From Mobula hypostoma (taxonomy: Eukaryota): a DNA stretch of 64,000 nt. Both the position numbers and the translations under genes were made by a program. Under the pieces are notes generated by a model. That model was not told the origin of the DNA. It saw only the letters and a list, made by a program, of their open reading frames with translations, and searched no databases. Of this stretch, positions 1 to 64,000 are shown piece by piece. Numbering within the stretch: position 1 is the stretch's first letter; every line of letters starts with the position of its first letter. Location of the stretch: NCBI RefSeq assembly GCF_963921235.1, contig NC_086097.1:138696001-138760000 (forward strand), read 5' to 3'.

Positions 1-99
1 AGGGCGAGTAACTGCGGTGCATGTTGGAGAGGGTGCACACTACAGCCAAACTGTACCAGTGGTGAAGGAAGGGAGTGTTCAGGGTGTGGGGTGGGATGG

Positions 100-1350
100 G
101 GTGGGGTGGACGGGGTGCGGAGCGAAGTGGCTGCTTTATCCTGGATCGCGCGAAGTTTCCAGAGAGTTGTTGAGGGCGAGTGGCGGGTTTACCAAATGAA
201 GCCCCTACATTGGCGATTCTCGCAAATCTAACTTATTTCTGTCCTCAGTTCCAACCTTGAGCGCAATTTATCAAAATTAATGCACGCAGCTTTGGGCCCG
301 AATGATTTAATTGCATCTGCACCCGGTGGCGTTATTGTCGCGTGTCGGCGAGGAGCGGGCGTGGGATGTGGGACGGTCGGAGCCTGCGGACCAGAGTAAG
401 ACTGTGGAGCGAGCTGATGTGAGACGGGAGCACAGCACCCCCTGTTAGTCCTCAAACCTTTTTGCACCTTGCATTGAAAAGCTGTGGTTTCCTTTCTCTC
501 CCCCCACCCTGATCAGCAAGTACCACAGCTCCCAGCGTCATCCGAGGAGCCGCTACAAGAGGCAGGGCCGGGACAGACGCTGTCCAGAGGTACCAAGCAC
601 ATCTCCATGCGCCGATGTTGCACTGATCCTCGCCGCTCTGGTCCGGATCCCGGGCTGACTGTTCAAACTCCTCCCGAGATCGCACGAAGCCTTGGTGTCC
701 CCGACCCCGTGGAGACGGGGCAGGATTTAAGGCGGGGGTTGAGTGCTCTGGGAGCGGCTCCGTGCGATCGGTTGTCTGGGCGCCGGCTCGCCCCATCCAG
801 GATGTCGCGGCTGGAAGGTGCCTGAAACCGGAATTATTCGGTGCGTCTACAAAGGGGGGTGGGGGCTGCAGGGAGAGCGGCCGGAGCCCAGGACACCCCC
901 CAGTTGTTGTCAGATTAATCCGGACACCGCTGGGTGCGGGGGAGCGGAGCGCAGAGTGAGCAAGAGGTCCGGCGGCACGGTCCGATCCCACCGCACGGCC
1001 CCGGAGCACAGATGCATTTTCGACTCTTTTCTCTGGCCCTGCTTCTTGTGAACTGCATGGATTATGGGCACGGCCTAAGGCAGCGAGGCAAGCGGAGCAG
1101 GAGAGGTCAGTGTCGGCGGCGGGACCCCCCGACCCATTCCGCAAACTTCCACCGGGCGCGCTGCAGTTTTACGCGGAGAGCTGATCCTGGGGCGCAGCGC
1201 GATGTGTCTGCGCGCTGAGGGGTTGCCCTGTCCCGGCCGTTGGCCCGGGTCATCAACCGGTCCCCAGTCCAACAGAGAGGAGGTAGAAGTTCCATCGTAT
1301 CCCACCCTCTCCGTGGCCGCTGCGGCTCCTGTCCCGGGCACGGCGGTGAG
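100..1350. promoter_or_regulatory. CpG island over the promoter/first coding exon of the R-spondin gene
   Basis: High GC and many intact CpGs versus the CpG-depleted remainder; overlaps the start codon at 1012. TSS not identifiable. Confidence 0.75.
1012..1105 (+). CDS. RSPO2: R-spondin-2(-like) coding exon 1: signal peptide and basic furin-type site
   Basis: ATG at 1012 gives MHFRLFSLALLLVNCMDYGHGLRQRGKRSRR, resembling the RSPO2 N-terminus (MQFRLFSFALIILNCMDY, from recall). 94 nt, then a G|gtcagt donor, phase 1. Confidence 0.92.
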
Positions 1351-1399
1351 TGAGGGGCAAGAGGCAGTTAACTCTCCCCAGCCCAGACTGTCTCAGATC

Positions 1400-2040
1400 T
1401 TTCCACCTCCCCACAACCGTCCTCAACTCCCTCCGCTTCCCCAGTCCCTTCTCCTTCTCCAATTGCTCTCCGCTATCTCAACCCTCTCCTTAATTCCTCT
1501 CCCTTTCCTCAAACCCCTCTCTCCTCTCCAAACTTCTCTCTACCCAGTCCCCTCTTCACTGCCCAGTCTCTTTCCCCATCCTCAATCCCTTTCCCTTCCC
1601 AAAAATCCTTTCACTGCAGTTCCTATCCTCTCCCAAACACTCCCCAACTTCTCTCCCCTCCCACTCCAATCTTTCTCCCTCCCCACCCCAATTACTTTTC
1701 CCTTCCCCTACTCTGCTCACTTCCCCAATCTATTTCCATCTCCTAAACCCTCCCCAACTCCTCTCCCCTCCCATTCCCTCTCCACCTCCCTACCTACGCA
1801 CAACTCTCTCCCATCCCCTCTCGCCTCCCAATCCTGTCTCCCCATTTCCTCACTGGTCCACTCTCACTCTTCTCTCTGAACCCTATTTCCAACTTATACT
1901 CCTTACTCCAATCCCCTCTCTAAATCCTCTCCCTCTCCCTCTCCCATCTCCCCTTCCTTTCCCAATTCTCTCCTTGATCCCGACCCCTCTTTCGTCTTTC
2001 TCCAGTCGCTCCCTCTCCTTTGCCCACTGTCCCACACGAC
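1400..2040. repeat. Pyrimidine-rich low-complexity tract
   Basis: C/T-dominated sequence almost lacking G on the + strand. Confidence 0.85.
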
Positions 2041-2389
2041 TTCCCGGGATCTGTTTCATTTCCCCAGCGAGTGTAGGTGTAGGTGGGGCTGAGATATCCC
2101 AACAAAACTCGGAGATGTACACATACGAGCCCGATGCGTAGGACCACAGGGTCCTGATGCATCCGGACCCTCCCCAGTCGAGGCGGGAATTCTGAGGATC
2201 AATTCCCAGCAGGACTGTCTGTTTCTACTGTCAACAGTCATAGGCTCTGAAACCTCCCTTGCCCGTACTGCATTAATGGTAGGGCCGAACCTAACCGAGC
2301 TGACAATACTGAGAGAGTGTCACACCGTGAGAGGGGTGGTCATGATGGAGTGTGGGAGAGGGTGTAATGAGGGAGTGTCACACTGTCAG

Positions 2390-2790
2390 AGTTGCGTTAC
2401 TGAGGGAGTGCCGTACTGCTGGAGGGGCGTTAGAGGCAGCGATGAGGGAGAGTCACACCACGGGAAGGGGACTACTGAGGGACTGTTGCACGCAATACTG
2501 ACGGTGTGCATTTTTACCAGTAGTCTGTCATTCACATGAGACGTTCGCTGTGGTCTTGTCTGCCCGCTCCTATTTGTGTCATTGTTTCCTCGACACTTTG
2601 TTAACAGAGAGCAGGCTGCTCTCCTTTGGTCACCGCCAGAATTTATTGCCGAGTGGATGTCACACTATCCTGCCATTATTACATTGCTATCTGTGGGATC
2701 TTGCTATTCAGAATTTGGCAGTCTGATTTCCAATGTGGCTGTACCTGTCGAGGCTTTGGGGTTCGAAAGGTGCTTTAAATACGGTACAAA
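2390..2790 (+). mobile_element. Degraded DeuSINE (SacSINE1-like)
   Basis: actgagggagtgccgtactg...atgagacgtt...tgtgggatcttgct...gctttggg...gaaaggtgct follows the Deu-domain pattern as recalled. Related copies at about 9680-9895, 11135-11560 (-), 41640-41830 and 53760-53940 (-). Confidence 0.55.
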
Positions 2791-3199
2791 ATCCTGTAGC
2801 GTGGAAGTGTTTCGCTACCGGATCAGAGTATGTTGAACATTATTTTATAGTGTGTTTGTAATTTTCTCAGACTAATAAACAGGAGGATAACTTTGCTAAG
2901 TAGCTTGTGAGGTGTCAGGCGCGCTGTAGCGGTTGACTGGTCTGGTCGAGAGGAGCGCGGCTTGTTTGTGAGTCCAATCAGACATCGGGAGGCTGGCTCT
3001 CAGCTGCCCTCAAGTGGCCAGGAAACTTCCTCTCTATCACCTGACCGAGGCGGCTCAAACCTCCACGGCTCTTAACGTGATGTCAGAATCAGAATATGAT
3101 TATTTTTTAAACTTGTTTTACATAGCCTTAGTTATTCGGTTGAGGGAGTGCATCTTGCAATCAAGCACTTAAGTTGGTTCTATACCATTGCTTTATAAC

Positions 3200-3925
3200 C
3201 ACCCATTCTCCTGCAACACTCCCTGTCTCTGTAACCACCTCAACCCCTACACCTCTACATCCCTTCCTATTTCTGTGACCTCTACAGCCCTTTCAACCCT
3301 CCCGATCGCTGTAACACTGTCAGACCCCTAACTCTGTAACCACCACAATCCCTCCCTGTCTCTGCAAACCCACTCCGGTCGCTACAAACCCCATATTTGT
3401 AAAATCTCCATCAGTCTCTGTACCCCTCCCTATCCATGTAATTACCTCCAGCCCCTCCACTCTCTGCAACTCCTTCCAGTCCTAAGCACATCGCTCACTC
3501 TGTAACCTTCTCCAAGCCCTTCATCCCTTCCTATGTCTGCAAATCCCTCTAGTCACTACACCCCTCTCTATGTCTGTGCCCCCTCCAGCTGTACACAATC
3601 TTGCTCCTATGTACTTGTCCAGCCCTTACACCACTTCTGACCTCCATGACCTTCATGTACCTTGGTATTTCTGTAACCACCTCCCGTCCTTTCACCCCTC
3701 CCTGTCTCTTTATGCCCTCCTGCCCTTACCCTCCTCCCTAAATGAAACACTACTCCACCAGGGATGTCTTCCAGCTACTAATTCCTTAGCACCCATGTCA
3801 ACTCTCCTATTGTCCTCACCATCTGATAACTCCTCCAGCCCTTGTATCCGTTCCTATTCCCCAAGTGCTCCAGCCCTTACACCTGTTCCTAACTCTGTAA
3901 ACCTACACTCCTTCCCCAAACCTTA
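3200..3925. repeat. Degenerate C-rich minisatellite (ctctgtaacc/ctccagccc motifs)
   Basis: Recurrent tctgtaac and ccagccc words; a similar patch occurs at 6260-6450. Confidence 0.6.
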
Positions 3926-4399
3926 TGTTAATGCAGGGCATGGTATAAATAAGGAAACAAGAAGCAAATGTAGTGGGACGAATACAATTTCCTAGAGGGA
4001 CTTTAATATACAGTGCATATACATTTTGCAAAGTAAATGTATATTTACATCCCAAGCAGTGATAGCTTGGGAAATAAAGTCATGATCTTATACCAGGTGG
4101 TTTCCCAGACCAGGATATTGAGGGAGCGAAGGGGAACAGTCTGCTTTATATCTAGTGCCGTACACCTTATATCAATTGGCTTTTAGAATAATAGAATTCT
4201 GCAAAAAAATGGAAATGATTTAGTTCAATCTGAAACTAGTGTTCTAAATCTGAACAAAATAATTGGGAACGCATAAATTGGTAAATTGGGAAACGACAAT
4301 AAATATGACCATAAATAAGCAAGAAGAAACAGTCATAGAATTAGTACACAGCTTATATCAAGAAAACTCTTCAGAGAGTGAAAGCCTGGTAGAAAAAAT

Positions 4400-6250
4400 T
4401 GTCCTGCTGTGACAAACAAGAGTTATAGAACGCCTTAGATCAAAGTCCATAATGTCAGCCAAAAAGGAGCTAGAAATTTTCAGATGCCAGGTAAGGGAGA
4501 CTGAAACTTGGATAAAGAAAGATAAAGCAGGAAATGAGAATTAATTAGTGAGAAACATAATAATAAACTTTCCACGGATCTGGAAAAAGGGAAATATGAG
4601 CAGAAGTTAATATGGTTCCTGTATAGACTGAGACAGTAGCTATAATGGAGAACGAGTAGGCAGCAAGGAAATTAAACAAATATTTGGTGTTGATCTTCAC
4701 TGAAGACACAGAGAAACCTTATTGAAACAGTGAACACCAGGACGAGAGGGGGAAAAGGCAAAGGTAATTAATGTTAATTGAAGAAAGCTGGAGAGGCTAA
4801 CTTAACTGAAAGACAGAAGTTTCCCAAGTCCTGCACCCCGGGGTTTAAAGAAAGTGGTGATAGAGCGAGAGAATGTACCGGATATCATCTTCCAAAGATC
4901 CATAGCTTCTATAACAGATTGGAAAGTAGAAAGCGTGGCCTACGATTAAAGAAAGAAGCGAAAGAGAAACAGGGAAGTGTAGAACAGTTAGCTCGATATT
5001 GTGGTAAAGCAAACTGCTGGACCCCATTGAAAAGTCAGTGTGAACAGAGAACTTCAAAGACAATAAAATTGACCAGAGTCAGTGTGGATCTATGAAAACA
5101 ATACCATTTTTCACCAGCAGATTTGGACTTTCACAAGGCCATTGAACAACAGGTTATTAAACAAGAATGGGAGCACATGGGGTGTGTAATGGCTTGGTTG
5201 TTTGACAGGAGGTAGGGAGAAGAAGTAGGTCACATTTTGACATTGTTGGGATGGGTGGCAGTGGCTAATGGGATTTTCAGAGATTGGTTCTGGGAACCTG
5301 CTGTTCACAATTATGAGCAGTGATTTTGCAAGAAAGAATCAAAGTGAAGTATATTGAAGCTTGCTGGTGATACAAAACTGGGTGGCATACGGGGGCAATG
5401 TGGATATGGCGGAGAGGACTGAGGTTTACAGAGATGGGCAGAATGAATGGGTGAGGACAAGGCAGACAAAATGGAGTATAGAAAAGTGTGAGGTGAAATA
5501 GTCTATTTTTTCCATTTTTGTTCTATTTTGTAGAGAAAAAAATGAATTCAGAGCATTTTCTAAATGGTGTGAGTCTGAAAGGTATTGATATTCAGGGTAT
5601 CCTTGTGCACAAAACACTGGAATTTAACCCATGCAGATAGAGCAAAGCAATTAGCAAGGCAAATATAATGCTGACCTTTATTGATTTGTGTAGAAGGGTA
5701 AAAATGTCTTGTATGCTACCAGGTGAGAATACATCTGATAGTTGTGTAGAAGCTTGGTCTCTGTATCTAAGGAAAGATGTATTTTTTTTGTGATGAGAGA
5801 GTGTAGCAAAGATTCACCAGAGTGATCCTGGGATGAAGGATCCCAGATGTCATCCTGGGATGTCGTACAACAAGGCTTAAGATATCTAGGTATGCATGCT
5901 CAAGAGCTTAGTAGGATCAGAGATTCTCACAGGACTTGACAGGGGAGAAGTGGATGTGATGTTTCCCCTGTCTGGAATCATTCTCGTTGGTCATTCAGGA
6001 CAGAGATGAGAAGAAATGTCTTCATCCAGTTGGTAAATCTTCAGAATCATTCACCCTGGAAGGCTGTGGAGGCTTCGTCACTGGGTATATTCAAGAGAAA
6101 TATAGACAAGTTTTTAGATATTTAGGGAATCAAGATTGGAAGGTTAGTGTAGGTAGATGGCATGAAAGTAACAGATCAACTGTCATCTTATTGAATGGCT
6201 ACTGGGCAAGGAGTGCTAGATAGCCTGTCCCTGTATCTATTTTTCATGTT
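4400..6250 (+). mobile_element. Old, degraded CR1 LINE (ORF2 and 3' end)
   Basis: Collinear similarity to the intact CR1 at 56444-58578 (e.g. gcttgctggtgatacaaaactgggtgg corresponds to the FADDTKLGG region); many stops and indels. Confidence 0.75.
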
Positions 6251-7162
6251 TTACATTCTATCCCTGGAACTCCTCAAGCACTGTCACTGTAACACTCTCC
6301 AGCCCCTAAACCCCTCCCTTTCCCTGCAGCCCTCACCAACCCCTGTAACCCCCTCCAGCTCCTATCACTATAAACCCCTCTGGCCCCTACACCCACACTC
6401 CCCTTATCCCTGTAACCCTTCCCAGCTCCATAACCCTTTGCCTTTGACCAAGTCCTCCCCAGATGTACCTGGTGCACTCAGCTGCCTGTACCTGATCTCT
6501 GCACTTTCCTTCCTGAACCTCAACTTCACTCTTCCTCCCCACAGCATCAAAGTACCTTGGGCTGATTTATGGGAGAGGCTTGGTGAGCATTGGGATCTGA
6601 ATGGAGTTAGTGGAGATTGGTGAAAGGAAAATAGGTTTAGTGCAGATGGATCAGCATGTTGACATCGTGTGGAGGCTTGTGTGCTTCAGGGACTTCATCA
6701 GGTGATGCCAGCTCAGGGCCACCCATGTTGGAATGACTGTGGACGAGATCCCAGATGAAGATTGATCCAACCCCGGCTCCTGAACGGACCGACTGGTGAC
6801 CGCCCACCTCCCACCTCCCACCTCCCACCTCCCACCCCTGGGCCATGCCATATGAAACAATAACAACAAGTGCAGATGGTGCTTCTTGTCCAGCACGGGC
6901 TTGCTGGCTGAAGAGACTGATTGCATGCTGAATGACTAATTAGGAACCTTAATTGTGATGTAGCTTCTGTCAGCTCCTTCATGTTGTAAAGGCAAATAGT
7001 AGTTAGCTCCATCAGCAAAGGCTCCCTTACTGGAGGCAGTAAACCCTCATCCACCCAGAGCCTGATGTAACATGGTGTCAAGTCTCAGAGGACATGATAC
7101 TCTAGGTTCTTAAAGATACACTACACTTACATACACTAGAGTAGGAAGCCTCAGTCTTGGTT

Positions 7163-7843
7163 AAGTCAAGTCGTCACTTTTTATTGTCATTTCGACCATA
7201 ACTGCTGGTACAGTACACAGTAAAAATGAGACAACGTTTTTCAGGACCATGGTGCTATATGAAACAATACAAAAACTACACTAACTATGTAAAACAACAC
7301 AAAAACTACACTAGACTACAAACCTACCCAGGACTGCATAAAGTGCACAAAACAGTGCAGGCATTACAATAAATAATAAACAAGACAATAGGCACAGTAG
7401 AGGGCAGTAGGTTGGTGTCAGTCCAGGCTCTGGGTATTGAGGAGTCTGATGGCTTAGGGGAAGAAACTATTACATAGTCTGGTCGTGAGAGCCCAAATGC
7501 TTTGGTGCCTTTTGCCAGATGTCAGGAGGGAGAAGAGTTTATATGAGGGGTGCGTGGGGTCCTTCATAATGCTGTTTGCTTTGCGGATGCAGCGTGTGGT
7601 GTAGATGTCTGTGATGGCGGGAGGAGACACCCTGATGATCTTCTCAGCTGACCTCACTATCCGCTGCAGGGTCTTGCGATCTGAGATGGTGCAATTTCCG
7701 AACCAGGCAGTGATGCAGCTGCTCAGGATGCTCTCAATACATCCTCTGTAGAATGTGGTGAGGATGGGGGGGTGGGAGATGGACTTTTCTCAGCCTTCAC
7801 AGAAAGTAGAGATGCTGCTGGGCTTTCTTGGCTATGGAGCTGG
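7163..7843 (-). mobile_element. Rex1/Babar non-LTR retrotransposon, 3' fragment
   Basis: Minus ORF 7454-7657 (KDPTHPSYKLFSLLTSGKRHQSIWALTTRLCNSFFP) is the typical Rex1 RT C-terminus, followed by 3' UTR and a short repeat tail. Confidence 0.8.
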
Positions 7844-9679
7844 GGGATTTCAGGTTGTATACTGTACACATTCTCTGATATTAAATTGAACCATTAAACA
7901 TTATACACACTATGGGAATGGTGGCTATGCGGTCACACAGTGTAGTTCACAGAATGTACTGTATGGGACGTGGGGCTTCACTTACATACCAGTCCTGAGT
8001 AAGTTGAGTGTCAGTCCGGGGGAAGGTGGGGAAAGGCGTGGAGCCCATTCTACTGCCTTGCTGAGGATTTTCTGCATTTTCTGCTTTTCAGTGCGACAAG
8101 CAACATTCTGCAGCTTTTTTTTTGTTGTTTTGCAAACTCAGGGCAGTGAGTTGCGCCCGACTATCTGTAGCTACTTCTTCAATGACCTTTCCCCTCCATC
8201 GTACAGCCGAAAGTAGGGATGTTCACCTATGACTGCACAATATTCAATTCCATTCGCAACTCAGCTCATGAAGCAGCTGGTGCCTGCACACAGCATGACT
8301 TGGGTAATGTTCAGGCACAGGCTGAGTAAATGCCACGTAACATTTGAGCAACCCAAGTATTACCGTAGTGTTTGCTGGTTATACCGAGCTTTCCCGTTCT
8401 GTATGGTTGTGTGGAGGAAATTCAGACTGGTTGGCAACTGGTTAACTCACCAGTAAGACTCACCCATTATGTGCACACACGCTGCTCTCAAGTTAGTGAT
8501 TGGTCTCTTACGTTTTGATGCAGACTTCTGTTGTTTCCTTAAAAGGTTTTCAGAATGAATTGTATGATGTAGCAACACTGCTGGTGATTAGTCGAGAGGT
8601 TATGTGACACATACTACGAGATATTGTTCATTAATCTGTAATACACTGGAATTTGGAAAACACTTTGTGTTTTTTGGGCTTGTGTATTCTATTTGTTCGG
8701 TAATTTTGATTTATTTCAATGGCAGCTTTATACTGGAACAACTCCAGTTTTCTAGAGAATGGAGTTACAATGGTTGCACAATTCAAATAGACACTCATTT
8801 CAGAATTGTATCCTATTGAATTCCAGCTTAGAAAATGTCCATATTTAGATCCCAAAAGCCTGGATGCCCAAATGTCACCAATGCGCATCAATATTTCTAA
8901 AGAAAACATGTACCCTAGTTGAAATAAGTTAGAAAGGTATCATTACAGCATGATTTTAGCTTAACTATATACATGCAAACTCACTTCAGATTATAAGTAA
9001 GCCCTTTAGAAAAATGAAACCTTTGGTCACAATCCTGCCAGAACTCCGCCCTACAGGTCTTCAAGCAATCCCCTGTCAGAGGTAGTGTTTCCTGGTGATC
9101 TCTCAGTGCCAATCTGATAGTCAATTATAATGGAACACAAAATCTTATGTACAAATAATAAACAAATATATTTGCTTCATGGTGGTTTTTAGTTCTGCTT
9201 TTTTAACGCCTGTAGCAGCTGAAATAACAAACACAAGCATCCTGTGGAACGCATTAACTTAGCTGGGAGTTTACATTTGAACGTAGGGATTGCATGTGAC
9301 AATGGCTGAGGTGGTATTCTACCACAATTCAGCTCAAATAACACGAACAAACTATTGATGAGTATATCTTAGGCTGGTAGCATTCCATTCTTGAGATCAG
9401 AAAGCTCTCCGATCCTGCAACACCTCTTGACAGACCCACTCCTCGCTCGGTTATTCCATATTGCCACTTTAGCATTTTGTTTTGCACTATTTTAGATTGC
9501 CCTACAATCTTGGCAAGATTGTAACAAAACCACCCTGTTGTTTGGAGCCTCTCACTGTCTTACCTGTTCTATTTATTATTTCTGTGTGTACTACTGGTCT
9601 GCCAGCTTCACCTGAGCCAGAAACTCCGTGGCATCCTGGTGTGTACGACAAGAAACTGATCTGAAAGTAGTCCCGATGG

Positions 9680-9895
9680 TGGTGTTGCACTGTCAGAGGT
9701 GCTACCTTTTGGAAGAGACATTAACAGAGGAACCACCTGCTCTCTCAGTAGAGGTATATGGTCTTGTTGTACAATATACTGAAGGGGGAATGATTTCTTA
9801 CCAATGTCAGGCAGATACCAATCCCTTCATCCACTTCACTGAATCAAGAGATCTGATCACAGTCATATTGTTTGTGGGAGCTTCCTTGTGGCTAC
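9680..9895 (+). mobile_element. DeuSINE fragment
   Basis: gtgttgcactgtcagaggtgctaccttttggaagagacattaa...tgtttgtgggagctt, the Deu-domain pattern. Confidence 0.55.
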
Positions 9896-10699
9896 TACAG
9901 TGGTCATGCTTAACCAGTACTTCACTCTGTCCGTCCCAGAATGGCCCATAGCTAGGAAAAGTGCAAAGGAAGTGCAACGTTTTACTCCTGTCTGAACGTG
10001 GAAGGGTAGGGATCTGTCAACTGAAAGTAGAGATCTCTTCAAATGGGCAGTCCCCTGTAGAAGTTGGCACAACCTGCAGTGCACTGAGGGTTAGGAGGCT
10101 TGGTAGATGCTCAGGAACTCGATGAGTATGATCAGCTGCAGAATAAAGATCTGTCGAAGAAAATTATATTCACCAGAATGGCTGTAAGGGTGAACAAGGC
10201 CAGTGGCCAAACTTAGTTTGGCCAATTGATTGGAAGAGCTACCACAATGTTACCTGGAGCTGCAGGGGCAGTGTAACACTACTGCCTGCTAAAGCAGACC
10301 CTGTCCAGGGTTTGTAAGTGTTGTTAAGGCTGAGGCCCATGAGGATGAGGAGAAATGGATTCTGCTTTACAACATCAGCTGGCCATGGGTTAAAAAGTGG
10401 TATCTGTGTCAAATTACTGTTTGCTTAATGAATGGTAAGTAATAAATTCTGAGAACATTGCTGGCCCGTGTGGCATTTACTTTCTGTCCTCAGTTAGATG
10501 TTTGTGGTGGAAGGACCTACTGGTATAACTTTGCTGGGTCAGTTTAGACTTGAGCAATTGGAGAGGGTCTAGAGTCACATGTAGGATTACTCCAGGTGAG
10601 GATATCAGGTTCTCTTCTCCTGTTGGGTTGCTGTGGCAACATAACACCTTGCTGAATGCAGTTTCCATTCCAGATCAGTCTTTTCCACATGTCTAAGTG

Positions 10700-10960
10700 G
10701 GTTTGGTTTACTATTGTCACATATACCGAGATACAGAGGAGAACTTGTCTTGTGTACACTGTCCAGAGCAAATCATTATACAGTACTGTACATTGAGATA
10801 AAATAAGGTGAAACCGTAACAGTACAGAATAAAATGTAAATGCTACCGACAGTGAAAGATCATTAGCAGATGGACCGTGAGGCCAAGAGTCCATCTTATC
10901 ATACAAGAGTCTGACAGTAGTGGGATAGAAGCTGTCCTTGAGCCTGATGGGCATGAACTC
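10700..10960 (-). mobile_element. Rex1-like 3' end fragment
   Basis: Minus frame IRLKDSFYPTTVRLL plus a tail similar to the other Rex1 copies. Confidence 0.6.
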
Positions 10961-11395
10961 TTTCTCTGAATTTGGCACTGTAGGGTAAGGATTGGCAGGA
11001 ACGTCACAATTTGGAGAATTGCAAGGAGAACCAGATACCCTCATAAGTTTCACCCTGGGATTGTTGAATATAATTCTGTTTTTCGGTGTGAATGATCTTT
11101 TGCTTATATGCAGGACCCCAAAACTAAAAAAAAAAAGACTTGCATTTCTTTAGTGTGAAATCAAAGATCCCCAGAACACCTGAAATTCTGTAAAGTCTTT
11201 TTTTCAGTCTGGGTTGATACAGAAAACACAATGGCTAAGTTGTGTACAACAAGCTCCAACAAAGAGCAATATCATGGTGGCCTGATAATCTGGGTCTCTG
11301 ATATTATTTGAGGGATAAATATTACCCCATCCCTTCCATATATATCATGGGATTCTTTATATGCAATGAGAGAACAGCTGGGAGGTAAAAGGGGG

Positions 11396-11495
11396 GTCCT
11401 GATGAAGGGTCTCAGCCCAAAGCATCAACTGTTTACTCTGTTCCATAGATGCTGCCTGGCCTGCTGAGTTCCTCCGGCAATTTTGTGTGTGTTGC
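11396..11495 (+). mobile_element. Penelope-like element terminal segment with degenerate hammerhead motif, inserted in a minus-strand DeuSINE
   Basis: gtc-CTGATGA-agggtctcagccc-aaag-catc-aactg followed by gatgctgcctggcctgctgagttcctcc...tgtgtgtgttgc, the same terminus as at 52392-52493. Confidence 0.75.
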
Positions 11496-11889
11496 AGAGA
11501 ACAGTTTAAGTCCTCTTTTGAAAGACTCCTCCAATGGTTCAGCCTCTGTTCAGAACTACTCAGGATTATTGACTTGGAGCCGTGACCTCCTGTGTCAGAG
11601 GCAAGAGTGGTCAACCGAGTACTCTTGGTGATAACATATTCTGTTGCCTAACAGCTGCCCTCCCCGCACCCCAGGTTGGCATTACATCAGCTCTCTAGGT
11701 CTATAATGGAAGCAGGTGGGATTTAGGCAATATACAAGTGGTGAGTGGTTATAGGGTGCTACTGGGCTCTCAGTGAAGAACTCCCAGCATGCCAGGCCTG
11801 GAGTTCGTCTGCATGACATCTTTGGTTAACTTGCGGAACTTTAGGAGCATTTTTTGATTTGAACTGATGAGAACTTAAAAATAAATAAA

Positions 11890-12910
11890 AGTAAAATATA
11901 TTTATTATCAGAGCACATACATGTCACCACATACAACCCTGAGTGTTTTGTTCCTGAGGGTATACTTGGCAAATCTATAGAATGGTAACTATAAAGAGGA
12001 TCAATGCAAGATCAAGTAGAACATAGAAGACGACAAACTGCAAATACAAATATCGATAAATAGTAGTAAATAACAAGAATATGAAATAACAAGATAAAGA
12101 ATCTTTGAAAGTGAGATCATTGGTTGTGGGAATATCTCAATAGATGAGTGTAGTTATTCTCTTTTGTTCAAGAGCCTGATGGTTGAGAAGTAGTAACTGT
12201 TCTTGAACCTGGTGGTTCAAGTCCTGAGGCACCTGTACCTTCTACCTGATGGCAGCAGCAGTGAGTGAAGATCATGGCCTGGGTGGCGAGTATCTCTGAT
12301 GATGGATGCTGCTTTCCTACGACACTATTATTTCATGTAGATGTGCTTAATGGTTGGAAAGGCTTTACCCAAGATGTACTGGGCCAAATTCACTACCTTT
12401 TGTAGGATTTTCTGCTTAAAGTCATTGGTGTTCCTACACCAGGCCATAATGCAGCCAGTCAATACACTTTCCACCATGTATCCAAAGAAGTTTGTCAAGG
12501 TTTGTGATGATATGCTGAATCTACACAGACTTCTAAGGAAGTAGAGGCACTGTCATGCTTTCTTTACAATTACATTTATATGATGAGTCCAGGACAGGTC
12601 CTTTGAGATAGTGACACCCAGGCATTAAAAGTTACTGACATTGGGTGAGAGGTTGTTGTTATGACATCACTCAGCCAAATTTTCAGCCTCCCTCCTGTAT
12701 GCTGATTCATCATCCCCTTTGATACAGCCTGCAATAGTGGTGTCAGCGGCAAACTTGAATATGGTGTTGGAGCTGTACTTAGCCACACAGTCATAGGTGT
12801 AAAATGAGAAGAGCAGGGGACTGAGCACACGTCCCTGTGGTGCTCCTGTGCTGATGGAGATTGTGGAGGAGATGTTTTTGACAATCTGAACTGACTGGGG
12901 TCTGCAAGTC
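11890..12910 (-). mobile_element. Rex1/Babar fragment with inactivated RT
   Basis: Minus ORF 12667-12912: ISTGAPQGRVLSPLLFSFYTYDC...FKFAADTT (FADD changed to FAAD), continuing into a degraded C-terminus and 3' UTR. Confidence 0.85.
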
Positions 12911-15079
12911 ATTTAGTCAGGTGACTAAAGGATTAGCCAGAAAAATAGGCTTTAAGGAATGTCTTTAAGGAGCAGAGAGGGGGAATTAGGAGAGGGAGCT
13001 CCCAAATATGAGCTTAGACATCTGTGAGCACAACGGCATATTGTAGGGGTTTGGAGGGAGAGGAGGAAGATTTGATGATGGAGAGGGGTGGGTTGCTCGA
13101 GAGGGCAGAGATGAAGAGATGTTGAATGCTTGTAGATTTATTGCCGCATCAGTTTCTAAAGTACAGTACAGTACATTTGCTGGTGGTTGGACCAAATAGT
13201 GGGGCATTGGCTGTGGCATTTAATCTAGTTCCTTTGTTTGGTCAGGCGTCCTTTTCCTTCCTCTCATAAACACTACATTATAGTATCATATTTAAACCAA
13301 GCCTTTTGGCAGCAGTTACTAGATTTGAGAAACAAATCCAAATTTTATCCGACGGAGAAATACATTCAGATAGATCTCCCTTGTTCTCAGCCCATGCCTG
13401 CTTCTTATTTACAACAGGTATGTATGTGGGGGTTTTTCACTTTACCATTGATTATATTTTCCTTGAGGGCTACTGGTGTGGACTGAAGTGTCCTTTCTGC
13501 AGAAGAACTTTGGCGTTGTGAAGTCTGGTTACTGGAGGCAGATCCAGGTAGCTGGAGAGGCACCCTTTCTCCACAGCCTGCATCCTCTCCAGATCACCTC
13601 TCAGTAACTAACAGTTCTTGTAATCCAGCATGACAGAGGAGAAATATAGTTAGAACCATTGAAAACTATGAAGTCATAGAGCTGTGGACTTCCAAGTTCC
13701 AACAAGGAGACCTAGAGCTCAGCCTCATTGTGTGGTTGGGTCATCTATACTGGGATCTTGGATATTTCCCTGCGTGGGGTCCAGGGATGAGGTCTTGGTC
13801 GGGGGAGAAGGTGGGTTGCTTCTGCTACAATATTAACAGTTCTACCAAATGCTTGATAAGAGGAATCATTTCCATCGGGCAGGGAAGTGGTGTAAACAAA
13901 TTATCACCCAATTCCATTCCGGTGGGGAGTGGTGAGGTATTGTACTGGAAGCAAGTATACATGAATGAGTCATTCTTACCAAAATCCAGTATAATTCCCA
14001 GCTTCCAAACAAGATATTGGTGGGGAAATGGAATTTGGAACTTCCACCAACATAGGAATGGAAAATGTTTGCCTTATTTTGTGATCACTATTCTTCTGTC
14101 CGGGGTGTTGAAGCATGGACAGATATATAGTGGGTGTTTTTACTAGAAATGGCTTTCACAACTTACAAACTTTACCCCTCCCCCCCCCCCCCCCCCCCCC
14201 GTATCAGACACTGATCGAGGGTTGTTCATATTAAAAGCTGAAGCAGCCATGGGCTGGGCACTGCTTCCATCAGTCATATCAACAGTGTTTGCTGTGTAAC
14301 CGTGGCAACGTTTAGACTTCTTGATTTCCCACTGCTGTCACATCAACAGACTTCAGCGAATTGCAGTTTCATGTTCTCATTCCAGTTCTGCGGGCTCTGA
14401 GCTGACTGATAAAGTCAATGGAAACCGCAGATCCATCCACAGAGGGTAGGAGACATCAGAAGGGGTGGGCAAATGGTAGCTTTGGAGGTGGTTCACCCCT
14501 TCCACCACGACCCTGTGGGCATCTGTGCACTCCTAATGCACAGCTTACCGTTGCATGTGCTCTGTCTCCACTAAGTGATTCCGGGCCAAAGATCGATATC
14601 GGGCCAGGGATATTGCTTTTGTTTACAACGAGGCTTGGGAATGTCCTTGAATCTTTCCTCAACCCTGCGGTCCATTGTTGCCTATCTCAGAGGCCTGAAA
14701 TGAGGATCTGTTTAAGAGCCTGGGGTGAGGCATCAAAGTGAATGCCTGTCCAATGAGGACCATGGAGTGTAATTAGCACTTAATCCCTGAGGTGTTAATT
14801 TTCTCGTGATTTGGCGTGTTTACTGAAAATAGTGCTGGTGGTATCTCCCCTGTGACTTGAGGTGGTGCTTATCCATAGTCCAACTCTCAGAAGCAAATAC
14901 AGCAAGTGGTCCATATGTTTTGGGATCTTGCCAGAAACCCCAGCAAGAGGAGGGGCTGCACGTGATTTGGTGTTGGGTGACCGGCCTGTCAGTGTGTCAG
15001 TGCTTAGAGAAGAATGCTCATAGCTCCTTACTTTTTAAGATAGCTGTACGTAAGGGTAGGTATGGACCTTGCGAGAGAG

Positions 15080-15680
15080 TATAGAAATTGGAACAGGGCA
15101 AATTACGAAAGCGTTTGGCAGGAACTAGGGAGAGTTGATTGGGAACAGGTGTTTTTGGGCAGGTCCTCACCTGACACGTGGAGGGTGTTTAAAGACCAAC
15201 TGCTCAGAGGACAGGTCAGGTAAGTTCCTGTCAAAAGGAAGGCCAAGGATGGAAAGGTAAGAGAGAACCTTGGGAGGTGATGAAGAAGAATGAGAAGTAT
15301 GTAAAGCTTAGGAAGCTGGAATCAAGCAGAGCCCTTGAGGATTATAAAGAAGCTAGGAAAGAACGTGAAGGGAATTAGAAAAGCCAGCAGGGGTCATGAA
15401 AAGTCTTTGGCAAGAAAGATTAAAGAGAATTGCAAGACATTCTCTACACACATCAGGAGCAAGAGGGTAACCAGGTAGAGAGTACAATCACTTGAGGATA
15501 AAGGGAGGGGGGAACATTTGCTTAAACTTAGAAGATGTGGGTGAGGTTCTGAATGAGTACTTTACATCAGTATTTACCAAAGAGAAGGACCTGGAGATCA
15601 GAGTATTAATATGCCAGAGCATTTAAAGGAGGAGGCAGTGTTAGATCTCTTAAAGAGCATTAAGGTTAATAAGAGAGGCA
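15080..15680 (+). mobile_element. CR1 ORF2 fragment left of the Gypsy relic; CR1 3' sequence resumes at 17938-18385
   Basis: Similarity to the CR1 linker region (aatgagtactttacatcagtatttaccaaagagaagga); the 3' part has the typical tacacagagagtggtg and tail. Confidence 0.7.
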
Positions 15681-15689
15681 TGTTGTTTC

Positions 15690-17937
15690 TGGACACTCAG
15701 CAGAAAAGCCTGGCTCATCCCCTGGTGCACTGGTAGCGCTGGATCAGCAGATCAGCAGGAGGAACTCCTACGTTGATCTTCTGGTCAGGGAAGAGCAGGG
15801 GCTGGAATCCCTTCTGGCATTCAAAGGGAGACATACCGGTGGAGGATGACTGGAGGATATTGTGGGTGATCTCTGCCCAAACCAATTGGGAGCTCCAGGA
15901 TGCGCAGTTGAAAGAGGCAAGACAGCGCAGGAGACAACTGCTGGTTCACTCTCTCAGTCTGGCCATTGGACTGGGGTGGAAACTCGATGAGAAGCTGGCC
16001 GTGGCTCCTTCAAAGAGCAGAAAGCCTTCCAAAAGCAGGAAGTGAACTGTGGAACATGACAACGCTGTCTTGAGAGAAGCCATGGAGCCTGAACACATGT
16101 TGAACCATGAGTGTGGCAGTCTCATGAGCCGATGGGAGCTTATGGAGGACAATAAAGTGGGTAGCCTTGAAAAATCAACCCACAATGACCAAAATGGTGG
16201 TGTTTCCATCAGACAGGTGCAGACCAGTGATGAAATCTACTGAGAGGTGGGATCAGGGGCAGTGGGGCACAGGCAGTGGACATAAAAGTCCTGCAGGATG
16301 CTGGCATGATGTCTTGTTCCGAGTGGAGGTGGGACAGGCAGATACAAAGTCATGGACATCTTGGGAAATAGACGGCCACCAAAATTGTCTCTTTGTAAAC
16401 TCCCAAGTCCATTAAATTCCCGGGAGGAGTGACCCCATTCCAACACATTGGAATGCACTGCAACAGCGACAAACAATCAGTTGGGAGGTCCCCCATCCGG
16501 GCCTGTGTCCGACTGTTTGGTGGCCCTCACCTCTGCCTCTATTCCCCAGATCATTCGGAGCAGCGATACACGAGCGAGGAAGAATGGGCTCTGGATCAGC
16601 ACTGTCCTCAGATCTGTCGAACTACCAGGAGAGAGCATCGGCCTTTATATTCTTGCTGCCAGGACGATAGGTGAGGATGAAATTGAACTGTGTGAAGATG
16701 AGAGCCCACCAGGCTTGACGTGAGTTGAGTCTCTTTGCATCCTGAATGTAAGAGAATTTCTTGTGATCTGTCCAGACCAAGAAAGGATGCCCTGCCCCCT
16801 CCAGCCAGTGTTGCCATTCCTCCAGGGCCTCCTCAACAGCCAGAAACTCTCGGTTCCCAACATTGTAGTTCCAGAGAGGAGCGACAGGAAAGAAAGACAC
16901 TGGCTGCAGCCGGCTATCTGCAAAAGAGCTCAGAGAGAGGACAGTTCCAATGCCGACAATGGATGCATCCACCTTGCCTGTGAGTGGCTGCGATGGGTCA
17001 TAAAATTCTTGCAGCCAGTGGGGACCACCAGAATATCTGCCTGGTGGTGGAATACTTGTTTCCTGTATGCACGCGGGAGTCTGCGAGGGTCTGAAGGCGG
17101 GAGACATTCCTAGTCCGGGCGTGGGAACTGGAGCATTAGCAGCAGAGATTGTCGGGGCAGCAGAAAAGGAGGATCTGCGAGATGCTGGGAGTGGGACTGA
17201 TGCAGCCAGGGGCTGCTGAATTGCATTTGCGAGAACACTAGTGGCTGCCAGCTGATGCTGGCTGTCCACAGTGATCTCGTGGACGGCAGCCATGAGAGTG
17301 GAATTCTCAGACACCCGAGTCTGATGGTCTGCGGTGAACTGTTGAACAGCTGCGGACAGGGATGATTCCTGTTCCTCCAGATGACACCGGGCTTGTCGGT
17401 ACGAGATTATCTGCCTCATTGCTTCAGTAATTTCACCCAAAGCAGATTCAATTGCCTGTAGCTTGGGGCCTACCTGACCAATGAATCTCAGGGCCAAGGT
17501 CAGCCGCTCTCGCTCTCTCTCTCTCTGCCGGGTCCATCTTTGTGTGGTTGAGACTTGCTGTCAACGGGTTGGGATATGGCCCAAGTGCGGAGCGAGAGAC
17601 ACTGAAGCAGGTCAATAGTTCACAGACTTTAATGCAAACAGAGTTAGAGGGAAAGGAAAACAATAAACACTAGGCCAGACTCTCAAATGGAAAATGAAGC
17701 CAACACTGCGGCTGAAAGGAAAATTAAATAAAAGACGAATCAATGTCGATTGACTTGGCAATCCTATGTTTCAGGCAGCGAAACGCTGTTGTTGTGCTAT
17801 GCTCAAGTCTCGACAAGAGCTACGACGAAAAGAATGCCGTTAGATACCGTCACAATGAGATAATAATTAGCTGACACGTGCACATTCACGAGTGCAATTG
17901 CCGAATCTGCTGCGCTGCCGAATCCGTGGTTGTGACA
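15690..17937 (-). mobile_element. Internally deleted Ty3/Gypsy LTR retrotransposon of the Tf1/sushi group
   Basis: Minus-strand order: LTR, gag (ATG at 17537, MDPAER), RT-RNase H remnant (NYNVGNREFLAVEEALEEWQHWLEGA...TDHK...YRPGSKNIKADALS), integrase (FWWPSISQDVHDFVSACPT...HLSVDFITGL). Protease and most of RT are deleted; no recognisable 3' LTR. Confidence 0.9.
17559..17937 (-). repeat. 5' LTR of the Gypsy element
   Basis: Bounded by TGTCA...TGACA; the gag ATG lies 21 nt downstream; TATA-like tatctaa on the minus strand at 17840-17846. Confidence 0.8.
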
Positions 17938-18559
17938 TGCTGTCTGGACTGGAGAGCATGTCTTACGAGGATAGGGTTGAGTAGCTTTCTTTCTGGAGAA
18001 AAGGAAGATGAAAGTTGACTTGATAAAGGTGTATAAGATGATAGGAATGATAGGATGATCGAATTTCAGCTAGAAACTTTTTCACAGGGCTAATACTAAG
18101 GGGCATACATTTAAGATAATTAGAGGAAAGTATAGGGGGGATGTCAGAGGTAAGTTTTTTTACACAGAGAGTGGTGCATGTGAGGAACACACTGCTAGGG
18201 GTGGTGGTAGAGACAGATACCTGAGAGGCATTTAAGAGATTCTCAAATTAGGCACATAGATGACAGAAACATTGCAAGGCTATCTGGGAAGGAAGGATAA
18301 GATTGATCTGAGAGTAGATTAAAAGGTCAGCATAACATCATAGGTGGAAGGGCCGGCACTGAGCTGTAGTGTTCTGTGTTCTACATTCAAATGAAAGCTT
18401 GTTGAAGGTGAGGGAAGAGCACTGTGTGAACAGGATTAAGGAAAGCATTGGAGTGATGACACAATCTTGCTTGAAGCCAGTGTTCGATATTGGCTCTAAT
18501 GTGGATGGACTAGGATCAGAATACCATCAGAAAGAGAGGAATCTTTAGTGAGGTTGAAG

Positions 18560-21500
18560 GAAGTCCATGCTCAGTGGTGAGCTCTCTTTAGACGTTTAGT
18601 AGATATTGTTGTGTACGAACTCTGACTTAATTCGGATTCTCCCAGTCTTTAAAAATAGTGGGTCTGGATCATATGACATTAATAAAATGAGACACCGGGG
18701 TCATTTCCAGTGGGGTATAATTGAACCTTGGCCAGACCATATTTGGAGCACATCTGGAAAAAATATTGAAGGATTGGAGAAAATGCGAAGCATAAAGGAT
18801 GCTTCCGGATCTACTTGGATAAATGCATGGCTAATCCATTTCTGGATTACTGGCATTGTCTCTGGAGCGGGTGGGACTTTTTCCAGCTGGCCAGTTAGAA
18901 CTTGACCAATTAGCTAGAGTGTGTCCAATATTCTGCAGGGTGGTTTCCTGGTGCTATTGGACAGGGTTTGATCTAATCTGACAGGGGTATGGAACAAAGA
19001 GTAAGTTGGTGGGGTGGTCCAGTTAAATACAGAAGGAAAATTAAATTATTCCAGTAGGCTAAACAGGTATGGGCATAATACCACATGTGGCAGGAATTAC
19101 AAATATTTTAAGTGAAAGGTCTGCTGAGCATATCAAATGAATTGAAAGCATTGATCAGCACTTGGCGATCTGATATCATTGCTGGGACAAGAGTCAGTTG
19201 AAGAAAGGGCAGGGCTGGAAACTCCATATTCCAAGTCTAGAATCTTCAGGTGAGGTGGAGGTGGATATAAAAGAGGAAGGGGCATTGCAATATTGACTAA
19301 GGAGAAGTTATTGATGGAGGATATACCAGAAGGCTCTTCAAATAAGGACATGCGGATAGGACAAAGAGATACAAAGGTGTGAGCAGCTTGCTGGGTCTGT
19401 ATGCTATCTTCCCTATAGACAGCAGGGGTTGGATGAACAGATATGTAGCAAACTGCTGAGGGGTAATGAGTAACAACATTGTCCCCGTCGAGGTCTTCAA
19501 CGCTCCTGATTTTAACTGGGATCACGGTGTGAAAGGGCAATAGGGACTGGAATTTTTGAAATGGGATTTTCAAAACAAATCATGTTAAGAGAGTAATAGT
19601 CATTGAAAAGGGAAGAATCATTTGATATCAAGTATGGATAAATCTTCAGGGCCTGGTGAGGTATATTCTAGATTGTTATGGAAGGAAAGAGAGGAAACAA
19701 GTGTTTAAGCAATTCACAAAAAATGTTAGCGGTACTCAGCAAGTCAGGCAGCATCTATGGAGAGAAATAAATAGTTGATGTTTTGGGCCAAAACTCTTCA
19801 TCAAGACTGGAAAGAAAGTGGGCAGAAGTCATAATAAGAAGGTGGGGGGGGGGGTGATGAGGTGAGGGAAAGACTACAAGTTGGCAAGTGATAGGTGAAA
19901 CCAGGTGGGGTAGCAGGAATGAAGTAAGAAGCTGGGAGGTGATAGGTGGAAGAAGTAAAGGGCTGGAGAAGAAGGAATCTGATGGGAGAGGACAGTGGAC
20001 CGTGGGAGAAAGGGACAGAAGGGGGAAAAAGGAGGGGGTGAAGGGTAGGTGAGTAGAAGAGAAGAGATGAGAGTATAAACAGAATGGGGAATGAAAAAAG
20101 AGAGTAGGGGAAGGGAGAGAAATTACTGGAGAAATCAATGTTCATGCCACCCTCTCCTTAGATGCTGCTTAATTTGCTGAATTCCTCCAGAATTTTGTGT
20201 GTGTTGCTTATGATTTGATGCATCCGCAAATCTCTTGAGGTTACGGCAGATTTTTAAATCCTTTCTGGACGTGGGTGGAAGTGCCCATTAACTGGAGCAT
20301 AGCAAATGCGATCATTTTATTCAAGAAGGGCAGCAAGAGAAGCTGATTACATATCAGCGAGTCTAATGTCAGTTGTAGGAAAGATACAGAACAATTCTAT
20401 GGGACAGGGTTGATCTCCACTTCGAAAGGCAAAGATCGATCAAGGAGGACGTGGTTAGGTAGAGATCTTGAAGAGGTAATAGTGTTAAGGGCAGTGCAGT
20501 TGGTACAGTCTACATGAAGGTTTTTTTAAAAACTGCTTCTTGGATAGGAAACTGATCAGAAGGGATCCAGGATAAGCTGGAAAATCAAACCCAACATTGG
20601 TTTAGTTGGAAGCTGATGGTTGACAGCTTCTGATTGTGGAGTGCAAGATTGTGTGCAGCACTAATAGAAACTTTCTCCTGAGCAGACATGTCCAAGGCCA
20701 GAGGGAACAGGAATAAATTGAGGAGTCAGTAGCTTGAAGAATACCTGATGATTGAAGCCTAGAACTTACTGCCTGCGTAGATGGTGGAGGCAGAGACTTG
20801 GAGAGCATTTAACAAGACCAGCTCTTGTATCGCCAAGGCAGGGAGAACTCTGGACCAAGTGAAATGAGGTTAACATCGATGGGTGCTTGATGGTACCAAG
20901 GACATGGTAGACAGAAAGGGCTGTCTCTGTGTAGTTTGGTGCTTTGAACAAAGAACATTACAGCACAATACTGGCCCTTTGGTCCATGATGATTCTATGA
21001 GATCCCGTGAGTGTGGGAAACTCACATTGAGTGTTGAAGGGAGTGAGAGTCAGTTCCTTTGATTCAGCGAAGTAGAAGCCAGTGAGTTTTAAAAGGAGAG
21101 CATCAATGCTTGGTGGTTTAAAGGGAGCGGTGAAGGGGACGATGGGCGCTGGGCAGACTTGGATTAGTTACAAGAAATGGGCGTCAGAGTGCCGTGAGTT
21201 CACGAGCAGGACCCAGCAGCTGGTAAACGGAGTGGGAAACAACGTTTTAAAAGGAGCTGGAACAGCAAAGTCCTGTGATATTAAAAACACCTCTAGGTTA
21301 ACACAATCCCAATGGGTTTAAAGTGAGCAACATCCAGACAGCAGGAAAGAGAATGTGGGGGCTTTAAGGGGTCCAGGGCGATTAAAGGATTGAGGAACAA
21401 GAGTTCCAGTGAGTTTAAACTATTAATCTGTGATTACAGAGCAACACAGAAGCCACTAAGTTTAAAGGGAGTTGGGACCGGAACTTGGCCAGTTTAAAGA

Positions 21501-22410
21501 GATCAGTGTTGGGACTCCCAGTGCATTAACCTTCTGGATATAGGTATAGGATATATGATGAGTAAGTCTGTAGATGTCAGGCAATCAGTGGTGGTGATGG
21601 TAGTGAGGAGGGTAGCCTTAGGCTACAGGATGATATTGATCAGTTGGTAAATTTGACAGAGATGGAATTTAATTCTGGTAGGTGAGGTGATGCATTTTGG
21701 AGGACTAATAACAGTCGATGTATACAATGCATGCTCGGATCCCCGGGAGTATTCAGGAACAAAGGGACGTTGGTGTACAAGTCTAAGAATTCCTGAAGGT
21801 GGCAGCACAGATAAGTAAGGCCATGAAGAAGGTGAAGAAGAACTAACCTTCATTAACTAGAACATAGCACCTGAGGAGAGGGGTTATGGCTCAACTTAAT
21901 AAAATATTAATTTGGCCACAGGTGAAGTACTGATCACCTTACTATAGAAAGAATGTGTTTGCAGGGGAGAGGATGTAGAGGACATATGCAAGGAAGTCGC
22001 TTGAAATGTAGACTGGGTAGGTTGAACTTGTTTTCTTTGGGGGAGGTTGAAGGATACTTGACTGAATACATGAAGTTATGAGAGAGTAGATGGCAGGACA
22101 CTTTTTCCCAAGGCAGCAGTGTATAAAACTAGAGGACTCAGGATTGTTAAAGGGCAGGAGGTGTAGAGGGAATCAGCAGAAGATATATTTCTCACCAGAA
22201 GGTGGGTGGAATTTAGAGCACATAGACAGAGGGGGCTCTGGAGTCAGAGGCTGCCGTTGTATTTAAGAAGTCAAACATTTGAATCACTTTGAGGCGTTAA
22301 AGGTTATGGACCAATTGCTGGTAAGTGGGATTAGTACAGATGGGAGCTAAATCATTGATATGTACATGATGGGCTGAAGGGCCACTTTCTCATCTATTTG
22401 ACTCCATGAT
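18560..22410 (+). mobile_element. Heavily degraded, fragmented CR1 (ORF1 esterase remnant through 3' end) with later insertions
   Basis: Patchy collinear similarity to the CR1 copies at 37749-40795 and 56444-58578. Confidence 0.6.
19712..20230 (-). mobile_element. Penelope-like 3' fragment with an inverted terminal copy
   Basis: Reverse complement of the 52100-52493 copy (ggcatgaacattgatttctcc, pyrimidine tract, hammerhead-like motif at 19772-19809), followed by a + strand terminus at about 20155-20230. Confidence 0.8.
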
Positions 22411-22449
22411 TCTATTAGATCCTGATGAGTTCAAAGGAATGCAAGACAC

Positions 22450-22625
22450 AGGATCCAGTGAGTTTAAAGGGAACAGAGGAAACCGAAATCAGTGAGATTA
22501 CAGGGAGAAGAGGAAACAGAAATCAATGAGATTACAGGGAGAAGAGAAAACAATAATCAGTGAGATTACAGGGGGAAGAGGAAACAGAAATCAGTGAGAT
22601 TAAAGCGAATGCAGGAAACAGAAGT
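22450..22625. repeat. 34-bp minisatellite, about 5 copies
   Basis: Unit gaggaaacagaaatcagtgagattacagggagaa, with starts at 22476 and 22510. Confidence 0.85.
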
Positions 22626-22639
22626 TACAATAAAATATG

Positions 22640-24570
22640 TAGGCTCTGGAAATCTGAACAAGAGACAATGTTTAGTCAGGTCGTAGCTATGGAAGGAGGA
22701 GCAGTTAATGTTTGAGGTAAAAAAAAAAGAACCTTTATCGGAAGTTGGAAAGAGACATAGTTTTAAATTGGAGAGAAGATGGGGGTGGGATGGATGGGGT
22801 AAAGGAAATAACCATGATCAGGTAAATCAAGGCTGTCAAAAGGATGAGTGATTAATGGGCTAGTTAGTGGGTGATGGAGAAGTCTGATGTGCTGAAAGTG
22901 CAGGCTAATAGAAATATCTGTAGTAAGGTGGGACCAGGATCACCTTGGAGATGAAGCAGTTAGAGGCCGATAAAGAAGTGTGGTTGTGTCAATTGTAGAT
23001 CACTAAGTTTATGTTAGTGGAGAGGAGGAAACAGAAACAATAAAAACAAAGTTCTGAGCCATTAAGACAGAAATAGGCAATCCTGATCTAGACAGAGAAG
23101 GTGAGTTATCAGAAGTTAAAGAATTTGATACTGAGTCTACAAGGTGGCAACGTGCACAGACGGAAGGTGATATGCTGTTCCTCTAGCTTGTGTTGCATCT
23201 TGCTATGACAATTACATGGCCAGAGACAGACCAGATCAGATCAGAGTAGGAGTGGAATGGAGAATTGAAGCTGCAGCAACAAAACTCAGAATCACTTACT
23301 TTGATCCCACAAAACGGTACTCTGTCTGTGCTTGAGTTCTCTGTTTTTGAGAACAAAGAGAACAGTTATGGAACTGGCTGGTGAACACGAATTGCTTTAC
23401 CTTCCACCCCACCAGCCTCTGCATTTAATGGACCATTCATCACCATTTCCATCAGCTCCAAGATTCTACCAGCGGACACATTATACTCCCCCCTTCGCTG
23501 TCAGCATTTTGAAGGTGCTGTTCCTTTCACGAGTCCCTGGTTTGATCTTCATCCTCACCAACCTCTCTCACTATATGGCACTTTCCCATGCAGGAGGTGC
23601 AACACCTCTCCTTCCTTCCGCCGTCCACGTGAAGTAGTCTCTGCAGGTGAAACAGAGACTGATGTACACTGCTGCTTGTTCTGTCTGCTGCATTTGCAGC
23701 TCGTGCTACAATATCTGCTATACTAAAAAAATGAGACACAGACTGGGGGATCACTTTGTGGTGCTGCTGTATTCAGTAGGTAGGCAAGGGAAATCCTGAG
23801 CTTCCTGATGCCTGTAACTTTAATACCCAATCCTACTTCCGGCCTAACTTCTCTGATTGTCCCCTCTTGTACTGTAATCATGAGCCCTAACAGGCTTATG
23901 GGACAGCATTCCATCTTCACTCTGGGTACACTGCAGCTTTCCAGAATCAAAGTTTACTCAGTTTCACTGCCTGTATAAGATAGAGTCATAGTGGTTTTAG
24001 CCATCATCTGTAATTTATCCACACTGCAATCCAGGCCTCGCCCTGTCAGTTCTTCCCTTTGTGTTACTCTTACCATCCTCAATTTATCTATAAGATAAGA
24101 TAAGATTAGCTTTATTTGCCACATGTACATCTGGGTGCCACAGTACCATAGCGTGTAGCATCATGTTTAACAGCAGCAGTGATTGGAAGACTGGGATTCA
24201 ATTCCTGCCATTGTCTGTAAGAAGTTTGCACGTTCTCCTGTGATCACATGGGTTCTCCAGTTCCTTCTACATTCCAAAAGACGGAAAAGTTAGGGTTAGT
24301 AAGTTGCGGGTGCTGGAAGCATGGCGACAGTTGTGGACTGCGTCAGCACCTCCCGGACTGTGTTGGTAACCGATGCAAATGGCACATATCACTGTATGTT
24401 TCGGTGTTTCAATGTACATGTGACAAAGTTAACCTTCCAGGCACCATAAAATAACTTTTCATCTCTTTCCCAGTTCTGACGAAGGGTCTTTAGCCTGAAA
24501 TGCTAACTTTGTTTTTCTCCCTGCAGATCAGCTAGATGCTTCCAGGAATTTCCATTTTTGTTTCCGATCC
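22640..24570. mobile_element. Old Penelope-like fragments in opposite orientations (minus about 22640-23330; plus about 23400-24570, interrupted by a SINE)
   Basis: Degenerate GIY-YIG-coding sequence similar to 54900-55230; terminal hammerhead-like motif at 24471-24509. Confidence 0.65.
24090..24436 (+). mobile_element. tRNA-derived V-SINE
   Basis: tRNA-like head with B-box-like gggattcaattcc, then V-domain tgtaagaagtttgcacgttctcctgtgatcacatgggtt. A related copy lies at about 41250-41525. Confidence 0.7.
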
Positions 24571-27127
24571 AGAAAGTGTATTTAAAAAAAATACCTTCAG
24601 ACATTAAATGGAATGTGGAAACAGAATCTGGAAAGGTTTAACAGGGCTCACTGAATGTAAAGGTTGCAGCATACAGAATTTGGTGAGATTAAAGGAAATC
24701 TGAAACAGAATGTAGTAATTATGGAAAAAAATGAAGATGCATTGAGAAAGTGAGTTTTAAGTGTGCAAGAAAGAGAATTCAGTAACCTAAAGTAATCCAG
24801 TAAATGGAAGAGTATGAATTTAAAAGGGAGTGGGAAACAAAGCCCTCTAAGGGAGCACTTGAATCAGAGTTTTGAGAGAGGCTGCAAAGTGATTCATCAA
24901 AATGATTCCAGGGAAGAGGGTCTTTAGACTGGAGAAGCTCAAGTTTCATTTCAGAACAGGGGATGTGAGGGAAGATTTTGAAATCAGGAAGGGTACAGGG
25001 TAGATAGAGAGAAACTGTTTTTCTTGGTTGGCAGGTCAGCAAGCGGGAGATGAAGAATGAAGATGATTGGCAAAAGCACCCAGTGACAAAATTTTTCAGA
25101 TAGTGAGCCTTTGGCACCTGGAGAAGCAGTGGAGGCAGATTCAATTGCAGTGTTCAGAAGAGAGCTGTATACGTAAGTGAAAAGAAGAATTTGCAGTGTG
25201 TTGGGACAGGACTATCATGTTTATACAAAGTACTTGTCAATAGTGGGCTGAATGGCCTGGAGTAAATGCTCTGTAATTCTGTGGTAAAATTCAAAGGAGT
25301 TTGCCAGCACCTGGTCCGAAGTAGTTTGAGATTTTTTTTTTTTGCAGAGACCTGAGGTTGTTGCAATCACTGAGTCCTGTTCTAAAACACGAACTGTAAT
25401 CCTAATTCTTTAATCCTAAAATTCCCATTGCTTCTGCGTAACCTTACAAAGCAAAGATATGAACATCCCCAAGTATGTGCTTGGACTAAAGTGAAGAACT
25501 GGAAGGAGAAACAGACTTAAAATACCATTGGGGAAGAATACTATGCTTGCTGTGTTTAATGAGAACATTGCCTGCCAAGCCAGTGAATAAACTGCCTGAA
25601 TTGTGATGGATTTTGAAATAAATCTGGTTCTTAGTAAAACTCAAAAGGTGGAATCTGAAATAATATAAAGAAATATTGGAAATGCTCAGCAGGACAGCAG
25701 AGAGGCCTCAGGCCTGAAATGTTGACTGTTACTCTCCTCAGAGATGCTGCCTGATCCACTGAGTGTTTCCAGCAAAGTCTGCCATCTCACTCCTCAGCAC
25801 TGTCAGATCCTGATGTGGGCAGGAAGAATCGCCCCAGAGTGCCCCTGGAGTAGAGCCAGGGATGATACTGTGAGACTTCTGTTAGAAACCTGCTGGACAG
25901 ACCTTCTGCACTCATCTCCCGTGGAGTTTGTTTGGGGCTGGGGGATAAGATGTGATGTGGAGCAGGGTGGGGCAGAAGGATGTTAGGGGTGCCGAATGCA
26001 GTTTTTTCAGAACGTGAAACATAGAATGCTAAAGCACAACCATGCCCTTTAGCCAACAATGTTGTGTTGACATTTTCACGTACTCCAAGTTCAATCTAAC
26101 CCTACCCTCCCGCACAGCTCTCCATTTCTCTTTAATCCATGTGCCTATCTAAGAGTCTGTTAAGTGTCTCTAATGTATCTGCCTCTACCCTTACCTCTGG
26201 CAGTGTGTTCCATGTACTTACAACACTGTGTGAAATCTTGATCTCTGACATCCCTCCTATACTTTTCCCCAATCACCTCTTGCATCAGCCATTGCCACCC
26301 TGGGAGAAAGGCCTGGTTGTTCACTCAATTTTTGACCCTTATCATCTTATACACCTCTATCAAGTTGCCTCTCAACCTCTGCTCCAAAGGGAAAAATCTA
26401 AACCAGCCTGCTGAACCATTCCTGGTGTCTCTACTCTTTATCCTTTCTAAAGCGTCCACATTGTTCCGAAAATGAGGCTACCAGATCTGAACATGATATT
26501 CCGAGTGTGCTCTAACCAGAGTTTTATAGAGCTGCATCAGTATCTCGTGGCTCTTGGACTCTGTCCCACAACTAATGAAGAACAATACACCATACACCTT
26601 CTTAACCAACCTATCAGCTTACGCAACAACTTTGAGGGATCTGCAGTCGTGGACCCCAAGGCCCATCTGATCCTGCACAGTGCAAGATTAACCCATTAAC
26701 CCTGTACTTGCCTTCAAGTTTGACCTTCCAAGGTGTATCCCTTCATGGGACATAGCCCCAGAAAAGAGAGGCGTTCTTTTAGAATGGTGATACGGAGGAT
26801 TTCTTTCGCCAGAGATTGGGTGAATCTGTGCAATTCGTTGCCACGGGCAGCTGTGGAGGCCAATTCTTTATGTATATTTAAGGCAGGGGTTTATAGATTC
26901 TTGATTGGTCAGGGCATGAAGGGAGCAGGGAGAAGGCTGGAGATTGGTGCTGAGGAAAAAATTGGATCAGCCATGATGAAATGGTGCAGCACACTTGATG
27001 GGCTGAATGGCCCAAATCTGCTCCTATGTCTTATGGTCTTATAGTCTCATGGTCTGTTCTGGTTGGAACACCATCTGCCACTTCTCAGCCCATTTCTGCA
27101 TCCTATCAATGTCCCGTTGTAACCTAT

Positions 27128-29824
27128 TTTAACCCTCAGATTCAGCTAGCGGCTTAATCGAGGGGAAAACAGCCTCTGGCCCGGCCAAACTGGAGAAATC
27201 TCGTTTGGGTGGATGCTGCGCAATGTGTTCCCCTGTTACAAATCAGTATCACGAAATAACATAGAAACATAGAAACATAGAAAATAGGTGCAGGAGTAGG
27301 CCATTCGGCCCTTCGAACCTGCACCGCCATTTATTATGATCATGGCTGATCATCCAACTCAGAACCCCGCCCCAGCCTTCCCTCCATACCCCCTGACCCC
27401 TGTAGCCACAAGGGCCATATCTGACTCCCTCTTAAACATAGCCAATGAACTGGCCTCAACAGTTTGCTGTGGCAGAGAATTGAACAGATTCACCACTCTC
27501 TGTGTGAAGAAGTTTTTCCTAATCTCGGTCCTAAAAGGCTTCCCCTCTATCCTCAAACTGTGACCCCTCGTTCTGGACTTCCCCAACATCGGGAACAATC
27601 TTCCTGCATCTAGCCTGTCCAATCCCTTTAGGATCTTATACGTTTCAATCAGATCCCCCCTCAATCTTCTAAATTCCAACGAGTACAAGCCCAGTTCATC
27701 CAGTCTTTCTTCATATGAAAGTCCTGCCATCCCAGGAATCAATCTGGTGAACCTTCTTTGTACTCCCTCTATGGCAAAGATGTCTTTCCTCAGATTAGGG
27801 GACCAAAACTGCACACAATACTCCAGGTGTGGTCTCACCAAGGCCTTGTACAACGGCAGTAGTACCTCCCTGCTCCTGTACTCGAATCCTCTCGCTATAA
27901 ATGCCAGCATACCATTCGCCTTTTTCACCGCCTGCTGTACCTGCATGCCCACTTTCAATGACTGGTGTATAATGACACCCAGGTCTCGTTGCACCTCCCC
28001 TTTTCCTAATCGGCCACCATTCAGATAATAATCTGTTTTCCTATTTTTGCCACCAAAGTGGATAACTTCACATTTATCCACATTAAATTGCATCTGCCAT
28101 GAGTTTGCCCACTCACCCAACCTATCCAAGTCACCCTGCATCCTCTTAGCATCCTCCTCACTGCTAACACTGCCGCCCAGCTTCGTGTCATCCGCAAACT
28201 TGGAGATGCTGCATTTAATTCCCTCATCCAAGTCATTAATATATATTGTAAACAACTGGGGTCCCAGCACTGAGCCTTGCGGTACCCCACTAGTCACCGC
28301 CTGCCATTCTGAAAAGGTCCCGTTTATTCCCACTCTTTGCTTCCTGTCTGCTAACCAATTCTCCACCCACACCAATACCTTACCCCCAATACTGTGTGCT
28401 TTAAGTTTGCACACTAATCTCCTGTGTGGGACCTTGTCAAAAGCCTTTTGAAAATCCAAATATACCACATCCACTGGTTCTCCCCTATCCACTCTACTAG
28501 TTACATCCTCAAAAAATTCTATGAGATTCGTCAGACATGATTTTCCTTTCACAAATCCATGCTGACTTTGTCCGATCATTTCACCGCTTTCCAAATGTGC
28601 TGTTATCACATCCTTGATAACTGACTCCAGCAGTTTCCCCACCACCGACTTTAGGCTAACCGGTCTATAATTCCCCGGTTTCTCTCTCCCTCCTTTTTTA
28701 AAAATTGGGGTTACATTAGCCACCCTCCAATCCTCAGGAACTAGTCCAGAATCTAACGAGTTTTGAAAAATTATCACTAATGCATCCACTATTTCTTGGG
28801 CTACTTCCTTAAGCACTCTGGGATGCAGACCATCTGGCCCTGGGGATTTATCTGCCTTCAATCCCTTCAATTTACCTAACACCACTTCCCTACTAACATG
28901 TATTTCGCTCAGTTCCTCCATCTCACTGGACCCTCTGTCCCTTACTATTTCTGGAAGATTATTTATGTCCTCCTTAGTGAAGACAGAACCAAAGTAATTA
29001 TTCAATTGGTCTGCCATGTCCTTGCTCCCCATTATCAATTCACCTGTTTCTGTCTGCAGGGGACCTACATTTGTCTTTACCAGTCTTTTCCTTTTTACAT
29101 ATCTATAAAAGCTTTTACAGTCCGTTTTTATGTTCTCTGCCAGTTTTCTCTCATAATCTTTTTTCCCCTTCCTAATTAAGCCCTTTGTCCTCCTCTGCTG
29201 AACTCTGAATTTCTCCCAGTCCTCAGGTGAGCCACTTTCTCTGGCTAATTTGTATGCTACTTCTTTGGAATTGATACTATCCCTAATTTCTCTTGTCAGC
29301 CATGGGTGCACTACCTTCCTTGATTTATTCTTTTGCCAAACTGGGATGAACAATTGTTGTAGTTCATCCATGCAACCTATAAATGCTTGCCATTGCATAT
29401 CCACCGTCAATCCTTTAACAAACAATACACAATATGTGATTAAACCAATGAGCTTTATAATTCTTAATTTGACTATAGGTTAGTAAAGAATCAAAAAAGA
29501 AAAGGGCCCATTCTCATCAAACAGTCTAATGTGCAATGCTGGAGCTCACTGTGTTCCAGTCTGTTCTCCATTGATTTTCCCCTCGGGCGTCGATTCCTGA
29601 CCCCACTCCAAGTCCACTCCATCCTGCAGACAATGGCTTCCCCGTTCTGGCATCTTCTCTTGCCATCTTCCACCGAACAAAAGACCGCAAAACCTTTGCT
29701 CGGGCACATGAGAAAGAAAACATCTCCCCTCGTTGGCCAGCGCACATTCCTAAGTCCCCGTTGTCTCTAGTCATAACCCAAACATTGCTGCTACAGTGAA
29801 ACCTTTACATTACAGCGCGTTACA
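27128..29824. mobile_element. Probable solo LTR (about 540 bp net), split by a young CR1
   Basis: Ends tttaac (one mismatch from tgtaac) and gttaca; flanked by the 4-bp duplication CTAT (27124-27127 and 29825-29828). Confidence 0.65.
27258..29417 (-). mobile_element. Young 5'-truncated CR1 LINE with open RT reading frame
   Basis: ORF 27359-29425 with NYRPVSL, DFQKAFDKV, GVPQGSVLGP and FADD motifs; (ATAGAAAC)n tail; endonuclease domain absent; possible TAACA TSD. Confidence 0.97.
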
Positions 29825-30351
29825 CTATGACAACCTTCTACTCTATTCACAACACCACCGACTTTCATGTCATCTGCAGACTTACTAACCCCCCTTCCAC
29901 TTCCTCCTTTACAAAAATCACCAAGAGCAGGAGTCCCAGAACAGATCCCTGTGCATTTTAATGAAACCTATATTAGCCCAAGTTACACAAACTAGTCAGT
30001 GGAATGTGTTGTCATCTGTGCTTTATTTTAGTGCAGTGGCTAAAAAGTTTTTGCTGCTGTCTTGTTATATGCCATCATTGGTACATAATTGTTCTTCCCA
30101 CCAGTGTCCATCCATTCACTAATGAAGTTCCTGGTGGATTTTCTTTTCCCAACTTGGTCACATGTTTTTTTTCCCACTGAATACAATCCGAGCTTCCTAC
30201 TTTGTACCAGTGGCTCCTTCCAAAGGAAATGCAAAGCGTTTCGGGACACTGAGAAGGTGCAAGGTGTGTGAGAAGTGCAGGACGTTCCGCTTCAGATAAT
30301 GTACTGAATCAGCTCCTGATTTGAGGCAGTGTGCTGTGTCTGCCCAGGACG

Positions 30352-30947
30352 CAGACATTTCACCTCTCCCGGAAGTTCCGGGAGTCTCCCGCATATTGAT
30401 AGTGGCTCCCTGATGCCCACAGATTATATACAATATCATAGAAATCAATTTTTTTGAGAGCGAGCGAGAGAAAGCAAGAGAGAGCGCGAGAGCGACCACG
30501 AGAGAGAGTGCGAGAGCAAGCAAGCGAGTGAGCGAGTGAGAGAGAAAGCAAGTGAGACCGCTTGAGAGCGCATAGGCGGCCACGAGAGTGAGAGAGTGTG
30601 AGCGACAGCGCGCCATGGCAGAGTGTTCCAAAAAAAAACGTACGTCACCCCAGACTACACTAAAGTGTACCCCTGCCTAATAGGGGTCAAAATAATGACA
30701 GTGTTGCTCGCTGCACTGTTTGCAACAGTGACTTTTCTATTGCCTGTGGTGGGTTAAGACTGTAAAAGACATGTTGAGGTGAGTTTAACAGGTGTCATTC
30801 ATTCATTAGCATAGCTAACATTATTTAAACTAGCTGGCCAGCTGCTAAGGAGCTACTCTATTGCAGACATCCCACCTCTCCCGGAAGTCTCCCGCAAATT
30901 GATGGTTCTACCTCCCTGAAATGAGGTTTTGCAGGGTGGGCTGTCTG
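30352..30947. mobile_element. Non-autonomous DNA transposon (MITE)
   Basis: Imperfect TIRs cagacatttcacc / ggtgggctgtctg; 6-bp TSD AGGACG at 30346-30351 and 30948-30953; internal (GA)-rich tract. Confidence 0.8.
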
Positions 30948-31789
30948 AGGACGGGTGTATTGAGTCTGATGTCTCAGCACTGCCTCCTTGATGTACCTGG
31001 CATGCAAAGTTATGACTAGCGAATGGTTTCATGGAGAATTGTCTTCTGAGGTGTGGCTCGTGTTCTGCAATGAGGACTGTACAGAGTAGAAATCGGCGAC
31101 GTCTTCACACCCTCTCCAAACACGGGTGACCTCAAAAGGGTCGTTTCCAGGATTGAAGCAGGGGTGGCACTGGAACTCGAGCAGAGCTTATGGGAGGGGG
31201 GCAGAGGCTAGGTTGGGGGTTCCAGAGGAGGGGATGGCAGAGGGAAAAGTAGGAGAGCTGAGGTGATGGGGTAGAGACTTGCGACAGGTGGAAAGAGACG
31301 ACAGTGGGAACAAATGAAAGGGTAGGGTCAGCTGAGGAGTTGGGATGGGTCACAGGATGGGAAAAGGTGATCAGGTGGGGTCATTCCCCCACCTTTCCAC
31401 TAGCTCACACCCTCTCCGACTGACTACTGTTGCTGTGATAGAAGTTAAGACGAGGGCTTGCCTCCTAAAAAAGGAGTACTTTGCAGAGTTTGGTTTGGAG
31501 CTAACTCCACCCAGACAAGGGGCTGCCAGTGCATAAACCCGGGGAGTCTGAGCCCACCCGTATAGGTGGACAGCCTGTGTTTTATTTTAATGGCGAGTAT
31601 CAGTTATCAGTGGGTTGGTAGGGCATCCATGTAGTGACTGGGTGCTCTGGCGCTGGAGTGCCCTGCATTCCAGGACACATCAGAATGAAGCTTGTCTGGT
31701 CACTGAGCGGACACCAAGAGCAGTGGAGTGGACGGTGGAGAAGGCTAGAGGCCACAGCTGTGTCGAACATGGACCAGCATTGACTTGTA

Positions 31790-31990
31790 TAATGGAAACA
31801 TACCAGACTGCAGATGCTGGAACATGCAGCAAAAACCAAACTGCTTAGTGGGCCGGGCAACACCTGAGGAGGGAAATGGGCAATGAACATCTGGATCAGA
31901 TAAAGGTTCTTGACCAGAAATGTTATCTGTCCATTTCCCTCCACCGATGCAGCCCGACCAGCTGAGTTCTCCATTATTTTGTTCCTTTGC
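31790..31990. mobile_element. Short fold-back Penelope-derived element
   Basis: ggagggaaatgggca is inverted as tgtccatttccctcc around a decayed hammerhead-like core. Confidence 0.6.
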
Positions 31991-33555
31991 TTTTACTTGT
32001 GCACTTAATATTCAACCTACATATTTGCTAACATTAAGTTTTCATCGCAGGTTGAATGGTGCACCACCAATGTTAGGGTCATCTACTAGAGAAGTAAGGG
32101 CCTTGCAGTGACCCTCTCATGCTCACTGATACATAGACTCTTCCTTTACCACTGTCTCTGTGCTGCACGGTGCTCTGTCTTTCAGTCGCTGGACCTCTCT
32201 ATTCTGTTAGCCTTCCCTATTACCTGAGCACTGGTGTGGTATCTTCCTGATTGTGCACTAGAATCCCTAAAGTGCAGCTTTCTGTGACTTCTCCCCAATT
32301 AAGTCATACTCCGTCCTTTCTTTTCCTTTCTCCATTACTTGCCCTTACTCTGTTTCTTTCTTCTACATTAACATCAGCAAAGCAACCCTCCAAACAACTC
32401 AGCATCTCCCCTACCCTTGTGTCTTTTGCCTCCTTCCTCCAAAGATATCAACATCTATTGCAGAAAAGCCGAGGATTCAGATCTAATTTCTGTATAGACC
32501 AATGCTCACAGGTTGCCAGCCTGAAAATGGCCCTCTGTCTCTACTCAAGCCATTCTGTTGCTCAAGCCAAAATATTACCTTCAATGACATGCAGTCCTTT
32601 CCTGGGACTTAACCCTTTGTGAGACACATGGTCTTACATCGTCCAGAAGTCCAAGCATCTGCTGCTTCTCCCCTACCCACTGCGGTCAATATTTTCTCAA
32701 AATACTTTAATAGATTTGTTAGACACAATTTCCATTCATGAAGCCACGCTTACTCCAATGATTAGATTGCTAACAAACACACTGCTATTGCTTCCTTAAT
32801 AATTGGTTCTAACCTTTTCCACAACAAACAATAAACATTAGGCTAATCCGTTCAAAGTTGCATGCTTTTAAAATCACTCTCTTTTCTTTGAATAGAAACA
32901 TCACGCTGGTAGTTTTCTAATCCTCTGGCACTTCACCAGAATCTACAGATTTTTGGGAGATGCACTATCTCAGTAGTCACTTTGTTTAAGATCCTAAGAT
33001 GCAAGCCATCTGGACCAGGGATCTTATCGTCCTTTAGCCCCATTAGTTTGCCTAATACCAATTCTCTAGGGATGGTATTTAATTCCTTCCCAGTGTTAAT
33101 GGGATTGTTTGTTGTATCTTTCACTGTATAAACTAATGCAAGGTATCTCTTTAACTCCTCTAACATTTCCTTATTCCCATTATTTCCCCAGTTTTATTCT
33201 CCATTGCACTGATGTTTACTTGTAAGTCTTCATTCCTCTTTGCATACTTAAACACACTCTTATCATCTGTTATTAAATCCTCGTTCGTTTGCTTCATGGT
33301 TTATTTCACCTCTTTTATTAGCTTTGTTTTCTTCCTCTTTGCTGGATGGTATCATGAATTATCTCCTTAACTGCTGGTCGACTGTCTTTCCTGTTTATCT
33401 AACATCCCAATCCACTTTAGCCAACTCTGTCTGTGCTCATTCTTTTAATTAAATTGAACACCATTGCTCCTCTCAAGCTCCAGTCTCTCTCAAACTGGAT
33501 GAAAAATTTTGTTATACCACAAATACTATTTCATAGAAATAATATTACTCTGGAA

Positions 33556-35462
33556 TCCATATACTACTAAAATCCTCATGCTCTGTTTGTCTGTTTGTGA
33601 CCTCCAATTAACCCAAACGGTGCATTACAGCGGCACTTTTTTTTTGACTAAGGCGACTTAAAATGTGCAAACTTACAGAATGCATGCAAAGTTCAAGGTT
33701 ATATATTAGTATAAACTTGCTCACTCAGCAATCAACAACCCGAGCCGATTCCAGCTTTAGTGGAAACTGCGATGCGACACCACAACACATGGTTGTGGCC
33801 AGCCTCAGCAGCGCCTCACGATGCTCACAGAGCCCATTCCACCTTTCACGGAAACCGTGACGTGACACCATGACGCATGCGTACGGCCAGCCTTAGCAGC
33901 GCCTCACGATGCTCACAGAGCCCATTCCACCTTTCACGGAAACTGTGACGTGACACCATGACGCATGCGTACGGCCAGCCACAGCAGCGCCTCACGATGC
34001 TCACAGACCCCATTCCACCTTTCATGGAAACCGTGACGTGACACCATGACGCATGCGTACGGCCAGCCACAGCAGCGCCTCACGATGCTCACAGAGCCCA
34101 TTCCACCTTTCACGGAAACCGTGACGCGACACCATGACGCATGCGTACAGCCAGCCACAGCAGCGCCTCATGATGCTCACAGAGCCCATTCCACCTTTCA
34201 TGGAAACCGTGACGTGACACCATGACGCATGCGTACGGCCAGCCACAGCAGCGCCTCACGATGCTCACAGACCCCATTCCACCTTTCATGGAAACGATGA
34301 GTGCCCCATGATCAGGAGGGAGAGCTTCAAAGCCATGGACCGGACACTTCGTGATGTATGTGGCGAGAATGAGGCCTTCGGGGGGTATTTTAAACATTTG
34401 CTGTGTTGATTTCCATCAGCTTCCAGCAGTTGTGAAACGTGGAAATAATGCTGATGTGGAGAATTCATGCATAAAAAATCCTACTTATGGAGAAGCTTCA
34501 TCAAGTTTCAATTGAAGAGAAACATGCAATTGAGCGAGGAAGAAGGACGATATTCTGAGTTCTTATTGGATGTTGGAGAAGCCAAGATTGAGAAAAATGA
34601 AAACAATGAAATTGAATTACCTGAAGATATGATTCTGCCAGCAAAAACTATGGAAGAATGCATTGATTTCATCTACCCGACATTTGACAATCCTGCAGAA
34701 CTGTTCTCGAGGAATTCTATCTTGGATCCTCTCAATGAAATGATGCGAAAAATAAATTCACATGCATTAGACGCTTCCTTGGAATCATGAAAGAATACTG
34801 TTCTTTCAATGCCGTAAGTGAAGGAGCTAACGCCACTCATTTTCCAACAGAATTCCTTGATTCAGTCGAACTTTCTGGATTGCCACCACATAAACTGGAA
34901 TTGAAGAGGGGATCTCCCATCATTTCAGTGAGGAACTCGGATTCACCAAGGCTTTGCAATGGAACGCGAATGATGGTGGAAGAACTGCACGGCAATCTTA
35001 TCATAGCAAAGATAAACATTGGTGCGTTCAAAAATGACATTGCCATGATCCCAAGAATGACTCTCAGTTTATCAGAAGGGGAAGATGTCCCTCTTCAGCG
35101 GAGCCAGTTCCTGATACAGTCATGCTTTGCTATGACTATACATAAGGCACAAGGCCAAACCATGGAGAATATTGTTGACCTATCTGGAGAAACCGGTATT
35201 CCAGCATGATCAGCTGTATGTGGTTTTAAGCCGGGGAAAAAGAAATGAAGACATTAGAGTATTCTTGAAGGGTGGCAGATCAACCAGAAATGTTGTCATC
35301 AAAATTGTCCATCGTTAGACGAAGAGGAGCTATATTTGTCTTGCTATGCATCTTCCTTCTTTAATAAGCTGAGTTTTACTTCTTTAATTTCCAAAGCACA
35401 TCACATCAGACTGCACTGCCTTTCTCCCAAAGGGTGCCCCAATGGGTCACCCGGTTGTCTAG
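33556..35462 (+). mobile_element. Non-autonomous Helitron with PIF1-like helicase remnant
   Basis: 5' TC after A (a|tccatatactactaaaa); 3' hairpin gggtgccccaatgggtcaccc (35432-35452) then CTAG|t; no TSD. Frameshifted helicase at about 34296-35318 (DECPM, FGG, DFHQLP, SGLPPHKLELK, LCNGTR, FAMTIHKAQGQT, QLYVVLSR). Confidence 0.93.
33797..34295. repeat. 88-bp tandem repeat (about 5.7 copies) inside the Helitron
   Basis: Near-identical units; repeated ORFs in the track are offset by exactly 88 nt (33846, 33934, 34022, 34110). Confidence 0.95.
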
Positions 35463-35944
35463 TTATTTGTTAAAACTGCCTCATTTATCCGTTACCAGAC
35501 ACAAGGTAGTCTGTTCCATGTGACTCCAGAATGCTCTAGGAAATTGTCGTGAATGCATTCTATGAGTTCATTTTTGCAGCTGCCTTTCCCAACTTCATTA
35601 ACTCAATCTACATGACAATTGAAGTCACTCATCATTACAGCATTGTTCTTTCTAGGCATTCCCATTATTTGCCAGTTTATGTCCCTTCCCACATCATGGG
35701 TATGCACCACTCTTGCCAGTGCCTTCTTTCCCTAGCTGCTTGCCTCTATCCGAATGGACTCAGCATCATTGGAGCTTAGTTCCCCTCTCACAGGCGGACT
35801 TACTTTCATATCATGTTCACAGTGCCACCCTCCACTTCCTTCCTATCCATCCTCCCAGAAGTGAAATATCTCTGAATATTAAGCACACAGCTTGAATCAC
35901 CTTGCAATGGTCCTTCAACCTGTTCACCTCCATCTGTGCAGTTT

Positions 35945-36330
35945 GGAATTGGGATTGGAGCTGTTTAATATGTCACACGCACCAGGGTACAGTGAGAAGC
36001 TTTTGTTCGCAGACAAATCATTCCACATGCACGCAGATCAAGACAGTAAAAAGAAAGCACAATGCAGAATATGGTGTTACAGCTGTAGAGAAAGAGTTGT
36101 GCAAGTGAAGTTCAAGGGCCATGACAAGCTAGATTAAGAGATCAAGCGTTCACTTTCAGTGTATGAGAGATCGTTCAAGGGGATATCTTGGTGGGATAGA
36201 AATTGTCCCTGAGCCTGGTAGTACATACTTTCAAGGATTTATATATTGGGAGAGGAGAGAAGAGGGTTGGAGGAGTCCTCGATTACATTGGCTGCTGTCC
36301 TGAGCTATCAGAAACTACAGGCAGAGGGCC
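35945..36330 (-). mobile_element. Degraded Rex1-like 3' fragment
   Basis: Similar to 10700-10960 and 11890-12300 (gtgggatagaaattgtccctgagcctggt). Confidence 0.5.
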
Positions 36331-36864
36331 TGATTTGAGTCACGTACAGAGCTGTGTTCATTTTGTTCATCTAGAATGATTGCTGTTTTTCATTAGGGTG
36401 CAAAGGCTTCAGGCTTGCTATTTTTACCTTTTATTGTACATGGCCCTATTTGTCTCTCAACACCAACTTCCCTTTCTTTTGGTTTTGTGTTTTATTTGTT
36501 CTTTCATTTCATTCCTGTCCTTGTTCCAGCTCCCTGCCTGGTTTCCCATCCCAGTGCCATTCTAGCTTAAAGCTTCCCCTACAGCAAAAGCCAACACCCC
36601 TATTAGTCTTGATGCACCATGTATGTGAGCTGCTCCACTTGATCCCACCTTTTGCAGAATTGGTTCCAGTGTCCCAGATATCTAAATCCCTCTCTGGTTC
36701 ACCATCTCTTCAGCCATGCACTTACCTGTTCTATTCCCCTGATTCTGTATTCAATAGCACATGGTGCTGGAAGTAATCCTGACAATATTACTTCAGAATT
36801 CCTGCTTTGTTATTTCATAACTCCTTAAATTCATTTTATTCTCATCTCTCTTAAAGAGGATCAA

Positions 36865-37340
36865 AAGAATGATCCTGGGAATGAAAGGGTTAATATATGA
36901 GGAGTGTTTGATGGGTCTGGGCCTGTATCCATTGGAGTTTAGAAAAATGGGGGTGGGGCGGATCTCATTGAAACCTATAGAATATTGAAAAGCTGGCAAA
37001 AAGTGGTGAAGAGGATGTTTCCTATAGTGAGGGAGTCTAGGACCAGAGGGCACAGCATCAGAATAGAGGGACATCCATTTAGAACATAGTTGAGGTAGAA
37101 TTTCTTTAGCCAGAGGGTGGTGAATTTGTGGAATTCATTGCCACAGGTGGCTGTGGAGGCCAAGTAATTGGGTATATTTAAAGTGGAAGTTGATTGCTTC
37201 TTGATTAGTAAGGGTTTCAAAGGTTACAGGGAGAAGGCAGGAGAGTGGAGTTGAGGGGAATAATAAATCAGTCATAATGGAATGGCAGAGCTGGTTTGAT
37301 GGGCCGAATGGCCTAATTTTGCTCCTGTGTCTTATGGTCT
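36865..37340 (+). mobile_element. CR1 3' fragment
   Basis: Matches the end of CR1 ORF2 and the 3' hairpin gggccgaatggcctaa plus tail. Confidence 0.85.
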
Positions 37341-37748
37341 CTGATTTTGGTGCCAATATGTACTGTACAAATTACCTCTAGGGTTCTTCATCTGCTCTTT
37401 CAAGATGTTCTGCAGCCGTTCCTGACATGCTTGACCCTACCACCATGAACTTGCCACCTAATGTTCCCTCACAATAAAATCCACTATTGCTCAGTCCTAA
37501 CACTCTCCTTCCTCCCCCTTCTGCACTCATCCACCCACACACATAAGCACAGTGGACAGCACACACACATAAGACTCTACATGGTTAAGGGTCAGCATTT
37601 AGGTTCTGTGTGATGAAACAGGAGATAAGACCTTCTCAAACTTGTCACTAAACTACCTGCCTTTCTCCATTTCTCTCTCTCCATCTATCTCTATCTGTCA
37701 GTCTGTTTCCCGAACTGTCTGCCTTCCAGTAGCTCTTCAAGCTGCTCT

Positions 37749-40700
37749 ATAAGACCATAAGACATAGGAGCAGAATTAGGCCATTTGGCCCATCGAGTCT
37801 GCTCTGCCATTTCATCATGGCTGATCTATTTTCCCTTTCAACTCCATTCTCCTACCTCCTCCCCATAATCTTTCACACCCTGACTAATCAACCTCTGCCT
37901 TAAATATACCCAGTGACCTGGCCTCCACAGCTACCTAAGGCAATGAATTCCACAGACTCACCACCCTCTGGCTAAAGAAATTCCTCCTCATCTTTGTTCT
38001 AAATGAACATCCCTCTATTCCGAAGCTGTGCCCTCTGGTCCTAGACTACCCACTATAGAAAACATCCTCTTCACATCCACTCTATCGAGGACTCCTAAAT
38101 CCCTTTGCAACTTGGAGTTTTGAATTTTCTGCCTGTTTAGAAAATAGTCGATGCTATTGTTCCTTTTACTAAAGTGAATGACTATACACTTCCCGACAGT
38201 GTATTCCAGCTGCCACTTCTTTGCCCATTCTCCTAATCTGTCTCAGTCCTTCTGCAGCCTCTCTGCTTCGTTAACACTCTCTGCCCCTCCATCTATCTTC
38301 ATGTTGTCCACAAACTTGGCCACAAAGCCATCATTGAAAAACATTGATATATTACATGAAAAGAGGCGGTCCCAATAGCAAACCCTGTAAAGCACCACTA
38401 GTCACTGGCAGCCGACCAGAAAAAGCGTCCTTTCTTCCCACTCTTTGCTTCATGCCAATCAACCAATCCTATATCCGTGCTAGTATCTTTCCTGTAACAC
38501 CATGGGTTCTTACCTTGTTAAGCAGCTTCATGTGCGGCACTTATCAAAGACATTCTGAAAATGCAAGTACACAATATCTACTAATCTGCCCTTTGTCTAT
38601 CTTGGTTATTATTTCTTCAAAGATTTCCAATAGGTTTGTCAAGCAAGACCCTCCCTTAAGGAAACCAAGCTGACTACGGCCTGTGCTGACATGTGCCTCC
38701 AAGTACTCCAAAACCACATCCTTACCAGTCGACTCCAACATCTTCCAAACCACTGAGGTCAGACTAACTGGCATATAATTTCCTTTCTTCCTCCTCCCTC
38801 CCATCTTGAAGAGTGGACTGACATATGCCAGTCCTCAGGAACCATGCCAAAATCTAGTGATCCTTGAAAGATCATTACCAATGTCTCCACAATCTCCCAG
38901 ACCATGGAGGGCAGTCCATCTGGTCCGGGTGACTTATCTACCTATAAACCTTTCAGCTTCCCAAGCACCTTCTCCCTAGTAATAGCAATTGCACTTACTT
39001 CTGCCTCTTGACACTCTTGAACTTCTGGCACACTGCTAGTGTCTTCCACAGTGAAGACGGATGCAAAATACTTATTTAGTTTGTCTGCCATTTCCTTCTC
39101 CCCCATTAATTCTTCTCTAGTGTCATTTTCCAGTGGTCTGATATCTACCCTCACTTCTCGTTTATTCTTTAAATATCTGAAAAAAAGTTTTGGTGAACCC
39201 TTTGATATTATTGGCTATCTTACCTTCATATTTCACCTTTTCCATCCTTATGGCTTTTTAAGTTGCTTTATGTTAATTTTATAAGCTTTCCAATCCATCC
39301 ACTGACTTCCCACTAATTTTTGCTCTATTCTTTGCTCTCTCTTTTGTTTTTATGTTGTTTTTGACTTCCCTTGTCACCAACAGTTGCATCATCCTGCCTT
39401 TAGAATACTACTTCTTTACGATTTATCTATCCAGTGCCTTCTGAATTTCTCCCAGAAACATCGCCAGTACTGTTCTTTTGTCATCCCTGCTGGTGTTCCT
39501 CTTCAATTAACTTGGGTCAGTTCCTCTCTCATCCCTCTATAATTCCTTTTACTCCACTGTAATACTGATACATCTGACTTTAGCTTCTCCCTCTCAAATT
39601 GCAGGGAGAAGTCCACCATATTATGATCACAGCCTCCCAAGGGTTCCTTTACCTTGAGCTCTCTACTCAAGTCTGGTTCATTACACAAAGTCCAATTCAG
39701 AAAAGATTTTTCCCTCGTATGCTCAACCACAAGTTACTCGAAAAAGTCATCTCGTAGGCATTCTACAAATACTCTCTCTGGGATCCAGCAACAACCTAAT
39801 TTTCCCAATCTACCTGCATACCGAGATCCCCTATGATTATCATAACATTGCCCTTTTGACGTGCATTTTCTGTCTCCTGTTGTGATTTGTAGCCCACATC
39901 CTGGCTACTGTTGAGAGGCCTAGATATATATCCCATCTAGGTCTTTTTACCCTTGAAGTTTCTTAACTCTACACACAAAGATTCTACATCTTCTGGTCCC
40001 ATGTCACCTCTTTCTAAGGATTTGATTTAATTTTTTACCGACAAAGCCAACCCCCTCCACCTACCTACCTACCTATCCTTTTGATAGGACGTGTATCCTT
40101 GGATGTTAAACTTCCAACTATGATCTTCTTTCAGTCACGTTTCAATGATGCCCACAAACTCTAACTGCATCACAAGGTCATCTACCCTATTCCGTATACT
40201 GTATGCATTCAGATGTGGAGACCTTCTGTCCCGTATTCATCACCCTTTTCAATTTTGCTCCCATGTGACACTGCAACTGATCCCTCTGACTGCAATTTTA
40301 CCCCATCATCTGCCTGTCCTTCCTCACAGTCTCACTGCACTCTGCATCAACTTGTATACCAACTGCCCCATCCTCAGCCCTATCACTCTGGTTCCCATCC
40401 CCCTGCCATTTTAAACCCTTCCCAACAGCTCCAGCAAACCTGCCCGCAAGGATATTGGTCCCCCTTGGGTTCAGCTGTAACCCGTCCCTTTTGTACTGGT
40501 CATACCATACCCTCCCCAGATGGGATCCCAAAAGTCCAGAAGTCTGAAGGCTTGCCCCCTGCACCAATTCTTCAGCAACACATTCATCTGCCAAATCATC
40601 CTATTCTTACCTTCGCTGGCGAATGTCACAGGCAGCAGTCCAGAGATCACTACCCGGGAAGTCCTGCTTTTCAGCTTTCTACCTAGTTCCCCAATGTCGT

Positions 40701-40795
40701 TAGTGCCAATATATACTAAGCCCTCTGGCTCCTCACCCTCCCTCTTCAGAATGCAATGGACCCAGTCCGAGAAGTCCCTGTCCCTGGCACCTGGG
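37749..40795 (-). mobile_element. Long degraded CR1 with ORF1 SGNH-esterase domain, endonuclease and partial RT
   Basis: Minus ORFs VYIGTNDIG...SRVVISGLLPV...YKRDGLQLNPRGTNILA (esterase), EPLGGCDHNMV (APE endonuclease end) and NYMPVSLTSVV...SCLTNLLE (RT); internal deletions; tail at 37749. Confidence 0.9.
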
Positions 40796-40828
40796 GGGTA
40801 GCCCGAAAACTCACGTCCCTTACCAAGC

Positions 40829-40953
40829 AACACACAAAGTGCTGGAGGAACTCAGTGGGGCACACAGAAACTTTAACTGTCCATCTCCCTCCATAGACGC
40901 TGTCTGACCCGCTGAGTTTCTCCAGATTTCTGGCATCTGCAGTCTCCCGTGTC
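40829..40953. mobile_element. 125-bp fold-back Penelope-derived insertion with 13-bp TSD
   Basis: TCCCTTACCAAGC at 40816-40828 and 40954-40966; internal inverted repeat ctggaggaactcagtggg / cccgctgagtttctccag. Confidence 0.75.
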
Positions 40954-41894
40954 TCCCTTACCAAGCTGTTTCTTCTCCCATCTGCTGCTTGCGTGGTTTG
41001 ATGTTAAATGATGCTTGGCGAGCATGTTATGAAGCTTCTTTGTTTATTGTATCGTGTTAAGGGCACTGTACCTGTGGAAATTGCGGTGTGATTGTGAGTC
41101 CTGCGAAGGACGGTGTAGGGTATGTGCATGGGTTTGCTGGCTGGATTGTGCTGGATAATCGTAATGGAAGGAGAGATTCCAATGCTTTTCTCAACAGCAC
41201 AAGACCTGTATGATGGCATAAGTTTGATGATGGGCAAATGATGCCGACTGATGCCGCGATGGTAGTTGCAGCAGGTCAATTCCTGAGCTTGTACATTCTT
41301 GCCATGATCAGATGGGTTTCCTCTGGCTGCTCCAGCCTCCTCCCACATTCCTAGGACGAACGTTAAGGGTTAGGGAGTCGAGTGGATGCCACGCTGGCCC
41401 TGGAAGTGTGGCGACGCTTGCGATGTCTGCACAGTCCTGGCTGATTTGGCTTGATGCCATTGATGCATTTCACTGTAAGTTTGAATGTACATGTCTGGGG
41501 AAAAAGAAAGCTAATCCATCCTTTTCTTTCACACAGCACTTCCTACAAACAACAGGGTGACCATTAGTGTGTGCCCTGCTCTGCCAGATGTGGATGAATA
41601 GAAATCGTCCTCTGGCATTGGTAGTCCTCCCAGGTTCTTTCACTGAGACAAAGCCATGGGATCTTTTACACCAAACAAACAGGACAATCAGGGCCTCGAG
41701 TTTAACATCTCATCCACCATTGTCACCATCATCAACGAATCATTTATCTTCTTGCCCAGAGGATCTTGCTGTGCATGAAGTTGGCCACGGCCTTCCTCTA
41801 AACACCGGAGAAAGTATTTCATCAGCTGCAAAATCAGTGGGGTGTGATATGCTTTGTCTGGTAAACAATACAAGTGGATTTGACCCAATCAATT

Positions 41895-42250
41895 AAAATG
41901 GCACAGGAAGAGTCTAGTCGGCCCATCTGTCCATGCCGGCTCCGAGAGGAGACATCCCACCAGTCCCATTCTCCTCTTCTTGTTCCCTGAACCCTTACTA
42001 TTCCCCCCCACAATGTCCACCAACTCGTCTTTGAATACTCCTTCCCTCTTACACCAGAGGCCAACTGCAGCAGCCAATCCCATCTTTTGTGATGCAGAGG
42101 TGGGGTGGGAGCCGGTGCCCCGGCAGAAATCCACACGGCTGCGGAGAGATACGCAAGCTCGCACAGGCAGTGCCGGGAGCCAGACTCGAACCTGGGTCAC
42201 TGGAGCGGTGTGGCAGACGCACTACCCGCTGCACTCCCTTGCTGCCTTGC
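41895..42250 (-). mobile_element. HE1-like V-SINE (tRNA head, V domain, CR1-like tail)
   Basis: Minus strand gtgcagcgggtagtgc...ccaggttcgagtctgg (B box), V-domain-like body, and a CR1-type hairpin tail. Confidence 0.65.
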
Positions 42251-43379
42251 TGTGACCCTTGCAGATGAGGCGTTTGCTGTCTTTTTCCTCACTAACTCAG
42301 CTAGTCCTTTTCATTAAGTCGCAAGCTGCCAAATCTGGTGTCTTGAGTTTAACAGCACAATCTTGGTCACAAAGCCCAAGCCTAATTTATTTCAGAAGCA
42401 GTCAACACATGCACTTTTCCAAAGCCTTCCTGTTAACACTGAAGATACTATGGTTGCTCTGGGAATTGCATAATGCGATCATCATCGATCATATTGGACT
42501 GAGATTTGATACTTGTTTCACCAAGTTCTGGTTTCCATGACGACTACCTTGTCTCCTCTGTGTAACAACCTTGCAAAGCATTCTCCTGGCAGCTACCCGG
42601 TTGCATTTTTTCAGGTGTTAAGTGGATATATTTTCATTAGATCTAGAGATTCTAGTTTGTCAGCCCCATAAACACAATTTTGGGCATTTTCACCCTGCCT
42701 TTCTTGCTACCAACTATCCCTGAACACTCTCAGCCTCCTCCCAGGTGCTCCCATTTTCTCCCCCATCCCAGGATGTACTGGTAGGTTAATTGGTGACTGT
42801 AACTTATGCTTTGTTGCCCATAAGCGACAAAACGATTCAGAGAAGAGTTGGGGGCAGGGGTGGGTGTGAATGTGAAAGAAAAGGTTGCAAGGAGACACGG
42901 AAATGGGGTGGATTGAAAAATGCATGCACAACAAACCACAGGCATAAACCTACTCGAGTTCCTGACCCCAACCCTGATCCTGACCCTGGCTTGCACTCCC
43001 CCTCATGTACCAAGCTCAGTCTGTCAGTAAACTTTCACGTTCCCGACACCTGGTGACCCCCCCCCCCCACATCTGGCATGGCCGTATATTGGCCGTTGCT
43101 GTATCAGCACAAACAAAGCATCTTGAGGAAAACAGAGGGTTCCTGAGGAACATGAGGTGTTAACCAGGAGCACATGGCTGGCCTCATGATGATCTGTGAA
43201 TGACAAGAACTGTGGACAGCTGTTCCTTCCAGGTTGGTGCAAAACCAGCCTGGAAAAATGTGCTCAGCTGTGGCTTATGAGGGACAATAGATCCAAGGAG
43301 AACAAGTAGAAAATGGCTGGATATGGCAGCACTTCTGAAAGTGAGAACTGTTTACAAGTGAGTGAAGGAGGGCCAAGGT

Positions 43380-45060
43380 TATAGAACTCAGAACATTACA
43401 GCATAGTTCAGAACATTACAGCATAGTCCAGACCCTTTGAACCACAATGTTGCGTCGACCTGTTAATCTACTGTACGATCAATCTAACGCTTTGTTCTCC
43501 ATTTTTCTATCATCCATGTGCCTAAGAGTTTCTAAAATGCCCCTAATGTATCTGCTTCTGGCAGGGAATTCCATGCGCCCAAAACTTTCTGAGTAAAAAA
43601 AAATACTTACCCCTGATATTCCACACCCGCCCCCCCCCCCGGACTTTGCTCCTATCACCTTAAAATTATGCCTCCTTGTATTAGTCATTTCCACCCTGGG
43701 AAAATGTCTCTGGCTGTTCACTCTATCTATGCCTCTAATCATCTTGTACACCTCAATCAGGTCACCTTTCATCCTCCTTTGCTCCAAAGAGGAAAGCCCC
43801 AGCTCACTCAACTTTCCTTCATAAACATGCTGTCTAGCGGATGGGAAAATAGACTATGAGGGTAAGCTAGCAGAGAGCATAAAAACTGACTGTAAAAGCT
43901 TCTGTGAATATGTAAAAGAAAAAGATTAGATCCTTTACAGTTATCATTGGTGGGATTTGATAACGAGGAGCAAAGGCATTTTGGAACAATCATTTATATT
44001 GTTTCTGCCTTCACAAAGGAGGATACAGTCAATCCACAGGAATGTGAGAGGATGCAGGGAAAGGAGCTGAATAAGTTTTGGTCAGGAAAACATGTGTGTA
44101 GTTGATGGCATTCAGCAGGGAAAATTTCCCCAGCCTCTGAGATCTACATCCAATAAGGAACAGGCCGCGGTAATAATAGATGGGTTGCTGATCATTTTCC
44201 AAAGTTCTGTAGACTCTGGATGAGTTCCAATAGACTGAAGAGTAGCTATTGTTACCTCACAACTTAAAAAGAGGAGTGAGAGGAAACAGGATGTTATTGA
44301 CGAGTCAGTCACGGAGAAAATGAAAGATGCAACAGAGCAGAAGGAAAATGGTGACAAGATCAGAGAAAGTCAGCATGGGTTTATGAAAAGGAAATCAAAC
44401 CCCCATTCTTGACAACTCTACTTTTTTTTTGGTTTTGAGGATGTAACTATCAGAATAGATAAACCAATAGATGTGGTGTATTAGGACTTACAGAGATTTG
44501 CACATAAATGATCTGCCTGCAAACTTGAAACACATGGGGTTGAGGCAAAGATAGAGAACTGGCTAGCAGACAGGAAACAGAGAAGCAGTAAACAGGACTT
44601 TTTCACGGTGGTTGGTAGATTGTCGTGGAGCATCAGTCGGATTGTTGCTGGGAACCCCCTGTTTACAAGGTGGTGATGACTTAGATGAAGGAATTAAATG
44701 TAATGGGTGGGAGGGCGAGGAGGATGCAAAGAGGCACCACTGTGATTTGAATGGCTTGAAGGAATGGGCAGATACGTGGCAGCAGAAATATAATGTGGGA
44801 AAATGTGAGATTCTTTACTTTGGTGATAAAAATAAGAAGGCAGGTTATTATTTGAATGGCAATAGATTGGGAAAAAGGGAGGTGAAATAAGACCAGTCGA
44901 TGAAGATAAACATGCAGGTGTAGCAGGCTGTTAAGATGATAAACGGATCGTTGGCCTTCATAATGAGAGAAGTAGACTACAGGATTAGGCTTACATCACT
45001 ACAATTATACAGTACTTTGGTGAGTCCATACTTTCAGAAATGATTTTGGTCTCTGCTGTA
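43380..45060. mobile_element. Two adjacent CR1 fragments (minus 3' end 43380-43835; plus ORF2 43845-45060)
   Basis: ORF MSELGLSSLEQRRMKGDLIEVYKMIRG on minus; DLDEGIKC...KYNVGKCEILYFG on plus. Confidence 0.8.
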
Positions 45061-48000
45061 GGGGGTGTGTAGCAAAGAGTGATACATATGAGCAATATAT
45101 AGCAACAATTTAACCCAACGATTTTTGAGAGGTGGGAGGGAAACCAGAGCACTCAGATGAAACCTTCAGAGTCACGGGGGGAGCTTGCAAGCTCAAAATT
45201 AAAATCAGGTTCTCTGCCACCTGCCTGTATTCCACTGGTAACCTTGCCAAGAGAGTTTGATGATTTTCCTAATGTGTATAGTGCTGTGGAGTGTGAGCTG
45301 GTGTGTCCAGTGCTGGTGTGCGGATTGAGGGGTGAGATGGTGTTTCTCTGTCTTTCTGCTGGGACTGCCTCTCTACCTCTTCTCTTGGCCAAAGGCTTAT
45401 GAGTCTGCACGTCTGCAGGCACTGTCCCAAACCCGGGATCGATAGATGGCTGGAAATCTTGTTAGGTCTGTGTGGATCCGACCTAATGCTCACCATTGAA
45501 GCCAAGTGTGTCACATCTGGTCTCCGAGTGTGCATGGGCATGGTGCTGTTTGAAGCTGTGAACTCTGCTGTGTTACATCAAGAGATGTACACTGTTACAT
45601 CTGCCTTGCCCCAGAGCTCCTCTCATCTCATATGGTTTTGATTTCGTCTTATCTCATCTCCAATTTTAAATCCGTTCATTGTTGCTTCTACAAGTCATCT
45701 GACCATTTTTAATTCTGTCACATATCTCTTCTATACTTATTTCTAAAAAGTTGCTGATAATTAAACCTGGAAATATTTTTTACATAAACAACTGTGTGCA
45801 GGTTTATTGCAATATCTCTGCTCAAATTGACAAGGTATGGGTACTGAGAATTAAGCCCGTCTACACAGAGATTACAAAGGGAGGTTTTGCTTGAATGAGA
45901 GTCAACATTATGTTGCAGAGAAGCTGGTGTCTGCTATGTGATGATGGCTGAGGGTTCAGGGTTCATGTTTTGTTTAAAAGAAGTGGACTTTAGCACTTTT
46001 GGATGCAATTTCCTTTTTCAAATACTTTTATTTTGCTCATTATTTATGCACTGTATAAAATGCTAGCCGTGGTTTGACATAATTTATATAATTTCTTTTG
46101 GCAAGTCACCATTGTTATTTTTCACTTGTCTGCTTAGGAAGAATGTTAAAAGTTGTATTTGGTTCTAACATGAGCTCTGGACTCCAGCCCTGGGCCAGGC
46201 TTGAGAGTCCCCCAATCCCTCTGGCTCTGGTAGTCGTGCCTACGGCTCTGAAAGTCCCAAGCTCTGGAATTCTCTTCCTAGATTTCAAGGCCTATCTGGC
46301 TTTCTTTTTATTTGGAACTCTTGCTTGACCAATCCTTAGTCTGCAATTACTGATATTCATCTTTGCATCTGATTTGGGATCTTTATATCTTGTTATCTGA
46401 TGAATCCTTGCCAGACAGAGTGGTGCAGAAAACTATTCTGAATGGCAGCATATGGTTCTACAGGGAGGATGTGGTGGCACTAGAGGAGGTGCAGAAGATT
46501 AACATGAATGGTGCCTGGGTTAGAGAATGGTCAACATTAGGAGAGATTGTTGTCTTCTTTAGAACAAAGGAGTTTAGGAAAAGGTTTATTTGAGGGATAT
46601 GAGGTTAGGAAGGCCTGTGACAGGGTTAGCAGGAAGGCACTCAATAACCAGAGTATTGTGTTACTGAGTGGATGTATTATAGGGGAGGGGAAGAAGGGAC
46701 CCTGAAAGGTTGGTGACAGTGTTTCTTACGAACCAGCTGGGTGTGCACCTGGATATGTTGAATGGCGTCCTTCTGTGTAGTGAATTTCCGAGTCTGATCT
46801 ACAGTGTCTATTTCAGTTCAGCAGGAAGCATAAGATGTCCAGTCTGCCCATGGCACACAGAAAAGTCACTCAGCCCAGGGGGGCTGCAGTCTCCTCTGAG
46901 ATTAAACCAATGATCTACAAAGCAGAATGTAAGAAGCTTGTAATTTGTGAATTGTTGCTAACTATGATGCTAATTTAATGGTTTAACCAAATTTAAGAGT
47001 TTCTATAATGGATTTGAAGACATTATATAGGTCCCAGTCTGCTAGTGTGAAAATAAAGGTCAGACACCTCTGTAGTCCAAAGCCAGGTGCCCTGGTAGCA
47101 CAAATGTGAATTGGGTTAGTCTTGACACATCTCTGACTCTCTCTGTGATCTTTACTGGAGTTTTGATACTTCATTGTCAGACTGTGAGTAAGATTTCTGC
47201 CTGATCTGAAACCTCAGCTCAATCTGGCAACAAGTTCAAATCCTGGAGTTTCAAGGTTTATCTACTGGTCTTTCCTGTGTCACCCATCCTGTTACCAACT
47301 GTCCAGCACCGGACAGGTTAATAGCACAGATGTGGTCATGTATCTAACATCTAAAGCGTGGCACAAGCCCATCTCCAGGGTGGAGTGCTGGACATAAGAT
47401 GCCTTTGCACTTTTGTTACCTTGGGCAGAGAGGGAGTGCTGAGCTTTATTTGTTTGTTAAGGAAGCCCTGGTTCCCAGTCCATGCTGGGCCCCACTCTTT
47501 AGGAAAGACATTGACGGTTTAAAGAGCTACAGTGTGTATTGTCTGGGCGGCTGCCTGGTACAGTACTTGAAACACTGGATGGAGACTTCTTGTCAGTGTC
47601 CTAGATGCAGGTAACCAGAATTATAGGAGATTGGATGAGGGAGCTGGACACAAAGTGATCTGGTTGGAGCAAGAGAGCAAGAAACCATGGGAGTCGGAAA
47701 TCCAAAGCAAAAACAGAAGTTCATGTAATGAAGGGTGTGTGTGTGTGTGTGTGTTGGGGGTGTTTAGGGAATAAGTGCAATAGGACCATGATGTGTGGAT
47801 GTGTGTGTGGGAGTGGGGTTGAGGGTGGAGGAGGCAAGAGGGGTAAGGAATTATGTATGTGTTTTTGTGCATACAAGTATTTATGTGCGTGGGGTGGATG
47901 GGGAGGGGAGCTAAATGTTATGAAGACTGCAGGTGTAAATGTGACCAAGATTTTGTATGCATACATGTATGGATGTGTGACCAAGACCATGTGTGTACAG

Positions 48001-49125
48001 TATGTAGGAGGGTCAGTACTACCAGGACTGTCCATATTGGGAATAAATGCCAACATAGGTCGATGGGTCGAATGGCCTGTCTTGGTGAAGCAATGACGTG
48101 GGCTTGTCACTGTTCCATGTTTCACCTGCACTTACCATTGTTTCCAGCTCCCACTTCAGATATTGAGTTTACTCCAGATATACTAAAGGACTTCACAGTA
48201 TCCCCACGTGCCAGGGGAAGCAATCCTTCTCAACTTCAGTTGTTCATCGGGTTTTGATCATTTTATCATTACTCGAGATGCCTTCAGAACTGGAAGCAGG
48301 CCCTTTTGGGGTCTGCATTTAAAGCGCTCAGACAAGTTCTAAAGCCCAGAGGAAGTATTTTCCCCAACCCCTATCCCCCACCCCCAACTCCAGAGTGTGG
48401 TGACGCTTTGTTTTACCAGTCACTGCTCTGGTATTGTTGCATGGTGGAGCTCTGAACAGGACCGTGAGTTGTCCACTCAGGCATCCTAACAGTGGATTCT
48501 ATTATATGGGGCAGCCGAGGCTCTCATTCTCTCTCAAATCCTCCGTTTTCCTTCACACATCAGACATCAGGACCCTTTCAGTGTCCCAACACACTCCCAT
48601 GCTGAGCATCAAGAGATGTGAATCTGGTTGGTGAACAGGGGCAGTGTTACTGTGTGGTAAATGGTTGCCACCATCGTGTCCTCCTCCTAGTTTGTAATTC
48701 ATTCCAGTCTCTGCATGTCTTCACGTTCACCTGCCTGATCTCACCCCCTCCACCATCACTTCTCCCATCGCTGCCTTACGTTTGTCCGCTTGTGTCTTCG
48801 AGCTCCAGAATCCCCTTCCTAACCCCCGCTACCTCTTGCTCTCCTGCCGGAAGCCACCCTGGCAGCCATGCCTCAGATGTGACTTAGTGTAGTTATGTTA
48901 CTATGGTGACATTCCATACAGTGCACTGGGATGGACTTTCCACGTTGAAGATGCAGAGGTTGTTATTACATTTGTGTTCTAGGGCCACCCCGTGCTTTTC
49001 CACGGTCATAATGGATCACTGTCTGTTGGGGTTTAGCACTCTTGTGAAGATATGGTTTCAGTGTGAGCTTTAGTTCCAGCTCCTGACCCTGCTGTTGGAT
49101 TATCTCCCCTGTTGTTATTCTGCAG

Positions 49126-49314
49126 CAAACGCAGGACTGTACCCAATCTGTAAGGGCTGTCTCCTTTGTTCGAAGGATAATGGATGCCTTAGCTGCCAGC
49201 AGAAGCTGTTCTTTTACCTCCGACGACAGGGAATGCGTCAGTTTGGTGAATGCCTCCACTCCTGCCCCTCGGGGTACTATGGTCTGCGGGCGCCTGAGAT
49301 GAACAGATGTGCAA
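49126..49314 (+). CDS. RSPO2: R-spondin-2(-like) coding exon 2: furin-like domain FU1
   Basis: tctgcag| acceptor and A|gtaggt donor, 189 nt. Encodes ANAGLYPICKGCLLCSKDNGCLSCQQKLFFYLRRQGMRQFGECLHSCPSGYYGLRAPEMNRCA; ZNRF3/RNF43-contact residues R65, M68 and Q70 are present. Confidence 0.96.
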
Positions 49315-49959
49315 GTAGGTCTCACATTATTGTATTTGCTTTGCTCTGCTTATGCTTTGCTTGCACCTGCAGGCACAACCTCTTTTCACACTAAGCCCAG
49401 GCAAGGATTTGGTTTCACATTTAAGAAGCAAATCTCCAGAGTGCTCACTAGGCTGGGCAGCGGTGATGAAGAGAGGAACCTCTCTCAGCTTCACTTGATC
49501 ATTTGTATTGCAGCTCCAGCCTACTTTTACTTTGTAAAGTTTCCGGGATCAGAGTGTCCCCTGGCCAGCCCATGGGTAATGGCCCAGTCTGAAGCTGTCA
49601 CAATGTTTAGGCTGTGGCTGTCTCTGAAAGTAGCTATCTACTTACCGGTTTATTTTGGTTTGATGGTTTGGGGAATACATCTTGTTCGAATGAGCAGTGC
49701 ATACATGCCTCTTGCTCTGATTTACACTGGTGTGTGATGTGGTTTCAAAGCCTACATTTCTCTCGACACGGTTTAAATGTTAGAAATGAGTGCTGAATGT
49801 GTTTTCATTTTTTGCCGTCAAAATACTCCTCTGGTTGGTTTTCAAACCTTGGAGGCATTCTCCCTTTTCTGTGTTTCCCTGGCATTTCCTTTAATTATTG
49901 CTGGTCTCCCAGGTGGTAACTGGGCTGGGGGTGAGGGTGGGTGGAGAAGTGATGCCCAG

Positions 49960-51570
49960 CTGGGGTTGGGAGTAGAGGGGTGATGTTGGTGGGATTGGGG
50001 ATGGAGATAGCAGAGTGATGTTTGCTGGGGTTGGGGGTAGAGGGGTGATGTTGGTGGGATTGGGGATGGAGATAGAAGGGTAGTGTTTGCTGGGGTTGGG
50101 GGTAGAGGGGTGTTGTTGGTGGGATTGGGGATGGAGATAGATGGGTGGTGTTTGCTGGGGTTGGGGGTAGAGTGGTGATGTTGGTGGGATTGGGGATGGA
50201 GCTGGATGGGTGGTGTTTGCTGGAGTTGGGGTAGAGGGGTGATATTGGTGGGATTGGGGATGGAGATAGCAGAGTGATGTTTGCTGGGGTTGGGATAGAG
50301 GGGTGATGTTGGTGGGATTGGGGATGGAGATAGCAGAGTGATGTTTGCTGGGGTCGGTGGTAGAGGGGTGATGTTGGTGGGATTGGAGATGGAGATAGAA
50401 GGGTGGTGTTTGCTGGGGTTGGGGGTAGAGGGGTGATGTTGGTGGGATTGGGGATGGAGATAGATGGGTGGTGTTTGCTGGGTTTGGGGGTAGAGTGGTG
50501 ATGTTGGTGGGATTGGGGATGGAGATAGATGGGTGGTGTTTGCTGGGGTTGGGGGTAGAGGGGTGATGTTGGTGGGATTGGGGATGGAGATAGATGGGTG
50601 ATGTTTGCTGGGGTTGGGGGTAGAGGGGTGATGTTGATGGGATTGGAGATGGAGATAGATGGGTGGTGTTTGCTGGGTTTGGGGGTAGAGGGGTGATGTT
50701 GGTGGGATTGGGGATGGAGATAGATGGGTGGTGTTTGCTGGGGTTGGGGGTAGAGTGGTGATATGGGAGGGATTGGGGATGGAGATAGATGGGTGGTGTT
50801 TGCTGGGTTTGGGGGTAGAGGGGTGATGTTGGTGGGATTGGGGATGGAGATAGATGGGTGGTGTTTGCTGGGGTTGGGGGTAGAGTGGTGATATGGGAGG
50901 GATTGGGGATGGAGATAGATGGGTGGTGTTTGCTGGGTTTGGGGGTAGAGGGGTGATGTTGGTGGGATTGGGGATGGAGATAGATGGGTGGTGTTTGCTG
51001 GGGTTGGGGGTAGAGTGGTGATATGGGAGGGATTGGGGATGGAGATAGATGAGTGGTGTTTGCTGGGTTTGGGGGTAGAGGGGTGATGTTGGTGGGATTG
51101 GGGATGGAGATAGATGGGTGGTGTTTGCTGGGGTTGGGGGTAGAGTGGTGATATGGGAGGGATTGGGGATGGAGATAGATGAGTGGTGTTTGCTGGGTTT
51201 GGGGGTAGAGGGGTGATGTTGGTGGGATTGGGGATGGAGATAGATGGGTGGTGTTTGCTGGGGTTGGGGGTAGAGTGGTGATATGGGAGGGATTGGGGAT
51301 GGAGATAGATGAGTGGTGTTTGCTGGGTTTGGGGGTAGAGGGGTGATGTTGGTGGGATTGGGGATGGAGATAGATGGGTGGTGTTTGCTGGGGTTGGGGG
51401 TAGAGGGGTGATGTTGGTGGGATTGGGGATGGAGATAGAAGGGTGGTGTTTGCTGGGTTTGGGGGTAGAGTGGTGATGTTGGTGGGATTGGGGATGGAGA
51501 TAGATGGGTGGTGTTTGCTGGGGTTGGGGGTAGAGGGGTGATGTTGGTGGGATTAGGGATGGAGATAAGT
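49960..51570. repeat. G-rich 65-bp minisatellite, about 25 copies, with degraded flanks to about 51870
   Basis: Unit gggtgatgttggtgggattggggatggagatagatgggtggtgtttgctggggttgggggtagag; period 65 (50821, 50886, 50951). Confidence 0.95.
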
Positions 51571-52089
51571 GATGTTTGATGGTGTTGGGCATAGAGGGGT
51601 GATGGGAGGGGGTGGAGATGGAAGTAGAAGGTGATATTTGGTGGGTTTGGGGGTAGAGTGGTGATGGGAGAGGGTGTGGATAAAGATAGAAGAGTGATAT
51701 TTGGTGGGTTTGGGGGTAGAGTGGTGATGGGAGAGTGTGTGGATGGAGAGAGGGTGATGTTCAGTGAGGATGGGGCAGAGTGATGATTGGAGGGAGTTCA
51801 GATGGAGATAGAAGGGTGATGTTGAATGAGGGTAAGGGTGCGGATGGAAATAGGATGGGTGGGGTAGAGGAGAGATGCTCCATTTGTAAGTTTGTTCAGG
51901 TCTTGTGGCTTTGTAAATCCAGACAACCCACACACACCAGTTCTAAGAGAATGGAGAACAGGAGCAGAGTTGACCATTCAACGAACAAGGGCAATGAACT
52001 CCCTAGTACTGGTAGCCTAGTTGTAGTCTCAGACTTTTGATGGTAAGGTATTACCACTTAGACCAGGAATTATATCATGAACTCTGTTA

Positions 52090-52493
52090 TCCTTATGTTC
52101 AATCCGGGTAGCCTCCAACCTGATGGCATGAATATCGATTTCTCCTTCTGGTAAAAGAAAATTCCTTCCCCATCCCCATTTCTTCTATTCCCTACTCTGT
52201 GTCTTACCTCTTCATCCCTGCCTAACTGCTCCTCTGGGTCCCCTCCACCTATGGTTCACTCTCCTCTCCAATCAGATCCCTTCCTGTTCAGTCCTTTCTC
52301 TTTCCTACTCAGCTGACTTCACCTATCACATTCCCGCTATCCTCCTTCCCCTCCCCCACCTTTTTATTCTGGCATCTTCCCCCTTCCTTCTCAGTCCTGA
52401 AGAAGGGTTGTGGCCTGAAGCGTTGACGGTTTATTCACTTCCATAGATGTTGCCTGACCTGCCAAGTTCATCCACCATTTTGTGTGTGTTGCT
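52090..52493 (+). mobile_element. Penelope-like 3' fragment with near-intact hammerhead motif
   Basis: gggtagcctccaacctgatggcatgaatatcgatttc (GSLQPDGMNIDF, end of the GIY-YIG ORF, continuing the 54943-55230 sequence), pyrimidine tract, hammerhead-like motif at 52392-52429, conserved terminus. Confidence 0.85.
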
Positions 52494-54451
52494 TTTACCC
52501 TGGGTGGTTTTAGTAGAAGTTAGAGGTCAATGATGGCACTTTTGGTTTGCTGACTCTGACTGAAGATCTGTTGCACATCATTACGAAACCCCTGCCACCA
52601 ACAGCATTGCAGCCATGTTCCTGCCAATGGTCAGCAACACGTAAAGGCCCATGGTGAGTCCATCTTCCCTCTCCAAACAGAACATTGATAGAGTCTTCTT
52701 ATTCACGACCGCATAAAAGTTGACAAGCAGCTTTTATTTCCAAAGCAGGTTAATTTTGGAACAAATCTGGAAGGTAATCTGAGAAGTATTTCTTCAAAAC
52801 TGTACTTGGCTGTTTTAAACCCCCAATGAGTTTTCTCATTGAGTTCCTCACCGTCACTCATGGAGGCGCTCCCAGCCTTGAGGGTTCGGCCAAGGCCAGC
52901 AGATGCGACGGATGTGCTCAGGCAGCCAACGGGGTGAGCTAACCAATGAGTGACGCGCAACTTGATTTCTAATTCTTTCCCAGCTCATGAGAGAGCAAAC
53001 CTGACAGGGAGCAGAAATGGTCATTGCGTTGAAGTGGCTGCATTTACTTCCATGGTCCAAAATGCCAACAGCTTGGAAACAAACCAGGAAAGTGGTCTGA
53101 GCCAGTGCTCACACCTGGCCCTCACCCTGACCCCCTTACCCCCCCTTCAATCAGATATGGTTCCCCCAGAACCCCTGATTCACTGCTTTGGTCTCTCAGA
53201 ATGATAGTGCCTTCCACAGACTTTGTTTCACTCATTCAGTACTTCTTCGTAATTCAAAATATTTTCATTCTATCATTTATGCGAATTTATACTATTAGTC
53301 ATCTTTTTTTATATAATGCAGCTGTCAATACCTTCCTTGCCATCTCTAAGCTTGAGTAGAGAGCATCTGCAGGAAATGCCATCCGCTCCAGCCAGGGTGG
53401 TGTAGTGAAGATGTTGCTGAGTGTTTGTCAGAGGGAAGCTCTCTGATCACTGAGAGACGCACAGCTGGTTTGCAGCTGGCCTTGGGCTTTATGGGACCAG
53501 AGAGTCTGGCTGTCAGGTGTGCCTGTGGCGTACCAATGTTAGTGATAGAGCATAAATGTCCAGCTTACTGGTGACATCTTCATCCTGAGAAATGAGCTGC
53601 TGGGAGTCAATCATCTGGAACATGAGTTATTAAAATGGGAAGCCCGGAGGATATGAGGATGGAGGCTGTCAACTAACCATCTGGCTGAGCCATAGCCAAC
53701 ACGTTGCCTGTTTCCTGGAAGCAGACTCTGACCTTTTAACAAGAACACCATCAAAGGGACTAATCACACTATTCCCGATATCAGGGTGGCCCAAAGTGCC
53801 TTACGCCTGTGGTTGGAAAGGTGGTCCCCGTTGCAGGGAAGGTAGCACCGTCAACATGTGCATGGTAGGATCCCACAAACAGCAGGATGAAAGTGAACAG
53901 ATGTAGGTGCGTTAATCAAGAGATTGATGTTGGGTGGCAATGACAGGGGACAAACAAGGGCTCAGAGACACAGAGGAAGACACTTCTGAAGCCAAAGCCC
54001 TCTTCATTACTTGTAAGCAGGGATTACATGTAAAATTCCTGGAGAGAATTTGAAGGGGAAGAGCTAGTTCTTCCTTCGTTTTTTAACAGAATGTAGATGT
54101 CCCTGGCAAGACTATCACTTATTGCCCATCTGTAACTGCCCTTGAGAAGGTGGTGATGAGTGGCCTTCTTGAATAACTGCAGTCCTCCTTGTAAGGATCT
54201 CCCACAGAGCTTTTGGGGATGGAATTCCAGGATTTAGACCCTGTGACTATGAAGGACCAGTGATATGTTTCCAAGTTAGGATAGTGTAGGAGATGGAAGG
54301 GAAGCCACAGATGGTGCTCCTGTGTTCCTCTTACTGGTAGAGATCCTGGGTTTCAGCTGTTGGAATAGCTTGGGTAGGGTGACTGAGTGTATTTTGTAGA
54401 TTGTAACCCTGCACCTACTGGGCATTGATAATAGTGGGAATGAATGTTAAT

Positions 54452-54720
54452 AGACAATACACAATAGGTGCAGGAGTAGGTCATTTGGCCCTTCGAGCCA
54501 GCACCGCCATTCACTGTGATCATGGCTGATCATCCACAATCAGTATCCAGTTCCTGCCTTAGAAACATAGAAACATAGAAAATAGGTGCAGGAGTAGGCC
54601 ATTCAGCCCTTCGAGCCTGCACCGCCATTCAGTATGATCATGGCTGATCATCCAACTCAGAACCCTGTACCTGCCTTCTCTCCATACCCCCGATCCCTTT
54701 AGCCACAAGGGCCATATCTA
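54452..54720 (-). mobile_element. Two stacked short CR1 3' ends
   Basis: Both match the 3' UTR of the young CR1 (aataggtgcaggagtaggccattc); the second has an (ATAGAAAC)n tail. Confidence 0.85.
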
Positions 54721-54721
54721 C

Positions 54722-55232
54722 CCAGATATGTGTGGCCACTGGGAGATCCCGCCTCCTCTGGCAGACAGAGCACAGGCGCCCAGCGAAACAGTCTCCTAGC
54801 CTGCGTCCCCCACCATGCACCCCCCCCATCCCTTCCCACCGATCTCCCTCTCAGCACTTAGCCTCGTAAGCAGAGCAAGTGCTACACATGCCCTTACACT
54901 TCCTCCCTTACCACCATTCAGGGCCCCAGGCGGTCCTTCCAGGTGAGGCGACACTTCACCTGTGAGTCAGCTGGGGTGATATACTGTGTCCGGCGCTCCC
55001 AATGTGGCCTTCTATACATTGGCGAGACCCGACGCAGCCTGGGAGATCGTTTCGCTGAACACCTACGCTCTGTCCGCCAGAGGAAGCAGGATCTCTCAGT
55101 GGCCACACATTTTAATTCCACATCCCATTCCCATTCTGATATATCTATCCACAGCCTCCTGTACTGTCAAGATGAAGCCACACTCAGGTTGGAGGAACAA
55201 CGCCTTATATTCCATCTGGGTAGCCTCCAACC
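54722..55232 (+). mobile_element. Penelope-like element GIY-YIG endonuclease fragment with inverted 5' piece
   Basis: ORF 54943-55251: FTCESAGVIYCVRRSQCGLLYIGETRRSLGDRFAEH...VATHFN...EEQRLIFHLGSLQP. 54727-54807 is an imperfect reverse complement of 55031-55110. Confidence 0.9.
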
Positions 55233-56234
55233 TCATCCCCATAATCTTTGATTCCGCTATCTTTATGAGCTCTATCCATCTCTTTCTTGAAAGCATCCAG
55301 AGACTTGGCCTCCACTGCCTTCTGGGGCAGAGCATTCCACATATCCACCACTCTCTGGGTGAAAAAGTTTTTCCTCAACTCCGTTTGGGGTGCTTGACGA
55401 GCCATCAAAGTGGGTTACTTTGTCCTGGGTGGTACTGAACATCTTGAAACGTGTCGAGGACGCTCCATCTCATTCTGGGATCACATGTGTTAAGTGTGCA
55501 ATGCATTCACACTCTGATGCCAGCATCTGGGTCAGTGGACTTTGGGGCAAATGGAGTTCAGTGCATGTGCGAAGGCATTTTTAGGAGTCGCTGTGGCGGA
55601 TGGATGCCACCATCACCATGTTGGAAGCCCTCGTCATTAATAAAACACCCAGCTCAGCTGATAGTTCCTTTGAGGGCGGCTTCTACCTAGTGAATATTTC
55701 AAGGTTTTGGCGTTTCTCTCATTAATATGATTGTGGAGGTCACTATCGTAGAGCAGGTACAGACAAATAAACAGCAGCCAAATGATGAGTGCAGTGATGG
55801 AAGAGAGTGGATCTGTCAATCTGGAGATACTGTAACTCCTGTCACTAGGTACTGTTCTCCAAGTAGGATTTCTCTTCCTCTGATTAACTCCCCTCACCCT
55901 TTACTGTAAACTCCCTGGTGTCAGTGATCATGGGATTCACTAGAGGGGGGGGGGTGTAAAGAAAGGGAATGAGGACTCTGAGAGGAAGCTGGAATTCAAT
56001 GGGAACCAGACGACTGTGTATGTCACGCCTTTGCCAATACCCCTGCAGATGCTCACTGTATGTGGGGCACTGTAGCAGAACGAGAAGCTACTCGTCAGCA
56101 GAACGGCGGGATGGAGCGACACAGATCAGTGAGTGCTCTTGAGCTGATGCTGTGAGCACACACAAGTGGAGGTGATGGAGCCTGAGGTGCTGATTCACTG
56201 CTGAAAGGCGGTGAGGAGAGCTGGACAAAGATTA

Positions 56235-58815
56235 TCAGAGTCATACAGCACAGAAACAGGCCCTTTAGTTCTATTACCTGCATTTTGCCCCTATCCTTCT
56301 AAACCTTTGCAATCCGTATACACATGGTGAGCCTTTTAAGTGTTGTTAATGTACCTGCCCCAACCACTCATTCCATATATGCACCACCCTCCGAAAAAAT
56401 TGCCCCTCAGGTTCCTATTAAATCTCTCCTCTCTCTCATCTTATGCAATGGCAAGCATTTAAAGGTTGCATGGATGAACTACAACAATTGTTCATCCCAG
56501 TTTGGCAAAAGAATAAATCAAGGAAGGTAGTGCACCCGTGGCTGACAAGAGAAATTAGGGATAGTATCAATTCCAAAGAAGTAGCATACAAATTAGCCAG
56601 AGAAAGTGGCTCACCTGAGGACTGGGAGAAATTCAGAGTTCAGCAGAGGAGGACAAAGGGCTTAATTAGGAAGGGGAAAAAAGATTATGAGAGAAAACTG
56701 GCGGGGAACATAAAAACAGACTGTAAAAGCTTTTATAGATATGTAAAAAGGAAAAGACTGGTAAAGACAAATGTAGGTCCCCTGCAGACAGAAACAGGTG
56801 AATTGATTATGGGGAGCAAGGACATGGCAGACCAATTGACTAATTACTTTGGTTCTGTCTTCACTAAGGAGGACATAAATAATCTTCCAGAAATAGTAAG
56901 GGACAGAGGGTCCAGTGAGATGGAGGAACTGAGTGAAATACATGTTAGTAGGGAAGTGGTGTTAAGTAAATTGAAGGGATTGAAGGCAGATAAATCCCCA
57001 GGGCCAGATGGTCTGCATCCCAGAGTGCTTAAGGAAGTAGCCCAAGAAATAGTGGATGCATTAGTGATAATTTTTCAAAACTCGTTAGATTCTGGACTGG
57101 TTCCTGAGGATTGGAGGGTGGCTAATGTAACCCCACTTTTTAAAAAAGGAGGGAGAGAGAAACCGGGGAATTATAGACCGGTTAGCCTAACGTCGGTGGT
57201 GGGGAAACTGCTGGAGTCAGTTATCAAGGATGTGATAACAGCACATTTGGAAAGCGGTGAAATGATCGGACAAAGTCAGCATGGATTTGTGAAAGGAAAA
57301 TCATGTCTGACGAACCTCATAGAATTTTTTGAGGATGTAACTAGTAGAGTGGATAGGGGAGAACCAGTGGATGTGGTATATTTGGATTTTCAAAAGGCTT
57401 TTGACAAGGTCCCACACAGGAGATTAGTGTGCAAACTTAAAGCACACGGTATTGGGGGTAAGGTATTGGTGTGGGTGGAGAATTGGTTAGCAGACAGGAA
57501 GCAAAGAGTGGGAATAAACGGGACCTTTTCAGAATGGCAGGCGGTGACTAGTGGGGTACCGCAAGGCTCAGTGCTGGGACCCCAGTTGTTTACAATATAT
57601 ATTAATGACTTGGATGAGGGAATTAAATGCAGCATCTCCAAGTTTGCGGATGACACGATGCTGGGTGGCAGTGTTAGCAGTGAGGAGGATGCTAAGAGGA
57701 TGCAGGGTGACTTGGATAGGTTGGGTGAGTGGGCAAACTCATGGCAGATGCAATTTAATGTGGATAAATGTGAAGTTATCCACTTTGGTGGCAAAAATAG
57801 GAAAACAGATTATTATCTGAATGGTGGCCGATTAGGAAAAGGGGAGGTGCAACGAGACCTGGGTGTCATTATACACCAGTCATTGAAAGTGGGCATGCAG
57901 GTACAGCAGGCGGTGAAAAAGGCAAATGGTATGCTGGCATTTATAGCGAGAGGATTTGAGTACAGGAGCAGGGAGGTACTACTGCAGTTGTACAAGGCCT
58001 TGGTGAGACCACACCTGGAGTATTGTGTGCAGTTTTGGTCCCCTAATCTGAGGAAAGACATCTTTGCCATAGAGGGAGTACAAAGAAGGTTCACCAGATT
58101 GATTCCTGGGATGGCAGGACTTTCATATGAAGAAAGACTGGATGAACTGGGCTTGTACTCGTTGGAATTTAGGAGATTGAGGGGGGATCTGATTGAAACG
58201 TATAAGATCCTAAAGGGATTGGACAGGCTGGATGCAGGAAGATTGTTCCCGATGTTGGGGAAGTCCAGAACGAGGGGTCACAGTTTGAGGATAGAGGGGA
58301 AGCCTTTTAGGACCGAGCTTAGGAAAAACTTCTTCACACAGAGAGTGGTGAATCTGTGGAATTCTCTGCCACAGGAAACTGTTGAGGCCAGTTCATTGGC
58401 TATGTTTAAGAGGGAGTTAGATATGGCCCTTGTGGCTACAGGGGTCAGGGGGTATGGAGGGAAGGCTGGGGCGGGGTTCTGAGTTGGATGATCAGCCATG
58501 ATCATAATAAATGGCGGTGCAGGCTCGAAGGGCCGAATGGCCTACTCCTGCACCTATTTTCTATGTTTCTATGTTTCTATCTTAAACCTATGCCCTTGAG
58601 TTCTTGATTCCCCACCCCGGGAGAAAGACTGTGCACATTGATCCATGGTGATCTTATACAATTTCATAAGATCATCTTCACTTCACTGAGTAAAGTTCTA
58701 GCCTGCTCAACCATTCTCCCTAAATTAGTCCCTCGAGTCCTGGCAACTTTCTCATAAACCTTTGCTGCATCGTTCCAGCTTAAACACCCAACAGCAGGGT
58801 GACCAAAACTGAATG
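56235..58815 (-). mobile_element. Old CR1 3' region hosting the young + strand CR1
   Basis: Reads through as ctctctcatctta|aacctatgccc when the insert is removed. Confidence 0.65.
56444..58578 (+). mobile_element. Young 5'-truncated CR1 LINE with open RT reading frame
   Basis: ORF 56443-58482 (679 aa) with RT motifs including FADD; 3' hairpin and (TTTCTATG)n tail; 6-bp TSD ATCTTA at 56438-56443 and 58579-58584. Confidence 0.97.
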
Positions 58816-60077
58816 AGAGGGCATGGCACTGAATCTGGGCTGGATAGATGAGATGCAGGAATAGATCCTCCTAGTTCTGAACACTTCTTGAAGGTGGAGG
58901 AGTTGAGAATCAGGGCTCACAAACTGGGAAATGAGGTTGGCCATTTGGGTTTCCAATGAGGAGGGAGTTCTTCATCCTGAGAGTGATGAGCTGGTATTCA
59001 CAGAAGGCAGTGAGGCTAAATCTGCAATAGTGCTTCTTGACATAAAGAGTTCAAGGGGTGTGGGGAGAAATGAGCAACAGGTTAGTGAGTTTGGACAGCT
59101 TCGATCATGTTGACGATGGTGTAGATCAAAAGTGATGAACGGCCTACTGTTGCTCCTTATTTCATTGCTTCTATATTTCTCTACAGCATCTGCTCTCAGT
59201 TAAATAGAACTATCTGATGCTGGTGAGGCCCGCCCTGTCACCGTACCGTGTTTGGGTCTTGGGAAAGTGTGTTTGATTTATGTGCTAACCGCTCACCCGT
59301 CATCCTGTGCACCCTTGCTGTCTGGTGTTTAAACTTCCATCCCTACACCACCCCTCCCCCATGGTCTCATTCTTCTGTCTCTCCCCTCTGCGAATCCTGA
59401 CATCATCTAATACTGGCCTGTCAGTCCTCCCCTGGCTTTAATCTCGTCTGTGCCTAGAGCTCTGGAATTCTCTCCCTGTACCCCTCCACATTTCTCTCTT
59501 CTCTTGAGATGCCCCTTGAGCCTGTCTTCTGCCCATGCATCACTACCTCCCAAAGTGAATCGGTTTGGTCTGATAACTGCATCTCAGAATGATTTACAAT
59601 ATTAAATGCAGACTCGTCTTGAACAGGCAAATTGGGGCTGCTATTTTAATCAAATAAAGCCCATCCTCTTGTACTCTCTTACTGAAATGCTGTGGTGCCA
59701 AAAATTGTAGTCCTGACTAGGAGTGTATTTAATATGATGTAGCAGCATGGTTGCAAGTGCTGTACTAAATGGGTCAGTTATAATGAAAGTTGTATGGGAA
59801 ACAATTTACTACAGCTGCTTTCCATTTCAGTACCTGGTGATACCTTCTCACTCTCGCTGTCTGTCTCTTTCTCTCTATCTATCTATCTCTACATATTTAT
59901 CTCTATCTATCTATTCCTCTCTCTCTCTCTCTAATTCTGTCTTTCCCTCTATCTCTGTCTCTCATACACATTCTTTTTCTTGCAAGAAAGCTTATGTGAT
60001 TGCATTGTTCCAGTTAGGTTAGCAGACTTACACCCACTTCCCTGCTAACAGTAGTTTTGTTTTAATTTCTCTCCTAG

Positions 60078-60221
60078 GATGCAAAATAGATAATTGTGAC
60101 ACATGTTTCAGCAAAGACTTTTGTACAAAGTGCAAAGCTGGTTCATACTTGCACAAGGGGCGTTGCTTTGAAGAATGCCCTGAAGCATATGTACCATTGC
60201 AAGAGCACATGGAATGTGTGG
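60078..60221 (+). CDS. RSPO2: R-spondin-2(-like) coding exon 3: furin-like domain FU2
   Basis: ctcctag| acceptor and G|gtaagt donor, 144 nt. Encodes [51 protein letters not shown]4/5/6-binding F105 and F109 are present. Not listed in the ORF track. Confidence 0.96.
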
Positions 60222-61189
60222 GTAAGTGATCTCATATAACACCCCTTAAAGAGGGAATAGTGTATGCTTCCAGCAACTGGTTTTGTTTAAGATTTATTAA
60301 CACCTTGTGGATGGTCTAATAAATTGAGTTGTGTTGTCTTGCAATTGGTTACACCCAGAAATTGCTTGTTTTCCAACCAGGAAATGAGTGCATACGGTGA
60401 CCATGACATTTTTGGGATTTGGAGTTTGTATTAAGATATCAGCAATATTGTGAATATGTATCAATGGAATTTGCAAAATAGTTAAATCAGCCAGAATGGA
60501 CATCTGTAACAAATCATGTCATAATGATTCGAGCTACTAAATAGATCAGAAATATACAGTCTGCAATCTTGAAAGCGCCACATTCCCTGCCACCCACAGC
60601 TTCATTGGGGGGAGGGTGGGGGAGTTCTTATTCTTATTGCCCTCTGTGTCGAGAAGTGTTTCCTGATATTGTCCCAAACAGCTCCACTTCACGGACAAAC
60701 AGGAAACTGTCCCCTTTGTCTCATCTTTGGATTCTCTTCATCACTTAAAATGATTCAATAAACTCAAGAGAATGAAAAAAAAGCAGCAGATCAAACGGTG
60801 GTTAATCCTTTAAGGCCCTGTAAATTTCTGCATTGCCCCATAACCCAAACCCATCACCCCAGCCGATCTTCCCTTACAAGGCTGGTGATAGTATACAGCC
60901 AGCATAGAGTATACCTTGCCTGCATCTACCTTCCTAAGTATACTTGGGGCTGCATAAAATAGGGCACTGATTCCTTCCTCTCTGTCAACTGCAGCCCCTC
61001 TGAGACTGCGGCTGATGTTTATAAAACGAACCCTTGGAAGTTGTTCTTGGACCAATTACCTGACTGCTTGGAAAATTTTATTAGCATTTGCTCTGTGGAA
61101 AGTCTTAATACTTAATATCTGCTGGAATAGTAATAGCTCCAAATACAGAGGTTTAAAAAAAGTTAAGAGGCATTTACCACCTTTGCCCC

Positions 61190-61440
61190 AGGGTAGGGGA
61201 GTCCAAAACTAGAGAGCATAGGCTTAAGGTGAGACTGAAAAGCTTTAAAGGGCACATGAGGGGCAAATTTTTGAAACAGAGAGTGATGGGCATATGGAGT
61301 GAACTACTAGAGGAAGTGGCAGAGGTAGGTACATTTGGGTAGGTATGTGGAGGAATTTGGGCCAAGTGGAACCAGATCAGTTAGGTAATTTGGTTGGCAT
61401 GGAAGAGTTGGGCCGAAGGGTCGTTTAACTCTATGACTAT
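61190..61440 (+). mobile_element. Degraded CR1 3' fragment
   Basis: gggtaggggagtccaaaactagagagcatagg...gttgggccgaaggg...ctctatgactat. Confidence 0.75.
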
Positions 61441-61625
61441 ATTGTACAAGATGCAGGGATCTTGCAGAAGGTTTAGTTGCTTCACTCTTACACCTGGAAT
61501 GCCTTTGTGGGTGGGTCGGCGGGGGGGTGGTTGACTTCAGTCAGTGTGTGCCCAGCTAAGTTGCATCCATTCTTACACTCGCTCGGATCTGGTCTCAGCC
61601 TAACGTGCATGTTTCTGGTCTTCAG

Positions 61626-61814
61626 AGGGCTGTGAGGTTGGACCGTGGAGCAACTGGGGAACTTGTATAAAGAATGACAAAACATGCGGCTACAAGTGGG
61701 GGCTGGAAACCAGGAGACGGCAGATCGTGAAGAAGCCAGCAAGGGACACCATTCCCTGTCCAACCATCGCAGAATCCAGGAGATGTAAAATGGAAAAGCG
61801 GCACTGTCCAGGAG
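61626..61814 (+). CDS. RSPO2: R-spondin-2(-like) coding exon 4: thrombospondin type 1 domain
   Basis: tcttcag| acceptor and G|gtaagg donor, 189 nt. Encodes EGCEVGPWSNWGTCIKNDKTCGYKWGLETRRRQIVKKPARDTIPCPTIAESRRCKMEKRHCPG with the WxxWxxC motif. Confidence 0.96.
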
Positions 61815-62159
61815 GTAAGGGAGTCGTTGAGTGGGTCTTTCATCTGAACTGTTGACTGTTGCTCTATTCCAGTATGTTATCTGCCCTCCAGAATTTCTGA
61901 CTTTATTTCAGATTTGCTCAGCTGCAAGTTTTTGATGTTCACTCTCTCAGAGTGCTCCCTGTTATTGTGTTGCCCTTTCAATATTGCCGTGGTGTGTATG
62001 GGGCCAGGGAGCCTACCTTGATATTCAGTGGATACAGGAGATATATTTGAGTGCAGAACATGCTTAGCTGTGAGCACTCTCCATGGGCTGCTGCAGAACC
62101 CTGCACTGTGGTTAACTCCTGGTGGAGCTCCACCTTTCTCCAAGGGCAAGCAACTCACT

Positions 62160-62780
62160 GATTGTCCCCGTCCGAGGTGTGACTGGTGGACAGTGCTGTA
62201 TGTGGATTGTCCATGCCCGAGGTGTGACTGGTGGACAGTGCTGTATGTGGACTGTCCACACCTGAGGTAGGTACATTTGGGTAGGTATGTGGATTGTCCA
62301 TGCCCGAGGTGTGACTGGAGGACAATGGTGTATGTGGATTGTCCATGCCCGAGGTGTGTCTGGTGGACAGTGCTGTATGTGGATTGTCCACGCCCGAGGT
62401 GTGCCTGGTGGACAGTGCTGTATGTGGATTGTCCATGCCCGAGGTGTGACTGGTGGACAGTGCTGTATGTGGATTGTCCATGCCCGAGGTGTGACTGGTG
62501 GACAGTGCTGTATGTGGACTGTCCACGCCTGAGGTAGGTACATTTGGGTAGGTATGTGGATTGTCCATGCCCGAGGTGTGACTGGAGGACAATGGTGTAT
62601 GTGGATTGTCCACGCCCGAGGTGTGTCTGGTGGACAGTGCTGTATGTGGACTGTCCACCCCTGAGGTAGGTACATTTGGGTAGGTATGTGGATTGTCCAT
62701 GCCCGAGGTGTGCCTGGTGGACAGTGCTGTATGTGGATTGTCCATGCCCGAGGTGTGCCTGGTGGACAGTGCTGTATGTG
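62160..62780. repeat. Composite minisatellite of 45-bp units with three 42-bp variant units
   Basis: 45-mer gtggattgtccatgcccgaggtgtgactggtggacagtgctgtat; 42-mer gtggactgtccacacctgaggtaggtacatttgggtaggtat. Confidence 0.95.
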
Positions 62781-63748
62781 CACTATGCAGCTGTGGTGGT
62801 TTGCAGTTTTTATTTCACTGCCTCCTTTCACTCTTCTGTTTGCTTCTCTTTCTTTTTCTTTGCCACTTTCTGCCTTCTGCATTCTCCCCTCTCTGGTTGT
62901 TGTATCTCCTCTTTCTTCTCTCTCTTTCTTTCTCTCACCTTCACTCTCTCTGTGCTCCTTTCTCCTCCTCCCTCTCCCTATGTCTCTCTTTCCTCTCACT
63001 CTATATTTCTCCCTCTCCCCTTCCTGTTCCTTCTCTCCTCCTTTCTCTCTCTTTCCCACGTCCTCCTGTCTTTAACACCCCCATCTCTTTCTGCTGCTCA
63101 GTTTAGTGGTGTCTATCACCAATTGTTACTCATTCTCTGCAAGGATATGAGAAAAGACAGAAGCAATGATACAGTAGTTCTGTAAATCTCAACACTGTGG
63201 TGCTGTTAGCCTTGGTATCTCTGTCCTGGCTGATGGTCAGCACTTTGTGAGTTAACTGCTCAGGGTTGGACATTGCTAAAGTTTTGGTTTTTCTACAGGA
63301 AATCTGTAACATCAAACCTGGGCGTGGCTGCAAGATCATCAAGGGGATTGCTTGGGGAGATTTTAGTTTCCCTGAGAGAAGGCATACCTGACCAGGAAGA
63401 ATAGAATTTAAATCTGGTGACAATACAAGGCTGAAGTGATGAAACATCAGACTGGCCGTGGTATTGTTGAACAGTGGGGCTCTGTTCCCAATCTGGACTC
63501 TGAGAACCACTAGGTCTTGGCACTTTGACCATCCCAGATTGGCCATGGTGGGAGGTGGTGAAATTTCAGTGATTTGGAGTGTTGAACCAGTAGAATGAGC
63601 TGTTAAACCTGGCAGCTCTCTGACTTTGTCCCCATTTGCCCCATGTCCTTGTTTCTCTTTCATTCCCTCTTTGTCTTCCAGTGTGATATCCAGCGTTATA
63701 GTTGGTGAGCAGTGTACAGTGAGAGTATTGTGCTTGGTCATTGTACGT

Positions 63749-63864
63749 ACACAGACAGACAGACAGACAGACAGAGGCCCACACACAGACACAGCCAGAC
63801 AGACAGACAGACAGACACACACACACGCAGACACACACACACACAGACACAGACAGACAGACAC

Positions 63865-63962
<98 letters not shown>
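63749..63962. repeat. (ACAG)n/(AC)n compound microsatellite
   Basis: Directly visible. Confidence 0.98.
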
Positions 63963-64000
63963 TGTGTGTTCCTCTCCAATCTCATTGGGTTAATCTTCCC

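Follow-up and report, generated by a model that had tools for sequence, protein, structure and literature searches.

The RSPO2 locus

The window analysed here is a stretch of 64,000 nucleotides of the Mobula hypostoma genome (contig NC_086097.1, positions 138,696,001 to 138,760,000 of the forward strand), and it contains exons of RSPO2 together with a series of decayed ends of a Penelope-like element (PLE) in the RSPO2 introns (Table 1). Five exons splice into a 243-residue frame, and the exons of the gene continue beyond the window. The best solved-structure matches of exon 49126-49314 were to R-spondin-2, with 112 bits compared to 65 bits for R-spondin-1. Intron 2 spans 1106-49125 (48 kb) and intron 3 spans 49315-60077, the latter containing the hammerhead remnant on which this work is centred (the focal copy, 52392). 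It follows from the positions and strand of the exons that copies 11396, 24471, 25705, 31896 and 40865 lie sense in intron 2, copy 19772 lies antisense in the same intron and the focal copy lies sense in intron 3. The host gene and strand implied by an initial annotation made from the letters of the window (hereafter the sequence-only reading), which had placed several copies sense to the RSPO2 pre-mRNA, were thus confirmed from the exons.

The gene EIF3E lies on the plus strand just upstream of RSPO2 and spans approximately 200 kb (G000:C1:138459765 to about 138660400), and the genome contains four R-spondin loci. Two long open LINE-type RT frames, which we take to be CR1-like, were found in opposite orientation at 27362-29479 (minus strand) and 56422-58479 (plus strand). 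Their translations are nearly identical, and as they sit in introns 2 and 3, flanking the exon at 49126-49314, they could base-pair in the pre-mRNA. We also noted broken Pif1-type helicase frames at 34455-35206 on the plus strand (Pfam Pif1_2B, E 2.3e-13), which were likely left by a Helitron and have a CpG-rich patch (33751) next to them; two long minisatellite arrays, seen as long low-complexity frames, at 49845-51800 and 61880-63180 in introns 3 and 5; and a 312-codon frame on the minus strand at 16625-17560, the end of which is presumably an RNase H-like stretch of LTR-retrotransposon type.

Table 1. RSPO2 exons and PLE remnants in the window.
Feature	Position	Strand	Description
RSPO2 first coding exon	1012..1105	+	signal peptide, phase-1 donor; within CpG island
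PLE stub, 100 bp	11396..11495	+	catalytic half dead (G12>A, A15.1>G); AUC triplet kept
Antisense PLE end	19708..20157	-	GIY-YIG tail to 3' end; hammerhead 19772-19809 dead (C3>U, G12>A)
Inverted 5'-truncated partner of antisense copy	20151..20243	+	without hammerhead
Older-subfamily stub	24464..24544	+	stem I pair 2.1-1.1 is U-A; U16.1>C inactivates its own cut site
Half copy	25699..25774	+	stem II 3' part, GAAA, GUU triplet, stem I 3' strand; without 5' core
Decayed sense remnant	31896..31982	+	core broken
Head-to-head stub pair	40830..40932	.	plus-strand half (40865-40932) retains GAAA onward only
RSPO2 furin-like exon	49126..49314	+	solved-structure match
5'-truncated PLE end holding focal motif	52091..52494	+	GIY-YIG last codons, then 3' UTR, hammerhead and 3' end
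Focal minimal hammerhead remnant	52392..52429	+	A15.1>G (52420), H17 = U, one stem I mismatch
RSPO2 second furin-like exon	60078..60221	+
RSPO2 thrombospondin exon	61626..61814	+

Hammerhead remnants in the window

A profile built from 37 genomic relatives gave nine matches in the window: the five stretches quoted by the sequence-only reading, all of which read as quoted when the sequence was inspected again, two additional sense remnants at 31896-31982 and 40865-40932 that it had not listed, and two pieces lacking the motif. Each of the quoted copies is damaged (Table 1), and no copy in the window is complete. A further PLE fragment at 54728-55236, 90% identical to the young element described below, encodes part of the GIY-YIG domain, carries a small inverted 5' piece and stops before the hammerhead.

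The focal motif lies in a fragment of 400 bp in which the GIY-YIG frame ends at approximately 52154 and is followed by a pyrimidine-rich 3' UTR; the fragment is 79% identical to the L002 locus (408 columns) and 85% identical to the young element over 52091-52144. In hammerhead numbering, the 5' strand of stem I occupies 52392-52396, C3 to A9 occupy 52397-52403 and are followed by an extra A at 52404, the 4 bp stem II spans 52405-52416 and G12 to A14 lie at 52417-52419. Position 15.1 is G at 52420, where the family has A, and is followed by CG, U16.1 (52423), U17 (52424) and the 3' strand of stem I (52425-52429, mismatched at 52428), placing the would-be cut site at 52424/52425. Owing to the G at 52420, the focal copy lacks the A15.1-U16.1 pair and intact core of an active hammerhead, and under the criteria set out in PMC3088659 copies in which this pair is broken in such a way are rejected. 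Changes at C3, G12 and A15.1 were reported to reduce hammerhead activity more than 100-fold (PMC4075628), which rules out copies 52392, 11396 and 19772 as catalysts. Among the sense copies in RSPO2, 24471 alone retains an intact catalytic half.

Searches for a target duplication revealed an 11-bp duplication with one mismatch around the stub at 11396 (would-be cut site 11426/11427) and candidates of 9-10 bp at 24464 and 25699 that may be due to chance, and none for the focal copy or for the unit at 19707-20209.

The family motif

We examined a sample of 1,134,000 bases, comprising the 334-kb RSPO2 region and eight 100-kb blocks taken at round coordinates. The profile gave 212 matches in this sample and none in a reversed control, while a structure descriptor found 23 intact motifs, none of them in the window, and none in each of five shuffles. 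Genome-wide, an exact 34-nt pattern of the intact motif matched 45,476 times and its control did not match, in agreement with the suggestion that the family is abundant. The bare core pattern was barely above chance in the window, with 12 matches compared to a shuffle mean of 6.65, a count reached in 4 of 100 shuffles. No Rfam hammerhead model gave a hit, with E values of up to 10 admitted, to either the window or the intact elements L082 and L086, a silence that is expected of a minimal form without stem III.

The majority sequence of the 212 matches has the full core (C3 U4 G5 A6 N7 G8 A9, G12 A13 A14 A15.1, U16.1 H17), as had been predicted from the damaged copies. Type I topology was evident in a hand-picked set of 18 sequences, in which 83% and 96% of cells were paired in stems I and II, respectively, compared to 17-43% overall in slid controls. 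The unpaired base between positions 9 and 10.1 is A in 146 of 154 matches, and of 125 matches, 59 have GC and 43 have GU at the 10.1-11.1 pair. The stem II register of agg with cct that was originally drawn requires U at position 11.1; the main stem II instead begins with G10.1-C11.1 after an unpaired A that follows A9. We considered U at 11.1 as mere local CpG decay and dropped the idea, as U is the majority base in young-type copies (20/29). Stem III is reduced, as had been proposed, to a palindromic word without loop 3: positions 15.2-16.2 are CG in 52 of 125 matches, and the forms expected from CpG decay are CA (29) and TG (28). Judged on its sequence, the family motif is the minimal hammerhead of PLEs by every testable feature, and the classification as a minimal type I hammerhead holds for the family in core, topology, stem II and palindrome.

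Covariation in the stems stood less firmly. The pair 2.1-1.1 is C-G in the main family and U-A in the older subfamily of 24471, all 29 best relatives of which carry U at 2.1 and, with one exception, A at 1.1; these relatives were chosen by their likeness to 24471 (30 of 40 listed matches were fetched, one of them 24471 itself). In the hand-picked set of 18 this was the only stem pair changed on both sides, and the overall covariation score was reached by 66 of 500 shuffles; half of the switch is a CpG-type transition. The paired change noticed in the sequence-only reading is this switch between subfamilies, at one pair and with an overall score inside the shuffle range.

The carrier element

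The neighbour of one match (L016) led to a young family in which all 150 scored genomic GIY-YIG matches were 98-100% identical. Of 12 young loci extended upstream, three (L082, L086 and L088) consist of a long frame between two pseudo-LTRs (pLTRs) in direct orientation, with an intact motif in both pLTRs at a spacing of 3,513, 3,479 and 3,517 nt, respectively, and four (L084, L088, L090 and L092) have a near-identical inverted copy upstream. [quoted passage not shown] The C-x4-C-x2-C linker before GIY-YIG (L016) matches the Neptune definition CX2-5CxxC, and on this linker, which is shared with Nematis, we tentatively assign the element to the Neptune type. Approximately 3.4% of the sampled bases align to the element. 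Together with the GIY-YIG tail into which the focal copy runs, the RT and GIY-YIG frame and the motif in both pLTRs support the Penelope-like origin that the sequence-only reading had proposed for the motif.

A C/CT tract between RT and GIY-YIG varies in length (16, 17 or 18 nt in L051-L092) and shifts the frame, and at least 150 near-identical copies match the frameshifted form. A programmed frameshift was considered and dropped, because the query had selected for the shifted form and five of eight copies in unselected blocks are in frame.

We asked whether the stubs might form a non-autonomous family of their own, similar to retrozymes or SINEs, with amplification driven by the ribozyme that they carry. 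Many copies are only approximately 100 bp long, the stub at 11396 has its own target duplication, and a preprint traces the origin of animal retrozymes to PLE ends (10.64898/2026.07.22.740005). Head-to-head pairs of stubs are also frequent, with 33 pair listings among the 212 matches, in which one copy appears twice, and the junction often falls inside the motif or shortly ahead of it. Against this, the 5' ends of the matches are spread across the whole profile and grade into the GIY-YIG frame, and truncated and inverted ends are a pattern already described for PLEs (PMC8557442). The window contains no tandem arrays of stubs, its copies being single or head-to-head and none of them complete, and hence none of the tandem arrays of at least two units with complete motifs that characterise non-LTR retrozymes. 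We regard a separate family as very unlikely.

State and decay of the copies

The core is complete in 36 of the 125 matches that span the motif, and 22 of these also keep the stems. Of the 115 copies that also reach the 3' flank, 29 are of the young type, 19 of them with a complete core, and 86 are of the old type, 13 of them complete. None of the 18 matches in the RSPO2 gene has a complete core. At non-CpG sites, the core of the 115 copies agreed with the majority at 831 of 902 positions (92.1%), compared to 2,194 of 2,411 (91.0%) in the flank (p=0.33); in old-type copies only, the corresponding values were 608/670 (90.7%) and 1,574/1,774 (88.7%), slightly higher in the core and not significant (p=0.16). 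The core set excluded A6, G8 and G12, as subfamily or CpG sites, and the flank set excluded subfamily or CpG columns. Positions G12, 15.2, 16.2, 17 and 1.1 sit in CpGs, and their agreement with the majority is limited to 59-66% of copies. Across RSPO2 and the part of EIF3E that was analysed, 19 matches are sense and 18 antisense, a count based on only 37 matches of which few are intact.

A hypothetical split hammerhead in RSPO2 intron 2

The sequence-only reading had suggested that sense copies in RSPO2 might complement each other in cis. In the double hammerhead described in PMC4209133, one copy contributes the 5' strand of stem I, the core, stem II and GAAA, and the other contributes the cut triplet and the 3' strand of stem I. 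One such pair can be drawn on paper. With 24471 as catalytic half and the AUC site of 11396, helix III has 4/4 and helix I 5/5 matches, amounting to nine Watson-Crick pairs between two copies that lie 13 kb apart and are both sense in the same 48-kb intron. The suggestion stands for this pair and falls for the focal copy, which has no working catalytic half; as catalytic partner it is ruled out by A15.1>G. The other candidates, in which 25705, 31896, 40865 or 52392 would be cut by 24471, were rejected for mismatches and poorer folds (+0.9 to +8.7 kcal/mol without flanks and +8 kcal/mol or more with flanks).

Could 24471 then act as the catalyst that cuts 11396 after AUC at 11426, with an effect on RSPO2 output or splicing? 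Among 152 sampled cut-site halves, no more than 2 were as good a fit to 24471 as 11396, and when six old copies were drawn at random (20,000 draws) such a pair arose in 4.6% of draws; a minimally compatible pair arose in 38%, and with hundreds of thousands of stubs in the genome compatible split pairs must be common. Two of the changes that match between 24471 and 11396 may be opposite-strand outcomes of CpG decay, and the match is likely to be chance, partly explained by this mirror decay. The computed active fold of the pair lies at -1.7 to +0.3 kcal/mol relative to free monomers (1 M), the best of six pairs tried. This is better than the intact young pair, for which the active fold was computed at +8 to +10 kcal/mol and a non-catalytic fold is preferred, so that by comparison the energy model gives no ground for dismissing 24471 x 11396. 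Against the pair stand its length of only nine base pairs and the cost of a 13-kb tether, approximately +10 kcal/mol by a rough extrapolation.

Published activities are low. Minimal hammerhead monomers did not cleave and their dimers and trimers cleaved weakly (PMC4209133), a review gives very low rates for cleavage as dimers (PMC6765202), and the motif of an anole PLE cleaved only with the element's protein (PMC11167929). The statement that PLE hammerheads cleave as dimers is thus supported by published reports, with the provisos that the activity is low and that one motif needed the PLE protein. Moreover, a hammerhead cut within an intron is reported to have left splicing intact, unlike that of a fast HDV ribozyme (PMC2995048, citing primary work). 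The tether cost, the low published activity and the tolerance of intronic hammerhead cuts together make a host effect unlikely, and the comparison of core and flank carries no signal of selection. We consider it extremely improbable that RSPO2 is affected by this pair. On paper, such a split pair is predicted to be uncommon in any one gene; across this genome it must arise many times, and cellular conditions would not favour it. The same low credence is given to the wider scenario, in which the separately dead stubs 24471 and 11396, members of different subfamilies, rebuild a hammerhead that cuts intron 2 in the course of transcription, and the approximately 45,000 motifs that are intact, along with several hundred thousand that are half-intact, would amount to a source of intronic cuts across the genome wherever the element's protein is available. 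If true, cleavage by a split pair in vivo would mean that dead repeats can jointly rebuild a ribozyme within a developmental gene.

Role of the motif in the element

The motif is very probably a minimal type I hammerhead in the pLTR of an abundant EN+ PLE, and the RSPO2 copies truncated, decayed stubs of it that are most likely inert. As published work on such motifs suggests, the four-base palindrome in place of stem III would hold two copies together while they exchange stem I strands, and the catalytic half of each would cut its partner after GUC, releasing unit-length RNA in a reaction that is likely to be slow and protein-assisted. Reverse transcription, to go by the 3' ends and the 5' truncations, would start approximately 70-100 nt downstream of the motif and usually stop early, scattering short hammerhead-bearing ends over the genome. 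Once inserted, the stubs decay at the background rate, as the core and flank values show, and CpG sites are lost first; the pair 24471 x 11396, which works on paper, is most likely a by-product of this decay.

The motif might instead be a hammerhead-shaped element for protein binding or folding of the PLE RNA, with cleavage mattering little for transposition even when the element is young. In the green anole, catalytic mutants left insertion in vitro unchanged, the motif being dispensable for this step, and no RNA-seq reads begin or end at the site, although the same motif did cleave in the presence of protein (PMC11167929). Naiad PLEs are described as thriving without canonical motifs (PMC8557442). 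In the present family, the cut site lies upstream of the genomic 3' ends and downstream of the point at which 5' pLTRs begin. Fourteen matches in the sampled blocks carry C at A6, mostly with one common 3' end type (e.g. G000:C1 near window-relative 106041 and 106765), and a natural A6C hammerhead was reported to be slow (PMC3088659); this slow-core variant thus appears to have been amplified and spread. The intact pair, as noted above, is computed to prefer a non-catalytic fold: the core of the intact young motif (L082:3594-3631 and 7107-7144) pairs with the palindrome, approximately 8-10 kcal/mol below the active dimer, which would fit a need for a protein chaperone. Set against these observations, a full core and a compensated stem I pair are present in the majority sequence of either subfamily, young or old, suggesting that the fold is under selection in master elements. 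We think it unlikely, though a serious possibility, that cleavage matters so little. The alternative concerns the cycle of the element, and the verdict on the RSPO2 copies is unchanged by it.

The young, near-identical full-length elements are well suited to testing the role of the motif in transposition, and a count of sense and antisense copies in introns among the 45,476 exact matches would directly test for a cost to the host.

Comparison with known systems

Intronic host ribozymes such as CPEB3 and the amniote hammerheads HH9/HH10 are single, conserved sequences with activity in the monomer. The RSPO2 copies resemble them in being ribozyme-like sequences sense to a host intron, and differ from them in being repetitive, broken in the core and subject to decay at the background rate.

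The closest known system is the minimal hammerhead in the pLTRs of metazoan PLEs (Cervera and de la Pena 2014, PMC4209133), reported from Xena, Poseidon and Neptune of fish, from coelacanth and from Xenopus. Common to both are the full core, the unpaired base after A9, the G10.1-C11.1 pair, the short stem I, the palindromic 15.2-16.2 without loop 3, the presence of one motif per pLTR approximately 3 kb apart and the scattering of most motifs as single truncated copies. Unlike the Schistosoma motif, with its stem II of 7-8 bp (PMC4209133), the motif described here has a stem II of 4 bp and U at 11.1 in 20/29 young-type copies. The main-text parts and supplements of PMC4209133 that were searched name no shark or ray, and a search of the literature on shark and elasmobranch PLE ribozymes, with partial coverage of subscription papers and supplements, found nothing on the motif.

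The carrier shares with Neptune-type EN+ PLEs (Craig et al. 2021, PMC8557442) the RT, the CX2-5CxxC linker and the C-terminal GIY-YIG domain, as well as pLTRs in partial tandem, inverted 5'-truncated neighbours and a hammerhead near the 3' end. PAc, the green anole's Poseidon element (Frangieh et al. 2024, PMC11167929), is likewise a vertebrate EN+ PLE with a hammerhead in its pLTR and 3' ends downstream of the cut site; it belongs to another clade, and its ORF starts inside the motif, in contrast to the downstream first Met found here. Compared to the approximately 4,000 motifs of coelacanth and 9,000 of Xenopus (PMC4209133), the 45,476 exact copies extend the known PLE minimal hammerhead to a further lineage, in which its copy number is unusually high.
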